A stretch of DNA of 64,000 bases, taken from positions 448,001 through 512,000 of the forward strand of contig CAVUWV010000008.1 of the NCBI GenBank assembly GCA_963745075.1. Reading direction: 5' to 3'. Source of the DNA: Candidatus Hydrogenedentota bacterium (GTDB lineage Bacteria > Hydrogenedentota > Hydrogenedentia > Hydrogenedentales > SLHB01). This document shows positions 1 to 64,000 of the stretch, one piece after another. The notes beneath the pieces were generated by a model. The model searched no databases, was not told the DNA's origin, and saw nothing but the letters and a program-made list of their open reading frames with translations. Position 1 is the stretch's first letter. Every line of letters starts with the position of its first letter. Both the position numbers and the translations under genes were made by a program.

Positions 1-121
1 ACCCACATGGCGACCGGCACGTATCATGGGAACCTTGAAAGAGCCGAGTTTCGGAACGCCAATTGCTTAGACGCCCGCTTCTACGGCAGCACGCTATAAA
101 CAGAAATCCACAAACGAAATC

Positions 122-1027
122 ATGAACAAGCTGAACGCATGGTTGAACAAAGAGTCCGTGGCCGGGTGGGTCATGGCGGGGCCGGCTCTGCTCGGGCTCA
201 CGGCCTTCATCGCCATCCCCTTCGCGTTAGCCGCAGGGCTGTCCTTTACCAACCTGCGTCTCGGCTCACCGTTGCCGGTGCAATGGGTCGGTTTCCAGCA
301 ATACGGCCGCGTGCTCGGGGATGCGTCGTTCCAACGGGCGCTGATCAACAACGCCGTATTCGCGGGCGTCGTGGTGCCGCTGCAGACCACGCTCGCGCTG
401 TTGCTCGCCATCGTCCTGAACCGGAACCTTCCGGGCCGCGCGATCTTTCGTACGCTATTCTTCATGCCCGTCGTGTTTCCCATGGCGCTCGTCGCCGTGA
501 TCTGGGAACTCATCTACGCGCCGGGCCCGAACGGCCTCGCCAACGGGTTCTTGCACTTCGTCACCTTCGGCGCGTGGACGCCGCACGATTTCCTCGACAA
601 TCCGTACCTCGCGCTGCCCGCGATCGTCGTGCTGTCCATCTGGCAGGGCGTGGGATTCCAGATGATCATTTTGCTCGCGGGACTGCAATCGATTCCCGAG
701 ATGCTCTACGAGGCCGCGCGCATCGACGGCGCTAACCGCTGGAACCAATTCGTCCACGTCACGCTGCCGCAACTGCGCAATCCCCTGATATTCACCGCAC
801 TGGTCACGTCGATCCTTGCATTCCGCGTGTTCGACCAGGTCCAGATCATGACCCAGGGCGGACCCAACGACGCGACCACCACGGTCATGTACCAAGCCGT
901 ACGCACCGCTTTTGACCGACAACAGGTGGGCCAGGCCTCCGCCATGACGGTCATCTTCTTTCTGATCGTGCTCCTATTCACCTGGGTGCAACGGTCGCTC
1001 GTGAAAGAGGAGCGCGAAATCGAATGA
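122..1027 (+). CDS. Carbohydrate ABC transporter permease (MalF/UgpA-like)
   Basis: Multiple TM segments and EAA motif LYEAARIDGANRWNQF. Confidence 0.93.
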   Translation: MNKLNAWLNKESVAGWVMAGPALLGLTAFIAIPFALAAGLSFTNLRLGSPLPVQWVGFQQYGRVLGDASFQRALINNAVFAGVVVPLQTTLALLLAIVLNRNLPGRAIFRTLFFMPVVFPMALVAVIWELIYAPGPNGLANGFLHFVTFGAWTPHDFLDNPYLALPAIVVLSIWQGVGFQMIILLAGLQSIPEMLYEAARIDGANRWNQFVHVTLPQLRNPLIFTALVTSILAFRVFDQVQIMTQGGPNDATTTVMYQAVRTAFDRQQVGQASAMTVIFFLIVLLFTWVQRSLVKEEREIE

Positions 1028-1869
1028 GCGCGGTACGAACACGTCATCGTGTGGGCGCGGTCATCAGTTTCGGCTTCTTAATCGTGGCCGTGCTGGTGTA
1101 CATCGCCCCCATCGCCTTCATGCTGGTCGGCAGTCTCAAACCCAACGATCGGGTCCTGGCGGAAGCCGGCACCCTCAACGCCTTCGTGCCGGACTCGGTG
1201 AGTTTGCACAACTACGCCAACGTGTTTCACCGCGTGAGCTTCCTACGGTTCATGCTCAACTCGCTACTCATCACCGGGTCCATCGTCGTAGGCGGACTTG
1301 CGATCAACGCCATGGCGGGCTACGCCTTTGCGCGCATGCGCTGGCCCGGACGCACCATCATGTTCGCCTTCGTCTTGTCCCTGATGATCCTGCCCTTCGA
1401 ATCCATTGCCGTGCCGCTCTTTTACCAGATCACGATCCTCGGCTGGCGCGACACGTACATTGTGCAAATCCTGCCCTTCCTGGCGAATGCCTTTTCGATC
1501 TATCTCTTCTACACGTTCTTCCTGAGCCTGCCCCGGGAACTCGAGGAATCCGCCCGTATTGACGGCGCGGGCGTGTACCGCACGTTCATCTCGATTGTGA
1601 TCCCGAATGCGAAACCCGTCTTCGCCACGGTGGCGATCATCACCTTCCTGTTTTTCTGGGGGTTCTTCCTCTGGCCGCTCATGGTGACCAGCGGCGAGGC
1701 GGTACGCCCCCTGCCCGTGGCCATTGCTTCGTTCCATACCCTGCCGCCGCTGCAATGGGGCGACATCATGGCCTTCGGCGTCATGATGGTCGCGCCCGTG
1801 CTGGTGGTGTTTTTAGTCTTCCAACGCTGGTTCGTCCAAGGTGTCGCCAGCGCCGGTCTGAAAGGATAG
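1024..1869 (+). CDS. Carbohydrate ABC transporter permease (MalG/UgpE-like)
   Basis: EAA motif LEESARIDGAG; ATGA overlap with the upstream permease. Confidence 0.93.
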   Translation: MSAVRTRHRVGAVISFGFLIVAVLVYIAPIAFMLVGSLKPNDRVLAEAGTLNAFVPDSVSLHNYANVFHRVSFLRFMLNSLLITGSIVVGGLAINAMAGYAFARMRWPGRTIMFAFVLSLMILPFESIAVPLFYQITILGWRDTYIVQILPFLANAFSIYLFYTFFLSLPRELEESARIDGAGVYRTFISIVIPNAKPVFATVAIITFLFFWGFFLWPLMVTSGEAVRPLPVAIASFHTLPPLQWGDIMAFGVMMVAPVLVVFLVFQRWFVQGVASAGLKG

Positions 1870-1925
1870 GGAAGGGCGCAACACAGGAAGCGGATGACCC
1901 CACCGTCTCATCATTAGTAATGGGG

Positions 1926-2059
1926 CCACTGGGAGCGCCAGGCACCAGCCTGGCGAAGCTTCGGAGCGACACCATTGAGGCTGCGCAGTCGCAGTTGATG
2001 TTATTGTGGCCGGTAAACGCTCCGAATCCCGCCATGCTGGTGCCTGGCGCTCCCAGTGG
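1926..2059. repeat. REP-like inverted repeat pair, family A (CCACTGGGAGCGCCAGGCACCAGCCTGGCG)
   Basis: 30-bp arms at 1926-1955 and 2030-2059 with 1 mismatch; same family at 15450-15538. Confidence 0.85.
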
Positions 2060-2268
2060 GGAAACTATATTCCTTCCTTCCGGTATAGTGTTTGTTGTCC
2101 GCACAGGGGTGCTTTACCCATCGCCCTCCAATGTGGCGCCACTCCTACCTCCGGACTCCGGACTTCCGCCTCGAATTGGCAACGCCACGCGTATTTTCGG
2201 TAGTATGGTACGTTGATTCCGGGCAATTCCCGCAATAAATCCGAAGATCGCGATATGGAGGATATGGA

Positions 2269-3675
2269 ATGTCTACGAAAAGTGATGTGACGCGCCGCGA
2301 TTTCATGCGTGATGCCGCCAAGGTGGCCGCCGGTGTGACCGCCGGGGCAGCGGTGACGAAAACCGCGCGCGCGGACGTATACAAGAGCATTCTGCCGCAG
2401 AGCGTCATGGGCGCCAACGAGAAGATCATCACCGGCCACGTCGGCGTCGGGAACATGGGGAAGCGGGACCTGCAGTTCGTGTGCATGCGCGACGACATGC
2501 AGCCCATCGCGGTGTGCGACCTCTTCCCGAAGTTTACCATGCAGGCGAAACAGATCATCGCCAGTACCGGGCGTCCGGAACCGACCGAACACACCAAGTT
2601 TGAAGAGGTCATCGAGAACAAGGATATCGACGTGGTGGTGGTGGTGACGCCGGACCACTGGCACACGGTTCCCGCCATGATGGCCATCGAAGCGGGTAAA
2701 GACGTGTATTGCGAGAAACCGTTGTGCGCCACCATCGAAGAGGCCAAAGCGATTCGTGCCTGCGTGCGCGAGCACAAGGCCGTGTACCAGAGCGGCACCA
2801 TGCAGCGCAGCGGCAAGTATTTTCAGGAAGCCGTTCAGATGATCCAGGATGGCTACATCGGCAAGATCGGCCGGGTCGAGTGCTGGAACAACGATCACTC
2901 CAAGATTGAAGGTATCGGCAACCCGCCGAACGAAGACCCACCGTCCTGGCTCGATTGGGACCGCTATATCGGGTGGACGCCGAAGGTGCCCTACAACAAG
3001 AACCGCTACATCTACAACTTTCGGTGGTTCAAGAATTACTCGGGCGGCAAGATCACGGACTGGGGCGCGCACTTGCTCGATGTGGCGATTTGGGCCATGG
3101 GCATGGAGAAACCCATTCGCCGGGTCACCGCCACCAGCGGCAATCTCATCCTCGAGGACAACCGGACGACGCCCGATACGCTGGACGCGTTCTGGGAGTT
3201 CGACGACTACATTCTCAGTTTCTCGAATCGCGCCTGGAGCCCGGACTGGCTCGAAGACACCGACATCGGCAGCCCCGGCCACGGCATCTTCTTCCACGGC
3301 ACCTTGGGCAGCATGCGCGTCGATCGCCTCGGCTACCAGGTCTTTCCGTTCCGTGACAACGGCGGCTGCGAACCGAAGGCCGTTCGGGACGCGCTCGAAA
3401 TGGACATGAACGTGGGCCACTGGCAAAACTTTGCGGAGTGCGTCCGCAGCCGGAAAGATCCAATTTGTAATGTGGATGTGGCCTACCACACCGTCGTGAC
3501 GTGCATCTCCGGCAAGTGCGCGTACATCGCAAACGCGAAGCTCGACTACGACGCCGAAAACGATAAGTTTGTGGGCGACTCGGACGCCGTGAAGACCGCC
3601 AATGAGTGGGCCTACCGTCCCTATCAGAACGGCTGGTCGTTGAAGGCTCCCCACTATGAGGGGTGGAAGGCGTAA
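2269..3675 (+). CDS. Tat-exported Gfo/Idh/MocA family oxidoreductase
   Basis: TRRDFM Tat motif, GVGNMG Rossmann motif, CEKP and DWGAH catalytic motifs; upstream GGAGG RBS. Confidence 0.92.
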   Translation: MSTKSDVTRRDFMRDAAKVAAGVTAGAAVTKTARADVYKSILPQSVMGANEKIITGHVGVGNMGKRDLQFVCMRDDMQPIAVCDLFPKFTMQAKQIIASTGRPEPTEHTKFEEVIENKDIDVVVVVTPDHWHTVPAMMAIEAGKDVYCEKPLCATIEEAKAIRACVREHKAVYQSGTMQRSGKYFQEAVQMIQDGYIGKIGRVECWNNDHSKIEGIGNPPNEDPPSWLDWDRYIGWTPKVPYNKNRYIYNFRWFKNYSGGKITDWGAHLLDVAIWAMGMEKPIRRVTATSGNLILEDNRTTPDTLDAFWEFDDYILSFSNRAWSPDWLEDTDIGSPGHGIFFHGTLGSMRVDRLGYQVFPFRDNGGCEPKAVRDALEMDMNVGHWQNFAECVRSRKDPICNVDVAYHTVVTCISGKCAYIANAKLDYDAENDKFVGDSDAVKTANEWAYRPYQNGWSLKAPHYEGWKA

Positions 3676-3748
3676 CGAGTGCGGATTTCGGGTTATGGAT
3701 TGCGGATTGAAAGACTAGACCGCGCAAAGCGGCGAAGGAAGGAATCCA

Positions 3749-4450
3749 ATGAAACGATATCGCAGTGTGGTTGTAATCGCGGCATTTCTTGTGCCGCTGG
3801 TGCTGGCCCAGGCGGCCGGCAAGGAAGAGTGGGTGAAGGAAGGCCTGCTTACGCAACAGGAAGCGGACGACGGGTTTGTTCCCCTTTTCAATGGCAAGAA
3901 CCTGGACGGCTGGTGGTGTCGCGGCGACAACAAGGACGCCTTCCAGATCAAGGACAGCGGCGTAATCCGCGTGACCGGCGAGAAGGGCGGCGACTGGCTC
4001 TTCACGGACGGCCAGTACGGCAACTTCATCCTGCGCTACGAGTACAAGTGCGTCAGCGGCGAGGGCAATTCGGGCGTGGGTATTCGTGCGCCGAAGGAAG
4101 GCAACCCCGCGTTTGACGGGTTCGAAATCCAGGTGTTGCGCCCGGGTTGGGAAACGCCGTACCAGCGCTCTTGTTCGCTGTACTCGATCCAGCCACCAAA
4201 GGTGGAGGCGGACAAGCCCTTCGGCGAGTGGAATTCCGTGGAAGTCATGGCGGACGGCACGCGCATCCGCACGACCTTGAACGGCACGGTGATTTACGAC
4301 GTGCATACCACCGACTTCACGCCCGAGACGGTGAAGGAAGACTGGCAGAAACCCGCGAACACCCGGCCGATGAAAGGCTACATTGCCTTGCAGGATCACT
4401 CGGATGCGGTTGATTTCCGGAACATCCGGATCAAGCCACTGCCGGAATAG
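3749..4450 (+). CDS. DUF1080 / 3-keto-disaccharide hydrolase family protein
   Basis: Signal peptide; LFNGKNLDGW, GNSGV, EIQV, GYIALQDH and FRNIRIK motifs. Confidence 0.9.
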   Translation: MKRYRSVVVIAAFLVPLVLAQAAGKEEWVKEGLLTQQEADDGFVPLFNGKNLDGWWCRGDNKDAFQIKDSGVIRVTGEKGGDWLFTDGQYGNFILRYEYKCVSGEGNSGVGIRAPKEGNPAFDGFEIQVLRPGWETPYQRSCSLYSIQPPKVEADKPFGEWNSVEVMADGTRIRTTLNGTVIYDVHTTDFTPETVKEDWQKPANTRPMKGYIALQDHSDAVDFRNIRIKPLPE

Positions 4451-4540
4451 GGCGAAACGTGCAACAACCAGGGACGACGAGCGTGGTCTCGAATGGTGTA
4501 GAATCGAACACACCACGGACCGTGGAGTGAGGAGCGCGAA

Positions 4541-5659
4541 GTGAATGCACCGGTTACACGACGACATTTCCTGGCCGTTTCAGGCGCTGCCGCGGCAGCG
4601 GTTCCGCGCGCCATGGCATCGCAAGGCCATACCGCGACCCGCGTAGGGATTATCGGATTCGGCCAACGGGGTGAGGAATTGACCCGGGAATTCGCGCGGC
4701 GGGACTGCCGGATATCGGCCGTGGCGGATGTGTCGACAGCGAACCGGGACCGCGCCCGCACGCTTACCGGCGCAGACGTTTGCGCCGAGTGGAAAGCGCT
4801 CCTCGACCGGGACGACGTGGACGCGGTCGTCGTCGCCACGCCGGATTATCTGCACGCACCCATGACCATAGCCGCGTTGCGTGTGGGCAAAGACGTGTAC
4901 TGCGAGACGCCGATGACGCGCACCCTCGACGAAGCGCGGGCGGTTCGCGACACCGCAGCCGCGACCGGGCGTATTCTCCAAATCGGTGCGACCGGGTTGG
5001 CGAGCGGTCCGTGGGAAACCGTGCGCGAAACCGTTGCGAACGGGCGGCTCGGTGAATTGTACTGGTGCCAGAGCAGTTGTCCTCTCCAAATGAGTGGCGA
5101 AAGTTGGCGCGGATCCTGGGAAACATCCGGCGGGATCGCGTCGGACGTGGTGTTCGATCGGGTGGCGTCCATGATGACCGGCCTGGGGTTGCGCGTTCCC
5201 GATCGGGTTTCCGTGGCCGGCGGCGTTTACGCGCGCGGCGCACGCGAAGTGCCCGATTCCTTTGTTCTGACGCTGGAATACGAGCGCGGCACGAAGATCG
5301 TGTTGACGTCCGCGAACGCCCACGGCAACGGCGCAGTCACCGTGCTTCGCGGCCGGGAAGCGCGCCTGCATCTCACGGAGAACAGCGTAGTAGCCGAGGC
5401 GGAGCCTGGATACGAACGCGCATTTGCGCGGCGTTTCGGGACCGGTCCCCGGGTCGTGCTGACACCGGCGCGGTCCTTCGACCTTCTCGACAACTGGATC
5501 GAGTCGATTCGTTCGCGCCAGGCCGCGGCCTGCGGGCCGGAAACGGCCTATCCGGTGATGGTCGCCGCTGCTATGGCCAACGAAGCCTATCGGAGCAAGC
5601 GTGCAGTCGCGTTCGATGCAGGGACGGGGTGCATCGGCATGGCTCCGGTGCGGTGTTGA
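4541..5659 (+). CDS. Tat-exported Gfo/Idh/MocA-like protein with degenerate active site
   Basis: TRRHFL, GFGQRG, VATPDYLH; the EKP motif reads CETP. Confidence 0.85.
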   Translation: MNAPVTRRHFLAVSGAAAAAVPRAMASQGHTATRVGIIGFGQRGEELTREFARRDCRISAVADVSTANRDRARTLTGADVCAEWKALLDRDDVDAVVVATPDYLHAPMTIAALRVGKDVYCETPMTRTLDEARAVRDTAAATGRILQIGATGLASGPWETVRETVANGRLGELYWCQSSCPLQMSGESWRGSWETSGGIASDVVFDRVASMMTGLGLRVPDRVSVAGGVYARGAREVPDSFVLTLEYERGTKIVLTSANAHGNGAVTVLRGREARLHLTENSVVAEAEPGYERAFARRFGTGPRVVLTPARSFDLLDNWIESIRSRQAAACGPETAYPVMVAAAMANEAYRSKRAVAFDAGTGCIGMAPVRC

Positions 5660-5707
5660 TTGTGGGGATTGCCAAGTCTGCCATTGGAACGATTGTAAAC
5701 ACTCGGA

Positions 5708-5985
5708 AGAACACAGCCGGGGCGGCTGTGCCACACGCGCCCGCCCGGTGGTCCGTTACCGGTTTTCCCGTCGTAGCGCATAGGCGATACAGCCGGCACT
5801 GGGCCTCGATCAAATCGGTCCCGCTTGGATCGGATTTGGCTAGTAGTATCGCGCGTCTGGTTGATTCGCTTTCAGCGAAATTCCTGAGAATAAGTACCGG
5901 CTATTCAGGCAGATCCAGCAACGGAATAGAGATGGCTGAAGTTTCTGAGTTGACCGTGTGGCACAGCCGCCCCCGGCTGTGTTCT
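5708..5985. repeat. REP doublet (AGAACACAGCCGGGGCGGCTGTGCCACACG) in inverted orientation
   Basis: Arms at 5708-5737 and 5955-5985 differ by one G; each arm has an internal CACAGCC...GGCTGTG hairpin. Confidence 0.85.
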
Positions 5986-6022
5986 CTTGGGTAATCGGTA
6001 TCCGGGTCCGGTAGTAAGCACT

Positions 6023-6727
6023 ATGGAAACACGTTTGCAATTCGACATACAGCCTCAGCCGGACGAGACTACATGCGGCCCGACCTGCCTGCACGCGGTT
6101 TACAACTACTACGACGACCAGGCGCCTCTGAGCGAAATTGTCAACGAGACGCCGACACTGGAGGAAGGCGGCACGCTGGCGGCCTTGCTCGCGGGGCACG
6201 CCTTGCGCCGGAATTATGACGCGACGATCTACACCTATAACTTGAAGGTTTTCGATCCGACGTGGTTTGCGCCGGAAGCCCCGGACATGGCCACCCGGCT
6301 GCGGGCGCGGTACGAGCACAAACGGTCCCCGAAATTGCGCAAGGTCATCAAGGCCTACATTGATGTGTTGGAAAACGGCGGGACGGTGCGGTTCGAGGAT
6401 CTGACGGCGAGACTGATCGAGAGCTATTTGATCGAGGGCATCCCGATTCTGACCGGGCTCAGCGCGACGTACCTGTACCGGTGCGCGCGCGAATACGGCC
6501 CCAAGGCGGATTACGACGACGTGCGGGGCGATCCGGCGGGGCACTTTGTGGTGTTGTGTGGATACCACAAGGAGACCCGGGAGGTGCAGGTGGCCGACCC
6601 GCTGCTGCCCAATCCGTTTACCGAGGATCAGCATTACGAAGTAAACATTGACACGGTCATTTGCGCTATTCTCTTGGGCGTCCTGACGTACGACGCGAAT
6701 CTACTGGTGATTAAACCGAAGGCTTAA
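6023..6727 (+). CDS. Peptidase C39-like family cysteine peptidase
   Basis: QPDETTCGPTCL (catalytic Cys), GHFVVLCGY (His), VADP (Asp); ATG at 6023. Confidence 0.85.
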   Translation: METRLQFDIQPQPDETTCGPTCLHAVYNYYDDQAPLSEIVNETPTLEEGGTLAALLAGHALRRNYDATIYTYNLKVFDPTWFAPEAPDMATRLRARYEHKRSPKLRKVIKAYIDVLENGGTVRFEDLTARLIESYLIEGIPILTGLSATYLYRCAREYGPKADYDDVRGDPAGHFVVLCGYHKETREVQVADPLLPNPFTEDQHYEVNIDTVICAILLGVLTYDANLLVIKPKA

Positions 6728-6742
6728 CGCGAGTTCACGCTT

Positions 6743-8218
6743 ATGGCGGTTCTGATCGTTGTGAACAAGCCGCAAAACTGGCCGCTCAAGATCCCGGGCG
6801 GCGAGGTCGTCGCGGCGCGAGATTACCTGACCGATCCCACCTACTACCGGCTGCGCGGCGCCCGCGTGTTCAACCTGTGCCGGTCGTACCGGTACCAAAG
6901 CACGGGCTACTACGTGTCGCTCCTGGCGACGGCCCGGGGCCACAAACCTATTCCAAGCATCGAGACGATCCAGGACGTTAAGTCCGCCGCCATCGTGCGG
7001 CTCGCCGCGGACGAACTGGACGAATTGATCCAGAAGAGCCTCAAACCGATCCAGTCCCGCGAGTTCACGCTGAGCATCTATTTCGGCCGCAATCTTGCGA
7101 AGCGGTACGACCGGTTGAGCGCCTACATCTTCAAGCTGTTTCAGTGCCCCCTGATGCGGGCGCGGTTTGTGTATCACGACGAAGACGGTTGGGAGTTGAA
7201 CAATCTCCGGATCATCTCGGCCAACGAGATTCCCGAAGATCACCACCCGTTCGTGGTGGATGTTACGCAGGAGTACTTCCGCCGGTTCCGGGTCTCGGGG
7301 CCGCGCCGGTTCACGCCGCGCTACGATCTGGCGATTCTCTACAACCCGAAAGAGGAGAATCCACCGTCGGATGCGCGCGCGCTGGAGAAGTTCATCAAAG
7401 CGGCGAAGAAGCTCGACATGCGGGCGGAACTGATCGAGCCCGAGGAGTACGGAATTCTGCCCCAGTACGACGGATTGTTCATTCGGGAGACCACCGAGGT
7501 CGACCACCACACGTTCCGATTCTCGCGGCGGGCCTTTGCCGAGGGCATGGTGGTCATCGACGATCCGGAATCGATCGTGCGGTGCGGCAACAAGGTCTAT
7601 CTGGCCGAGTTGCTTGATCTGCACCGCGTGCGCATCCCCAAGACGCTCATCGTGCACAAGGGGAATCAGGAAGAGATTATGCAGAAGATCGGTTTGCCCT
7701 GCATCCTGAAGGAGCCGGACAGTTCCTTTTCGCAAGGCGTGTACAAGGCGGTCAATGAAGCGCAGTTGCACGAGATGATCGAGCAGTTACTGTCCGAATC
7801 GGATCTCATCATCGCGCAAGAGTTTCTGCCCACGCCGTACGATTGGCGCGTAGGGATCCTGGATGGGCAACCGCTGTACGTGTGCCGGTATCACATGGCG
7901 AACCGGCATTGGCAAATCCAGCACAAGGACAGCGGGGGAAAGACGCGCTACGGCAAGGTCGACACGCTGCCCGTCGAGGATGCGCCGCCCCACGTCGTCA
8001 GCACGGCGTTGCGCGCGTCGAAATTGATCGGGGACGGACTGTACGGCGTCGATCTCAAGGAAGCGGGCCGGCGCACCTACGTGATCGAGGTGAACGATAA
8101 CCCCAGCATCGAATCCGGGTTCGAGGATCGCGTGCTCAAAGACGACCTGTATTTGAAGATCATGGAAGTGTTCCTGAAACGCATCGAGCAGCAGAAGGAA
8201 GCCCGGCAACCCAAATGA
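6743..8218 (+). CDS. RimK-family ATP-grasp ligase with N-terminal RLAN-type domain
   Basis: VFNLCRSYRYQSTGYYVSLLA N-domain; LKEPDSSFSQGV, QEFLPTPYDWRVG, YGVDLK and IEVNDNPSI ATP-grasp motifs. Confidence 0.9.
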   Translation: MAVLIVVNKPQNWPLKIPGGEVVAARDYLTDPTYYRLRGARVFNLCRSYRYQSTGYYVSLLATARGHKPIPSIETIQDVKSAAIVRLAADELDELIQKSLKPIQSREFTLSIYFGRNLAKRYDRLSAYIFKLFQCPLMRARFVYHDEDGWELNNLRIISANEIPEDHHPFVVDVTQEYFRRFRVSGPRRFTPRYDLAILYNPKEENPPSDARALEKFIKAAKKLDMRAELIEPEEYGILPQYDGLFIRETTEVDHHTFRFSRRAFAEGMVVIDDPESIVRCGNKVYLAELLDLHRVRIPKTLIVHKGNQEEIMQKIGLPCILKEPDSSFSQGVYKAVNEAQLHEMIEQLLSESDLIIAQEFLPTPYDWRVGILDGQPLYVCRYHMANRHWQIQHKDSGGKTRYGKVDTLPVEDAPPHVVSTALRASKLIGDGLYGVDLKEAGRRTYVIEVNDNPSIESGFEDRVLKDDLYLKIMEVFLKRIEQQKEARQPK

Positions 8219-9449
8219 GCGTCCCGAAGTATCACCTGTTTGACCGTTACGGGGTCGAACTCGAGTATATGATCGTCGATGCGGAGAGCCTGTCGGTTCG
8301 CCCCATCGCCGACGAGGTGCTGCGCCGCGTCGCGGGCGAATACGTCAACGAAGTCGAGCGGGGCCCACTGGCGTGGTCCAACGAACTGGTGTTGCACGTC
8401 ATTGAGTTGAAGACGAATGGGCCGGCGCTCAAGGACTCGACGGACTCGATGGCGTATTCCAGGAACACGTGCGTGTTATCAACGAGATTCTGGCGCCCTT
8501 GGGCGCGCGGCTGATGCCCACGGCGATGCACCCGTGGATGGACCCGCAGGCCGAAACGCGGTTGTGGCCGCACGAGAACAGTCCCATCTACGACGCCTTC
8601 GATCGGATCTTCTCGTGCCAGGGGCACGGCTGGTCGAATCTGCAGAGCGTGCACGTGAATCTGCCTTTCGCCGACGACGAGGAGTTCGGGAAACTGCACG
8701 CGGCGATCCGGTTGCTGATGCCGATCGTGCCGGCGCTCGCGGCCAGTTCGCCGTTTGTCGAGTCGGGCGCGACGGGGCTGTTGGACAACCGGCTCGACGC
8801 GTACCAGACGAACTGCCAGCGGATCCCATCGGTCACGGGATACGTCATTCCGGAACCCGTGTTTCTTTCCGCGGATTACGAGATCCTGATCCTGCAGCGG
8901 ATGTACGAAGACATCGCCCCCCACGATCCCGAGGGCATTCTGCAGGAAGAATGGCTGAACGCGCGCGGGGCCATTGCGCGGTTTGAACGAAACACGCTCG
9001 AGATTCGCGTCATTGACATCCAGGAATGCCCGAAAGCCGATCTCGCGGTCGTGACCGCCATTACTGCCGTGTTGAAAGCGCTGACGGAAGGGCGCTGGTC
9101 GGACGCCTTTCACCAGGAGGCCTGGGAAGTGGATCCCTTGTATGCCATCCTGCTCGCTACGATGCGGTCGGCCGACGCAGCGGTCATTCGGAATCGCGCG
9201 TATCTTCGGGCTTTCGGGCTTGACTCGTCGGCGGCCACGGCCGGCGAACTCTGGCAGCATCTGATCGAATCCGTGGTGCCGGACGGCGATCCGGTGCGAT
9301 CCCCCCTGAAAACGATTCTGAACCAAGGATGCCTCGCGCGGCGAATTCTGTCCGCCGTGGGCGGGGACTCATCGAAGAAACGCATTGCCGAGGTTTACGG
9401 GACCTTGTGCGATTGCCTGGCGGAAGGCCGAATGTTTGAAACCGCGTAG
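8215..9449 (+). CDS. Glutamate-cysteine ligase family 2 (GCS2/YbdK-like) protein, split by a frameshift at ~8430
   Basis: YGVELEYMIVD and WSNELVLHVIELKT in ORF 8215-8514 continue in another frame as GLDGVFQEHVRVINE...LMPTAMHPW, LQSVHVNLP, EIRVIDIQEC. Confidence 0.85.
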
Positions 9450-9575
9450 CGATTGGGGTTGACTCGGCGGCGTAGGTACTCGGTTTGGCAAGGTCGATTA
9501 CGATTACGAATTCGATTAGGATTACGAGTAGTGTGGGCCGGGGCGATGGGGTCGCCTGACGCAGGAGAGGGAATC

Positions 9576-10253
9576 GTGCGAATTCTGGTGGTGGAAGACG
9601 ATGCGAAGATCGCGTCTTTCGTGGCGAAGGGGTTGCGGGAGGCGGGCTACGCGGCGGAGACGGCGGCGGACGGCGAGGAGGGACTCTACCTCGCGGAAGC
9701 GAATAGGTACGACGCCGCGATCGTGGATCTCATGCTGCCGAAACGGGACGGGCTGAGTCTCATCGAAGCGATGCGCGAACGGCAGGTCCGGACGCCGGTG
9801 ATCATTCTGAGCGCGAAACGGTCGGTGGACGACCGGGTGCGCGGGCTGCAAGCGGGCGGGGATGACTACCTCACGAAACCGTTTGCATTCAGCGAACTCC
9901 TGGCGCGGGTGCAGGCGCTGGTACGGCGCACAACGGGAATGGCCGAGCCCACGGTGCTGGAAGTGGCGGACCTGCGCGTGGATCTGTTAAAGCGCGAGGT
10001 GATCCGTGCGGGTGCGTCGATTCAACTTCAACCCAAGGAATTTGCGCTGCTCGAATTTCTCATGCGTCATGCGGGGCGGGTGGTGTCGAAGACGATGATC
10101 ATGGAACACGTGTGGAACTATCACTTCGATCCCGAAACCAACGTCGTTGAGGCGCGCATCTGCCGATTGCGGGACAAGATCGACAAGGGCCGCAAACGAA
10201 CGCTGATCCACACGGTGCGCGGGGTGGGCTACGTCCTGCGCGAGGAACAGTGA
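9576..10253 (+). CDS. OmpR-family response regulator (CusR/CzcR-like)
   Basis: GTG start; RILVVEDD, DLMLP, DDYLTKPF, VWNYHFDPETNVVEARICRLRDKID, IHTVRGVGY. Confidence 0.93.
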   Translation: MRILVVEDDAKIASFVAKGLREAGYAAETAADGEEGLYLAEANRYDAAIVDLMLPKRDGLSLIEAMRERQVRTPVIILSAKRSVDDRVRGLQAGGDDYLTKPFAFSELLARVQALVRRTTGMAEPTVLEVADLRVDLLKREVIRAGASIQLQPKEFALLEFLMRHAGRVVSKTMIMEHVWNYHFDPETNVVEARICRLRDKIDKGRKRTLIHTVRGVGYVLREEQ

Positions 10254-10254
10254 C

Positions 10255-11637
10255 ATGCGCGTCGGCCTCGTCTTCCGGCTCACCGCGTGGTACGCCGTGA
10301 TTTTCACCGTGTCCTGCATTCTGGTGGGCGCGGTGGTATACGGCATCCTGGTCCGGAATCTGCATACGCGTATGGACGAAGAGCTACGGGACGAGGCGCG
10401 GGAATTCGCCTCCATTTTTGAGACCGAGACGCTCGAAACCTTCAAGAACGACGTTTCGCGGGAAGCGGTACTGGAAGGCATCGACAAAATTTACGTGCGG
10501 TTGGTGAACGCGGATGGGACCGAAGTCGTCACCACCGACCCGCGGTTGTGGCGGGGCTATGGGCTCGATCCGCTGCTTCATGAGCCGGCGCACGACGGGG
10601 AAATGAAGTTGGTTACCCTGCGCGATCCGGAGACCGGAAACGCGGCGCGGGTCCTGCAACTGGGATTGGACGATGGGCGAGTCCTGCAACTGGGGCTGTC
10701 GTTGAAGGCCGACCGGCAGGTGCTCCTGCGGCTGCGGGAATTGTTCCTCGTGGCGTTGGTCACGGTGGCGGGCATCGCGGGACTGGGCGGCTGGTTCATG
10801 GCCCGCCGTGCGCTGGCGGGCGTGGAAGCGGTGACGCGAACCGCACGTTCTATTGCGCCCGACGACATGACGAGCCGCGTGCCGGTGTCGCGGCGGGGCG
10901 ATGAAATCGACCGGTTAGCCGCGACGTTCAACGACATGCTCGATCGAATCGACACGCTGGTGCGCAGCATGCGCGAGGTCAATGACAACATCGCCCATGA
11001 CCTGCGCAGTCCCATCACGCGGATGCGGGCGTCGGCGGAGCTGACTTTCGACGCAGGGAGTGCCGGCGATCCGTGCCACACGCTCGCAGCCGAGATCGTG
11101 GAAGAGTGCGACCGGTTGCTCGCCATGATAAATACCATGCTCGACATTTCCGAAGCGGAATCGGGAGTCGTTCAGTTCCGGAAGGACTTGGTGGATCTGG
11201 CGGACCTGGTGCGGGAAGGGTGCGAACTCTTTTCCACGGCGCTCGAGGACAAGAATATCACGCTGACGGTAGACGTGCCGGAGGAACCGTGCGAAGTGCT
11301 GGGGGATATCCGATGGTTGCAGCGGGTGGTCGGCAACCTGCTGGACAATGCCGCCAAGTATACACCGTCCGGAGGAAGGGTCGCGGTGCGGACGGAACCC
11401 CGAGACAGCCAGGTCGTGGTAACGGTGGAGGACAGCGGCCCCGGGATCGCTGCAAAGGATTTGCCGCGAATCTTCGACCGGTTTTACCGCGGCGATGAAA
11501 GCCGGACGCACCACGGCAGCGGTCTGGGATTGAGCCTGGCCAAGGCGGTTGTTCAGGCGCACGGCGGCACGATCGAAGCCGCGAATGTTGCGGGAAACGG
11601 AAGCCGGTTTGCGGTGGTCTTGCCGCGAAAGAAGTAA
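10255..11637 (+). CDS. HAMP-domain sensor histidine kinase
   Basis: Two TMs, HAMP, IAHDLRSPI H-box, NLLDNAAKY, DSGPGI, GSGLGLS. Confidence 0.93.
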   Translation: MRVGLVFRLTAWYAVIFTVSCILVGAVVYGILVRNLHTRMDEELRDEAREFASIFETETLETFKNDVSREAVLEGIDKIYVRLVNADGTEVVTTDPRLWRGYGLDPLLHEPAHDGEMKLVTLRDPETGNAARVLQLGLDDGRVLQLGLSLKADRQVLLRLRELFLVALVTVAGIAGLGGWFMARRALAGVEAVTRTARSIAPDDMTSRVPVSRRGDEIDRLAATFNDMLDRIDTLVRSMREVNDNIAHDLRSPITRMRASAELTFDAGSAGDPCHTLAAEIVEECDRLLAMINTMLDISEAESGVVQFRKDLVDLADLVREGCELFSTALEDKNITLTVDVPEEPCEVLGDIRWLQRVVGNLLDNAAKYTPSGGRVAVRTEPRDSQVVVTVEDSGPGIAAKDLPRIFDRFYRGDESRTHHGSGLGLSLAKAVVQAHGGTIEAANVAGNGSRFAVVLPRKK

Positions 11638-11661
11638 ATAGCCTGTCTATTCCCGGATTTC

Positions 11662-11716
11662 ATTACCATTTGGTAATCGATTCGCAAGGTCGTAATCATT
11701 CCGAAAACGGTATACT
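11662..11716 (+). promoter_or_regulatory. Putative response-regulator box ATTAC-N6-GTAAT plus -10 TATACT
   Basis: ATTACCATTTGGTAAT palindrome at 11662-11677; TATACT at 11711-11716. Confidence 0.55.
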
Positions 11717-11803
11717 TCCACTGTAAGCATGGCGCGAAACCACGCGCTACCCCAATGGTCTCCTTCCAGACCCCCGAACGTACGAATTGGAGGAATCCCT
11801 CGA

Positions 11804-12364
11804 ATGGAGCGATATCGCAGTATCTTCAAGGTGCGCGGGCTGCTGATGGTCCCGCCGGTGCTTTTTGTGTTGTTGGTGAATTTCGGCGAGTACGAACACG
11901 ACTGGCTGGTCTTGCCCATTGGATATGGCATCTTCCTCGCGGGGGTGGCCCTGCGAGTCTGGGCGCAGATGCATCTGCATTACCGGTTAAGCGTGCGCAA
12001 GAACCTGACCAACACAGGGCCCTATGCATTTGTGCGCAATCCCATCTACATTGCAAACACCACGATGCTGCTGGGGTTGACGGTGGCGTCGGAAGTGCTT
12101 TGGTTTCTGCCCGTCATGCTGGCATGGTGCGTCGTCGTGTACCACTTTGTCGTGCGGTACGAAGAGGCCCATCTCAGGGTGAAATATGGGGACGCGTACC
12201 GCGCGTTCATGGAACAAACACCGCGATGGCTGCCGCGCGTCCCCGCGGAACGGGCGGTTGGCGCCCATACGATGCGGCGGTTTCTGAAGCCGAGTATCGT
12301 GGCTGAACTGCACTGCTTTCTGTTGCTGGTGCCGTTTGTGCTGAAAGAGATCATCGAACGCTGA
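11804..12364 (+). CDS. Isoprenylcysteine carboxyl methyltransferase / PEMT family membrane protein
   Basis: LTNTGPYAFVRNPIY and EEAHLRVKYGDAYRAF motifs; ATG after GGAGG (alternative start 11729). Confidence 0.85.
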   Translation: MERYRSIFKVRGLLMVPPVLFVLLVNFGEYEHDWLVLPIGYGIFLAGVALRVWAQMHLHYRLSVRKNLTNTGPYAFVRNPIYIANTTMLLGLTVASEVLWFLPVMLAWCVVVYHFVVRYEEAHLRVKYGDAYRAFMEQTPRWLPRVPAERAVGAHTMRRFLKPSIVAELHCFLLLVPFVLKEIIER

Positions 12365-12445
12365 CATGGACCGACACGGACGCGGGACGAAGATCCACGC
12401 GGAATTGACTCACCGCCGTTCGCAGCACATACTCGACTCCGGTAA

Positions 12446-14401
12446 ATGACCTACATCGCGAACGGGGAATTCCTGATGATTGGTACGATCGTATCGATGT
12501 TGTCCGTGCTGTGCGCGGCGGGTGCGCCGCAGAGCCTGGGGCAATTGTCGAACGGGATCGTGCGGGTGGATCTCGCGGCGACAGCGCAGGGGGCGCCGTA
12601 CGTTGCGGCATGGTTCTGGGAGCAGGACGGTGCGGTGGCGCTGCGGACGGATTCGCCGCCGGTATGGGACGGGTGGCCGGATTTGGAGCCGGGCACGGCG
12701 CAGGTCGAGGTGGATGCCGGCGACCTGGTGACGCGGGCGACGATTGTGCGCGTGGCCGATCCGAACGTAACGCTGCGCTGGGTCGTGGAACTGGTCCGCG
12801 ATACGGCGATGGTGCGACTGCATGCGGCGATCGAAAACACGGGCGCTGTGCCGTTGAAGGTCCCGTCGTTTCCGATCTGGTCCGGCAACTGGACCGTGCC
12901 GGGCGCGTCACGGATCACTTGGTGGAAGGCGCTGAGTTACGAACCAGTCTCACGGAACCTTGACGGCGACGTCTCGCTGGAAATGGCCAGCCGGCTCCAC
13001 AGTTCGGACACGCGGCTCAGCGAGGGGGTGAATCCCTATTGGCAAATCGCGAACGCCGCGGGGCAGCTTTACTTCGCGCTGGAATGGTGCGGCGGTTGGG
13101 CGGCGAGCCTGGATGCACGGGGCGACAATCTTCGGTTTCAATGGTTTCTCCCGAAGGATGAAACGCAGTTGGTGCTGGCGCCGGGTGAAACGGTGGACGG
13201 TCCAATCCTGTGCGTGACGCCCACGCGCGGCGCGTCGGAGGCGCTGTGCCGGCAGTCGTGGATGAATCAGCGCACGCGCTACGCGGCGCAACGGTACCAC
13301 GGGCCCGAACCGCGCTACGTGTTTACGTACAACCACTGGTACACGACGCGGTTCGATCTTACGGCAGATTTTTTGCGGCGGCAAGCCGAGTTGGCGCCGC
13401 CGTTCGGGTTCGACTTCTTCATCATCGACGCGGGCTGGTACCAGGCCCCGGGAAAGTGGTGGCCAGACCCGAAGAAGTTCGTGCAAGGCGAATTCGAGAC
13501 CATCCTGGGCCAAGTGCGGCAGGAGGGCATCCCGACCGGGATCTGGACCTGTCCCCAGTTCGTGCAGGACGGGGACGATCCGCGCGTGGACCAGCCCGGC
13601 GTCTACGAAAAATTTATCGACGGGCATTTGCTCGACTTGGCGGGGTGCGACTTTTCGGAGCTGTTGACGGACCACGTGGCGAAACTACGGTCCCGGTACG
13701 GAGCGAGCTGGTGGAAATACGACCAGCTCCTGTTTGCGGAGGAGACGCGGGCGGGTGTCATGCGCAATGTAATCGCGTTTCAAGACGCGCTCACCGCCGT
13801 GCGCGAGGCCAACCCCGATCTCTTCATCGAGAACTGCCAAAGCGGCGGGCGTATGGTGAATGAATTCACCGCGCTTATCACGCAGAGTCAGTGGCTACGC
13901 GACGGCGGCGGCAACGGGCTCGAACACGCGCGCGGCAATTTTGCGCAAGCCCTCGGCGCGGTCCAATTTCTTCCGCCCTGGACGGCGAATCGTTGGACGA
14001 ACAATCCCGGGCGCATGAACGACGCAAGTCCAGAGTTGTTGCGGTACTACTGCCGGAGCGCCATGGCTGGAACGTGGGGCCTCGTTGCGGATCTCGCGGA
14101 ACTCACGGACGATCAGCGCGCCGTCATTCTCGACGAGATCGCGAACTACCGCCGGTTCAACGCGATCAAGAAGGACAATCTCTATGCGATCGTCTATCCG
14201 CATGACGGCGCGGACTTCGCCGCGATCGCGTGCTTCACTGCGGACGGTACGCAGGCCGCGGCGCTGGTGCTTCGCTGGGACGCGGACGGCGCCTTTGAGG
14301 CGCGGATTCCGACGCCGTATTTGCAGGGGGATGAGCGGGACGTGGTGGTTCGGTTTGGTGCGGGGGAATTAAGTCGGCTCGTGTTTTCGGAAGCGGGCTG
14401 A
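12446..14401 (+). CDS. Alpha-galactosidase-like glycoside hydrolase (clan D, GH36/GH27-like), probably secreted
   Basis: YNHWY, FIIDAGWY, WWKYD (nucleophile), IENCQSGGR motifs; exact start uncertain. Confidence 0.75.
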   Translation: MTYIANGEFLMIGTIVSMLSVLCAAGAPQSLGQLSNGIVRVDLAATAQGAPYVAAWFWEQDGAVALRTDSPPVWDGWPDLEPGTAQVEVDAGDLVTRATIVRVADPNVTLRWVVELVRDTAMVRLHAAIENTGAVPLKVPSFPIWSGNWTVPGASRITWWKALSYEPVSRNLDGDVSLEMASRLHSSDTRLSEGVNPYWQIANAAGQLYFALEWCGGWAASLDARGDNLRFQWFLPKDETQLVLAPGETVDGPILCVTPTRGASEALCRQSWMNQRTRYAAQRYHGPEPRYVFTYNHWYTTRFDLTADFLRRQAELAPPFGFDFFIIDAGWYQAPGKWWPDPKKFVQGEFETILGQVRQEGIPTGIWTCPQFVQDGDDPRVDQPGVYEKFIDGHLLDLAGCDFSELLTDHVAKLRSRYGASWWKYDQLLFAEETRAGVMRNVIAFQDALTAVREANPDLFIENCQSGGRMVNEFTALITQSQWLRDGGGNGLEHARGNFAQALGAVQFLPPWTANRWTNNPGRMNDASPELLRYYCRSAMAGTWGLVADLAELTDDQRAVILDEIANYRRFNAIKKDNLYAIVYPHDGADFAAIACFTADGTQAAALVLRWDADGAFEARIPTPYLQGDERDVVVRFGAGELSRLVFSEAG

Positions 14402-14449
14402 TACGGACCGGTGGTGGGTGCTTCGGCTTCGACGTTTGGCCCTTGGCTC

Positions 14450-14473
14450 GGCGGGTTGGAAAACCCGCCCTCC
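14450..14473 (+). repeat. REP family B (GGCGGGTTGGAAAACCCGCCCTCC)
   Basis: Hairpin; identical 24-bp copy at 20788-20811. Confidence 0.85.
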
Positions 14474-14483
14474 ATGGGGAGGA

Positions 14484-14675
14484 TCATTCGTCTTCCTGGT
14501 GGGTATCAACGTCGACCTGGCCGTTTGCGTCGACGGTGGCTCGGATTATGATGGGGCGACAGCAGACCTCGCAGTCTTCGACATACTCCTGGTCAGGGGT
14601 GCTGCAATCGATGACGAGTTCGATGGGCGCGGCGCAGTAAGGGCAGCGCGTGGGGACGGTTTCGGTGGCGCTCAT
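14484..14675 (-). CDS. CPXCG-motif cysteine-rich small protein
   Basis: CPYCA...[14 protein letters not shown] signature. Confidence 0.85.
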
Positions 14676-14927
14676 GAGGCGATCTCCGGTCGCAGTATTT
14701 TTGAAAAGGACACGAAGGACGCAAAAGGCCGAAACGACGGGGGAGCATGGCGTATCGCTGCTTTGAGGCGCAGGCAGATCTTTTGAGTCCTTTATGTCTT
14801 TTTAGTCCCTTGTTTTCATGCTGTGAACGTGCTCCTCAACATGAAACACCGCCGCTCACGGATTTCTTTCCCGGTCGAGGATAGGAACCTTGCTTTTCCT
14901 GGAGAGACCGCAGGGACCAAAACGACG

Positions 14928-15023
14928 AAGATGGATCCCCGCTTTCTGGGAGGATGACGGAAATGGCCCAAGAATCTGACCTCGCTCCAAACCGTCATCC
15001 TCGCGAAAGCAGGGATCCATCTT
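14928..15023. repeat. REP-like inverted repeat (GTCATCCTCGCGAAAGCAGGGATCCAT type)
   Basis: Arms 14928-14960 and 14992-15023 are imperfect reverse complements; lies just downstream of the phage-like cluster and may act as a terminator. Confidence 0.75.
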
Positions 15024-15062
15024 GTTACGAAGGGATCGAACGCGGCTCGTGGGACGTGCGGA

Positions 15063-15425
15063 TCAGATGTTTCCTTTGGCCTGCTTCACCAGACGGTTGA
15101 TCCAGAGGTCGATGTAGTCGCCGCCGACTTCGGCGATAACATTGATGCCTTGGGTGCGGCCGAAGGTGACGGCGGCGTCGCGGGCGAGTTCACGGGCGCG
15201 GCGGCGTTCGGCGGAGGTGAGCTTGCCGTCTTCGCTGGCTTCTTTGATGGCGCGGACGTAGGTCTGGTAGGTCTGGTCGACGCCGGCTTCGAGGGCGGAT
15301 ATGGCCTGGGCGTAGCGACGCTCTTTGGCCCGCTGGTACCAGTCCCGGGATTTGAAGAAGGTCCAGGCGGCGCCGAAAACGGTGCCGAGAAGGGTGATGC
15401 TGGTATCGGAGACGAGAGATTCCAT
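15063..15425 (-). CDS. Holin-like protein (LL-H-type architecture)
   Basis: Single N-terminal TM, AISALEAGVDQTYQTYVRAIKEASEDGKLT helix, last gene of cluster; AAGGAG RBS. Confidence 0.55.
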   Translation of the reverse strand: MESLVSDTSITLLGTVFGAAWTFFKSRDWYQRAKERRYAQAISALEAGVDQTYQTYVRAIKEASEDGKLTSAERRRARELARDAAVTFGRTQGINVIAEVGGDYIDLWINRLVKQAKGNI

Positions 15426-15449
15426 GAGGGGACTCCTTTGGTTGGTTTC

Positions 15450-15538
15450 ACTGGGAGCGCCATGCACCAGCGCGGCGAGTGCCGGGGAACACCTGCGGTA
15501 AGGACCAAGACGCCACGCTGGTGCATGGCGCTCCCAGT
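15450..15538. repeat. REP family A inverted pair inside the phage-like cluster
   Basis: ACTGGGAGCGCCATGCACCAGCGCGGCG / CGCCACGCTGGTGCATGGCGCTCCCAGT. Confidence 0.85.
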
Positions 15539-15594
15539 CGATTTACACGGACCTGCACGGACGGACACGGACAACAAATGCCGGAGTGCAGGAA

Positions 15595-16116
15595 CTACAA
15601 GAAGGTTCGGGCGTCGATAATGTAGCCGTTGATGGCGTCGTCGGTGTTTTTGATGGCGGCCATGCCAGGGCGCACATAGAGGTGCGCGAGGGCGAGGGCA
15701 TTGCTCGACGGGCTCGGCGCGACGGGCGACGCGGCTTCGGCGCCGGGGACGATGCTGATATCCCAGGTTTCGAGACGGGCTTGCACGAGATCGATGCGGG
15801 GGTTCGTCGTGGGCGGCGTGACGTCGGGCGTGGCGGTCTCGGATTCGAGGCGGTACGGGAAGCGCCCGATAAAGGCGTAGCCAGGTTTCACGTTCACGGA
15901 CAGGCCGGGCACGTCCGCGGCGACAACTTTCAGATCGTCCGTCGCGGCTTTTCGAATGACGCCGTCGCCGCCGCCCCAGGCCTGGCTGAGCAGGAAGTGG
16001 ATGAGTTCGAGGGCGGCCTCGATGCGGTCGTCCCAGGAGTTGAGTTTGGACGAGGCGACGGGGCGTTCCGCAAAGGTCCAGGAGGTCTTGGTGTAGGCTT
16101 TGCCTTTGATCGCCAT
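15595..16116 (-). CDS. Baseplate/tail-fibre-anchor-like protein
   Basis: LKVVAADVPGLSVNVKPGYAFI...RIDLVQARL...LALAHLYV...IIDARTF pattern resembles N-terminal domains of phage tail/receptor-binding proteins; follows Tal-like gene. Confidence 0.6.
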   Translation of the reverse strand: MAIKGKAYTKTSWTFAERPVASSKLNSWDDRIEAALELIHFLLSQAWGGGDGVIRKAATDDLKVVAADVPGLSVNVKPGYAFIGRFPYRLESETATPDVTPPTTNPRIDLVQARLETWDISIVPGAEAASPVAPSPSSNALALAHLYVRPGMAAIKNTDDAINGYIIDARTFL

Positions 16117-16144
16117 TTCGAGAATCCTTTCGGGCTGGGGTTTT

Positions 16145-17899
16145 CTAGTCGAGGTGGTAGCCGGCGTCGAGACCGACGTCGTCCGCATCGAGGCGGAACT
16201 GGAAGAGCTCCGTTTCGCGGGGTTGGCTGCGGACGGTGAAACTGAGCGGATTGGCGACGGAACGCAGCGGGGACGTAAATCGGATACGGGTTTGGAGGTG
16301 CGCGCCGGAGAAACGGTGGACGATTTCCTTCACGCGGGCGACAAGCACGCCGGGAAACCGGTCGCCCCATTCACCGTCGACTTCGCGGTCGAGACGGCGG
16401 AGGACGCCACCGCGAAGTTCGACGAGATCGCCTACGGACACGTCCGCAAACCCGTCGTAGTATTCCACTTCGTCGGAGGGCTCGGGATAGGCGATGTCGT
16501 CGAGGAGGCCTTCGACGAGTTTGTCGGCGTCCTCTTCGAGGGAGATGCCGAAGTGATCGAGCGAGCGGGCGTAGAACCCGAAAGCGTCGATACTCGCGCC
16601 GGCCCAATAGGTCTTTTCCAGTGTGCCGGTGATGGGATTGCCATCGAAGTAAACGGCGTTGATGAGGTCGCTTGAATCGGACCCGAGTGTCACGCCCATG
16701 CGCGTGGGATCGAAGAACCAAACGCGGTCGGGGCGTGTAGCTCGGCGAAAGCTTACGCGTAGCTCCGGATCGATGGACCAGATGAAACCACCCGCGGCAT
16801 AGGCCAGCGCGGTAAGTGCTTCGAGGACGCCGCCGGACGCGTCGAAGTTCACGAGAGAGACGCTCGTGCTGTCGACGGAGTCTGCCTTTGGGCCGGGGTA
16901 TGAGAAGAAATCCTTCAGCTCCATCTCAGGCACAAGGCATTGGCCGTCTTCGTAGAGATAGACTTCGGCGAGTCCCTGTTCAACGAGGGCGGCGTTGAAA
17001 CATTCGCCGCCGCCGAAGACGAGGCCGAGGTAGCGACCGTAGACGTCAACGCGATCGTCGAATGCGCCGCTTGCGTCGCGATGGGGGTTTAGTTCGATGA
17101 AGTCGATACCCTTGGTGTCGATGAGCGACTGCAACGCGGCCGTCGCGGCGTCCGCCTTCAATTTGTAGCCGCTCGCGTTGTATCGGTCGGTGGTCCAGTC
17201 TGCGACTTCTGGGTGGCGCGCGATGGCGTGCGAGTTCTTGTCGGTCTCCTCGGCATCGATGAGCATGAGGCGGACGTCGGGCCAAGGCGCGCCATCCACT
17301 TCGATGCCCGCGATAGTGTCGCCGTCTTTGGCGTAGGCATTGGTGAGGTCGAGTCGATCGCTGCCGACCCATTGGCCCGCGTCGATACCACCGTTTGCGA
17401 GTTCGTTCGTGTCCGTCTTACGTGCGAGGAATTTCTGGTATTCGCGCGCGGCGCCGTCAGGGTAGGCCGTGTGGGCGACGGTGTAGTGAATTGCACCCGG
17501 CGCGCTTTGGACGGCGTCTTTGACGATGGCGTCGATGCTGCGGTTCGTGTAGACGCGGGAAATCGTGGTGTTGCCGTCAAGGGGATCGCGCGCGGCGGCG
17601 AACTCGATGATTTCGTGGAACGTGACGTATTTCTCGAGAATGAGTTTGCGCGTTTCGCTCCATTGCGGTGCGATCTCCGTGACGGGCGCTTCGCAGAAAA
17701 GTTGCCCGTCGATCAACACACGCACCCGATAGCCGTGGCCAAGATCGGTGATACCTTCGGGCAACAGGCCGCGTACCCGATCCGCATCGCCGGGCCAGGT
17801 ACGGATTGCTTCCAGTAACGGCACGTCCGCGTAGCGCCCGATGCGCCGGCCTTCCGTGTCATAGATTTCGATAGCGTAGTTCACGTCAATCACCACCAC
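16145..17899 (-). CDS. Tal/baseplate-hub-like tail protein with inserted staphylococcal nuclease (thermonuclease) domain
   Basis: Follows Dit-like gene; internal KDGDTI..VRLMLIDAEET..DVYGRYLG..FNAALVEQGLAEVY; start may be 17893 or 17884. Confidence 0.75.
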   Translation of the reverse strand: MVVIDVNYAIEIYDTEGRRIGRYADVPLLEAIRTWPGDADRVRGLLPEGITDLGHGYRVRVLIDGQLFCEAPVTEIAPQWSETRKLILEKYVTFHEIIEFAAARDPLDGNTTISRVYTNRSIDAIVKDAVQSAPGAIHYTVAHTAYPDGAAREYQKFLARKTDTNELANGGIDAGQWVGSDRLDLTNAYAKDGDTIAGIEVDGAPWPDVRLMLIDAEETDKNSHAIARHPEVADWTTDRYNASGYKLKADAATAALQSLIDTKGIDFIELNPHRDASGAFDDRVDVYGRYLGLVFGGGECFNAALVEQGLAEVYLYEDGQCLVPEMELKDFFSYPGPKADSVDSTSVSLVNFDASGGVLEALTALAYAAGGFIWSIDPELRVSFRRATRPDRVWFFDPTRMGVTLGSDSSDLINAVYFDGNPITGTLEKTYWAGASIDAFGFYARSLDHFGISLEEDADKLVEGLLDDIAYPEPSDEVEYYDGFADVSVGDLVELRGGVLRRLDREVDGEWGDRFPGVLVARVKEIVHRFSGAHLQTRIRFTSPLRSVANPLSFTVRSQPRETELFQFRLDADDVGLDAGYHLD

Positions 17900-18576
17900 C
17901 GGTCGTGGACCGACACGACCGCTTCAGCGTCGTGGGAGCTGGCAGGATCGTCGGTGTAGGTTAGCGTCGTCCCTTCCGGTGCGATCTCGGGGAAAAGACC
18001 GGTCGTGTAGGGCGTCACGTCGACGCCGTCGAGGGTGACGCGGGAATTCGGCCCGTCAAAGATCAGCACGGACGCGGAGGACACAACGCCATTGTAAAGG
18101 ATGCTCCAGATACCATCAGAAATGGACGGATTGATGAGATTGTCGTTTGCGGTGATTGTGATTGCCGGTACGGAGGTGTAGTTACCGCCGGCGGATACGA
18201 CAAGGGTCGCGCCGGAGGCGTTGATGGGCCAGTTCTCGCTCGTGGGATCGACGGACCGCTCGTAAGGATCGCGGGCGTGGAGTTTCAATGTGAAGTTGCC
18301 GACGCGGGCGTCGTTCGCGATCTCGCGTTTGAACTCCGTGCGGCGGACGTAGAGTTCGCGGTCCGTGCGAATGGAGAGCGCGGCGGTGTAATCCTCCGAG
18401 GACACCGCGTCGAGAATGGCGTCGAGTTTGGTTTCGATAGCGGCGGCGGTGGACTCGCCCACGATGAGTCCGGCGATCTCGATGACGCGCTCGCGGCGGC
18501 CGCCGACTTCCTGGTGCGTCTCACGGACCGTGGTGTGGGCGGGATCGAAGGTGTGGTTTCCCAGCGTAATGGCCAC
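17890..18576 (-). CDS. Distal-tail (Dit)-like protein
   Basis: FTLKLHARDPY, GNYTSVPAITIT, LINPSI, GLFPEIAPEG and C-terminal DRWW resemble siphophage Dit; GTG start with GGAGG RBS. Confidence 0.6.
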   Translation of the reverse strand: MAITLGNHTFDPAHTTVRETHQEVGGRRERVIEIAGLIVGESTAAAIETKLDAILDAVSSEDYTAALSIRTDRELYVRRTEFKREIANDARVGNFTLKLHARDPYERSVDPTSENWPINASGATLVVSAGGNYTSVPAITITANDNLINPSISDGIWSILYNGVVSSASVLIFDGPNSRVTLDGVDVTPYTTGLFPEIAPEGTTLTYTDDPASSHDAEAVVSVHDRWW

Positions 18577-18579
18577 GGG

Positions 18580-18996
18580 TTAGTCCTCCCCGAGGATGGG
18601 GGTCGAACCGGTCGCGTCGGCGGGGATGCGGGCAGGGGCATCGCGGAGGTACGGTTCGAGGACGTACCACGCCTGCTTTTCCGTGAGGGCCGCGACGCCG
18701 GTCAGTGCGCGGAAGCGGTTGCCATCCTCGACGCGTTGGCCGCCGATAGCGACGTTTTTCTGGGCGAAGGCGTCGTGGGCCGCAAGGGACCGGAAGAGGT
18801 ACGCACCCGCGAGCAGAGTTTCGCCGGAGACGAGACCGGGGTCGGGGGATTCGGTGTCGACGTCGGGATCGATCTGGCGGAGGATGTTGCGGTGCGCGTC
18901 GTCGATGGCGGCGACGACGAGGTCCTGGGGGACGGCGACGGTGTCGTTGAGCTGGAATTTGAGGCGGACATCGGCTTCGGTGGTGAAGTTGGGCAT
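18580..18996 (-). CDS. Head-tail connector/adaptor-like protein
   Basis: 138 aa helical protein directly after the capsid gene, FTTEADVR N-terminus; GGAGG RBS. Confidence 0.6.
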   Translation of the reverse strand: MPNFTTEADVRLKFQLNDTVAVPQDLVVAAIDDAHRNILRQIDPDVDTESPDPGLVSGETLLAGAYLFRSLAAHDAFAQKNVAIGGQRVEDGNRFRALTGVAALTEKQAWYVLEPYLRDAPARIPADATGSTPILGED

Positions 18997-19018
18997 GGGC
19001 GGAACCTCCGGGAAGAAG

Positions 19019-19057
19019 AACACGGACCTATACGGACAAGCACGGACGGACACGGAC
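19019..19057 (+). repeat. 10-bp-period (C/T)ACGGAC tandem array
   Basis: Units start at 19021, 19031, 19041, 19051. Confidence 0.85.
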
Positions 19058-19177
19058 AAAGCAACCGAGGCCACCGCACGAGCCGCGCGAACAGCAGCTT
19101 TTGGCGGGGCCTGGGGCCTCTTGTGGCGTAGAGGCCCCAGGCGTGGGCCGGATGGGCGGGTCCGGCGAGGAGATTCG

Positions 19178-20227
19178 TTAGGACCAGTCGCTTTGGACGA
19201 CGACGCGGGCGTCTTTGTAGATCACGGCGAAGTCGGTGACGACCGTGAGGTAGGTGCGGTCCCACTGCTGGTTGATGAGTTTGTCGTTCTCGACGAGCAG
19301 GTCCTGTTCGGTGAGTTTCTGGACCGTGTATCCGGCGTCGAGGATAGTCAGTTTATCCGTGGGCTGATCGACCATGGGAACGAGACGCACGCCGAGTGGA
19401 GTGGGCAGGTTGCCGGTCTTCGCGAAGTCGAAGAGGACGGCATCCTTGAGTTCGGTGAGTCCCAGGATGGTTTGCGCCAGCGCCGAGTTTGCCAGCATGT
19501 GGGTGGGCGTGAAGTACTTGTCCAGCGTCAGGGTCATGAACCCTTTGACGATGTCCGCGTAGGTCCACGTGTCGGCGGTGGCGGTGTTCACCGTGGGCGC
19601 CGCCGTGCCGCTGCCAGACGAATCGCCGCTGACAAGGACCGTGGCCAGGCGCGCATCGAGATTGCGACCGAGGCGTTCGCCGATGCGTTGCAAGTGGACG
19701 CGGAGCATGTCGACGGACATGCGGCGGATGACTTCGTAGGACGCGACCACGCCGCGGCCTTTCTTGTCGAGGCGGACGATGCGGTCGCCGTAGGTGATCT
19801 CCGATTCAGGGATCGCGGCGCCTTCGGCGACGGTGCGCAGTTCCTCTTCGGCGGACGCTTCGTCGACGTAGGGCACATCGTAGGCCGTGCTCGATACGGG
19901 TTCGTCGCGGATGATGAGTTCGGGGTAGACCGGCTTGCGCTTGAGACCGGAAACGACGGCCTCCCGCACGATGTCGGGAAAGAGCCATTTCGCGTTGGGG
20001 TCGCTCTGGAAGAAGCGGTCGACGGTAATGCGGTGTACGTCGACGCCGAATTCCTGGGCGCAGTAGTCGGTAAGGGTGGTGCCGAGGGCGCGAAAGTACT
20101 GCCCGTGGGTCAGGCCGAGGGCGCCGAGGGTGTCGTACAAGTCGTGGCCGCGCGTCTGGCGGAGCCGGTCGGGCTCCTGGCTCAGGAACGCGAGGCGTTC
20201 TTTGACGTTGTCGTCGCGGTAGGGCAT
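19178..20227 (-). CDS. Major capsid protein (HK97 fold)
   Basis: 349 aa; LFPDIVREAV, VAEGAAIPESEI, LDKKGRGVVASYEVIRRMSVD, LVENDKLINQQWD; position in head operon. Confidence 0.88.
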   Translation of the reverse strand: MPYRDDNVKERLAFLSQEPDRLRQTRGHDLYDTLGALGLTHGQYFRALGTTLTDYCAQEFGVDVHRITVDRFFQSDPNAKWLFPDIVREAVVSGLKRKPVYPELIIRDEPVSSTAYDVPYVDEASAEEELRTVAEGAAIPESEITYGDRIVRLDKKGRGVVASYEVIRRMSVDMLRVHLQRIGERLGRNLDARLATVLVSGDSSGSGTAAPTVNTATADTWTYADIVKGFMTLTLDKYFTPTHMLANSALAQTILGLTELKDAVLFDFAKTGNLPTPLGVRLVPMVDQPTDKLTILDAGYTVQKLTEQDLLVENDKLINQQWDRTYLTVVTDFAVIYKDARVVVQSDWS

Positions 20228-20336
20228 GTGGGATTCCTTTGTTATTGGCTCGCGCTTTGCGCTCGCATGGGATCGATTACGAGTACGATTACGAGCACGA
20301 GAAGAAGATGGAGGTTAATGATGAGGTTGAGTTGGT

Positions 20337-20717
20337 TTAGAGCAGAACGTGAACCTTGCTTGCTCCGCTGTCGACTTTGAGGTTGCGGCCGACGCCGTTG
20401 CCGGAGGCGGGGGCTTTGACGGTGCCGTCGGTGGCGGAGGCGAGAATGCCGGCCTCGCCGTCGACGGTGGGCGCGGAGCCCGTGTAGGTGAAGATGCAAA
20501 TGCCACGGACCTTGATGGGAATTGCGACGCCGTTGTCGTCGGCGTCCGCCAGGGCTTGGCCGAAGACCACGTCTTCGTCGTCGGTGGCATTGTTCACTTC
20601 ATAGGCGCCGGTGAGCTTGACGGCGTCGCCCGCGGCGATGTCGATGGTGCCGCTGGCGGGGGTTTTGCAGGTGATGACGAGTTCGGTGACCGAACCGCCT
20701 ACGTCTCCGTATGCCAT
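20337..20717 (-). CDS. Capsid decoration/cement protein (DUF2190-like)
   Basis: 126 aa beta-rich, IAAGDAVKLTG..FGQALAD..IKVRG; immediately upstream of the capsid gene. Confidence 0.65.
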   Translation of the reverse strand: MAYGDVGGSVTELVITCKTPASGTIDIAAGDAVKLTGAYEVNNATDDEDVVFGQALADADDNGVAIPIKVRGICIFTYTGSAPTVDGEAGILASATDGTVKAPASGNGVGRNLKVDSGASKVHVLL

Positions 20718-20787
20718 TTTGCGTCTCCTTGTTTGATCACTTCGGTGTGGGCTTCTCTATGCTTGCGCCTATCTGGGCGATGGGTTA

Positions 20788-20811
20788 GGCGGGTTGGAAA
20801 ACCCGCCCTCC
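20788..20811 (+). repeat. REP family B copy inside the phage-like cluster
   Basis: Identical to 14450-14473. Confidence 0.85.
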
Positions 20812-20960
20812 TTTGAGGGACGAAAGGGACCTAAAGGACGGGGAGAAAACCGACGCGCTGCTCGATGTCCCCTTGGTCCTTTTGGTCGTTTGGGTCCTTT
20901 GGATTGGGAGAGGCCCAGTCCTATGGTCCTCATCGATTAGCGCCGCGCGTTGCACTGCGG

Positions 20961-21656
20961 TTACGCCGGGTCGCGGAGGATCGTCATGGCGCGATTTTGG
21001 TCTCGCGTGGTCTGTGTCAGCGGCTCCGGTCTGGATGTGGGGCTCGGGGGATATTTGTTGTCGAACCGGATCTCGTAGGCGCGGAGGTGGACATGGATCT
21101 CGTCGAGGGAGAGTTGGGCGAGGGTCCGGCGCCAGAGCGTGTCGTCGAAGGACGGGCCGTCGAGTTCGCGGCCGAGCCCGCAGAAACGTTCGATGGCGCG
21201 GGTGCGGGCGGTTGCGCCGTCGGTGATGAGGCGAGCGGCGTCGTGTTCGCGCGCGCCGGCTTCGTCCAGGGCGTGGCGGATGTCCCGGACGGCGGCGGGG
21301 GGCAGGCCGTCGACGCGGCGTGCGCGGATGACGCGGGATTCGCCGTTGCTGTGGAGGACAAGGGCGCGCTCGTCTTCGGTGGATTCAAGCCAGTGGTAGG
21401 TGCCTGCTTCGAGGCAAATGGCGTCGCCGGGCTGGTTGAGCCAGCGGAGATCGTGGGGCGCTTTTTCGGTCGCCCAGGGCTTGCCGTCGAGAGCGGTGGC
21501 GTCGATGCGCCAGCCGGTGAGGCAATCGCCGAATTCGAGGCGCAGATCGAGGTGGGCGCCGATGGCGTCGCGGTGGCGGTGGATGACGTAGCGGCCGTCT
21601 GGGGTGGTTGGGCGCAACGTGGAATCGGGGGTTTCGGTGGTGAGGGTCCAGTACAT
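20961..21656 (-). CDS. LigD-type 3'-phosphoesterase domain fused to a helical scaffold-like C-terminus
   Basis: RYVIHRHRDAIGAHLDLRLE..LTGWRI..KAPHDLRW..EAGTY resembles PE-domain FVxQxH..HxDxRLE..W..H..GTY; AAAGGA RBS before ATG 21656. Confidence 0.65.
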   Translation of the reverse strand: MYWTLTTETPDSTLRPTTPDGRYVIHRHRDAIGAHLDLRLEFGDCLTGWRIDATALDGKPWATEKAPHDLRWLNQPGDAICLEAGTYHWLESTEDERALVLHSNGESRVIRARRVDGLPPAAVRDIRHALDEAGAREHDAARLITDGATARTRAIERFCGLGRELDGPSFDDTLWRRTLAQLSLDEIHVHLRAYEIRFDNKYPPSPTSRPEPLTQTTRDQNRAMTILRDPA

Positions 21657-21690
21657 TGAGGGGGTCCTTTTTTGGGTGGGCGGCGGCAGA

Positions 21691-21729
21691 AACACGGACT
21701 TACACGGACAGCCACGGACGGGCACGGAC
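21691..21729 (+). repeat. 10-bp-period CACGGAC tandem array
   Basis: Units at 21693, 21703, 21713, 21723. Confidence 0.85.
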
Positions 21730-21739
21730 CAATGCGGCT

Positions 21740-21952
21740 TTACGCGTGAAGCAGCTGCTGGCCGAGGGAAATGACCACCGCGACGAGGTTGGCGACAAGG
21801 AGGAGGACGCCTCGTGCGAGCGTGGTTTCGAGGTCTTGGACCCGCGCTTTCAGTTCCTTGATGTCTTCGGCGAGGTTGTTGACCTGAATCTCGTAGACGA
21901 TGCCGTATGGGCAGCGTTCCGTGTCGCAGGGGGCGGTTGCGTTGCTATTCAT
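21740..21952 (-). CDS. Small coiled-coil plus C-terminal TM protein (70 aa)
   Basis: LAEDIKELKARVQDLETTL coiled coil then GVLLLVANLVAVVISLG; start overlaps the protease stop. Confidence 0.6.
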   Translation of the reverse strand: MNSNATAPCDTERCPYGIVYEIQVNNLAEDIKELKARVQDLETTLARGVLLLVANLVAVVISLGQQLLHA

Positions 21953-22644
21953 GGGACCACCATTTGCGGGGGCAAAGTTCGATGGGTTCGTGGTAGGCGT
22001 CGCGGGCGACTTTGAGAGCTTGGTCGAGGGGGAGCGTGCGTTTGGCGCGTTCGGCTGCGACGAAGCCGGTGCCCTGCGAACCGGAGGAGACGACGGAGCC
22101 TTCAATAACTTCGAGGACGTTGCGCATGATGTAGTGGCATTGGTGATCTCCGTAGGTCTTGCCGGGGACGTGGTCGCAAGTGCGGAGGTCTTTTGCGCAG
22201 ATCGAGCATTCGGGTGTTTCGAAGGAAAAGCCGATGGAGGTCTCGCGATACACGCCGCCCTCGATGTTCAGGATGAAGTCGGCGTTGTCCTGGGTGCGGA
22301 GCACGTAGAACGTCGGGCCGCACGGCGACGCGCGCGCCGTCGTGATGGAGCTGGGATCGGAAGAAAGTGCCGCGCGGCAACGAACCGCGCAGATCGTGGC
22401 GCTCCATCAGCGGACGGCCTGGGGTCATGGCGCTGATCGTTTCGAGTTCGTCGTCGGGGAAGCGGCTGTGGTGCCGGTCGATCTGGTTGTGGCAGAGGTC
22501 GAGGGTGAAGACCGCGAACTCGTGCGGTTCGAGGGGGCGCAGGGCGAAGCGGTTGACCTCAGCGGCGCTGCTGTCGTCATCGGCGCGGGCGCGGACGGCG
22601 ATGAGGGCGCCTTCGCGGCGGAATACAAAGGGATCGAGATCCAT
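21945..22644 (-). CDS. Prohead maturation protease-like protein with Cys/His motif, split by one extra base at ~22309
   Basis: LCHNQIDRHHSRF..MERHD..VRPDV / YVLRTQDNADFILNIEGGVYRETSIGF..CSIC..CDH..CHY..EGSVVSSGSQ; removing one base (GACGTTCTAC to GACGTCTAC on the minus strand) joins both ORFs. Confidence 0.7.
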
Positions 22645-22681
22645 GGCGGTGCTCCGTGTTGTTGTCGGGTAGTCACTGACC

Positions 22682-22769
22682 GGAAAAACAGGGACAGACA
22701 CCAATTGCCGTTGGAAGTTTGGGTGAGGCAAACGTTCTTGGGGCAATTTGAGTCAGTCCCCATTTTTCC
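22682..22769. repeat. REP-like inverted pair (GGAAAAATGGGGAC type)
   Basis: Arms 22682-22709 and 22742-22769; related arm at 63948-63972. Confidence 0.7.
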
Positions 22770-22899
22770 AAGGGGCATACATGGGGACACCTGTCGGCCC
22801 GGTGGACATATACTTATTGATTATTCAGGGGCTAACGAGTGCCCCCATGTATGACCCTTGCGATTGCGGATTGCGGACTTCGAATTGCAGATCGGAAGA

Positions 22900-23057
22900 A
22901 CATCCCCCTTGATCCCCCTTCAAAGGGGGAGTTCGGCCAGCGTCGTCTATTAGTATGTGCGCGGTGACATGCTCCGAACCGAATTCTTTTGGCGAACCTA
23001 ACGCAACGCGAAGCGTTGTGGGAGATTCCCCCTTTGAAGGGGAATTAAGGGGGATGT
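22900..23057. repeat. REP-like inverted pair (ACATCCCCCTTGATCCCCCTTCAAAGGGGGA type)
   Basis: 33-bp arms 22900-22932 and 23025-23057, each with an internal hairpin. Confidence 0.8.
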
Positions 23058-23064
23058 GCATTTC

Positions 23065-24324
23065 CTATCCGATGCCGAGGGTTTTGGCGGCTTCTTCGTG
23101 GGTGAGGAAACCGTTTTCGCGGAGTTGGACGGCGTTGGCGATCTCGCGCTGGCGGGCGGTGGCTTCTTTGAGCACGTCGACGGTGCGGTTGGCGCGCACA
23201 TGGACGCGGGCCTCGGCGTAACCCCACATGAGCGCGAGTTCGAAGTTGTAGAGCCGTTCGAGGATGCGTTTGACGCTGCGGTTGACGGCCTCAACGTGGC
23301 GGTTGATGATTTCGAACTGGGCGGTGCCGTAGGTTTCGGTGGTGCCGTAGTTGCGGCCGAGGAGGATCGGCATGAGGTGCATGCCGGTGATCACCTGTTC
23401 CTCGATGGCCTTGTGGTTGTCGTAAAAGATCTGCGCGTGTTGGTCGCCGCGAATGAGATTGACGCGCACGTTGTCGAAGGTGACGAAATTCTGATCCGCT
23501 TCGAGTCCGGACAAGCGATCCCGCAGCAGATCGAAGTTGCCCTGGATGCGTTCTTCATAGGCCTCGGCGGATTCGCCGCGGGCGCGTTCGTCGGCGGTGT
23601 ATTGGACGTGGAGTTTGGACCAGCCGGCGTTGTGGGTGGCTTTGGCCATATCTTCGAGGAGGCGCTGCTGGATCTTCACGACGAAGGGGATAGACCGCAG
23701 CATGGAGCGGCCGTAGGGATTGGTGCCGTCGCGATCGAGACCGACGTAGATGAACCGTTCGGGCGGCAAGGGGATGGCCTCGCCGTCGAGGATCTGGTAG
23801 GGCCGGAGAAGCCCGTCCTCACGGCGGAAGCGAACGGTCCAGACGTCGACGGGGAGGACGTCGAAGATGGATTCGCGGCTCTGAGAAAGCACGATCTCGA
23901 CCGCGGCGGCACCGTAGGTGAAGAGCGAGGTGTAAAACACATCGAGGAGACCGTCCATGCCGCGGTCGCCGGAATTCACGCGCCTGTCGAGTTCGTGGAG
24001 GAGGCGTTGCGCGCGGCGTTTGGCGGCGTCGGACGACGGGTTGAGGATCTCGATGTCGTAGCCGGTCTGGCAGAGGCGTTTCCAGGTCCAGACGGCGTCG
24101 GAGATGTCGGGGATGGCGTCGCGCAGGAAGCGGTAGACCTGGAGCATGCCGAAGGGCGTATCGTTGGGGAGGGCGACGAACTCGCGGGGAATGCCCTGAA
24201 AGGCGCGCTGGTCTTCGGCGAGGGACGCGGGGAACAGGGCGCCGCCGCGCTCGCGGGTGGTGAAGGTTTCGGCGCGGGGCGCGGGCTTTGGGGGGCGGCG
24301 GAGGCGTTGGAACCAGTGGAGCAT
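23065..24324 (-). CDS. Phage portal protein
   Basis: About 420 aa; YRFLRDAIPDISDAV, YGAAAVEIV, NPYGRSMLRSIPF, ILLGRNYGTTET, GFLTHEEAAKTLG; first gene of head operon. Confidence 0.8.
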   Translation of the reverse strand: MLHWFQRLRRPPKPAPRAETFTTRERGGALFPASLAEDQRAFQGIPREFVALPNDTPFGMLQVYRFLRDAIPDISDAVWTWKRLCQTGYDIEILNPSSDAAKRRAQRLLHELDRRVNSGDRGMDGLLDVFYTSLFTYGAAAVEIVLSQSRESIFDVLPVDVWTVRFRREDGLLRPYQILDGEAIPLPPERFIYVGLDRDGTNPYGRSMLRSIPFVVKIQQRLLEDMAKATHNAGWSKLHVQYTADERARGESAEAYEERIQGNFDLLRDRLSGLEADQNFVTFDNVRVNLIRGDQHAQIFYDNHKAIEEQVITGMHLMPILLGRNYGTTETYGTAQFEIINRHVEAVNRSVKRILERLYNFELALMWGYAEARVHVRANRTVDVLKEATARQREIANAVQLRENGFLTHEEAAKTLGIG

Positions 24325-24580
24325 ATCGGGGTGATCCTCAGGTGTTGGTTTCATTGGTTAGGCACGGGGCGTTGCATGGAGAAGGCTGGAGACCGGAGTC
24401 CGGAGGCTGGAAGGGACAGAGGCGCAGCCAGGACATAGGTAACAGACTCGGACTGACACGGACGACCGAGACGGCCGCATGCTGGTGCTAGTGCTTGGGT
24501 AGGTGATGGGGTCGAAAAGATTTGGGAAATGGCTCATAATTAGAGGATTCCTTTGGGATATGACCGTGGAGGGCTGGATA

Positions 24581-27500
24581 GTGCGGTGGATTCGAATGAC
24601 GTGGTGTTTGGTGGCGGCGGTTGGCGTAGCGCTGGCGGCGGTGGGCCAGGAGGGGAACGTCAAGGCGTGGGAAGGGGAAATCACCATTCCCACGTATCCC
24701 ATCTATGGCGCGGACGTGAATCCGAAGATTTACGAGCTGGAAGGGTCCATCGTCTACCCTTACACGATGCAAGACCATTTGACGACGATCAAGGAGGACC
24801 GGACGTACCGGGCGGTCTGCCTGGAAAACGAGTATCTGAAGGTGACGTGTTTGCCGCAGCTCGGGGGCCGCATCCATTCCGTGCTCGACAAGACGACCGG
24901 CGAGCAGATGTTTCACCTGAACCACGTGATCAAACCGGGGCTGATCGCCATGCGGGGGGCGTGGATCTCGGGCGGGATCGAATGGAACCGGGGACCGCAG
25001 GGACATACGGTGACGAGTTTCGCGCCGGTCAACGTCACGTCACGGCCGAACCCGGACGGGTCGGCGTCGCTGGTGATTGGGTATACGGAGGCGAATTTTC
25101 ACACGCGGTGGAACGTCACGCTGACGTTGCGGCCGGGCAAGGCCTATTTGGACGAAGCCATCCGCATTTACAACCCGACCGACGGCACGCACAGCTTTTA
25201 TTTCTGGAACAACACGGCGTTCCCGTGCGAGCCTGGGACGCGGTTTATCTATCCCATGACGCTGGGGACGGACCATGCGGGCACGACGTTCTTTCATTGG
25301 CCGATCGACAACGGACGCGATTTGACGTGGCTGAAGAACTACGATAAGCCCACATCGGTGTTCGCGTACGAGTGCGCCTTCGATTTCTTTGGCGCGTACG
25401 ACGTGGACCGCGATCGCGGAATCGTGCAGTACGGGAATCATGAAATCGTTACGGGCAAGAAGGCGTGGACTTGGGGGCAGTCGGGTGACGGGCTGGCGAG
25501 CCAGGCGGCGTTGACGGACGATGACGGTCCGTATATCGAGGTGCAAAGTGGGCCGTTGCGGACGCAAGCGGACTACGGACTGTTGGGGCCGCACGAAGAG
25601 ATTGCCTGGCGGGAGTGGTGGTATCCCGTGCACGGGTTGGGCGACGGGTTCGAGTACGCGACGCAGGACGCGGCGGTGCAGACCTACCGCAACGATGGCG
25701 ATCTCGAGGTGCGGGTGCTGACGACCGGCGTGTACGACGGCGCAAAATGCACGTTTTCGCGGGACGGCCAGACGATTGGCGCGAATGCGGTGGACCTGTC
25801 GCCCATGAAACCGGTGGTGATGAAGCAGGCAGGGGCAGCGGACCGACCGGTGCAGATTCGCGTCGAAAGCGCAGCCGGCGCGGTGCTCGCCGAGTACACG
25901 TCGCCGCTGCCGATTCCGGAGCGGACGCCGCCGGCGAAGACGGAAGCCGATCCGGTCGATACGGCAGAGGAAGCGTGGCTGGAAGGCGTCACTGCGGAGG
26001 AACGCATCCAACGCACCAACGCGCGGGCAGCCTACGAACGGGCGCTGACGTTTGACCCCGGATTCGTGCCGGCGTTGCGGTCGCTGGCCGTGCTGGATCT
26101 CGAGGCCGGATTGTACGACGACGCGGCGGAAGGACTGGAACAGGCACTGAAACGGAACCCGGAAGACGGGATGTCGTGGTATTACCTTGGCGTCGCGCGG
26201 CTGAAACAGGACCGGTTGGACGAAGCGGAGTCCTGCGGATACCGCGTAATCGACCAACTGGACGAGCGGTCGTTGGGATACGATCTGGTCGGGCGGGCCT
26301 TGATGCGGCAAGGAAAATACGCGGACGCCGTGCCTGCATTCAGGCAGGCGATGACGTTGAACCCGACGGATTCGCGCGCACGGGATCATTGGTTGACGGC
26401 ATTACACGGCGCGGGCGAACACCAACAATTGCTGGACGGGGTTGCCGCCGCGCACGCCGCGGATCCCTTGGACTTCGTGACCGGCGCGCTGGTTGCGCTG
26501 CAAGATCCGAGTTATTTGCCCGGTTTCATCGACGAGATGAAAGGGACGATGGGACCGTACCAGTCGGAGATGATCCGGTTGTCGCTCTATTTTGACGATT
26601 TGGGGTTGACCCGTGAGGCGTTTCAGTTGTTGGACGCGGCATACGCGAGATTCGCCCCGGCGGTACACCAGATTACCTACTATCCGGGAAAGCCTCCGGT
26701 GGACCTGCGGGATCGGCCGTTGCCCTGGTACGTGATGGCGTACTACGCGAGCAAGTTGAACTTGCAGAACGAGGAAACGCGCTGTCTGCGCAAATCACAA
26801 ACCGTCTACGGAAACTACGCCTTCCCGTCGCAACCAGTGTACGAGCGCATACTGAAACATGCGATCGAGAAGAATCCCGAGGATTCGCGGGCACATTTGT
26901 ATCTCGGCAACCTGTACGGGGGCCTTGGGCGCTTGGACGAGGCCAAAGCGGAATGGGAAGCGGCGGCGGCACTACCGGGCGCGCTCAGCGTCGCGTACCG
27001 GAATCTCGGTTTGTACGCGTGGAAGAAGGACGAGGACCTGTCGAAGGCGGAAAGACTGTACCAGCAGGCGATTGCGGCTTTCCCGGGGGATCAAACCTTA
27101 TACCGCGATGAGGCGAATATCCTGATCGCCGACAAAAAGCCGGACGAAGCGATTGCGGTCCTGGAAGGCATGCCGTTGAATCGGGCGCGGCGCGGTGACG
27201 TGACGGTATTGCTGGCGCGGACGTATAACGACGTGCACCGGTACGACGACACGATCGCGTTGCTGGACGACGCTTTCTTCTCGAACTGGGAGAACAACAG
27301 CCTATCATGGCGCGTGTGGTCACAGGCACATGTCGAGCGCGGCAAACAGCGGATGGACGCGGGTGACGCGAAATCCGCGCTGACGGATTTTGAAGCGGCG
27401 TTGACCTATCCCGAGAATCTCGGCGTGGGCCGTCCGGCGGACCCGGAAGAAGCGGAGGTCTTGTTCTGGAAGGGCAAGGCCTTGGCTGCGCTGAACCGGA

Positions 27501-27616
27501 TGGATGAAGCGAAGGCGACGTGGCAGTCCGGCGCGGGCGGCCACGCAGGCTCGGATACACAGAACGAGTATGTGAAGCGGTGCAAGGAGGCACTGGCGGC
27601 GGGCGCGCAGGCGTAG
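24581..27616 (+). CDS. DUF5107 domain plus TPR-repeat secreted protein
   Basis: LENEYLKVTCLPQLGGRI, WISGGIEWN, YIEVQSG motifs then many TPRs; start uncertain (24503-24596). Confidence 0.85.
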   Translation: MRWIRMTWCLVAAVGVALAAVGQEGNVKAWEGEITIPTYPIYGADVNPKIYELEGSIVYPYTMQDHLTTIKEDRTYRAVCLENEYLKVTCLPQLGGRIHSVLDKTTGEQMFHLNHVIKPGLIAMRGAWISGGIEWNRGPQGHTVTSFAPVNVTSRPNPDGSASLVIGYTEANFHTRWNVTLTLRPGKAYLDEAIRIYNPTDGTHSFYFWNNTAFPCEPGTRFIYPMTLGTDHAGTTFFHWPIDNGRDLTWLKNYDKPTSVFAYECAFDFFGAYDVDRDRGIVQYGNHEIVTGKKAWTWGQSGDGLASQAALTDDDGPYIEVQSGPLRTQADYGLLGPHEEIAWREWWYPVHGLGDGFEYATQDAAVQTYRNDGDLEVRVLTTGVYDGAKCTFSRDGQTIGANAVDLSPMKPVVMKQAGAADRPVQIRVESAAGAVLAEYTSPLPIPERTPPAKTEADPVDTAEEAWLEGVTAEERIQRTNARAAYERALTFDPGFVPALRSLAVLDLEAGLYDDAAEGLEQALKRNPEDGMSWYYLGVARLKQDRLDEAESCGYRVIDQLDERSLGYDLVGRALMRQGKYADAVPAFRQAMTLNPTDSRARDHWLTALHGAGEHQQLLDGVAAAHAADPLDFVTGALVALQDPSYLPGFIDEMKGTMGPYQSEMIRLSLYFDDLGLTREAFQLLDAAYARFAPAVHQITYYPGKPPVDLRDRPLPWYVMAYYASKLNLQNEETRCLRKSQTVYGNYAFPSQPVYERILKHAIEKNPEDSRAHLYLGNLYGGLGRLDEAKAEWEAAAALPGALSVAYRNLGLYAWKKDEDLSKAERLYQQAIAAFPGDQTLYRDEANILIADKKPDEAIAVLEGMPLNRARRGDVTVLLARTYNDVHRYDDTIALLDDAFFSNWENNSLSWRVWSQAHVERGKQRMDAGDAKSALTDFEAALTYPENLGVGRPADPEEAEVLFWKGKALAALNRMDEAKATWQSGAGGHAGSDTQNEYVKRCKEALAAGAQA

Positions 27617-27760
27617 AAGAAACCTGCACGGACGAACGCGGACGATCGGGCGCGATACTGGCTGCGAGAACACGAGAGACATAGGATTCGAGAGAACCGG
27701 CGCGGGCGGTGAATGACCGTAAGCGGCTCCCGCGGCAAGCCGGTTCCCTGATGATGGAAC

Positions 27761-29854
27761 ATGATTGATACGAGAAGTTATTGGTGGTTTGGCGCGGCGA
27801 TCGCGCTGGCCGTAGTTGTGGTGTTGAGCGGCGGATGTTCCGGCGGTATATCGCTGAATGGCGCGACGCCCATTGACCTGAGTGCGCTCCCGCAGAAGCG
27901 GATCGAGATCGATCGGGACTGGCGGGACGTCCGCGTGGTTCCTGCCGGGGAACACGTGACGGATCTGGGAACGATCCCCGAGGGAGGCGCCGTACGGCTG
28001 GCTTTCTTCCCGAAAGGGATATCTCCGGAGTCGCCCTCGGTTGCGGTATTCGCCGGGGACACATTGGTGGAGCAACGGGCACCCGAAGATGCCGGGCACT
28101 GGAGCGATTGGCGGATCGATCTTGGGCCCTACAGCGGGCGGGATGTTTCGTGCAAGGTGGTGTTTTCCTCGAACTGCGACGTGTTTCTGGCGCATTGCGA
28201 ACTGGTTCCCCAGGCCGAGGCGCCGCCGAACGTGCTGGTGTTCTTGATCGACACACTGCGACCGGATCACCTGGGATGTTATGGGTACGATCGCGCGACG
28301 TCGCCGAACATCGACGCGTTGGCCGGGGACAGTCTGCGATTTGCGGAGATGATTTCGCAATCCTCGTGGACGCGGCCGGCGGTGGCATCCCTACTGACGA
28401 GCACTTACCCCTCCGTGCACGAAGCAAAGGATCGGTTGGATGTACTGCGCGCCGATTTGCCGACGCTGGCGGAGGTATTTCGCGATGCGGGATACGAGAC
28501 CCAGGGGTTCATGAGCAATCCGAACTGTGTTCCCGCGTGGGGGTTCGACCGGGGGTTCAATCGATTCATCGACATCGATTCGTACACGATCAAGCCGGGC
28601 AAGGACGAGGACACGGTGAACGCGGCACTCGCGGCGTTGGAGGAGGCCGCGGGCCGGCCGTGGTTCTTCTACATACACGTGGTGGGTCCGCATGAACCAT
28701 ATGAACCGCCGGTGCCATACGACGCGAAATTCACATCGGCGTCGGACGATGACCACGCCCGGGCCAAGGCGTTGTACGACGGTGAAATCGCGTTTACCGA
28801 CGTGCAGTTCGGACGCATCGTCGATACGTTGAAACGCTTGGGCATTTACGACAACACGTTGATCGTCGTGGTATCGGATCACGGCGAGGAATTCTGGGAA
28901 CACGGCGGGACCGGTCACGGGTCCACGCTGTTCGACGAGGAGATTCGCATTCCCTTTATCTTGAAACTGCCGCAGCAACAGGACGCGGGCAAGGCGGTGG
29001 ACGGGATATGCCAGATCATCGACGCGGGTCCGACGATTCTGGAGACGCTCGGTCTGACGATTCCGGCGTCGTTCCAGGGCACGACGTTGAGTGGGCTGGC
29101 CGCCGGGGAACCGCGCGCGCAACCGTATGCGTATTCGTCGTTGTTTTTTGACAAGTTCAGCGCGCACGGGGCCCGAAGCGAAGCGTTCAAGTATATCGAC
29201 GACGCCGCGCAGGACACGCGCGCGTGGTACGACCTCAATGCCGATCCCGGCGAGCAGCACCCCCTTGCCGATGCCCCTGACGGGCAGGCCGGGCTGGCGC
29301 GGCTCGCGTCGCAGATTGCCGCGAGCGGCAACGACGGTCTACACATTCTGGTGACGGGCAGTTTGGAGGAAAAACATACGATTGACGGTGTAGTCGAGGG
29401 CGAAGGGCTTGGGGCGTTCAGCCTGCGCTATCTTGCCGACAACGGTGAGGTGACGCGAACGGAGAAGGGGGTCGCGTTTCGGATTGTCACCAGCCCGGGA
29501 GAGAATGCTCCCTTCGACATTGTGAATTTCCATAAGGACAGCGCCGAACAGAACAACGCCGATGTGCGTATCGATGCGGATCCGGCGCAACCGTTGCGGA
29601 TTGCGATCGCGCTCGACGGGGTTCCGGCTCCGGCGGATATGGTGTTTGTGGGACCGAAGAAAATGCCGCGCGCGTTAAACGGCACGGAACTGCAGCCCAG
29701 TGAACTGGCCGCCGGTTCGGAAGGGTTCTTTCCCAGTGCGCTGCCGCGACGGTTGGCGGTCTACGTGTGGTACGCGCCCGGCGCCGATACGGTGTCGAAT
29801 GAGAACCTCGAGCCCGGCATGGCGGACGCGTTGAAGGCGTTGGGGTATTTGTAG
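27761..29854 (+). CDS. Sulfatase-like alkaline-phosphatase-superfamily hydrolase/transferase (Thr-type motif)
   Basis: IDTLRPDHLG, SWTRPAVASLLT, PHEPY, SDHGEEF, C-terminal LKALGYL. Confidence 0.88.
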   Translation: MIDTRSYWWFGAAIALAVVVVLSGGCSGGISLNGATPIDLSALPQKRIEIDRDWRDVRVVPAGEHVTDLGTIPEGGAVRLAFFPKGISPESPSVAVFAGDTLVEQRAPEDAGHWSDWRIDLGPYSGRDVSCKVVFSSNCDVFLAHCELVPQAEAPPNVLVFLIDTLRPDHLGCYGYDRATSPNIDALAGDSLRFAEMISQSSWTRPAVASLLTSTYPSVHEAKDRLDVLRADLPTLAEVFRDAGYETQGFMSNPNCVPAWGFDRGFNRFIDIDSYTIKPGKDEDTVNAALAALEEAAGRPWFFYIHVVGPHEPYEPPVPYDAKFTSASDDDHARAKALYDGEIAFTDVQFGRIVDTLKRLGIYDNTLIVVVSDHGEEFWEHGGTGHGSTLFDEEIRIPFILKLPQQQDAGKAVDGICQIIDAGPTILETLGLTIPASFQGTTLSGLAAGEPRAQPYAYSSLFFDKFSAHGARSEAFKYIDDAAQDTRAWYDLNADPGEQHPLADAPDGQAGLARLASQIAASGNDGLHILVTGSLEEKHTIDGVVEGEGLGAFSLRYLADNGEVTRTEKGVAFRIVTSPGENAPFDIVNFHKDSAEQNNADVRIDADPAQPLRIAIALDGVPAPADMVFVGPKKMPRALNGTELQPSELAAGSEGFFPSALPRRLAVYVWYAPGADTVSNENLEPGMADALKALGYL

Positions 29855-29922
29855 AGGAAACTCAGACGGGCACGGGCCTCACTGACGAGCGCGAACGCAT
29901 AGGGTTATCGACGGATCGAGGG

Positions 29923-32052
29923 ATGAGTTTCAGGAGGAACAAGAAATTCTATTTTGTGTTGGCGGTCGTTTTGGGCGTCGTGGCCGTGGTCTGTGCGTGG
30001 TGGTTTTACGCGGCATCCGGTCCGGAGGCGCCACCCGCGGCCACGTCCGCTTTTGCGCTTCGCGACGGGGCGATAAACGACGTTGAGTGGGAAGGCGACT
30101 GGCGTGAGGCCAGGATCGTGCCGGCGGGCAGCCACACCATCGATTTGGGCGCGATACCTGCCGGTGGCGCGCTGCGAATCGGGACTGCTCCGCGCCAGTT
30201 GTTCCAGCGGGCGCCGCACGTGTTTGTGCTGGCCGGGGATGTCGTGGTCACGAAATTTGACGTACGCGAGCCAAAGACATGGACCGACTATCGCGTCGCT
30301 CTCGCGGCCTACGGGGGGGATGGCGCACCCTGCCGGGTCGTAATTGTCTCGGACGTGGACGTGTATGTTTCGCATTGTGAACTGGTGCCCATTGCGTCCG
30401 GTCAACCCAATGTGGTCCTGTTTCTGGTAGACACCATGCGCCGCGATCATCTTGGATGCTATGGGTATGCGCGTGACACGTCACCGAACATGGATGGGCT
30501 GGCCGGGGACGGCGTTCGATTGAACGGCATGATATCGCAGTCGTCGTGGACGCGCCCGGCCGTGGCGTCATTGCTGACGAGCACCTATCCGTCGGTGCAT
30601 CGCGCGAACGATCGGGCGGATATCCTGCGCCAGGACTTGCCGACGGTGGCGGAGGCGTTTCGTGACGCGGGCTACGTCACAGAAGGATTCATGAGCAATC
30701 CCTCGTGCCTCCCTGCGTGGGGATTCGGCCGGGGATTCGGCCGCTATCTGGATATCGACTCCTACACGGTGAACCCGGGAAAGGATGCGGACGTGGTGGA
30801 TGCGGTCCTGGCGGCGCTGGACGACGTTGCCGGAAGGCCCTGGTTCTTCTACGTTCACGCGATCGGTCCCCATGACCCCTACGATCCGCCGGCGCCATAC
30901 GACCGGATGTTCACCACGGATACCGCGTCGCTTTCACAAGAGGAAGCAAACCATGCGAATGCCCGCGATCGCTATGATGGCGAGATTGCGTTCACGGACG
31001 CGCAGATCGGCCGTCTGATAGCGGCGTTGCGCGCGAAGGGGATGTACGATAACACGTGGTTCGTCGTTTTGTCCGACCATGGCGAGGAGTTCTGGGAACA
31101 CGGCGGCGAGGGGCATGGGACTACGTTGTACGACGAATTAATCCGGATTCCGTGCATCGTGAAGCCGCCGCATCCCGGGGAGAGCGGTGTCGTGGTGGAC
31201 GGAGTTTGCGAGATCGTGGACGTGGCCCCGACGTTGATCGATCGCACCGGGCTGACCATTCCGCCCACGTTTCAGGGGCATTCGCTGGCAGGGTTCCTGT
31301 CGGGCGGGACGCTTCCCGCGCATCTCGCCTATTCGTCCCTTTACCTCGAAAAACATAGCCAGTATGGCGCGCGCAGCGATGGTCTGAAATACATCAACAA
31401 CATCGCGGCGGGTTCTGAGTCCTGGTACGACTTGGCAGCCGACCCCGGGGAGCACGCGGCGCTTGCGGCGATGCCATCCGAGGGGGCGGCGCTGGTGCAG
31501 TACGCGTCGCGCATCGCGGCGAGTGGAAACGCGGGCTTGCACATTCTGGTTACGGGGAGTCTGCTGGAGGAGCACACGATCGAAGGGACGATAGCGGGTA
31601 AAGGGATGGGCGACATCAGCCTGCGCTATCTGGCGAACAACGGAGAGGTACATCGCACCGATGACGGCGTAACGTTCCGAATCACCACGAGTGTGGGTCA
31701 AGGTGCCGGGATCGGGTTGGCGGAATGGCATGAAATCGGCGCCGAACAAAACCATGCGAACGTGCACGTCGAAGCGAAGCCCGACGAACCGTTGCGGATT
31801 ACGGTGAATCTGGACGGTGCGCCGGCGCCGGAGTCGGCCGTGTTCGTGGGCCCCGCGATGACGCCACGGGCGTTGCAAGACACGGTGCTCGAGCCCGTGG
31901 AACTGGTTGCGGGATCGGAGCAGTTCGATCCGGTGGCGTTGCCGCGGCGGCTGGCCGTGTATGTATGGTATGTGCCGGGTCCGGAGACGGTCGCGGATGA
32001 GGATTTGGATCCCGGGATGCGGGACGCGCTGAAGGCGTTGGGGTATTTGTAG
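29923..32052 (+). CDS. Sulfatase-like hydrolase/transferase, tandem paralog of 27761-29854
   Basis: VDTMRRDHLG, SWTRPAVASLLT, SDHGEEF, LKALGYL; colinear with the upstream gene. Confidence 0.88.
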   Translation: MSFRRNKKFYFVLAVVLGVVAVVCAWWFYAASGPEAPPAATSAFALRDGAINDVEWEGDWREARIVPAGSHTIDLGAIPAGGALRIGTAPRQLFQRAPHVFVLAGDVVVTKFDVREPKTWTDYRVALAAYGGDGAPCRVVIVSDVDVYVSHCELVPIASGQPNVVLFLVDTMRRDHLGCYGYARDTSPNMDGLAGDGVRLNGMISQSSWTRPAVASLLTSTYPSVHRANDRADILRQDLPTVAEAFRDAGYVTEGFMSNPSCLPAWGFGRGFGRYLDIDSYTVNPGKDADVVDAVLAALDDVAGRPWFFYVHAIGPHDPYDPPAPYDRMFTTDTASLSQEEANHANARDRYDGEIAFTDAQIGRLIAALRAKGMYDNTWFVVLSDHGEEFWEHGGEGHGTTLYDELIRIPCIVKPPHPGESGVVVDGVCEIVDVAPTLIDRTGLTIPPTFQGHSLAGFLSGGTLPAHLAYSSLYLEKHSQYGARSDGLKYINNIAAGSESWYDLAADPGEHAALAAMPSEGAALVQYASRIAASGNAGLHILVTGSLLEEHTIEGTIAGKGMGDISLRYLANNGEVHRTDDGVTFRITTSVGQGAGIGLAEWHEIGAEQNHANVHVEAKPDEPLRITVNLDGAPAPESAVFVGPAMTPRALQDTVLEPVELVAGSEQFDPVALPRRLAVYVWYVPGPETVADEDLDPGMRDALKALGYL

Positions 32053-32132
32053 AGACCGGGACGGACACGGGCCTACACGGACGGTAACGGACGAATAGCG
32101 CTGCCATCGGTGGCTGCCGGCGGCAAAATCGG

Positions 32133-33806
32133 TCAGTAATTCTTCGAGCGCAGGATGGAGATGAGGAGCATCACGCCGAGTACGGCGGCAAAGATAAAGC
32201 CGACATAGCCAAGGGATCTGCCCCCGATCCCCGTGGAGACCAGCAGGCTCGAACCGACGATGAGGGCGCCGGCGATGACGCTGAATGCGATGCGGTTGCT
32301 GGCCCGATCGGTAACGCCGGCGAGATGATCCAATCCTTCGTGATCTAATTGAATGCGGAACTTTCCCTTGCGAAAGGTGCGGATGAGGTTTTGCACTTCC
32401 CCGGGGATTTCCTTGCCGATGCGTATCGCGTTGGTAAGGGTTTGCTGGCCTTCCTTGGCCAGTCGCGCGGGGGAGAAGCGTTCGGTGATGATTTTTTCCA
32501 CGTAAGGCCGAATGATGGGGCCCATGTCGAGCGTCTTGTCGAGGGTCTTGGCGGTAGACTCGATCGTGGCCATTCCCTTCAACAGGAGGGAGAATCGCGG
32601 CGACAGTTGCAGTTTGTGCCGGCGCAGGATGGTGGTGATCTGTTCGAGGGCCTTTCCAACGTCCGCGTTGCCCATGACGGATCGCGCTTCGAAAGCGATG
32701 TACTCGGCCACATCGTGATCGAGATCGGCACGATGCTCCGTCTCGCCGGAGATGGTGAATTTGAGCAGGGCATCCACGCAGCGGGCGGAATCCTCTTCAA
32801 AGACGGCGCGCAACAGATCCGCCATGGCGTCAACGTCGTTGGGTTCGAGATGACCGACCATGCCGTAGTCGAGGAACGCAATCTGGTCGTTGCGTGTCAC
32901 GAGAATGTTGCCGGGATGGGGATCGGCGTGGAAGAGATGAAATTCGAAGACTTGCCGGCACAGGGTGTTGGCGCCGTTCGCGGCGACGGTGCGCGGGCTG
33001 CAATTGCGTTCGGCGTACTGGTTGATCGCGTCGACGCGAATCCCGTCGATCCAATCCATGACGAGCATTCGCGCGCTGGTGATGTCGGTTTCGACACGGG
33101 GCACGAAGACGGCGGTTTCGCCGGAGTAGTTCTTGCGGAACCGCTGGATGATGTGGGCTTCGATGGTGAAATCGAGTTCGCGGTTCACGGTGCGATTGAA
33201 TTCTTCGACCATCCCGACCGGGTCAATCCACTGCAGTTCCTTGACGTGCTCGGCCACCCATTCGGCGAGTCCGCGCATGAGGCTGAGGTCGGAATGGATC
33301 GTACGCCGGGCGCCGGGGCGTTGCACTTTGACGGCCACGTCACGGCCGAGTTGGGTGCGGGCGCGGTAGACTTGGCTTAACGAGGCGGAGGCAACGGGCG
33401 TTTCATTGAATTCGCCGAAGTGGTCTTCCAGTTTGCCCTTGAGTTCGGCCTCGATGACGGGGCGCATTTCGTCGAAGGGGATCGCCGCGACTTTGTCCTG
33501 CAGTTTGCTCAGTTCTTCGCACACGGCCGGACCCATGAGGTCGGGTCGGGTGCTCAGGATCTGGCCGAATTTGACGAACGTCGGGCCAAGTTCCGTGAGC
33601 GCGGCGCAAAGCCGGGCGCCCATGGTCTCGGGGACATCGGCGGCTTGCTCGATGAGATGTAAGCTGCGAAGGAGTTTGGCGGGCGCGCCCTCATAAAGCC
33701 CGACGCGGCGCACGAGGTCGGCAAATCCGTGCCGTACAAGGACTTGAGCGAGTTCCGCGAGCCGTACGGCGTCGCCTACTCGTCTTGTGAGGGATCGGTA
33801 CTGCAT
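32133..33806 (-). CDS. AarF/ABC1/UbiB family atypical kinase
   Basis: LGPTFVKFGQILSTRPD, ASASLSQVY, VAVKVQRP, FHADPHPGN, LDYGMVG; C-terminal TMs. Confidence 0.92.
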   Translation of the reverse strand: MQYRSLTRRVGDAVRLAELAQVLVRHGFADLVRRVGLYEGAPAKLLRSLHLIEQAADVPETMGARLCAALTELGPTFVKFGQILSTRPDLMGPAVCEELSKLQDKVAAIPFDEMRPVIEAELKGKLEDHFGEFNETPVASASLSQVYRARTQLGRDVAVKVQRPGARRTIHSDLSLMRGLAEWVAEHVKELQWIDPVGMVEEFNRTVNRELDFTIEAHIIQRFRKNYSGETAVFVPRVETDITSARMLVMDWIDGIRVDAINQYAERNCSPRTVAANGANTLCRQVFEFHLFHADPHPGNILVTRNDQIAFLDYGMVGHLEPNDVDAMADLLRAVFEEDSARCVDALLKFTISGETEHRADLDHDVAEYIAFEARSVMGNADVGKALEQITTILRRHKLQLSPRFSLLLKGMATIESTAKTLDKTLDMGPIIRPYVEKIITERFSPARLAKEGQQTLTNAIRIGKEIPGEVQNLIRTFRKGKFRIQLDHEGLDHLAGVTDRASNRIAFSVIAGALIVGSSLLVSTGIGGRSLGYVGFIFAAVLGVMLLISILRSKNY

Positions 33807-33901
33807 GTCCGATGGTATCCTTTCACAGCTACCGTTCAGTGCGCTTCACTATACAGACCAACACGGACGGTCACGGACTGCTGAAGCGTCCTGCATCGTC
33901 C

Positions 33902-35707
33902 TCAGTGTCGAATTGCCTCCAGGAAATCGGCCGCGGTGGTTTCGGTCCGCTTCAGGCCCGTACCGGTGGGCAGCGCGAGGTCGGCTTCGGTGTGTGTGCG
34001 CGCGCCGGGGAAGGACACGATAACCAGCCGTTCGCTGACGCCTTTGTCCGGCAACACGTGCACGGCCCAGAGCCGGGGCGCCGGAGAACCGGCGTCGATC
34101 GCACGGGGCCACAGACCGGGCTTGGGAAACACGGCGCCGAACTTTTTGAGTACGGCGGCGGACGGTTTACCGACCAATTCAATCGGCCCGCCGAAGAAGG
34201 TCATTGCCGTAACGAGATCGTCACTGATTTCATTCGCCTTGGCCGCGTCAAAGCGCACGGGACCGACTTCCACGGAATACTCGTGCAAGCGGCAGGTGGA
34301 CGCGGCGGCAAGCAACCATGGGTCGAGGTTGTCGTCCAACGTGGCTGCGGACGCGCCGACGACCGTCGCGCCGGGAGCGGCCTCCGCCATGAGTTGAAAG
34401 GCGAGCGCGTCCGCGTTGGCCCGGGTCAAATCAAAGTGATTCAGAATCTCGTCGGGAATGTGCGACGGGGCGACGACGTAGAACCCGAATCCCCAACGGG
34501 CGATTTTTCGCAGATGGTCAATACCGTATTGCCGGCCCGCCTCGGTGGCGGGATTCAGCCAGCGCTGACCGTCCACGGAAACGGCGGACCAATCGTCCTT
34601 GCCATCGACGATAGCGAGAGGATCGACGGTGATACCGGGCGTTATACCGGCCTGGCGCAATTGGGACGCGGCGTTCGCCATGTCTTTGGGGTACTGGGGC
34701 TGCGCCCCTTCGAGCGATCCCGGGCGGCCTTCCCAGGTCACGGGGATCAGCGCGTGCTGAACATCCGCGTTGCTCCATTGGGATACTGCCTCGAGCAGAT
34801 CGGCCAGCGATTTACCGTCGGGAACGGTCACCCAACACGCGGGCAGATCCTCCGACTTGGCGTTGGGCGTGTTCGCCTGCGCCCAGGCGAAGTACATGTC
34901 AACATCCGACGGTTTCGGGAGCGTGAACGCGATAAAAATAGGGTCCGACGACAACGACTTTCCGGGATCGATGCGCAAGGGCGGATCGAAGGTGGTGGTC
35001 ACGTTGCCTTGGTAACGGCCGTCGAATTTCTCCAAGTGAACGCTGGAAGCGCCCCGGCCGACGGGCAGCGCACCCATGGCGATGGTGGCGTTCTTCACGG
35101 GATCGTGAAAGATCGTATAAAGCGGATCGCCGGTCGTCGTGCAGACCGGAGAGGCTCCAATGACGTCGAAACGGCGCGGACTTTCGGTGGTTTCGGCGCT
35201 GAGGTTTCCGAAACCGCCCGGCGCGATCGCGATGGGACTGATACTTCCGATTTCGATGGGTTCGCTCCCGGTATTCTCGAGTTCCACGCGCACGATATAG
35301 AATGGGTGATTGTCGTGGTACGTAATGGAGTGCACGATTTCCAGCCCCTTGGGGCCGGCGAGGGTTACCTGGTATTTGAGGCCCGGACCGAGTTCGTCGG
35401 TGGTCTTGTTTCGGGTGGTATCGCCGACGCCGAGGTCTTGCAGCTCCACGACGGTCCCATCCGCGAGCGTGAAGGCGGCGTCGGTCTTATTGATGACCGT
35501 TCCGATCCCCTTGATGTCGAGGCTCCATTGGCCGTTATCGCCCCCGTAGGTGATGTACATCTGCTGGTCGGCGGTGGTGATGGTGTAGTGGTCGCGCAGG
35601 GACCAAGGGCGTTCCGACAATGCCGGGAGGGAATCGTCCGCTGCCCATACCGAAAGAGAAACAAACACGCAGAGCATAAGTAGTTGTGAAAATAGACGCA
35701 GCCTCAT
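33902..35707 (-). CDS. Secreted protein, possibly a degenerate clan-D glycosidase-like fold
   Basis: Signal peptide; YPKDMANAASQLRQAGITPGI and WLNPAT resemble GH27/36 barrel segments, but catalytic motifs are absent. Confidence 0.5.
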   Translation of the reverse strand: MRLRLFSQLLMLCVFVSLSVWAADDSLPALSERPWSLRDHYTITTADQQMYITYGGDNGQWSLDIKGIGTVINKTDAAFTLADGTVVELQDLGVGDTTRNKTTDELGPGLKYQVTLAGPKGLEIVHSITYHDNHPFYIVRVELENTGSEPIEIGSISPIAIAPGGFGNLSAETTESPRRFDVIGASPVCTTTGDPLYTIFHDPVKNATIAMGALPVGRGASSVHLEKFDGRYQGNVTTTFDPPLRIDPGKSLSSDPIFIAFTLPKPSDVDMYFAWAQANTPNAKSEDLPACWVTVPDGKSLADLLEAVSQWSNADVQHALIPVTWEGRPGSLEGAQPQYPKDMANAASQLRQAGITPGITVDPLAIVDGKDDWSAVSVDGQRWLNPATEAGRQYGIDHLRKIARWGFGFYVVAPSHIPDEILNHFDLTRANADALAFQLMAEAAPGATVVGASAATLDDNLDPWLLAAASTCRLHEYSVEVGPVRFDAAKANEISDDLVTAMTFFGGPIELVGKPSAAVLKKFGAVFPKPGLWPRAIDAGSPAPRLWAVHVLPDKGVSERLVIVSFPGARTHTEADLALPTGTGLKRTETTAADFLEAIRH

Positions 35708-36053
35708 GAACGGTCTCCATTGCGACGGGTTTGCACCAGCCGCGAATTATACACGACGCCCCCAGGCGAGCGAAACGTTCCAGTCGCGGATTGGGGAGAT
35801 GGGTACCAGAAGGGGAATTGGGATTCGCGCGCTGGGAACTGCGCTTTCTACCACTGCGCCGGTTCGGAGGGATCGGTCCGATCGGTCCGATTCAATTTGG
35901 CCTCGGTCTGTTGGTCCGGACCCCGCGCCGTCGCACTGCCCAACGGACAATTCGCGTTCCGCGGCGGGAATTGGCTATAATTTAGGCTATTTGGCGCACC
36001 CCTGGAACTCTGGCAATTGCGCCGTCTACGCATGAGGGAAAGGTTTTCGTTTC

Positions 36054-38592
36054 ATGGCCAAGAAGCTGATGGTGGTCCCGTCGGAAGTACGGAAGCGTTC
36101 CGTGCTGGAGCTGGGGTCGATTCCGGTAAACGCATACGACAAGTCGGTCTCGGAGGAACTGGAGAGCAATCCGGACGTGACCGCGGCGCGGTGTATGCGG
36201 GCGTATCGCGACATGGTGCTGATCCGCGAGTTCGAGACCATGCTCGATGAGATCAAGAAGCTCGGATCGCTATCAGGGTCTCGAGTACAAGCATGCCGGT
36301 CCGGCGCACTTGTCCATCGGGCAGGAAGCGTCGGCGGTAGGCGAGTGCTATCACCTGACGATCGACGACCACATTTTCGGCAGTCACCGCAGCCACGGGG
36401 AGATCCTGGCGAAGGGGCTGGCGGCCGTGCACGAAGCCAAGGGGTCCCAGCTGGACACGATCACGCGGGAGTATTTTGCGGGGACGATCCTGCGTATCGT
36501 GGACGGCGACAACGAGAAACTCGCTCCGTTGAGCGTCCCCGGCGGTAACGGCAAGGCCTTGCTGAAAGGCGACGACGAGGAAGAGCTGGGCATCGACTTT
36601 CTGTTGTACGGTCTGCTGGCGGAGATCTTCGGCCGGGAGACGGGGTTCAACAAGGGCATGGGCGGCTCCATGCACGCCTTCTTCATTCCTTTCGGCGTAT
36701 ACCCGAATAATGCGATCGTCGGCGGCAGCGCGGACATCGCGACGGGTTCGGCGCTGTACAAGAAAATCATGCGCAAGCCGGGTATTACGGTCGCAAATAT
36801 CGGTGACGCGTCCATTGGGTGCGGGCCGGTCTGGGAAGCCATGGGCTTTGCTGGAATGGGGCAGTACACCAATCTGTGGGATGCGGACTTCAAAGGCGGT
36901 CTGCCTATCGTCTTCAATTTCATGAACAACTTCTACGGCATGGGCGGCCAGCCCATCGGCGAAACGATGGGATTCGAGCGGCTGGCCCGGGCCGGCGCGG
37001 CGATCAATCCGGAGAACATGCAGGCCGAGTGTGTGGACGGGAACAACCCGTTGAGCCTGGCCGACGCGTACAAGCGGAAGATCGAAGCCATTCGCGCGGG
37101 CAAGGGACCAGTCCTGCTGGAGGTGGTGTGTTACCGGCAGTCGGGGCACTCGCCGAGCGATCAGTCGTCGTACCGCGAGCGCGAAGAAATCGAGTTGTGG
37201 CGTCAAGTCGACCCGTTGCTGGAATTTGGCCAGAAGCTGGTCGATGCGGGCGTCGCTACAGCGGACGACCTGAAATCCGTCGCCGAATATGCCACGCGAA
37301 AGGTGACGAAAGCGTTGCGGCTGGCCGCGGACGTGAAGGTGTCGCCGCGGATGACCCTGGGACCGGGAATGGGGCTCGACGCGCTGACCTTCTCCAATAC
37401 GATCGAAGATCCCTTGCCGGGTTTGGAGCGAGACGACGACGTGCTGGGGCCGTTGGAAGAGAATCCGCGCGTCCAGCAGATCGCGAAGAAGTCGCGCAGC
37501 GGGATCGGACCGAAGGGCGAAACGCTGAGAGAGGGTAAAGCGGTCAGTTTCCGGGACGCGCTGTTCGAAGCCATCGCGCATCACTTCTACAACGACTCGC
37601 GGGTCGTGGCGTACGGCGAGGAGAATCGGGACTGGGGCGGCGCGTTCGCTGTGTACCGGGGCCTCACCGAGGCCCTGCCGTATCACCGGTTGTTCAACTC
37701 GCCCATTTCCGAGGGCGCGATCGTCGGCACGGCGGTTGGGTTTGCGCTCGAAGGCGGCCGGCCCTTGGTGGAACTGATGTACTGTGATTTCATGGGGCGC
37801 AGCGGCGACGAGATCTTCAATCAATTGCCGAAATGGCAGGCCATGTCGGGCGGCTACAGCCGGATGCCGGTCGTCGTGCGGGTTTCGGTGGGCAGCAAGT
37901 ACGGCGCACAGCACTCGCAGGACTGGACGGCGCTGTGTGCGCACGTGCCCGGGCTAAAGGTGGTCTTTCCGGCGACACCGTACAGTGCGAAGGGATTGAT
38001 GGCCTCGGCATTGAGTGGCAGCGATCCCGTAGTGTTTTTTGAGAGCCAACGCATTTACAACGTCACGGAACAGTTTCACCCGGAAGGTGTTCCGGCAGCG
38101 TATTACCGGGTGCCTATTGGTGTGCCGGAGGTGCTCAAAGAAGGAACCGATCTGACGATACTGACTTTTGGCGCCACGTTATATCGTGCCGTCGAAGCGG
38201 TCAAGCGCTTTGAGGAGGAGTTTGGGATCTCGGTCGAACTCATTGACGGTCAATCGTTGGTGCCGTTCGATTACGAAATCCTGCATGCCTCCCTCAAGAA
38301 GACGGGGAAACTCATTCTCGGCAGCGATGCGTGCGAACGCGGCAGTTATCTGCACACGATCGCGGGCGAGATCACGCAAATGGCCTTCGATCATCTCGAT
38401 GCGCCGGTGTGTGTGGTGGGCGCGGAAAACTGGATCGTTCCGCCCGCCGAATTGGAGGACGCCTATTACCCGCAGCCGTCGTGGTTCCTGGACGCCTACC
38501 ACGCGCAGATCAAACCATTGCCGGGGTACAGTCCATCGAGCGAGCGTACGGGGAAAGCGATGCTGCATCGATCGACGTACGGCGTGATTTAA
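36054..38592 (+). CDS. Fused alpha/beta E1 subunit of a ThDP-dependent 2-oxoacid dehydrogenase, frameshift at ~36268
   Basis: IREFETMLDEIKKLG then YQGLEYKHAGPAHLSIGQEA in another frame; GDASIGCG..NNFYGM ThDP motif; FNSPISEGAIVG, GAQHSQ. Confidence 0.9.
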
Positions 38593-38598
38593 CGTCGC

Positions 38599-40564
38599 TC
38601 AGGCGGCATTCTTCGCGCCATCGGGACCACTCAATTCGACGCGGGCTTCGCCTTTCCCGTCGACGGCAACGTCGACGGAGGCCTTGCCGGGAACGCGTGT
38701 CTGTGTTGTGGGCGAACCGTTGACGTAATCCAGCAGGTGCCCGAGAACGGGGGTCGCGGAGCGCCGGAAGTCATCTACCGTGCGTCGCTTGATGTCTGCG
38801 AAGACGGGCTCCAGCCGGTACGTGCCCGCCGGTAATCCGCTCACGCGGAACGTTCCGTCATCCGAGATGGGGATGTAGTCGGGCACAATCGCACCACGTT
38901 GGCGTGCGTCGTCCCAAAGGTATTCCACGCGGACCACCGCATCCTCGGCATCGGCAGGAAGCCCCGTGACGGTACCCTGGATGCCGCCGCCGCTGTGCAA
39001 ATCAAAGTCTTTCTGGACGTAGCCGTTCTCGGGCACGTCGACGGCGAAATACCGATGCATGGTATCGTAGTACATGCGATTGTGGCCCTTGGCCCGCCGG
39101 TACGAGATCGACTCGGGCACGGCGGCTTCGACTCCGATGAGATATCGGCCGGGTGGGAGGCCGGTCAGTTGATACCATCCGCCGTCATCCGCTTGCGTTC
39201 GGAGTAAGACTTGGGAATTGTCGCGCTCGTAGGCAACCGATACCTGGGCAACGGCGGGAGTCTCGTTAAACCGGACGAACCCTTCGACCAACGCCCCGGA
39301 CTCTGTGAAATAAAAATCCATCTGGACGGGACTCGTATCGGGACCTACGGTGACCTGCCGAATGGCGAGCCGGCGCGGCGCGCCGTCGGACAGGCCCGAG
39401 ACTTCATCGGGATCGATTTCGCCGACCAGCGTAATTGATCCGGGCGCCACGTGCCGGAAACCGTAGGAGCCATCACGGTCGGTTTCCTGGAACCGGCTGT
39501 AGTGGGTCCCGGGGATGCGGATTTCGACACGCGCGTCGCGTACGGGCTCTTCATCGAGGAAAATGTTGCCTTGCACTCGATACCAGGAATGAGTTGGACA
39601 TCAACGCGCACTTGCGAGCCGGGATCGATATTCGGAACGTCTACCGGCGCCGGGGCGAAGTCCTTATGAAGCGCGACGAAGCGCGCGGGGGTATCCGCCA
39701 CGCCATGGACCATATACGTTCCTTCTTCCGTTGTCCGGGCCCCCACATCGAATTTATCCTTGCTGACGGTTTGACGGGACGATTTTGACGCCTTGAACGG
39801 GATTACCATCGGTGTCCGTCACCTTTCCGACGATCGTGGATGCGCGTTTCAAGGGAAACTCGAATACGGGGCGCGGCGGTGCGGGGCTTTTCGGCAATGC
39901 CAGCTGGAACGGTAAGTACCCGTCGGCGCGAACGACGATATTGGTTGCGTTGCCAATTCCGTGTCGCCGTGAAGATGCCGTCCTCGTTCGGTTGCACGGA
40001 AACGAAGCCACTTTCTCCATCGAGGCGAAACCCCGGAATACTGGCTCGAAAGAGGAGATCGTATTGCGGAATGGGTTCACCGGTGTCCGCCGCGTACACT
40101 TTGCATAGGACTTCATTGTTCGCGTCCAGTTTCACAACCAGCAGGTTGCTGGCGCCCTGGAACGTAGTCACGCCGCGGTTCGGCGGGTAGTCATCGTGAT
40201 CGACGGACAAGGCGACTTCGCCGGCCGGGACATCGGAGAAATGGCAAGTCCCATTGCCATCGGTCGTCTGTTGCAGTTGCCGGGCGTCCTCGATAATGAG
40301 ATCGACTTCCGCTCCGGATATGGGCTCGGGATGTGGACGGTTGTCGGATACATACACCGTGATGCCTTCGGCAGGCACATCCGGCAGTTGTGGCAGGTCG
40401 CTTTCGGTGACACGATGCGAGGTTCCATCAACGTCGAAAACGATGGGCACGTCTTTCGATGCGCTACCGCCGCATCCGGTCAACACGGATGAAAGACAGC
40501 ACAGCCCCGCGAGGCCACAGAGGACGCCAAGGCGAACACGGCCACAAAAGGGTTCCATGGTCAA
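38599..40564 (-). pseudogene. Lipoprotein with carboxypeptidase-regulatory-like (prealbumin-fold) repeats, broken by three frameshifts (real or assembly error)
   Basis: VLTGC lipobox; TTDGNGTCHFSDVPAG, TDRDGSYGFRHVAPG, ADDGGWYQLTGLPPGRY repeats spread over four ORF segments (shifts near 39965, 39775, 39580). Confidence 0.65.
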
Positions 40565-40726
40565 AGCCTCTTGGTTGTGGAACAGCGAAAGACGCCGAAG
40601 TGGTTACCTTCGTTCACGTGAAACGTCTTCGCGATCGAATGAATCGATTGAATTGAGCGATGTTCACCGCAGCGCCGACTGCCGCGTTGAACCACGCCTC
40701 CTACCATACGGATTGGACCGCCCGTA

Positions 40727-41623
40727 TTACAATTTCTTGTCGAACCAGTCCGCCATCACCGCGACTTCCTCGGGAATGGTCGGCCACGGATGGGCACCGC
40801 CGGGTTTGACGATCAGTTCCGCTTCGCCGCCGGCTTCTTTTACAGCGTTGACGAAGTCCTGGGACTGTTGCAGGGGCACGAGGGGGTCGGCGTCACCGTG
40901 GATCAGGAGGAGGGGCGGCAACGGTTCGCCCTTCTCGATCTGGTGAAGTGGAGACAGTTTTCGGGCTTGGGCGTCGATTTCATCTTCCGTGTGGCCTTCG
41001 ACGCCGCCGTAGAACAGGAGGGCGCCGATATCGCCGCTGAAGTCGGGCTTGGAGCCGCCCCAGTTCAGAAAATCCGTGGGTGGGAAGAAGACCGCGACCG
41101 CTTTGACGCGGGTGCTCTGGCGCATCAAGGGATCTTTGGCATCGGGATCTCCGTCTTCAGCGGTTACCGTAGCGAGGAGCGTGAGATGGCCGCCCGCAGA
41201 CGCGCCCATCATCCCGAGGCGGTTCGGATCGACGCCGTAGTCGGCGGCGTGGGCTTTCACCCAGCGAATGGCGGTCTTGGTATTGGCGAGCAATTCGTCG
41301 CCGGCATACTTCGACACGGAACCGGGCCGCATGGCGAAGACGGTGTATCCGCGGCTGCAGTAAGTGGTGTACACTTGCGCCAGCATATGGTCGCGGATCT
41401 TGCCCCGATCCGAATGCCACGCCCCGCTGACGAGATCGAGGATCCCGAGGCCGTTGGACGGACCGGTCGGCGTGAAAATGTCGCAGAGCAACCCAGTGCC
41501 GTGGATCTCAGCGTAGACCACATTTTCCTGCTGCTTGAAGGGCAAGGTGTCCTGCTGTGCGAAGGCGCGGACGGTAGTAGCCAGAAAAATCACAGAGTAT
41601 ATGAGTGTGCCGTAACGAAACAT
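40727..41623 (-). CDS. Secreted alpha/beta hydrolase (BD-FAE/Aes-like esterase)
   Basis: GASAGGHL nucleophile elbow, IHGDADPLVP, GGAHPW. Confidence 0.9.
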   Translation of the reverse strand: MFRYGTLIYSVIFLATTVRAFAQQDTLPFKQQENVVYAEIHGTGLLCDIFTPTGPSNGLGILDLVSGAWHSDRGKIRDHMLAQVYTTYCSRGYTVFAMRPGSVSKYAGDELLANTKTAIRWVKAHAADYGVDPNRLGMMGASAGGHLTLLATVTAEDGDPDAKDPLMRQSTRVKAVAVFFPPTDFLNWGGSKPDFSGDIGALLFYGGVEGHTEDEIDAQARKLSPLHQIEKGEPLPPLLLIHGDADPLVPLQQSQDFVNAVKEAGGEAELIVKPGGAHPWPTIPEEVAVMADWFDKKL

Positions 41624-41716
41624 GGGACCCTCCCTCGTTCGAGTACGTTGCCGGAAAACCCGGGGTGCGAATCAGTCCCAAACGCTACCGGAACTGCACA
41701 AGATTATCCAGTGACG

Positions 41717-43051
41717 TCAGTTTGCGCCGGGCGCGGGCTCGTCTCCGCCCGCGTCCCGATGAAAAAGTTCCCCGTATTTCAAGGGCTGGCCCGTTTCCCA
41801 GGGGTGGTACGTATTGCAAAACGCGACGCGTTGGGCGATGGGGGGATGGCTCGAGCGCAAAACGGTCATGAGCCAGCCGGGGTCCGGGTAGCCGAGGTTT
41901 TCGGAGTAGAGTTTGACGAAGGCTTCCGCGGCGGCGTGGTTATTCTGGGTCAATTCGAGGCCGAAGCGGTCGGCTTCGTGTTCGATGTGTCGCGAGTAGG
42001 CGAGTCCCACCGGTTCGAGGAAGAGCGAGACGACGCCGAACACGACCAGCAGCAAGGGCAGCGATGCAACGTCCCAGAGCCGATCGAACCCGAATCGGGG
42101 CGAGAAGCGCCCGAGAAACCGCAAGGCAAGACGATTGGCCAAAAAGAGTCCAGCCATGATCAGGGCGGAGAAGAAGAAGATTCCGTGCACGACGTGGCCG
42201 AGAACGTAGTGGCCCATTTCGTGGGCCATGACGAAGAGGATTTCGTTCTCGTCGAGTTTTTTCAGGATGGTGTCCCACAGCACAATTCGTTTCGTACCGA
42301 GGAATCCAGTCACGTACGCGTTGATAGCATTGGTATCGACGCTCTTATCCACTTCGTACACGCGGCCGCCTTCGATGCCGGCGGACTCGGCGAGGTGGAG
42401 GATCTTGGTTTCGAGCGCCTTGTCTTTCATCGGCCCGAATTTGTTGAAGAGCGGATCGATCCAGATGGGCATGACGAACATCATAAGCGTGATGAACGGC
42501 ACCATCAGGAGTCCCGTGTAGAACCACCAGCGGCGGGGGGACTTCTTCAAGAGCAGGTATGGAACCCACAGAAAGAGACAGCCAAAAACCGCGTAGACGG
42601 CGAAGCTCATGAGGGAATCAGTGAACCATTTCAAGAAGGTCTGGTTGGACAAACCGTAGGCATGCTGACGTATGTACCCGGCGTAGAACGACAAGGGCCA
42701 ATCGATGACGTACATTACGGCCATGAACAGGACCCAGTAGACGGCGATGGTGAAGAACCAGTTGCGTCCCAGGCGCCGAGCGGTGTTGCGCAGGGTAGCC
42801 GAGAAGCCGGTGAATACGATCATCCCGGGAATCAGGATTTCCCATAATTTATTGAATACCCACAGGGCTACCCCGGTGCGGTAGAAGCGCACGGCTTTCC
42901 CGGATGGCGGCGGCACGGTCACGGAGGCCGCATCCGTCTTCTCAGTTTGCGCTGCGCCGTCGGGAGCGGGTGCGGGATCCTGAGCGGCGGCGGCAGGAAT
43001 ACGTATCGCTGCAATCAACAACAGGAAGACCAGGCAGCGAATGACACGCAT
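41717..43051 (-). CDS. M48 family (Ste24-like) membrane metalloprotease
   Basis: NAYVTGF, RIVLWDT, AHEMGH, EHEADRF, SHPPIAQR. Confidence 0.92.
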   Translation of the reverse strand: MRVIRCLVFLLLIAAIRIPAAAAQDPAPAPDGAAQTEKTDAASVTVPPPSGKAVRFYRTGVALWVFNKLWEILIPGMIVFTGFSATLRNTARRLGRNWFFTIAVYWVLFMAVMYVIDWPLSFYAGYIRQHAYGLSNQTFLKWFTDSLMSFAVYAVFGCLFLWVPYLLLKKSPRRWWFYTGLLMVPFITLMMFVMPIWIDPLFNKFGPMKDKALETKILHLAESAGIEGGRVYEVDKSVDTNAINAYVTGFLGTKRIVLWDTILKKLDENEILFVMAHEMGHYVLGHVVHGIFFFSALIMAGLFLANRLALRFLGRFSPRFGFDRLWDVASLPLLLVVFGVVSLFLEPVGLAYSRHIEHEADRFGLELTQNNHAAAEAFVKLYSENLGYPDPGWLMTVLRSSHPPIAQRVAFCNTYHPWETGQPLKYGELFHRDAGGDEPAPGAN

Positions 43052-43213
43052 GGTTTTCGGATCCTCCGGTAGATTCTGACGGGACCAGCCGTTGGACGCA
43101 ACGTTACGGTACCGGAAAGGCGGGGGGACAATAAAGGTTCATCTCCCAACACCGGGGACCATACCTCGATTGAAACTGGTTGCGTCTTGATTTCATTGAG
43201 TCGTTCCAGAGAG

Positions 43214-43295
43214 AAGACCCCCCTCTAACTCCCCCGTGAACGGGGGGAGAACGGGCTCCCTCCCCGTTCACGGGGAGGGCCTGGGAGGGGGTCTT
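43214..43295. repeat. REP-like GC-rich inverted repeat (CCCCCTCTAACTCCCCCGTGAACGGGGGGAG type)
   Basis: Two CCCCGT(G/T)(A/C)ACGGGG hairpins within outer AAGACCCCC...GGGGGTCTT arms. Confidence 0.75.
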
Positions 43296-43487
43296 GTGGC
43301 GCAAATCCTATTCGTAAAAGAATTGATTTCTCCCCATTCTTTGGAGATGAACCACAATAAAGGGGGATTGGTGCGATTACGAGAACGAGAACAGGGGCGC
43401 ACCCACGGAAGGGTGCATAGGTGGACTGGTGCGGGGACGGTCAAGATGTGCGATAATGGGTATACGAAAGGAGTCATCATTCGCATT

Positions 43488-44318
43488 ATGGCACAGCGAG
43501 AGGAAATTCCGCATCTGATTCATCTGCTCGACGACGAGTCGTCCGTCGTACGCGAACAGGTGCTGCACGAGTTGCTGGCGTTCGGCCCCGGGTTGGAAGA
43601 GATGCTGCGGGAGTTGGACGACCAATTGACGCCGGCCCAGCGGGCGTTGGTGACGCAATTGGTAGCGGGTCATCTGGAGATTCGGGCGCGGCGCGACGCG
43701 TGGCGAATCTGGCCGTCGCTGCCGACGCGGCGCGAACAATTGGAGCGGGCCTTCGATCTCCTGGCGCAGTTTCAGTTTGGCTGGATGCCGCCGGTGCACG
43801 TGTCCGAGTTGCTCGACGACCTGGCGAAGGAATTCAAAGCCACGGGCCACGCGCGCGATGCCGTGTCCTTGAACCGCTTCCTGTTTGTGTCCAAACGGTT
43901 CCGTGGGTGCAACGAGGATTATTACGAGCCCCTGAACAGCAACCTCATCCATGTGTTGGACGAAGGTAAGGGGCTGCCCATTAGCTTGGTGTGTGTGTTC
44001 ATGCTGGTGGGAGAGCGGGTCGACGTGAAGATCGAAGGGTGTGGCGTGCCGGGGCATTACCTCGCGCGGGCGAACGCGGCGGATCGCGACACCTATTTCG
44101 ACTGCTACAGCGAAGGCCGGATGTTGACACGCCGGGACGTGGACAAGATCCGGCGGCGGCTGTCGCCGAATCTGACTCATCTGCTCACCGAAGTGCCTAC
44201 CGCCCAAAACATCATTCGTCGCGTGCTGCGCAATCTCATCAACGCCTACGAGATCGAAAACGAGCACGACAAGAGCGCGCTCATGGCGGAACTGCTGGAC
44301 GAGGTGCGCGTCAGCTAG
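43488..44318 (+). CDS. SirB1-like / transglutaminase-core family protein
   Basis: FRGCNEDYYEPLNSNLIHVL, GLPISL, GVPGHY, IIRRVLRNL. Confidence 0.85.
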   Translation: MAQREEIPHLIHLLDDESSVVREQVLHELLAFGPGLEEMLRELDDQLTPAQRALVTQLVAGHLEIRARRDAWRIWPSLPTRREQLERAFDLLAQFQFGWMPPVHVSELLDDLAKEFKATGHARDAVSLNRFLFVSKRFRGCNEDYYEPLNSNLIHVLDEGKGLPISLVCVFMLVGERVDVKIEGCGVPGHYLARANAADRDTYFDCYSEGRMLTRRDVDKIRRRLSPNLTHLLTEVPTAQNIIRRVLRNLINAYEIENEHDKSALMAELLDEVRVS

Positions 44319-44430
44319 CGCATCTCAGCGCGACCAATCTTTTCACGCAGCCGTTGCGGGCCCGTTGTACTACTCCGATGATCGCAACTCACACTTCGGG
44401 TGTGCATGTAGGACGGGAATGATTCGCGTC

Positions 44431-47073
44431 CTACGGGTGGTTCGGTTCGTCTCCGGTGTGATTTGCCAAATGAACGATCAGGTTCGCGACCAGTCCCGTC
44501 CATCCGGTCTGATGGCTGGCGCCGAGGCCGGCGCCGGTATCGCCATTGAAATACTCGTGGAACCACAAGTTGTCGCACCAGAGGGGATCCGTATTGTGGG
44601 GCGTACGGTTTCCCCAAAAGGGCCGGCAATCGCCGTCCCGTTTGAAGATGCGGACGAGCCGGCGGGAAAGTTCGTGGGCGACTTCTCTCAGGGTCATTTC
44701 ATTGCCGGAGCCGGTGGGGCATTCGACGGTGAAACGAGGGCCCCAGTACGCGTAGTAACGGTGCAAGGCGTCGATCAGCAGGTAGTTCACGGGGAACCAG
44801 ATGGGGCCGCGCCAATTCGAGTTTCCGCCGAAAAGGGAACTGGCGGACTCGGCGGGTTCGTAATTCACTTCGGCGCGATAGCCTTCGGCCTCGAACACGT
44901 AGGGGTGGTCGAGATGGTACTTGGAGAGCGACCGGATACCGAAGTCGGAGAGGAACTCGTTTTCATCGAGCATGACGCGCAAGATCTTGCGTAGTCCATG
45001 CTGGTTCAGCAGAGACAGGCAACAGCGGCCGGCGCGATCGGGTTCGAAAATGCAGGAGATGTTGCCCGTCAGATCGGGCCGGTGCTCGTAGAACCAATCC
45101 ATGCGGCGGGCGAAGTCCGGGGTCGCGTGCAATTTTTCGTGGTTGATGAGTTCCACTGCCAGCAAGGGGATTAGACCGACCATCGAGCGCAGCCGGATGG
45201 GTTCCCGATGTCCGTCGGGAAAACGGATCTGGTCGTAGAAGAAGCTGTCCTCGTCGTGCCAGAGCGATTGGCCGGACCCGTCAATATTGTGGATGGCGTC
45301 CGCAATGTAGAGGAAGTGTTCGAAGAATTTGGAGGCCGTGTCCTCGTAGGCTTTGCTCGTTTGCGTTAGTTCCCAGGCCATGGTCAGCATGCGCAGGCAG
45401 TACATGGCCATCCAGCTCGTGGCATCGCTTTGTTCCAACACGCCGCCCGTGGGCAAGGGTTTGCTGCGGTCGAAGACGCCAATGTTGTCCATGCCGAGAA
45501 AGCCGCCGTTGAAGATGTTGTCGCCTTTGTCATCTCTGCGGTTCACCCACCACGTGAAATTCATGAGTAGTTTTTGGAATACGGCTTCAAGATAGCGCGT
45601 GTCGCCATTGCCGGTCGTGTCCCGTTCCATCCGGTAGACCTGGAACGCGGCCCAGGCGTGGACGGGCGGGTTCACATCGGAGAAGTCCCACTCGTAAGCG
45701 GGGAGTTGGCCGTTGGGATGCATGTACCACTCGCGGGTGAACAATTCGATCTGCCGCTTCGCGAACTCCCCGTCGATGAGGGCGTGGGTGATCGCGTGGA
45801 AGGCGGAATCCCACACGGCGAACCAGGGGTATTCCCATGTGTCCGGCATAGCGAGGACGTCGTCGTTGTAGATGTGCCGCCACTCCTCGTTGCGCACGCG
45901 ATTGCGGTGCGGCGGCGGCATGGTGGGGTCGCCCTTGAGCCAGGTTTCCACGATGTAGTGGTAGAACTGCTTGTTCCAGATCATGCCGGCGAGCGCCTGG
46001 CGCGTAATACTCCGCTCATCGTCGTCCAGGCGATCCGGCAGCCTTGCGGCATAGAATTCGTCGGCCTCGCGGATGACCTTGCCGAACCGTTTGGAGAGCG
46101 TCGACTCTCCGACGGATTTCGTGTCGCTGCGCGCGAGACGGAGCACGATGCTGCGGGTTTCGCCAGGACCCAACTCGAGGGTGTATCGGGCGGCGCACTT
46201 CGTGCCGCCGTCGCGGGATACCGCGTTTTCATCCCCGTGAACGATGTAGCGATGAATGCCGTCTTTCACGCGAGGCGCGGGATTGTCGACCTGATAGAGC
46301 CGTCGCTGGTTCGTTTCGTTTTCCGTAAAGACAATTTCGTCCGACGCCGGCGCCCAGAGGCGATAGGTCCCGAGCGTGGGGTGTTCGGAAACGACGGCAT
46401 CCTCGCCGTCTCGCGAAACCGACGGCCGCGGCGCGTTCTCGGTCCAGGTCCACGTATTGCGAAACCAGAGTGTGGGCAGCACCGTAAGCGTCGCGGTCTC
46501 GGCGCTTTGATTGGTTACGGTGATCTTTATCGCGATGTCTTCGGGGGCGGTTTTCGCGTATTCGATGAGCACGTCGAAGAAACGGTTGTCCTGAAAGATG
46601 CCGGTATCAACCAATTCGAATTCGGGTTGGGTTTTGGTGCGGCGGCGGTTTTCGCCCGCGAGCAGATCGTAAGGGAACGCGTCGATCGGGTAGCGGTAGA
46701 GGTACTTCAGGTAGCTGTGCGACGGCGTAGCGTCGAGGTACCAGTAGCACTCCTTTACGTCCTCACCCTGGTTTCCTCCATGGTTGGAGAGGCCGTACAG
46801 GCGCTCCTTGAGGATGTCGTCGTGGCCGTTCCACAGGGCCACCGCGAAACAAAGCCGTTGGTGGTTGTCGCTGATGCCGGCGATGCCGTCTTCGCCCCAA
46901 CGGTAGGTGTAGGAGCGGGCCAGGTCGTGGGTGACGTACCGCCAGGCGTCGCCGTCGGGGGAGTAGTCTTCGCGCACGGTGCCCCACTGCCGCTCGGAGA
47001 CGTACGGTCCCCATTTGCGCCAATGTTTTTTGTGCGCGGCGGTTTCGCGTAGACGCCGTTCTTCGGCGGTCAT
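44431..47073 (-). CDS. MGH1/GH63-like glucosidase
   Basis: WGPYVSERQWGTVREDYS, WEYPWFAVWD, WRGPIWFPVN, GLGASHQTGWT. Confidence 0.92.
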   Translation of the reverse strand: MTAEERRLRETAAHKKHWRKWGPYVSERQWGTVREDYSPDGDAWRYVTHDLARSYTYRWGEDGIAGISDNHQRLCFAVALWNGHDDILKERLYGLSNHGGNQGEDVKECYWYLDATPSHSYLKYLYRYPIDAFPYDLLAGENRRRTKTQPEFELVDTGIFQDNRFFDVLIEYAKTAPEDIAIKITVTNQSAETATLTVLPTLWFRNTWTWTENAPRPSVSRDGEDAVVSEHPTLGTYRLWAPASDEIVFTENETNQRRLYQVDNPAPRVKDGIHRYIVHGDENAVSRDGGTKCAARYTLELGPGETRSIVLRLARSDTKSVGESTLSKRFGKVIREADEFYAARLPDRLDDDERSITRQALAGMIWNKQFYHYIVETWLKGDPTMPPPHRNRVRNEEWRHIYNDDVLAMPDTWEYPWFAVWDSAFHAITHALIDGEFAKRQIELFTREWYMHPNGQLPAYEWDFSDVNPPVHAWAAFQVYRMERDTTGNGDTRYLEAVFQKLLMNFTWWVNRRDDKGDNIFNGGFLGMDNIGVFDRSKPLPTGGVLEQSDATSWMAMYCLRMLTMAWELTQTSKAYEDTASKFFEHFLYIADAIHNIDGSGQSLWHDEDSFFYDQIRFPDGHREPIRLRSMVGLIPLLAVELINHEKLHATPDFARRMDWFYEHRPDLTGNISCIFEPDRAGRCCLSLLNQHGLRKILRVMLDENEFLSDFGIRSLSKYHLDHPYVFEAEGYRAEVNYEPAESASSLFGGNSNWRGPIWFPVNYLLIDALHRYYAYWGPRFTVECPTGSGNEMTLREVAHELSRRLVRIFKRDGDCRPFWGNRTPHNTDPLWCDNLWFHEYFNGDTGAGLGASHQTGWTGLVANLIVHLANHTGDEPNHP

Positions 47074-47154
47074 GATGTAACGACTCCTTGCAGATTTCGA
47101 CGGTACGCGCCAACCGGTGCGCGCCGTTTCATTCAACCGCGTCGCGGTACCGTG

Positions 47155-48795
47155 TCAGCCACGGAAATAAACGAGGACACAAGTCACGATGATCAGCAGT
47201 ACGACGGTCAGGCCGGCGTTGAGTTTCTTGCCCTTGGCTTCCAGTTCGATGCCCTCGATGGCGGCCTCTTTCTCCGCGGTCTGGAACGTAAGGCCGCGAA
47301 GCTGGGCCTCGGGCACGGGGCGCGTCAAGAGGCTGACGACGATCAGAATTCCCGAGCAGATAGCGAAGAGCAGCACGCAAAAGTGCAGGAAATTAATCGT
47401 GGCGAAGCGGTAGAGCAATCCGTCGCCAAGATGGGTCTTGTTGAGTTCGAGCACGAGCCGGGTCATTCCGATGACGAATCCGGAGATCATGGCGGCCATG
47501 GCGCCGGGGCCGTTGACCCGTTTGAAAAAGATGCCGAAAAGGAAGACGGCGGCGATGGGCGGGGCGATGTAGGCCTGGACACTTTGCAGGTACTGATAGA
47601 GTTGGCCGGAGATGTAACTCATGAAAGGTATCCAGGCCAATCCCAGGGCCACCATCACGACGGTGGAGATCTGGCCGACCCAGACGAGCTGGCGTTCCGA
47701 CGCCGTGGGGTGGAGTTTCTTGTAGATGTCCCACGTGACGAGGGTCGAGCACGAGTTGAACACCGAGGACAGCGAACTCATGAGCGCGGCCAGCAATCCG
47801 CCGACCACGAGTCCCCGGACGCCAACGGGCAGCAAGGCGCCGACCAATACCGGCAACGCGTGATCGGGCTCATCCAGTGTTAACTGGTGCTGCTTGGCGA
47901 GGGCGTAGGCGATGACGCCGGGAATCACGAAGATGAACAAGGGCAAGACTTTCAGGAATCCGGCGAAGATGGCGCCGCGCCGGCCGACTTCGACGTTGGG
48001 TGCGGATAACACGCGCTGGACGATGAATTGATCCGTGCACCAGTACCACACGCCCAGGATCGGCGCGCCGAAGACGATGCCGGTCCACGGGAACGCAGGG
48101 TCGGTGGCGGGCTTCCACAGCGTGAAGAAATCGCTGCCCGCCGTTTCGTACAACGCATTCCATCCACCGATCTTTTCGAGGCCAATGACCGCCACCGCAA
48201 TGCCGCCCGCGACGAGCACGAACATTTGGAACATGTCGGTGTAGAGCACGGCGCGCAATCCGCCGAAGACGGTGTAAATACCGGTGGCGACGACGACGAT
48301 GAGGGCGCCGGTCCAGAAGTTGATGCCCATGAGGGATTCGAAGACGATGCCACCGGCGTAGATGGACACGGAGATCTTGGTGAGCACATATCCGACGATC
48401 GAGATGAGCGCCAGGTACCAGCGGGTCGCGGGGGAGTAGCGCCGTTCCAGGAACTCGGGCATGGTGAACACGCCGCTCTTGATGTAGAAGGGCACAAAAA
48501 CCCAACCCAACAACAGGAGGAGGAACGACGCGAGGATTTCGAATTGCCCCACGGCGACGCCGCTGGCGGCGCCAGTCCCGGCGAGGCCTACGAGATGCTC
48601 GGAACCGATGTTCGACGCGAAGAGGGACGCGCCGATGACAAACCATCCAGCGTGCCTGCCCGCAAGGAAGTAATTGGTGGACGTGTCGCGGGTATGATCG
48701 CGCCACGTGGACCAGAAGGCGACGCCGAACACGGCGACAAAGTAGGCCCCGATGATGATCCAATCCAAGGTAACCAGCGAACCGGCTGAATTCAT
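47155..48795 (-). CDS. Sodium:solute symporter (sugar, SGLT-like)
   Basis: YFLAGR, ASNIGSEHLVGLAG, GGLRAVLYTD, WYWCTDQFIVQRVL. Confidence 0.93.
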   Translation of the reverse strand: MNSAGSLVTLDWIIIGAYFVAVFGVAFWSTWRDHTRDTSTNYFLAGRHAGWFVIGASLFASNIGSEHLVGLAGTGAASGVAVGQFEILASFLLLLLGWVFVPFYIKSGVFTMPEFLERRYSPATRWYLALISIVGYVLTKISVSIYAGGIVFESLMGINFWTGALIVVVATGIYTVFGGLRAVLYTDMFQMFVLVAGGIAVAVIGLEKIGGWNALYETAGSDFFTLWKPATDPAFPWTGIVFGAPILGVWYWCTDQFIVQRVLSAPNVEVGRRGAIFAGFLKVLPLFIFVIPGVIAYALAKQHQLTLDEPDHALPVLVGALLPVGVRGLVVGGLLAALMSSLSSVFNSCSTLVTWDIYKKLHPTASERQLVWVGQISTVVMVALGLAWIPFMSYISGQLYQYLQSVQAYIAPPIAAVFLFGIFFKRVNGPGAMAAMISGFVIGMTRLVLELNKTHLGDGLLYRFATINFLHFCVLLFAICSGILIVVSLLTRPVPEAQLRGLTFQTAEKEAAIEGIELEAKGKKLNAGLTVVLLIIVTCVLVYFRG

Positions 48796-49005
48796 GGACT
48801 TCCCCTCTCCGCGTCCTGGGTTGCTTGCGCGCCACGAGCCCCCATCGTATGCCGAGGCGCGGCGTGCGTCAAGACGGACGGGGATGGACGAAATGGATAG
48901 GGATTGGGGAACGGGGCGTTGTCAGTCGGTCGACGGTTCCGATATGCTTTGGAGAGGGTAGGTTGACACTGCCCGATCTTTTGCAGCCAACGCACGGAGT
49001 TTCCT

Positions 49006-50815
49006 ATGGCTGAATCCATTCTCATCGGTCTTGCGGGGATTGTCGTATTGGGGATCGCCGCGGAGTGGCTGGCGTGGCGCATTCACCTGCCAACGATCTT
49101 CGTCTTGCTGGTTTTCGGCGTGCTGGTGGGACCTGTCACGGGGTATCTCGATCCCGACCGGATGTTCGGAGACCTGCTCATGCCGTTGGTCTCCCTGTGC
49201 GTGGCCGTGATCCTCTTTGAAGGCGGCTTGACGCTGCGGCTCCGCGAACTGCGCGCGGTAGGCGGCGTAGTGTGGCTGCTAATCACGCTGGGCGTTCTGA
49301 TTACCTGGGTGCTCGCGGCGGTCGCGGCATGGTTTTGTCTCGGGTTCGATGTTCGCTTGGCGGCGCTGCTCGGGGCCATCCTGGTGGTGACGGGGCCGAC
49401 GGTCGTCATGCCGTTGCTGGCGCACGTGCGGCCGCGGGGACGGGTTGCGTCGATTCTGAAGTGGGAAGGGATTACGGTCGATCCGGTGGGCGCGACGCTG
49501 GCCGTGCTGGTGTTCGAGGCGCTCATGGAGCATCCCGGGGGCGGCGCCACACAAGTATTCGTACTCGGCGTGGTGCGGACGTTGGCCATCGGATTTGTAC
49601 TCGGGGGGGGCGGTGTCGTCTTTCTCGTGGTCGTCCTGCGCAAGCAGTGGATTCCAGAACACCTACACAGTCCGATTGCGCTAGCGGTGGTGCTGGGGGC
49701 CTTTGCGCTCTCGAACGTCATTCAGCACGAGTCGGGATTGTTGACCGTGACCGTGTTGGGTGCGCTGTTGGCCAATCAGCGGTACGTGGACATCCGGCAC
49801 GTCATCGAGTTCAAGGAAAACTTGCGGGTGCTGTTGCTCTCCAGTTTGTTCATCATTCTGGCAGCGCGGCTCGACGTCGATCGGATTACGGGTCTTGGCA
49901 TGGGGAGTCTTTGGTTCCTCCTTGCGCTGATCGTCATCGTGCGTCCGGTTACCGTACTCGCTTGCACGATCGGGTCGAGTCTCGGTTGGCGCGAACGGGC
50001 GTTTCTGGCCTATCTGGCGCCGCGCGGCGTCGTGGCCGCGGCCGTGACGTTCGGTCTTCGCGCTGCGACTGGCGGAGGACGGCATCGCACAAGCCGAAGA
50101 TATGGTGCCGATCGCATTCTTCGTTATCGCGGGGCTGGTGGCGTTATACGCGGTGACCGCCCGGCCGGTGGCGTGGTTGCTGGGCCTAGCCTTGCCGGAT
50201 CCGAACGGGATCGTCATCGTCGGCGCACACCGGCTGGGGCGCGCGATCGGTATGGCGCTGAAAACCGAAGGTCTTCCCGTTCTTGTTATCGACCGCAACT
50301 GGGGCAACATCAGTGCCGCGCGCATGGAAGGCCTCGGGGCGTACCATGGCGACGTGCTTTCGGAGCACGCGTTGCACGAAACCGACTTGTCGGAGATGGG
50401 AAAGTTGTTCGCCATGACCGCCAACGACGAAGTCAACTCGCTTGCGGCGATCCACTTCAGTGAACGATTCGGAAAAGCCGGCGTGTATCAATTGGCGGTC
50501 GAGGGATCGGACGCGGAGGACGAAGGCAGCAAAGCGCCGGCGCCGTATCTGCGCGGACAGATCCTCTTCGGCCGCGAACTGGGCTATGACGAACTGACAC
50601 GGCGACTCGTCGAGGGCGCGACGATCAAAGCGACAAAGCTTAGCGAGAAATTCACGTACGAGTCGTTTCGGGAGAAGTACGGCGACACCGCGACGCCGTT
50701 GTTCGTGATGAACAACAAGGGCGCGTTGCGCATCATCACGGCCGGCGCAGATATCAGCCCCGAGCCCGGCGACAAGATCGTCGCGCTCGCCGATCGCGAA
50801 CCGGAGACCGCATGA
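49006..50815 (+). CDS. CPA1 cation:proton antiporter with C-terminal NAD-binding (TrkA-N) domain, one extra base at ~50050
   Basis: VILFEGGL, VTGPTV, KWEGITVDP, APRGVVAAAVT then SVFALRL...MVPI in shifted frame (extra T in ACGTTCGG). Confidence 0.88.
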
Positions 50816-51963
50816 ACGTAACGGTACCGATCACGGCGGTGGCCCACGGCGGCCACGGCATCGCGCGCGTCGACGGGCAAGTGTGTTTCGTGCCGTACGC
50901 GCTTCCCGGCGATGAAGTGGCCGTACGCATCGTCCGCCGTTCAAAAGGGGTGTTGTGGGGCGCCATCGAATCGATCGTGACGCCATCGCCCGATCGGATC
51001 GATTCCGGTTGCTCCGTGTACGGGCAGTGCGGGGCGTGTACCTGGCTCCATTTCGCGTACCCGGCGCAAGCAGAATGGAAGACACGCATCGTGCGGGACT
51101 GTTTTGCGCGGATTGCGCGCGTCGACGCGGATGTGGCGTGGGCGGACGATCCGAATCATCGGCTGCACTACCGGACGCGGGCGGAGTTCCACGGCGACGG
51201 TAAGGGTTTCGGATTTTACGCGGGCGGAACGCATGACGTAGTGGACGTGGTGACCTGCCCCTTGTGTCATCCGCTCCTCAACCGCGCGTTGGCGTCCTTG
51301 CGCGAACAGCGCATCCGGGGTTGTGTCGAAGTCACGGTGAACCCCGAGGGCAGCGACGTGCTGGTGTGGTCGCGGAAACGATATGCGCCCGTTGAACGGG
51401 CGTTTCCCCAAGCGCAGTGGCACGGTCACGAAAGTCCGCGGACGTCCTTTGTCTTCGACGGCGCAGCGGTGGTCAACGGCGCGTTTTCCCAATCCAGTCT
51501 GTTGCTGAACCGCGTGTTGGTGCGTATCGTCCATGCCGCCCTTGGCGATGCTGAGAAGGTACTGGACCTGTACTGCGGCAACGGGAATCTGTCCTTGGGA
51601 CTCGCCGATTCGCGAGCCGTGACGGGTCTTGACCACAGCCGCGCGGCGGTGGAAGCGGCGCAGGCAGCGGGGCGCGGAACGTATCGAATCGGCAGCGAAG
51701 AGGATTTCCGTGCGGCGATAGGTGAGGAATCGTGGGACGTGATCCTACTCGATCCCCCGCGCACCGGCGCCAAATCGATTGCAGCGGCACTGGCATCCTG
51801 CGCGGCGAAGCGAGTTGTCTACGTATCGTGCGATCCGGCGACGTTGGCGCGGGATGTGAAGGTGCTGCGCGAGGGAGGATGGCAGGTGAAATCCGCAACC
51901 GCAGTCGATCTGTTTCCCAACACCTTTCATGTGGAAACGGTTTGCGTGCTGGATCGCGGATAA
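50812..51963 (+). CDS. TRAM-domain m5U RNA methyltransferase (RlmD/TrmA family)
   Basis: CSVYGQCGAC Fe-S motif, FSQ, LDLYCGNG, LDPPRTG, YVSCDPATLARD, DLFPNTFHVE. Confidence 0.92.
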   Translation: MNVTVPITAVAHGGHGIARVDGQVCFVPYALPGDEVAVRIVRRSKGVLWGAIESIVTPSPDRIDSGCSVYGQCGACTWLHFAYPAQAEWKTRIVRDCFARIARVDADVAWADDPNHRLHYRTRAEFHGDGKGFGFYAGGTHDVVDVVTCPLCHPLLNRALASLREQRIRGCVEVTVNPEGSDVLVWSRKRYAPVERAFPQAQWHGHESPRTSFVFDGAAVVNGAFSQSSLLLNRVLVRIVHAALGDAEKVLDLYCGNGNLSLGLADSRAVTGLDHSRAAVEAAQAAGRGTYRIGSEEDFRAAIGEESWDVILLDPPRTGAKSIAAALASCAAKRVVYVSCDPATLARDVKVLREGGWQVKSATAVDLFPNTFHVETVCVLDRG

Positions 51964-52016
51964 ACGAGGTGCCGCACGAATCGATTTTGAACGACCCCGG
52001 GCGTTGTCGCGGTGAA

Positions 52017-53714
52017 TCAGGCGCCCCAGCCGACGATCCAATACACCGACCCGATCAGTAGTCCTACCAGTCCCCAAATCACAACAAATCCACCCATTCC
52101 CACCAGACTCGGCATCGGGATTTCCCAATCCGGATGATTGAAAAGTTTCCGAGGCGGCGGCGCTTCAACGCCGGGCGGCAGGCTGAACGGTTCCTGGTGG
52201 GGTTCGTTCGGCTGAATGGGCGTGCGCAAACAGGCGTAGACGCGATCCAATTTGTGGTCCGGAACGCGTTTGGTGAAAAGACTAACCAAAATGCACGTGG
52301 CAAACCCCGCCGAGAGGAACGTGAACATCTGCCAGGACACGCGGAATTTGTCGTCCCAGATCATCATCTCGGGAAGGTGGTTCACTGCAACGGAGTGGAA
52401 GGCCGCCGTGTCGGTAATAATCGTTAGCGCTAGGGCAACCAGGGTGCCCGCCCATGCGCCAGCGACCGTCGTGCGGCGCCAGAACAGGCCCAGCCAGAAT
52501 GCAGCGCCCATGACTGCCTGCACGCGGAAGAACCACTCGAGGGCAACAGGAACGCTGCTGAACGCAAAGGAGAAGGCGATGCTGCACACCACGATGAAAA
52601 AGGCGGTCACCCGCCCCACGTTCACGTAGTGGCCTTCGCTGCGTCCCCGTGCAATGAAACGCCGGTAGAAGTTCTGGGTGAAAAGTCCGGAAGACGAGAC
52701 CATGAAGGCGTCGCAGGAGGACATGATTGAAGCCAGCAACGCGGCCAAGAAGAGCCCAACGAGACCGGGCAGAACCTGCGGAAGCATCTCGCGCGCCATC
52801 GTACCGTAGATGAGATCGGGATCGACATGCTCGCGTCCGGCAAAGTAAACAACCCCGCAGAGGCCGGTCAGCATCCATGCAATGGTGCAGACCCGCTTGA
52901 GCAAATTGCCGCCGGCGAAGCCGACGCGACCGTCCATCTCGTTCCGTCCACCGGCACAAACTCCCATGATGTGCGGCTGCGTCACGATTCCGATCAACGC
53001 GCTGGCCGCGAACATGGTGATGTGAAACCCATCGATTTCGCCCGGCGCAACCAGGCTGAACATGTGTTTGTTCGCGATTTGTTCGTGAACTCCAACCATT
53101 CCGCCCACGGCTTTCCAGGCGAAAGGCAATATAATGAATGACAGGATGATGGTCAGAATGCCCTGGATGAAGTCCGTTACGATGGCCGCAGCCAGCCCGC
53201 CAGCGATCCCATAGATGACGAACAAGACCGTCATCACCAGGATGGCCACGTTGGCGTTGATTTCGCCCCCGGACACGGCTGCGATGGTCGCTCCGGCGCC
53301 TTTCAACAGTACGCCAATGTTTACGGTTAATTGCAGCACGCCGACGACCGCGTAGAGCCCCGCGACGCTGGAGTCGTACCGGTATTCGAAGAAGTCGCCT
53401 GTCGTGATGGCGCGCATGCGGCGGAAAACCGGCGCAATCAGCCAGTAGAAAGGGGTCGCAAAGAGCCAGAGGAACTGGTACCAGATTCCGGAGACTCCGT
53501 TCGTATAGGTCTTCGACGATACGCCGACGGCGTCGTTCCCGCTTGTGCCGGAGCCGAAGGAGAAGAAGATCATGAAAGGTTTGTTGAAACTGCGGCCTCC
53601 CATGAAGAAGTCGGCGGAATCGTGGATGCGGCGAACCGTCCACACGCCAATTGCCGTGATGCCGATCAGGTACGTCCCCAGCGCCACCCAGTCCCAAAAT
53701 CCGATGCCAAGCAT
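52017..53714 (-). CDS. Sodium:solute symporter family protein
   Basis: DFFMGGR, GGLAAAIVTDFIQG, LASIMSS; many TMs. Confidence 0.9.
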   Translation of the reverse strand: MLGIGFWDWVALGTYLIGITAIGVWTVRRIHDSADFFMGGRSFNKPFMIFFSFGSGTSGNDAVGVSSKTYTNGVSGIWYQFLWLFATPFYWLIAPVFRRMRAITTGDFFEYRYDSSVAGLYAVVGVLQLTVNIGVLLKGAGATIAAVSGGEINANVAILVMTVLFVIYGIAGGLAAAIVTDFIQGILTIILSFIILPFAWKAVGGMVGVHEQIANKHMFSLVAPGEIDGFHITMFAASALIGIVTQPHIMGVCAGGRNEMDGRVGFAGGNLLKRVCTIAWMLTGLCGVVYFAGREHVDPDLIYGTMAREMLPQVLPGLVGLFLAALLASIMSSCDAFMVSSSGLFTQNFYRRFIARGRSEGHYVNVGRVTAFFIVVCSIAFSFAFSSVPVALEWFFRVQAVMGAAFWLGLFWRRTTVAGAWAGTLVALALTIITDTAAFHSVAVNHLPEMMIWDDKFRVSWQMFTFLSAGFATCILVSLFTKRVPDHKLDRVYACLRTPIQPNEPHQEPFSLPPGVEAPPPRKLFNHPDWEIPMPSLVGMGGFVVIWGLVGLLIGSVYWIVGWGA

Positions 53715-53831
53715 GGAAATAGATCCCTCTTTCTTGTCAAAAAACCTCGATTTTTAGCCCCGACACCCCACGGAGCCGAGCGGAGCGTACGTGACTGTAC
53801 GCGTGTGATTTACAGCGACAACGGTCGCGTA

Positions 53832-54404
53832 TTAAAAGGTGTAGCCTACCGCCAACCCCAAGCTGTTGGCCCCGGCGTTATCGTCGGACAGACCCCCGTT
53901 CGAGACGTGCTGGAACTGGAGCGCGACATGCCAGTCGGTCTGCGGGAATTGGTATCCCACGCCGGCTTCCAGCAGGAAATCCATGGTCGCCGAGTTGCCC
54001 TCAATGTGATTCGTATGAAATATGATGCCGGCTCCGCCCTCGGCATAGAGCCCGTCTCGATCGTCCGCATTCCGGTAGTACCGCGTCACGAATCCGATTC
54101 CACCACCCTGGATCGTCTCGCTCGGGTCGTCCTGAATGTAACTGAACAGGGGATACGCGCGCAGACCCAGCGTGCCGCGCGCGAAGATCGGCCATTCATA
54201 CTCGACGTTACCGGTGACGAGCACGTCATTGGTGCGGTCGCGCCGCCCGGAATGGACACCGGTACCCGCGCCGAACTCGACCCGCCACCGTCCTTCCGCA
54301 AAGCCGCGCGTAATCGGGTTGTCGGCATGCGCTTCGGGGGCCATGAAACAGACGCCCAACGGAATAGCCATTGCAACGATCAGGCTTGAAACCAAGGTTC
54401 TCAT
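53832..54404 (-). CDS. Outer-membrane beta-barrel, PagL-like lipid A deacylase/acyloxyacyl hydrolase
   Basis: Signal peptide, YAEGGAG, FQHVSNGGL..NAGAN motif, C-terminal YTF. Confidence 0.8.
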   Translation of the reverse strand: MRTLVSSLIVAMAIPLGVCFMAPEAHADNPITRGFAEGRWRVEFGAGTGVHSGRRDRTNDVLVTGNVEYEWPIFARGTLGLRAYPLFSYIQDDPSETIQGGGIGFVTRYYRNADDRDGLYAEGGAGIIFHTNHIEGNSATMDFLLEAGVGYQFPQTDWHVALQFQHVSNGGLSDDNAGANSLGLAVGYTF

Positions 54405-54771
54405 CTTTACTTCGACCTCTGTTCTGTGTCCCGTGCATGGCCGTGTTGCCCATCATCGGCACGTGGCGTGATAATAGTGATCCCTTCCAAAACTGTCAAC
54501 TTCCCCCAGCTTCGAGTTGAAATCGTGGAGTTTTCGGCTTGCCGCGTTGAGCCAACAGGACTTCGGACGCGGCCTTCTCGCAGTATCAGCGGGACTCAGG
54601 ACCTGGGGAAAGATTGGACGAGGCACCCCAAATTATGCGAAAATAGAGCACTTGGTGGGATGCTCCAGGTTCGGTCTGCCGTAGGATGAGTGAAGCACGT
54701 TACCGACTGTCTGGGGGCGAAAAGCATGCCGCCATCCCGGTAGTTGGTGTATCTGCAGCGGGAGACGAATT

Positions 54772-56388
54772 GTGCCTGACGCCTATCTGACACGCCTTGG
54801 AATCACGGAATGGATGGAATTGTACCGCAATCCGTCTTACGATGAATTATATGCCCACGAACTCGATTCGGAGTTGGACGGGCTCGAGCGAGGCGTGCTC
54901 ACCAAGTTTGGCGCGGTGGCGGTCGATACCGGCCGGTTCACGGGCCGCTCTCCCCAGGATAAATACGTCGTTGAGGAAGATGCGTCGAAAGACGAGATCT
55001 GGTGGGCGGGCTCGGACAGCCCCGGCTCCAACAACAAACGATTAAGCGGCGAAGCCTGGAATCATCTCAAGGACTTAGCCCTGAAACAGTTAAACGGGAA
55101 GAGTCTGTACGTGGTCGATGGGTTCTGCGGAGCCAATCCGGACACGCGGATGAGTGTGCGAATTGTGGCCGAGGTCGCGTGGCAGGCCCATTTCTGCAAG
55201 AACATGTTCATTCGCCCCACGGAAAATGAACTGCGGGATTTCAAACCGGACTGGACCATCCTGAACGCATCCAAGACGAGCTGCCCGGACTTTGCGAAGT
55301 ATGGTATGCGCTCCGAAGTGTTTGCGGCGTTCAACATCAAGGAACGCATGGCGGTAATCGGCGGCACCTGGTACGGCGGGGAGATGAAGAAGGGCATCTT
55401 CACCATCATGAATTATTTTCTGCCTCGCCAAGGGATTGGGGCCTTTCACTGTTCCGCGAACATGGGTAAAGACGGCGATACGGCGCTCTTCTTCGGCCTG
55501 TCGGGCACCGGCAAGACGACTTTGTCCACCGATCCCCACCGTTTGTTGATTGGCGACGATGAACACGGCTGGGACGACGACGGGATCTTCAACTTCGAAG
55601 GGGGCTGTTACGCCAAGACCATCGACCTGACGGAAGAAAACGAGCCGGACATCTACCAGGCGATCCGGCGGGACGCCCTGCTGGAGAACGTGACAATCAA
55701 CGGTTCGGGAACGGTGGACTTTCACGACACGTCCAAGACCCAGAACGGCCGGGTGTCCTACCCCTTGTACCACATTGAGAACATCGTCAAGCCCGTGTCC
55801 AAAGGCGGTCATCCCAGCAAGATCATATTCCTGGCCTGCGACGCCTTCGGGGTGTTGCCGCCCGTGGCTCGGTTGACGCTGGAACAGGCGATGTACCAAT
55901 ACCTTAGCGGCTACACGGCCAAGGTGGCAGGCACCGAACTCGGGATCACCGAGCCGCAAGCAACCTTCTCGGCTTGTTACGGTGCGGCGTTTCTGGCAGT
56001 TCATCCCACCGTCTACGCACATATTCTCGGCCGGAAAATGGCGGAGCACGGCTCCGAGGCATACCTCGTGAATACGGGGTGGACCGGAGGCAAGTACGGT
56101 GTCGGCCATCGGATGCCCCTTCGCGACACGCGCCGCATCGTGGACGCAATCCTCGATGGGAGTCTGTCGCAGGCCGCGTACGAGACGGCGCCGATTTTCG
56201 GGCTCGCGATACCGAAGCAATTGCACGACGTGGACCCGACCGTCCTGAATCCCCGCAACACGTGGAAGGACCCGGCGGCGTACGACGCGACCCTGAGGAA
56301 GCTGGCGGAAATGTTCATCAAGAACTTCAAATACTTCACGGACACGGAAGAGGGCAAACAGCTCGAGCAGGCGGGACCGCATTTGTGA
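54772..56388 (+). CDS. pckA: Phosphoenolpyruvate carboxykinase (ATP)
   Basis: [43 protein letters not shown]. Confidence 0.97.
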
Positions 56389-56420
56389 TCGCTGGGGTCG
56401 TTGATCTAAGAATAATGCGG

Positions 56421-56451
56421 TTGACACATATCGGGACTTTGGGTGTATAGT
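56421..56451 (+). promoter_or_regulatory. Possible sigma70 promoter (TTGACA-N19-TATAGT) upstream of the small-ORF cluster
   Basis: Perfect -35 at 56421 and near-consensus -10 at 56446; 19-bp spacer is non-optimal. Confidence 0.35.
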
Positions 56452-56683
56452 AATGGGACTCAGGGACGTGTGGGCTCTGTCCTTCTTTCACAATGTCTCT
56501 GGATTTCAAGGGGTTGGTGCAGCAGGACCGGAGCCGATCAAGTCTGGATTACGTCGACTTGGACAGATGAAACGGTTGACGAGTATCGGGCGCGTGAAAA
56601 CGTTTTTTATGCATACCATCTATCTCCGGCAAGGTACCGGTGAACGCCGTGCAGGTTGATGAGGGCTTAACAAGGAGAATTGT

Positions 56684-56905
56684 ATGAAGCATCATAGATG
56701 TATAAGCCGCAGACCTGCGGTCGCAACCAGCGCACTTGGAGCTAAGCTGGAGTTCAAAGCCAGCCTTTCGGATTCGGTTGCAACGGGCGCGGCAACGCTG
56801 ATACAAAGCTTCACGTCCATGGTTACGACGCTATTGCTGAATGCGTTTACCTGGAACGTGAGTACCGTGGCCACGGTATATCCCGGTGTGCGGCTCGAAG
56901 CGTGA
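56684..56905 (+). CDS. Small protein (73 aa) with basic leader-like motif ISRRPAVA
   Basis: AAGGAG RBS; shares N-terminal motif with the next ORF. Confidence 0.65.
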   Translation: MKHHRCISRRPAVATSALGAKLEFKASLSDSVATGAATLIQSFTSMVTTLLLNAFTWNVSTVATVYPGVRLEA

Positions 56906-56944
56906 GTGGTTCGCATAAAGAGTCATAACGAAAGGAATTAATTG

Positions 56945-57211
56945 ATGCGAGGAAAAGCACCTCATACTAGGTCGGTGACTCGAAAGCCGAGCGTGGCGAG
57001 CACGGCGTTACAACTGAAGTTAGACAATTTCATTATTTACTTCGATAATGCCGTCAATCTACTCGATGCGTTTCTGGTTCAGGGTGGCGCCACGATGGCG
57101 ACTTTCGTGGGCGATCTCGCCTCGGCGCTACCGTACAAGAACGGTACCGGCGGCAGTAGTCAAGGCGGTACGGGCACCGGCGGTACGGGCGGTACGGGCA
57201 TCGGCTTGTAA
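56945..57211 (+). CDS. Small protein (88 aa) with motif VTRKPSVA and Gly/Thr-rich tail
   Basis: AAAGGA RBS; N-terminus paralogous to 56684-56905; GGTGTGGTGGTG tail. Confidence 0.65.
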   Translation: MRGKAPHTRSVTRKPSVASTALQLKLDNFIIYFDNAVNLLDAFLVQGGATMATFVGDLASALPYKNGTGGSSQGGTGTGGTGGTGIGL

Positions 57212-57367
57212 GTTTTTTATGCGGCGCCTGTGATTGAGTACCGGATCGCTTGGTAACGAACGAGCGTTTCAGTAGCAGGTGGTGCCGGCGAAGTAAAGCT
57301 GCCTGGTCGTCGCTGACGTTTGGGCTGAGCGTGGGATGATTGAACTGAACGGCGAAGGAGTCGATAA

Positions 57368-57499
57368 ATGGGATTATCTTGTTCGTTGTGTTCTACACTG
57401 TTCCTGGGATTCAGCGGAGCCAATTTGGGGCAGTATGCCTTCGGCGTTTTGTTGCCGGGATGGTGGCAGGCGATCCAAAGTTACATGATGTTCGTGTAA
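57368..57499 (+). CDS. Unlisted 43-aa hydrophobic peptide MGLSCSLCSTLFLGFSGANLGQYAFGVLLPGWWQAIQSYMMFV
   Basis: Read manually: AAGGAG 7 nt before ATG 57368, TAA at 57497-57499; absent from the supplied ORF track. Confidence 0.5.
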   Translation: MGLSCSLCSTLFLGFSGANLGQYAFGVLLPGWWQAIQSYMMFV

Positions 57500-57595
57500 C
57501 GGCCCCAAGACAATTCGCACTTATTGCGAGCGGACATGTGCCGAAATGGCGCTGTCCGCTCGCGTTGTTATTTCGGGGGAGTCTACGTGAAACGC

Positions 57596-58432
57596 TCAGA
57601 TCCTCGGGCGCCCGACATCGGCGAGGACGATGCGTAGCTGATCGCAGCTTTCGAATCGCTCGGCGGGGTTCTTGGCGATCATCTTCATGATGATGTCGCC
57701 CAGGGCGTGAGGGCATTTCCGGTTGACGAGCGTCGGGTGGACGGGATCGGTGTTGACGTGACAGTAGTAGAGCTTCTGCAGGCTGTCCACCTCGAAGGGG
57801 ACTTTGCCCGCGAACATGAGGTAGAGCGTGATTCCGAGGGAGTAGATATCGCTCTTGCTGGTGGCCTTTTCGCGCTTGATGATTTCGGGGGATACGTACA
57901 TGGGGGTGATCTGCTCAGCCAAGCCGGAATCGAACAAGGAAAAGAATTTTTCCCGGCACAGGGAGTAATCGGACAGCTTGGCCATGCCCTTGCGGGTGAA
58001 CAGGATATTGGCCGGTTTCAGGTCGTGGTGTGTGAACCCCTGATCGTGGATGTACTGGAGACCGTTGCAGATTTGCGCGATGATGACGAGGCGTTCCTGA
58101 AGGTTCCAGGGGCGGTTTTCGATGTACCAGCGCAGGTCCGGACCGTCCACGAACTCCATCGTCATGCAGAGCCCTTCCTCGCCATCGATGAAGTCAAAGA
58201 CCTGCATGACATTGTGGTGTTTGAATTCTTTGAAGCGTTCGACACTTTTGGCGAAATCCCGGACCTGTCCCCGATTCTTGAAGAAATTTGCATGAAAGAG
58301 TTTAACTGCGACGACTTCGCCCTTCTGGGTGTCAATACCGCGATAGACCGTGCCGGTGCCGCCTCGGCCCAGAAGCAGGTCGAGTTTGAAGTGATAGAGC
58401 TTTAGTCGGTCCGGCAACTCCTGCTTGCGCAC
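57596..58432 (-). CDS. Cytoplasmic Hanks-type Ser/Thr protein kinase
   Basis: LGRGGTGTVY, VAVK, HHDLKPAN, LSDYSL, TPMYVSPE, SDIYSLG. Confidence 0.92.
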   Translation of the reverse strand: MRKQELPDRLKLYHFKLDLLLGRGGTGTVYRGIDTQKGEVVAVKLFHANFFKNRGQVRDFAKSVERFKEFKHHNVMQVFDFIDGEEGLCMTMEFVDGPDLRWYIENRPWNLQERLVIIAQICNGLQYIHDQGFTHHDLKPANILFTRKGMAKLSDYSLCREKFFSLFDSGLAEQITPMYVSPEIIKREKATSKSDIYSLGITLYLMFAGKVPFEVDSLQKLYYCHVNTDPVHPTLVNRKCPHALGDIIMKMIAKNPAERFESCDQLRIVLADVGRPRI

Positions 58433-58435
58433 TGC

Positions 58436-58867
58436 TTACCCTCCACCGCGTTTCGCGGAAGACTTCCCTGCCTTGTGGGTACCGGCCAGTGCCAGATCGA
58501 GCCGGGGCGCGTCGCCCCAGAGGCCGTCAAGATCGTAGAATTCGCGCGCCTCTTTGCGGAAGATATGGACGATGATGGACCCATAATCGAGCACCACCCA
58601 GCCGCTCGTGTACGCGCCTTCCGCGTGGAGCGTGTTGACGCCGATTTCGCGCATCCCCTGTTTTACGGTGGAAAACACGGCCTTCACGTGTGGCTCGCTG
58701 TTCGCGGTGCAGACGATGAAGGCGTCGGCGAGGACCGTCAGCTCGCGCACGTCGTAGGCTCGAATGTCTTCCGCCTTGTGTTCGTCCATGAGGGCGGCGA
58801 TGCGGCGGGCATTAGGAATGAAATCGGGTTCGTTGGCGGCGGTGCGTTTCTTTACAAGCTGTGGCAA
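58436..58867 (-). CDS. rsfS: Ribosome silencing factor
   Basis: KAEDIRAYDV, ADAFIVCTA, WVVLDYGSIIVHIF..REFYDLDGLW. Confidence 0.93.
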   Translation of the reverse strand: MPQLVKKRTAANEPDFIPNARRIAALMDEHKAEDIRAYDVRELTVLADAFIVCTANSEPHVKAVFSTVKQGMREIGVNTLHAEGAYTSGWVVLDYGSIIVHIFRKEAREFYDLDGLWGDAPRLDLALAGTHKAGKSSAKRGGG

Positions 58868-58896
58868 AGTGGGTTGCGTCTCCTAAACCGTTTGGC

Positions 58897-60333
58897 CTAT
58901 TCGCTCTTGGCCAATGCTTTTCGAATGATTTCGTTCGCCATCTTGGGATTGGCCTTGCCCTTGGTCGCCTTCATCATCTGGCCGACCAGGAAGCCCAGGG
59001 CTTTCTCCTTACCGCTGCGGAAATCGGCGGCGGGCCCGGGATTGGCCTCGATAATCTCGCGGGCAACAGCCTCCAACTCACCGCTGTCGCTGATTTGCAC
59101 CAGCCCCTTTTGTTCAACGAGCGTCTTGGGCGCCTTGCCCGATTCCAGCATTTCCGGCAGCAGATCTTTGGCGATCTTACCACTGATTGTACCATCTTCG
59201 ATGAGTGCGATCATGGCGGCGAGGTTTTCGGCCGTCACGGGGCAGTTCGCGATATCGATGCGCCCTTCAGTCAGAAGGGCCTGCAAATCACCCATAATCC
59301 AATTGGCGGCCAGTTTGGCAGGCGCGCCTGCCTTCACAACAGCTTCGAAGTAATCGGCCATCGCTCTTTCGGCTGTCAGCACACCGGCGTCGAATTCGGA
59401 GAGCTGGTATTCCGAGCCGAACCGTTCGCGGCGCGCCTGGGGCTGTTCCGGCAAAGAGGCGCGAATTTGGCTCTCCCACGTCTCATCCACGACGAGGGGC
59501 ACGAGGTCCGGTTCCGGGAAGTAGCGGTAGTCGTGGGCGGATTCCTTGGCGCGTTGCGAGAAGGTGATGCCGCGGTCGGCGTCCCAGCCGCGGGTTTCTT
59601 GGGTGATGGCGCCGCCCTCGTCGAGAACCTGCTGATGGCGGGCGATCTCGAAATCGATGGCTTTGTGGATGCCGCTGAAGGAGGCCACGTTCTTTACTTC
59701 GGTCTTCGTGCCGAACTCGCTCGCGCCCTCCGGCCGAATGCTGATGTTGGCCTCGGCCCGGAGCGAGCCTTCTTCCATGTTGCAGTCGCTGACTTCGAGA
59801 TACCGGAGGATCTGCTTGAGGTTGGTCAGATACGCGAACGCTTCATCGGCGCTGCGGATGTCCGGTTCCGTGACGATTTCCAGCAGCGGCACGCCGCAGC
59901 GGTTGAAGTCCACGCCGCTGTCGCCGCCACCGATGGTGTGGGTGTTGCGGGCGGTGTCCTCTTCGAGATGGGCGCGCGTAATACCGATGCGTTTAGCGGA
60001 ACCGTTTACGTCAATTTCCAGATAGCCGTTCGCACATAGGGGCAGATCGTACTGGCTGATTTGGTAGTTCTTCGCGAGGTCGGGATAAAAGTAGTTCTTA
60101 CGATCCATCTTCGACCAGCGCGAGATCGTGCAGTTCAGCGCGAGACCCACGGCGACCGACAGTTCGACGGCGCGTTTGTTGATGACGGGCAGCACGCCGG
60201 GCATGCCCAGGCACACGGGGCAGACGTTCGTATTGGCCGGCGCGTGGAAATTCGTGCTGCATCCGCAGAACACCTTCGAAAGCGTGCTCAGCTCGACGTG
60301 AACTTCCATCCCTATGACCGCTTCGTACTTCAT
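58897..60333 (-). CDS. gatB: Asp-tRNA(Asn)/Glu-tRNA(Gln) amidotransferase subunit B
   Basis: [33 protein letters not shown]. Confidence 0.98.
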
Positions 60334-60362
60334 GCTTGTTCCTTACGCTTCCTCAACCACGG

Positions 60363-61841
60363 TCACCCGGCACTCACCGCGGCGGGCATGCCCAACTCGA
60401 AACCGCGATTCCGCTCGTAGGTGTACGCGACCCGCAGCAGCGTTTCTTCATCAAAGGGCTTTGTCATAATTTGGAGTCCCGCGGGAAGGCCGGACGAGGT
60501 CAAGCCGCAAGGCAGACTCAATCCCGGGATCCCCGCGAGATTGACGGAGATCGTGTAGATATCGCTCAAATACATTTCCAAGGGATCGGCGGTCTTCTCG
60601 CCAATCTTGAACGCCGGTGTCGGCGCGGTAGGCGTCAGGATCGCATCGCACTGTTCGAAGGCTTCCAGAAAGTCGCGGGTGATCAGCGAACGCACCTTCT
60701 GGGCCTTGAGGTAATAGGCGTCGTAATAGCCGCTGGACAGCACGTAGGTGCCCAGCATGATCCGGCGGCGCACTTCCGGACCGTACCCCTCGGACTTGGT
60801 CTTCCGGTACAGCTCGTCGACGTTGCTCACGCCGCGGGCGCGGTAGCCGTAGCGGACGCCGTCGAATCGCGCCAGATTGGCGCTGGCCTCGGCCGTGCAA
60901 ATGATGTAATACGTGGCCACCGCGTAATCGGTGTGCGGAAGGGAAACCTCGACAATCTCCGCGCCCTGGCCTTCGAGCACCTCGATGGCCGATTCGATCT
61001 TCCCCCGGATTTCGCCGCCGAGAGCATCGGTAAAGTATTCCTTCGGCAGGCCGAGCTTCATCCCCGAAACATCGGACTTCAGGGCCTGGGTGAAGTCCGG
61101 TACCGGGATATCGGCCGAGGTCGAGTCGCGCAGGTCATGGCCGAAGATCGCGTTCATCATCAGCGCGCAGTCTTCCACGTCTTTTGTGAATGGCCCGATT
61201 TGATCGAGAGACGAGGCGAAGGCCACCAGCCCGTACCGCGACACGCGCCCGTACGTGGGCTTGAGCCCGACACAGCCGCAACAGGACGCAGGCTGACGAA
61301 TCGAACCGCCGGTGTCGCTGCCCAGGGTCGCGGCGCATTCGTGACCGGCCACCGCCGCCGCGGAGCCGCCGCTCGAACCGCCGGGAACGCAATCGAGGTT
61401 CCACGGGTTGCGCGTGGTCTGGATGGACGAATTCTCCGTGGACGAACCCATGGCGAACTCGTCCATGTTGAGCTTACCCATGAAGATCGCGCCGGACGCG
61501 GCCAGCCGCTCCACCACGGTTGCATCGAAGGGGCTGCGATAGCCCTTGAGGATCTTCGAACAACAGGTGGTCGTGCCCTCTTGGGTGCAGAGCACGTCCT
61601 TCAGGCCGATGGGCACGCCAGCGAGCGGACCCGGGTCGTCACCCTGTTTGATTCGCGCATCGACGGCCTGGGCCTGAGCGCGGGCGGCGTCGTTCCATAC
61701 GTCCACGAAGGCTTTCAACTTGTCGTCCACCGCTTCGATTCGTTGAAGACAACTTTCCGTGACCTCCAGCGCGGTGGTATTGCCCGAGCGAACCGCGTCG
61801 CGGATTTGGTGGGCGGTCTTCTCGTACCAGGATTCGCTCAT
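60363..61841 (-). CDS. gatA: Asp-tRNA(Asn)/Glu-tRNA(Gln) amidotransferase subunit A
   Basis: KLNMDEFAMGSSTE, GGSSGGS, LGSDTGGSIRQPA, RRIMLGTYVLSSGYY. Confidence 0.98.
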   Translation of the reverse strand: MSESWYEKTAHQIRDAVRSGNTTALEVTESCLQRIEAVDDKLKAFVDVWNDAARAQAQAVDARIKQGDDPGPLAGVPIGLKDVLCTQEGTTTCCSKILKGYRSPFDATVVERLAASGAIFMGKLNMDEFAMGSSTENSSIQTTRNPWNLDCVPGGSSGGSAAAVAGHECAATLGSDTGGSIRQPASCCGCVGLKPTYGRVSRYGLVAFASSLDQIGPFTKDVEDCALMMNAIFGHDLRDSTSADIPVPDFTQALKSDVSGMKLGLPKEYFTDALGGEIRGKIESAIEVLEGQGAEIVEVSLPHTDYAVATYYIICTAEASANLARFDGVRYGYRARGVSNVDELYRKTKSEGYGPEVRRRIMLGTYVLSSGYYDAYYLKAQKVRSLITRDFLEAFEQCDAILTPTAPTPAFKIGEKTADPLEMYLSDIYTISVNLAGIPGLSLPCGLTSSGLPAGLQIMTKPFDEETLLRVAYTYERNRGFELGMPAAVSAG

Positions 61842-61844
61842 CGT

Positions 61845-62141
61845 TTACTCCGTATCCAGGATGCGCGGCACGAGGAAATACTCGCCGTCCGTCTTCGGGG
61901 CGTTCATCAAGGCCGATTCGCGCGGCAGGGATGGCCATACCACATCCTCGCGGAACACGTTGCTCATCTCCTGGACGTGCATCATGGGCTCGATACCCGT
62001 GGTGTCGAGTTCGTTCAGCTTGTCCATGTAGCCCAGGATTTCGCCCATTTCCGCCACGAGCCGTTCTTTTGTGGACTCGTCGAGGGTCAGCTGGGCCAGC
62101 CCGGCCACGTACTCAACGTCGGCTTTGGTAATGTTCGCCAT
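61845..62141 (-). CDS. gatC: Asp-tRNA(Asn)/Glu-tRNA(Gln) amidotransferase subunit C
   Basis: ITKADVEYVAGLAQL, LNELDTTGIEP, FREDV, YFLVPRI. Confidence 0.95.
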   Translation of the reverse strand: MANITKADVEYVAGLAQLTLDESTKERLVAEMGEILGYMDKLNELDTTGIEPMMHVQEMSNVFREDVVWPSLPRESALMNAPKTDGEYFLVPRILDTE

Positions 62142-62408
62142 CGTGTTACTTTCCAGCGTTGGCGCGGGTCTGGCACGGCCGGATCGGGGGAGTACACGCC
62201 GAAAGGGCGTCCGGTGGGTGCAGAGCACCCGCGCATTGCGTTAAACAGAGGGCATATGCTAGCACACGGGCGCGGCACGAGTCCAAAATCGCGGCGCGTT
62301 GCGGCCGCCCTTGGCGGTATGGAGATCCCTGCATTTGAACGGGTTCCGCCGGTCGCGCATGATCGACACAACGGGTGAATCAGCCTCGTTCATTACTCGG
62401 AGGTTTCG

Positions 62409-63164
62409 TTGGAACAGACGCTGAGGGAACACGGCATGACTGCCATCGTACGGGGTTCCGATCCGGCTATTCGGGCCGCCCTGCTCGAGCGGGACGGGTG
62501 CGAGCCGCTGGCGAGCCATGGACGCGGTCACGTGTTCCGATTTCAGCTTGCCGACGGCGCTGCCATCCTGCGTCCGTACCGGCGCGGTGGGGTGATTCGG
62601 CTGTTTGTGAAGGAGGCGTATCTGTTCGTGAACCGGCCCCGGCGCGAATGGGACGTTCATGTCGATCTCTACGACGAAGGTTTTCCCGTGCCCGAACCGC
62701 TTGGGGTGGTTTGGGAGCGGCGGGGATTCGTCTATCGCGGGGCCTTTGCGACGCGGTGGATGGACGGCACCGACATCCTGGCCGCGACACGGGAGCGTCC
62801 CGACGACGCGCCCGCCCTGCTGACGCGGGTTGGCGAGTCGATTCGACGCATGCACGATCTGGGCGTGTATCACGCGGACCTTCAGGTCAGGAACATTTTG
62901 ATTCGCAGCGGAGACGACGAACCGGTGTTCATCGATTTCGACAATGCCCGCCGCCTACCGCACGTCTCGGGAGTGGCCCGCGCGCGAAACCTGCTGCGCC
63001 TGCGCCGGTCCTGCGCCAAGAACGGTATCGGCCTGGACGCCTTTGCCGCGATTCAGCAGGGCTATGGCATGACGACTTTCCCGTGGTGGCTGGACCGGGC
63101 ATACCGGGTCAAGGGGACCTTGTCCGATGCGGCCGCCGGACGTGAGCGAATGCATGCCGGATAA
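62409..63164 (+). CDS. Kdo kinase (KdkA)-like lipopolysaccharide kinase
   Basis: GRG, LRPYRRGG, VPEP, HDLGVYHADLQVRNIL, IDFD; the start may extend to GTG 62375 via a frameshift near 62410. Confidence 0.8.
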   Translation: MEQTLREHGMTAIVRGSDPAIRAALLERDGCEPLASHGRGHVFRFQLADGAAILRPYRRGGVIRLFVKEAYLFVNRPRREWDVHVDLYDEGFPVPEPLGVVWERRGFVYRGAFATRWMDGTDILAATRERPDDAPALLTRVGESIRRMHDLGVYHADLQVRNILIRSGDDEPVFIDFDNARRLPHVSGVARARNLLRLRRSCAKNGIGLDAFAAIQQGYGMTTFPWWLDRAYRVKGTLSDAAAGRERMHAG

Positions 63165-63966
63165 CGACGACATCATCGTGGAACGCCACGACGATCTCCG
63201 CGTTCAGCGTCGGCCGGACGTAGCGCTGGATACCGTCCTCGAAGTGATGCGCAAACCCGGGGAGATTTTGAAATCATCCCACAAAGCCGAAACCCTCCGG
63301 GTGGGCGGCTGGGTCGTGAAGCGGAGCCGGAACGAAGGCGGCGTCGGCGTGGTGAAACACACCTTCCAGCGCGCGCGGTACCGGCAGGGGTGGGAAGCGG
63401 CATTGCATCTGGAAAAGCGCGGCGTCCCGGTGGCGCGGGCCCACGCGTACGTGGAACGGGTGCGGTTCGGGTTCATTTTGTGCAACGTGCTCTGCACGGA
63501 CTACCTGGACAATTGCGTCGACGTGGAGACCTTTGCGGACGGAATGATTCGCGAGGGGGTCGACGACGTGACAGTCGAGGGCTATCTGGAACGCATCGCG
63601 GAAGCGGTGAACCTGTTGTGTGCGAGCGGCGCGTATCACAACGACCTCGCCGGGAAGAACATCCTCACGCCGGACGGCGAGCGATTCTACTTCATCGATC
63701 TCGACGGCATCGTGTTGAACCGGCCCTACACCGACGACCTCCGGCTGAAAAACTATGTGCAACTCTATGACTCCTTCATCGACCGCTGGGACGACGGACT
63801 ATTGGTACCGTTCGTTCGTCATATGCTGCCCGAGCCGGGAAACGTGGACGCGTGGATGGACCGGGTCCGCCCCGCACAGGTCAAGCGGCGAGCCCGCACG
63901 GAGGCCATCTGGGCACGGGAGGAAAGAGAAAAATGGGAAAAATGGTGGGAAAAATGGGGACAGTAA
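63154..63966 (+). CDS. Lipopolysaccharide kinase (InaA/WaaP-like) family protein
   Basis: VVKR, YHNDLAGKNIL, FIDLD; overlaps the upstream kinase. Confidence 0.8.
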   Translation: MPDNDDIIVERHDDLRVQRRPDVALDTVLEVMRKPGEILKSSHKAETLRVGGWVVKRSRNEGGVGVVKHTFQRARYRQGWEAALHLEKRGVPVARAHAYVERVRFGFILCNVLCTDYLDNCVDVETFADGMIREGVDDVTVEGYLERIAEAVNLLCASGAYHNDLAGKNILTPDGERFYFIDLDGIVLNRPYTDDLRLKNYVQLYDSFIDRWDDGLLVPFVRHMLPEPGNVDAWMDRVRPAQVKRRARTEAIWAREEREKWEKWWEKWGQ

Positions 63967-64000
63967 CCATTTATTCCGTCATGACTATTCGTTGTAACTC

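Follow-up and report, generated by a model that had tools for sequence, protein, structure and literature searches.

A divergent LigD-type phosphoesterase domain joined to a scaffold-like module in a putative GTA-like particle cluster of Hydrogenedentota

A 231-amino-acid protein encoded in a conserved head and tail-tip gene cluster of Hydrogenedentota joins a 3'-phosphoesterase (PE) barrel of the LigD type, recognized by profile searches and a predicted structure, to a helical C-terminal half that behaves as a separable scaffold-like module. We consider the chances about even that this is a two-module protein in which the scaffold-like domain loads a PE enzyme into the head of a particle resembling a gene transfer agent (GTA).

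RESULTS

Position of the PE-scaffold gene and its neighbors

The window analyzed here is the whole 64,000-nucleotide stretch taken from contig CAVUWV010000008.1 (448,001 to 512,000, forward strand), and all coordinates are positions within it. The PE-scaffold gene, its two modules and the genes around it are as follows.

23065..24354, minus strand: portal protein (Pfam Portal_Mu, E 6.7e-10; phrog_3753, E 4e-47)
21945..22644, minus strand: prohead-protease homologue (phrog_16951, E 1.4e-34, scored on an intact relative in locus L069)
21740..21952, minus strand: conserved 70-aa gene with a Cys pair, a coiled coil and a hydrophobic C terminus (tblastn matches in most loci)
20961..21656, minus strand: gene for the 231-aa PE-scaffold fusion (P0001), counted with its stop codon (ORF and translation)
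21303..21599, minus strand: predicted LigD-type PE barrel, residues 20-118 (family profile against the PDB and fold superposition)
20964..21302, minus strand: helical scaffold-like C-terminal module, residues 119-231 (AlphaFold2 [AF2] helices, invariant columns, protease fusions)
20337..20717, minus strand: decoration-like virion protein of 126 aa, encoded immediately upstream of the capsid gene (phrog_4588 "virion structural protein," E 1.4e-8)
19178..20227, minus strand: major capsid protein, 349 aa (Pfam Phage_capsid_4, E 4.2e-15; phrog_3922, E 3.6e-52)
18580..19074, minus strand: conserved gene, 164 aa, placed where a head-tail connector gene would lie (order kept across loci)
17890..18576, minus strand: distal-tail-protein (Dit)-like gene (phrog_33 Dit, E 3.3e-12; Pfam SPP1_Dit, E 0.0013, below the cutoff)
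16145..17899, minus strand: tail-tip protein, 584 aa, containing an SNase-type nuclease domain at about residues 189-323 (Pfam SNase, 27.8 bits against a cutoff of 21)
15595..16188, minus strand: 197-aa virion structural protein (phrog_9534 "head protein," E 1.2e-7; order conserved)
15063..15467, minus strand: final cluster gene, 134 aa, encoding a hydrophobic N-terminal segment (order conserved)

The coding part of the 231-aa gene (20964-21656, minus strand) probably starts at the ATG at 21656; a GTG at 21725 opens the longest open reading frame. The peptides singled out in a preliminary description of this DNA as marks of a PE domain (YVIHRH, RDAIGAHLDLRLE, LTGWRI, KAPHDLRW and EAGTY) all lie in this translation, and the interval 21315-21593 given there for the domain corresponds to residues 22-114. 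The same description placed the gene in the slot between protease and decoration or capsid genes, and the gene is indeed flanked by the prohead-protease homologue on one side and by the 126-aa and capsid genes on the other. The conserved 70-aa gene, which had been overlooked, separates the protease gene from the PE-scaffold gene. We identified 304 homologues of the PE-scaffold protein, about 220 to 263 aa long among the matches listed, and found the gene in 119 of 135 Hydrogenedentota genomes. Searches with the protein gave no match in PHROGs and none at an E value of ≤0.001 among the BFVD viral structures.

The order portal, protease homologue, 70-aa gene, PE-scaffold gene, 126-aa gene and capsid gene is collinear in 68 loci. 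In Bacillus phage CUBc25, the order is TerL, portal, a 403-aa phrog_16951 protein, a 129-aa gene in the slot of the 126-aa gene, and the capsid gene; the protease-family match of the 403-aa protein is limited to residues 23-232, the remainder being a C-terminal extension. The capsid protein of the Hydrogenedentota cluster has a mean column identity of 81% in an alignment of 26 sequences (349 columns for 349 aa), and the nearest phage capsid proteins are at most 33% identical to it. The 70-aa gene gave no family match above noise, the 164-aa gene matched neither Pfam nor PHROGs, and the 134-aa gene had no family match.

The gene for the prohead-protease homologue of the studied genome carries a 1-nt insertion near 22309-22310 that disrupts its reading frame; if this frameshift is real, the studied copy may not assemble normally. 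In an AF2 model of the relative in locus L001 (pLDDT 62), the best of 48,161 chains was the T4 gp21 protease (Z 7.5), followed by two herpesvirus proteases. The top three Foldseek matches of this model were all T4 gp21, at weak E values of 0.076 to 0.38, and the protease-family profile had no match at an E value of ≤1 among PDB sequences. The label of predicted protease rests mainly on the VIA-align Z of 7.5 with T4 gp21.

The SNase domain of the 584-aa tail-tip protein was aligned to staphylococcal nuclease chains. The catalytic positions are kept in nearly all loci, namely, D21 in 36/39, R35 in 37/37, D40 in 37/37, E43 in 34/37 and R87 in 36/36. Genomes G004 and G006, whose loci contain no PE domain, retain the SNase protein with all of its catalytic residues.

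The N-terminal half has the fold of a LigD-type PE

Single-sequence searches with the PE-scaffold protein were indecisive. The Pfam LigD_N family (PF13298), proposed in the preliminary description as a check of its PE assignment, scored 13.5 bits against a cutoff of 31.1, with an E value of 0.084 over residues 26-53 only; Cupin_2 matched at an E value of 0.042, and phmmer against the PDB returned marginal values of 0.3 to 0.4. Therefore, we turned to profile and fold searches. A family profile built from 40 homologues and searched against the PDB retrieved 3p43 (E 1.4e-6), 3p4h (2.6e-5), 5dmp (0.0034), 2lj6 (0.0098) and 3n9b (0.01); the best five of the six matches at an E value of ≤1 are thus PE structures, and those to 3p43 and 3p4h span positions 19-108. 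In a search of 1.84 billion representatives, the profile also retrieved stand-alone PEs and LigD proteins, and LigD_N was present in all 18 of the retrieved proteins tested, 17 of them above the cutoff.

The AF2 model of the PE-scaffold protein (pLDDT 90.8) contains the eight-stranded beta barrel of the PE fold. VIA-align gave Z scores of 12.0, 11.9, 9.9, 9.8, 9.2 and 8.6 for six PE entries, with the next, unrelated fold at 5.3; the superposition on 3p4h (Z 12.0) has an rmsd of 2.0 Å over 96 residues, and that on 3n9d has a Z of 9.9. Among the 48,161 chains searched with the model, only two reached a Z of ≥8, both of them PE structures, and the top seven Foldseek matches were all PEs. Since the Pfam threshold was not reached, membership in the PE family rests on this profile and fold evidence, together with which the conserved ligands described below bear out the PE-fold domain first noticed in the N-terminal half. 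By the profile and the model, residues 20-118 are a divergent LigD-type PE barrel.

The PE active site is kept in most homologues and lost in some

Residues were mapped by a HMMER alignment to the Pseudomonas aeruginosa PE chain 2lj6 (Pseudomonas numbering), in which H28 corresponds to H42, H35 to H48, D37 to D50, R39 to R52, H68 to H84 and W72 to Y88. H28, H35 and D37 are the predicted metal ligands and R39 and H68 the predicted phosphate ligands, with W72 at the Tyr position. This is the assignment made from the single sequence in the preliminary description, and the alignment reproduces it. The six residues are invariant in 40/40 aligned sequences, and the pattern HHDRHW occurs in 91 of 93 distinct sequences. 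Taken singly, the Mn2+ ligand positions are kept in 91 (H28), 91 (H35) and 92 (D37) of the 93, and R39 and H68 in 92 each. The active-site Tyr of the known enzymes (Y88 in PaePE, Y55 in CkoPE and Y82 in MbaPE), the last of the six essential PE residues, is replaced by Trp72 in 92/93. Equivalents of PaePE K66, R76 and E82 are not kept in the 2lj6 alignment.

In a study of PE enzymes (PMC3082917), the equivalents of the His, His, Asp, Arg and His residues are named as essential, and the MbaPE Y82A mutant retains part of its phosphodiesterase activity; because this mutant is partly active, the Tyr appears to be the least stringent of the six residues. The enzymes described there remove 3'-phosphates and 3'-ribonucleotides (PMC3082917). 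As the His-His-Asp manganese site and the Arg/His phosphate clamp are kept, Mn2+ binding and hydrolysis most likely persist. We hypothesize that the PE module, residues 1-118, would bind Mn2+ and hydrolyze a 3'-terminal phosphate or 3'-terminal ribonucleotide on a nucleic-acid end; from its fold and residues, it most likely has PE activity.

A few lineages depart from this pattern. In genome G039, all six active-site residues are replaced and a full-length gene is retained; in locus L050, two His residues are replaced (H28R and H35R); and in genera g32 and g61, the PE domain is deleted. To judge from these sequences, PE catalysis is dispensable in some lineages, in which the domain is deleted or its active-site residues are replaced.

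The C-terminal half behaves as a separable module

The AF2 model predicts helices at residues 120-133, 137-169, 172-180, 184-201 and 218-228, and the pLDDT of the C-terminal half is mostly above 87 as far as residue 200. The helical half ending in a Pro-rich segment, as first described, is thus recovered as five model helices and the Pro-rich stretch KYPPSPTSRPEPL. With four helices within 120-201 and a terminal helix at 218-228, the predicted protein has the elongated helical form of a phage scaffold. Two motifs, CGLGRELDG and RFD.KYPP.PVSRPE, are invariant, the terminal helix is also present, and conservation of the half is far above the level usual for scaffolds.

In G004, G006 and G076, representing two lineages, one reading frame joins the C-terminal half to the protease homologue. 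The fused part begins at about residues 120-140 and reaches the end, and neither the PE domain nor the 70-aa gene accompanies it; correspondingly, the 70-aa gene is missing in loci L069 to L071, where the fusion occurs. A comparison by hhalign of the C-terminal half with the extension at the C terminus of the CUBc25 protein gave an E value of 0.0048 and a probability of 7%. A structure search with the C-terminal half across 48,161 chains returned generic helical folds only (Z ≤ 6.8), and there was no significant similarity to any known scaffold in PHROGs or in that fold search. Complex prediction for the capsid protein with residues 118-231 scored 0.00, a "no answer" that carries no weight either way.

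The observation of a PE domain fused to the scaffold-position protein is confirmed, and the reading first placed on it holds in part. The PE fold stands, as does a helical module that occupies the scaffold slot and can be separated from it, backed by the protease fusions in two lineages and by the extended protease homologue of CUBc25 in the same slot; kinship of that module with a known scaffold did not emerge from the searches above, and loading of an active enzyme into the prohead is a hypothesis. These observations indicate that the C-terminal half behaves, in sequence and model, as a separable scaffold-like module.

The cluster is phylum-wide, single copy and vertically inherited

The preliminary description took the setting to be a phage. 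Instead, we found a particle cluster that is present across the phylum in single copy, is inherited vertically and has its terminase encoded elsewhere in the genome. The 9.3-kb head and tail-tip cluster (15063-24354), within which the genes of the window are all structural, occurs in 119/135 genomes, 80/86 high-quality genomes and 62/66 genera of Hydrogenedentota, in single copy, contig splits and weak secondary matches aside. The flanking genes are ordinary chromosomal ones, for a melibiase-like protein, PEMT, a two-component system, a DUF5107-TPR protein and sulfatases. Among the cluster and flanking genes, none for an integrase, a repressor, replication or recognized lysis was found, and no tail tube or tape-measure gene was recognized in the cluster. 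The GC3 of the cluster equals that of neighboring genes. No flanking genes were found to be common to the whole phylum; they are shared among close relatives only. The capsid tree requires 12 family-label changes, the fewest possible, compared with a mean of 36.1 after shuffling, and none of 200 shuffles was as low; the exception to taxonomy is f14/f15, nested within the f1/f7 clade.

A TerL-like gene is present in 123/135 genomes, in G000 at C8:332063-333367. The copies in G034, G118 and G084, which adjoin the portal gene or lie close to it, share 71% identity with that of G000. Pfam does not recognize the gene, which we assigned to TerL because a phrog_2 TerL is 36% identical to it (E 1e-67) and phrog_5909 matches it weakly. 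Searches of G000 with PF03237, PF03354, PF04466, PF17289, PF20441, PF05876, phrog_38 and the CUBc25 TerL found nothing, and PF03237 matches occur in only 27/135 genomes. A reading in which the system has no terminase was considered and was rejected in view of the divergent TerL homologue in the 123 genomes, G000 included.

The single-copy cluster, the capsid tree that follows taxonomy and the terminase located elsewhere make the cluster look, from these genomes, like a split-locus, GTA-like domesticated particle rather than a prophage. Its distribution and inheritance are shown by the genomes; we infer that it forms particles and packages DNA. A search of sequencing runs listed no RNA run and gave three DNA runs of one study with small shares (0.07 to 0.10). 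Our literature search, which was limited, found no paper on the Hydrogenedentota cluster or on a PE-scaffold fusion, and one may yet exist.

DISCUSSION

A possible route into the particle head

The gene position, the analogy with phage scaffolds and the fusions found in relatives suggest that the PE domain is built into the particle head through its scaffold fusion. We hypothesize that the C-terminal module (residues 119-231) would co-assemble with the capsid protein inside the procapsid, placing the PE in the head as cargo. This placement is drawn from the position of the gene, the protease fusions elsewhere and the way in which the protease homologue of CUBc25 is extended at its C terminus. 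Once there, the PE would process the termini of the packaged DNA or accompany it, so that 3'-OH ends are left for extension, ligation or recombination. Terminase nucleases leave 3'-OH ends, so it is not evident why packaged DNA would require a 3'-phosphatase, which counts against the proposal. Also weighing against it are the LigD_N score below the threshold, the Trp in place of Tyr and the PaePE K66, R76 and E82 positions that are not kept, the lack of significant similarity between the C-terminal half and a known scaffold in our searches together with its unusual conservation, the lineages that dispense with catalysis and, if real, the frameshift in the protease gene of this genome. A domesticated particle in place of a phage also changes the probable purpose of the enzyme.

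An active PE might instead work outside the shell. The C-terminal half would then tether it to the portal, protease or terminase, and DNA ends would be processed before or during packaging, or host DNA would be processed in the producing cell. The invariant motifs of this half and its conservation above that of typical scaffolds would fit a specific docking interface, and a conserved terminase exists as a possible tether. However, prohead proteases work inside the procapsid, and it is to the prohead-protease homologue that the C-terminal half is fused in two lineages; moreover, the related phage CUBc25 has its scaffold slot between the protease and capsid genes. We regard action outside the shell as unlikely.

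A similarly low probability attaches to an active PE with a substrate other than the packaged DNA. Possible targets are the 3'-phosphate or 2',3'-cyclic ends of RNA, or else 3'-phosphate ends that the SNase makes on target or recipient nucleic acid, in which case the two enzymes would form a cut-and-heal pair. SNase-type nucleases leave 3'-phosphate ends, and the catalytic residues of the tail-tip SNase are kept in 34 to 37 of 36 to 39 loci. The removal of 3'-phosphates and 3'-ribonucleotides by PEs (PMC3082917) would suit such a pair. On the other hand, the particle would have the SNase at one end and the PE at the other, and the intact SNase residues of G004 and G006, which have no PE, indicate that the pairing is not obligatory. 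Combining the pair with loading of the PE into the head would give a DNA-delivery particle in which the tail-tip SNase makes 3'-phosphate ends and the head-loaded PE travels with the DNA and restores 3'-OH ends for extension, joining or recombination; we advance this as a speculative extension that is probably wrong.

The PE barrel could also be mainly a structural part of the scaffold, serving oligomerization, spacing or size determination, with its residues binding a metal or anion for stability and without turnover. The replacement of all six residues in the full-length gene of G039, the H28R and H35R changes in L050, the absence of the domain from two lineages and the change of Tyr to Trp would all agree with this. 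A purely structural barrel has no need of the exact catalytic set, however, and the five ligands and the Trp are kept in 91/93 sequences while the rest of the domain is at 38 to 57% identity, leaving a mainly structural role quite improbable.

It is very improbable that the cluster is simply a prophage or satellite whose scaffold gene is unusual and that it spread as a successful mobile element without being domesticated: every cluster gene is of phage origin and the f14/f15 capsid genes inside the f1/f7 clade hint at some transfer within the phylum, but there is one copy per genome in 119/135 genomes, the tree follows taxonomy, the terminase is at a separate locus, integrase, repressor, replication and recognized lysis genes are lacking, and the flanks are housekeeping genes common to close relatives only.

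Comparison with known systems

Loading of the PE into the head would combine features of several known systems. The PE superfamily includes PaePE (3n9b, 3n9d, 2lj6) and three stand-alone archaeal enzymes, namely, CkoPE (3p4h), MbaPE (3p43) and the Methanocella PE (5dmp). The N-terminal half shares with them the predicted beta-barrel fold (Z 12.0 to 8.6, rmsd 2.0 to 3.4 Å over 96 to 101 residues), the His-His-Asp triad and Arg/His phosphate ligands in the same sequence order, and the size of the minimal archaeal PEs. It differs in having Trp for Tyr, in falling below the LigD_N threshold, in lying in a phage-derived particle cluster instead of an NHEJ context, and in its partner, a phage scaffold-like helical domain, where known PEs are joined to ligase or polymerase domains or stand alone.

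Phage scaffolds and protease-scaffold arrangements include lambda C/Nu3, Mu I/Z, P2 gpO and P22 gp8. Like these, the Hydrogenedentota protein occupies the gene slot between protease and capsid, has an elongated helical C-terminal module and, in some members of the phylum, has that module fused to the protease. Unlike them, it is unusually conserved, shows no significant similarity to a known scaffold in the PHROG, fold and hhalign searches above, and carries an N-terminal enzyme domain; no natural scaffold with such a domain was found described in literature searches aimed at other points.

Known GTAs include the RcGTA type as well as BaGTA, VSH-1, Dd1 and VTA. The putative Hydrogenedentota particle system resembles them in having structural genes without replication or integration genes, in its vertical inheritance over a large clade and in having parts at separate loci. 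In contrast to them, it belongs to another phylum and has an unrelated head module (Mu-like portal and Phage_capsid_4); it further differs in its SNase nuclease in the tail tip, its PE on the scaffold and the lack of a recognized tail tube or tape-measure gene.

Encapsulin cargo loading and the capsid-targeted internal proteins of T4 are cases in which an enzyme is sent into an HK97-fold shell by a short appended module. The present protein would likewise direct an enzyme to an HK97-fold shell by an appended targeting module, the difference being that this module, at about 110 residues, amounts to an entire scaffold-like domain. With a portal, a protease and a terminase in the Hydrogenedentota system, the shell is presumably filled with DNA.

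Implications

Engineers load enzymes artificially through fusions to the P22 scaffold; if the PE is loaded as we propose, the Hydrogenedentota protein would be a natural case in which a scaffold-domain fusion delivers an enzyme into an HK97-type capsid, and would represent the first role of the PE superfamily outside NHEJ-type repair. The natural variants, in which the PE is present, catalytically dead, or deleted with the scaffold fused to the protease, open its function to comparison. The cluster would represent a GTA-like particle of a whole uncultured phylum, unusual in its tail-tip nuclease, its split terminase locus and its lack of a recognized tail tube. If true, these proposals would bring together a natural mechanism for loading an enzyme into a capsid and a cut-and-heal gene transfer device.

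The N-terminal half of P0001 has the fold of a LigD-type phosphoesterase

The open reading frame of the PE-scaffold protein occupies 20961-21725 on the minus strand, and the conserved start, the ATG at 21656, yields the 231-residue protein P0001. The preliminary description had placed a LigD-type 3'-phosphoesterase (PE) domain at 21315-21593, which corresponds to residues 22-114, and all the peptide stretches it quoted were found in the translation. The proposed check against the Pfam family LigD_N (PF13298) did not bear this out for P0001 alone, which scored 13.5 bits, under the gathering score of 31.1 (E 0.084, residues 26-53 only). A phmmer search of PDB sequences returned the PE structures 5dmp (E 0.31) and 3p4h (E 0.39). 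Taken singly, the sequence would be marginal evidence for PE membership.

Homologues of P0001 at E≤0.001 numbered 304; among the 120 listed, lengths were approximately 220 to 263 residues, and those with names were chiefly from Hydrogenedentota metagenome-assembled genomes. We built a profile, A1, from 40 of the 304 homologues. Five of its six matches to PDB sequences at E≤1 were solved PE domains (3p43, 1.4e-6; 3p4h, 2.6e-5; 5dmp, 0.0034; 2lj6, 0.0098; 3n9b, 0.01), with alignments spanning profile positions 19-108. Among 1.84 billion representative proteins, A1 matched 164 at E≤0.001; about 55 of these (E≤1e-10) were the P0001 family itself, and the remainder were mostly stand-alone proteins of about 120 residues or domains in larger proteins, matching positions 19-120. 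Scanning of 18 weak profile matches with Pfam detected LigD_N in every one, over the cut-off in 17.

Elsewhere, among the proteins P0244, P0190, P0209 and P0199, LigD_N was fused to a C39 peptidase, to 2-phosphosulpholactate phosphatase or to a SelB-type winged helix, and one protein of 2924 residues combined it with domains of the 2'-5' RNA ligase-like and PrimPol types. Nine stretches of P0174, a protein of 4384 residues without a meaningful Pfam domain, matched A1 positions 94-161 (E 5e-10), probably as a repetitive or low-complexity artefact.

The AlphaFold2 model of P0001 made from A1 had a mean pLDDT of 90.8 and, as the proposed structural check anticipated, superposed on PE structures. 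In the PDB, the seven best Foldseek matches were PE structures without exception (E 1.1e-5 to 4.7e-4), and VIA-align gave a Z score of 12.0 with CkoPE 3p4h (rmsd 2.0 Å over 96 residues, 25% identity), followed by MbaPE 3p43 (11.9), PaePE (9.9 and 9.8), 5dmp (9.2) and 2lj6 (8.6). The best non-PE fold was a CYTH-like barrel (Z 5.3), and in a separate scan of 48,161 chains only two reached Z≥8, both PE. Because the best profile, Foldseek and VIA-align matches are PE structures, the PE fold of residues 20-118 is confirmed. The N-terminal half belongs, by homology and fold, to the PE superfamily, as a divergent branch that lies under the Pfam threshold and has Trp in place of Tyr.

The PE active site is conserved in nearly all homologues

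According to a published study of PE enzymes, Mn2+ has two His and one Asp as ligands, the phosphate is bound by an Arg together with a further His, and a Tyr makes contact via a bridging water; in MbaPE, Ala at any of those five His/His/Asp/Arg/His positions kills activity, and Y82A is partly active (PMC3082917). The HMMER alignment to 2lj6 pairs H28, H35, D37, R39, H68 and W72 of P0001 with H42, H48, D50, R52, H84 and Y88 (Pseudomonas numbering), in agreement with the five residues, and the Trp at the Tyr position, named from the sequence alone.

All six positions were invariant in the 40 sequences of A1. The 128 tblastn-positive loci gave 93 distinct sequences covering residues 20-80, and conservation of the His and Asp residues held here too, the H-H-D-R-H-W pattern being present in 91. 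The two exceptions keep a full-length gene: all six residues are replaced in genome G039 (identical in loci L114 and L061), and locus L050 carries H28R and H35R. Judged by their residues, both genes are predicted to be natural catalytically dead variants. In the 2lj6 alignment, P0001 does not keep the equivalents of PaePE K66, R76 and E82, which we take to be functional residues. We infer that the PE domain of P0001 is catalytic.

The PE-scaffold gene lies in a conserved head and tail-tip cluster

Genes of the cluster, in order
From 24354, minus strand: portal gene, the first of the cluster (Portal_Mu, phrog_3753)
21945-22644, minus strand: protease homologue (phrog_16951)
After the protease homologue, minus strand: 70-aa gene
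20961-21656, minus strand: PE-scaffold gene (P0001)
Between the PE-scaffold and capsid genes, minus strand: 126-aa virion protein
After the 126-aa gene, minus strand: capsid gene (Phage_capsid_4, phrog_3922)
After the capsid gene, minus strand: 164-aa gene
After the 164-aa gene, minus strand: Dit-like gene
16145-17899, minus strand: 584-aa protein with SNase domain
After the 584-aa gene, minus strand: 197-aa virion protein
Last, down to 15063, minus strand: 134-aa gene

The order protease homologue, 70-aa gene, PE-scaffold gene, 126-aa gene and capsid gene agrees with the slot between protease and decoration/capsid genes described previously. The flanks are ordinary chromosomal genes, and the cluster equals its neighbours in GC3. 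Scanning a single genome from each species yielded 68 loci, almost all labelled Hydrogenedentota. By tblastn, order and strand were constant wherever genes matched, with the following exceptions. L021 and L045 have insertions in the cluster. In L029 and L043, neither the 126-aa gene nor the capsid gene was matched in the 2.8 to 5.5 kb of DNA downstream of the PE gene, a region that may have been replaced, rearranged or masked. L039, L044, L058 and L063 gave no tblastn match to the 584-aa or 197-aa genes. Many loci (e.g., L009, L013, L015, L020, L023, L027 and L031) carry about 2 kb extra between the protease and 70-aa genes, which the window lacks; in L015 this insert (7696-9775) holds a 137-aa ORF and a gene for a 550-residue protein, in which Gly/Thr-rich repeats accompany a hydrophobic segment at the N terminus.

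The C-terminal half of P0001 also occurs fused to the protease homologue

The C-terminal half, which had been called helical with a Pro-rich segment, was modelled as four helices (120-133, 137-169, 172-180 and 184-201) followed by the Pro-rich KYPPSPTSRPEPL and a last helix at 218-228. Fold searches of this half against 48,161 chains returned generic helical matches alone (best Z 6.8), and a PHROGs search with P0001 gave no match.

When the whole phylum was searched, matches in G003-G006 (all of genus g32) and G076 (genus g61) were confined to positions ~102-232, in open frames of 354 to 476 residues. In all three that were fetched (G004, G006 and G076), the C-terminal half lies in frame behind the protease homologue, and none of the three matched the N-terminal PE part or the 70-aa gene; in the translation of one such locus, L069, the protease domain continues directly into DDGLEARRRAVERFCGLGRELDG. 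The PE-bearing form is present in sister genera (G007 in the family of g32; G075, G077 and G078 in that of g61) and in the two most distant genomes, G001 and G002. From this distribution, therefore, the PE-less forms look like two independent deletions. The same search matched the C-terminal half only, in short frames, in G008 and G043, and found long frames with a weak match to the PE part, probably LigD, in G114, G096 and G059.

We favour reading the C-terminal half as a scaffold-like or capsid-targeting module, which would load the PE into the prohead.

The upstream gene resembles prohead proteases

The protease homologue had no Pfam match, and its family profile matched no PDB sequence. 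The AlphaFold2 model of an intact relative from locus L001 was mediocre (pLDDT 62). Its best match among 48,161 chains was gp21, the protease of T4 capsid assembly (Z 7.5, rmsd 3.3 Å, 127 residues). Two herpesvirus proteases ranked next, from varicella-zoster virus (4.8) and cytomegalovirus (4.3), ahead of unrelated folds scoring 3.7; the top three Foldseek matches were also gp21, weakly. The model suggests, with moderate confidence, that this gene encodes a prohead-protease homologue. In the genome of the window, G000, the gene (21945-22644, minus strand) has one surplus base at 22300-22315 (GACGTTCTACG, versus GACG-TGTACG in the three closest relatives), which divides it into two frames; the frame is single in all 52 other loci with both halves found. 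Either the assembly is wrong at this base or the gene has truly been inactivated by mutation.

Bacillus phage vB_BcM_CUBc25 provided the best capsid match among annotated phages, with ~26% identity to the Hydrogenedentota protein. Its gene order is TerL, portal/MuF, 403-aa protein, 129-aa protein and capsid. Like the protease homologue, the 403-aa protein matches phrog_16951, but over residues 23-232 only, and the remaining C-terminal extension of ~170 residues sits in the place of a scaffold. With hhalign, A1 residues 139-214 aligned to 318-384 of this protein (E 0.0048, probability only 7%).

The tail-tip protein carries a nuclease domain

The 584-aa protein aligned with staphylococcal nuclease across both active-site halves. 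The residues that we take to be catalytic were kept: D21 in 36 of 39 loci, R35 and D40 in 37 of 37, E43 in 34 of 37 and R87 in 36 of 36. SNase-type enzymes produce 3'-phosphates and PE takes them off, making the two an attractive candidate functional pair. The pairing is not obligatory, since the PE-less G004 and G006 retain an SNase with every catalytic residue intact.

A divergent terminase is encoded at a separate locus

G000 (89.7% complete) gave no match to six terminase families of Pfam, to phrog_38 or to the TerL of CUBc25, and PF03237 matched in only 27 of 135 genomes. A terminase-less system was ruled out by a divergent TerL match in 123 of the 135, G000 included, and in 83 of the 86 high-quality ones. 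The query was the TerL of L134, from a separate TerL-plus-portal element (phrog_2, E 2.1e-27), and the matches were mostly genes of ~490 to 520 aa with ~36% identity to it. In G000 the TerL-like gene lies at C8:332063-333367, on the same contig, ~130 kb from the cluster and ~116 kb ahead of the window start. A Pfam scan did not recognise it, and PHROGs gave only a weak TerL match (phrog_5909, E 2.4e-4). It is 71% identical to copies in G118 and G034 that lie 1.4 to 2.1 kb away from the portal gene, and to one near the portal in G084, and TerL is conserved at about the level of the portal. Most genomes therefore encode, away from the cluster, a divergent TerL that is cognate to it, which is a GTA-like, split-locus picture.

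Two shorter matches in G000 (query positions 136-511) lie at C24:454960-455991 and C1:372393-373424. L134 itself (contig C24 of G117, 1778-5050) is a different element, in which TerL (phrog_2) adjoins a portal gene (phrog_2739), with relatives in G110, G006, G083 and G078. Its TerL is 90 to 100% identical between genomes assigned to separate families, suggesting that a phage or island has recently been moving through Hydrogenedentota.

The cluster is widespread and largely vertically inherited

The PE-scaffold gene was found in 119 of 135 genomes and 62 of 66 genera, including 80 of the 86 genomes with ≥90% completeness and ≤5% contamination, at one copy per genome save for contig splits and weak secondary matches. 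The capsid protein alignment has 349 columns for 349 residues, with a mean column identity of 81%; among 50,697 phage records, even the closest shares no more than 33% identity. The capsid tree had 58 rows, 3 of the 61 sequences fetched being left out for want of a near-full capsid match. It required 12 changes of family label, as few as 13 families allow (shuffled mean, 36.1; 0 of 200 shuffles as low), and families f3, f7, f8 and f11 each formed one clade. The most distant families by taxonomy, f14 (L132, G001) and f15 (L133, G002), sit inside the f1/f7 clade (SH-aLRT 95), which may reflect an old within-phylum transfer or an artefact of taxonomy or rooting. Because label changes are minimal and f14 and f15 nest in f1/f7, we consider inheritance mostly vertical, with one or more anomalies. 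The cluster looks like a GTA-like particle system that Hydrogenedentota have domesticated.
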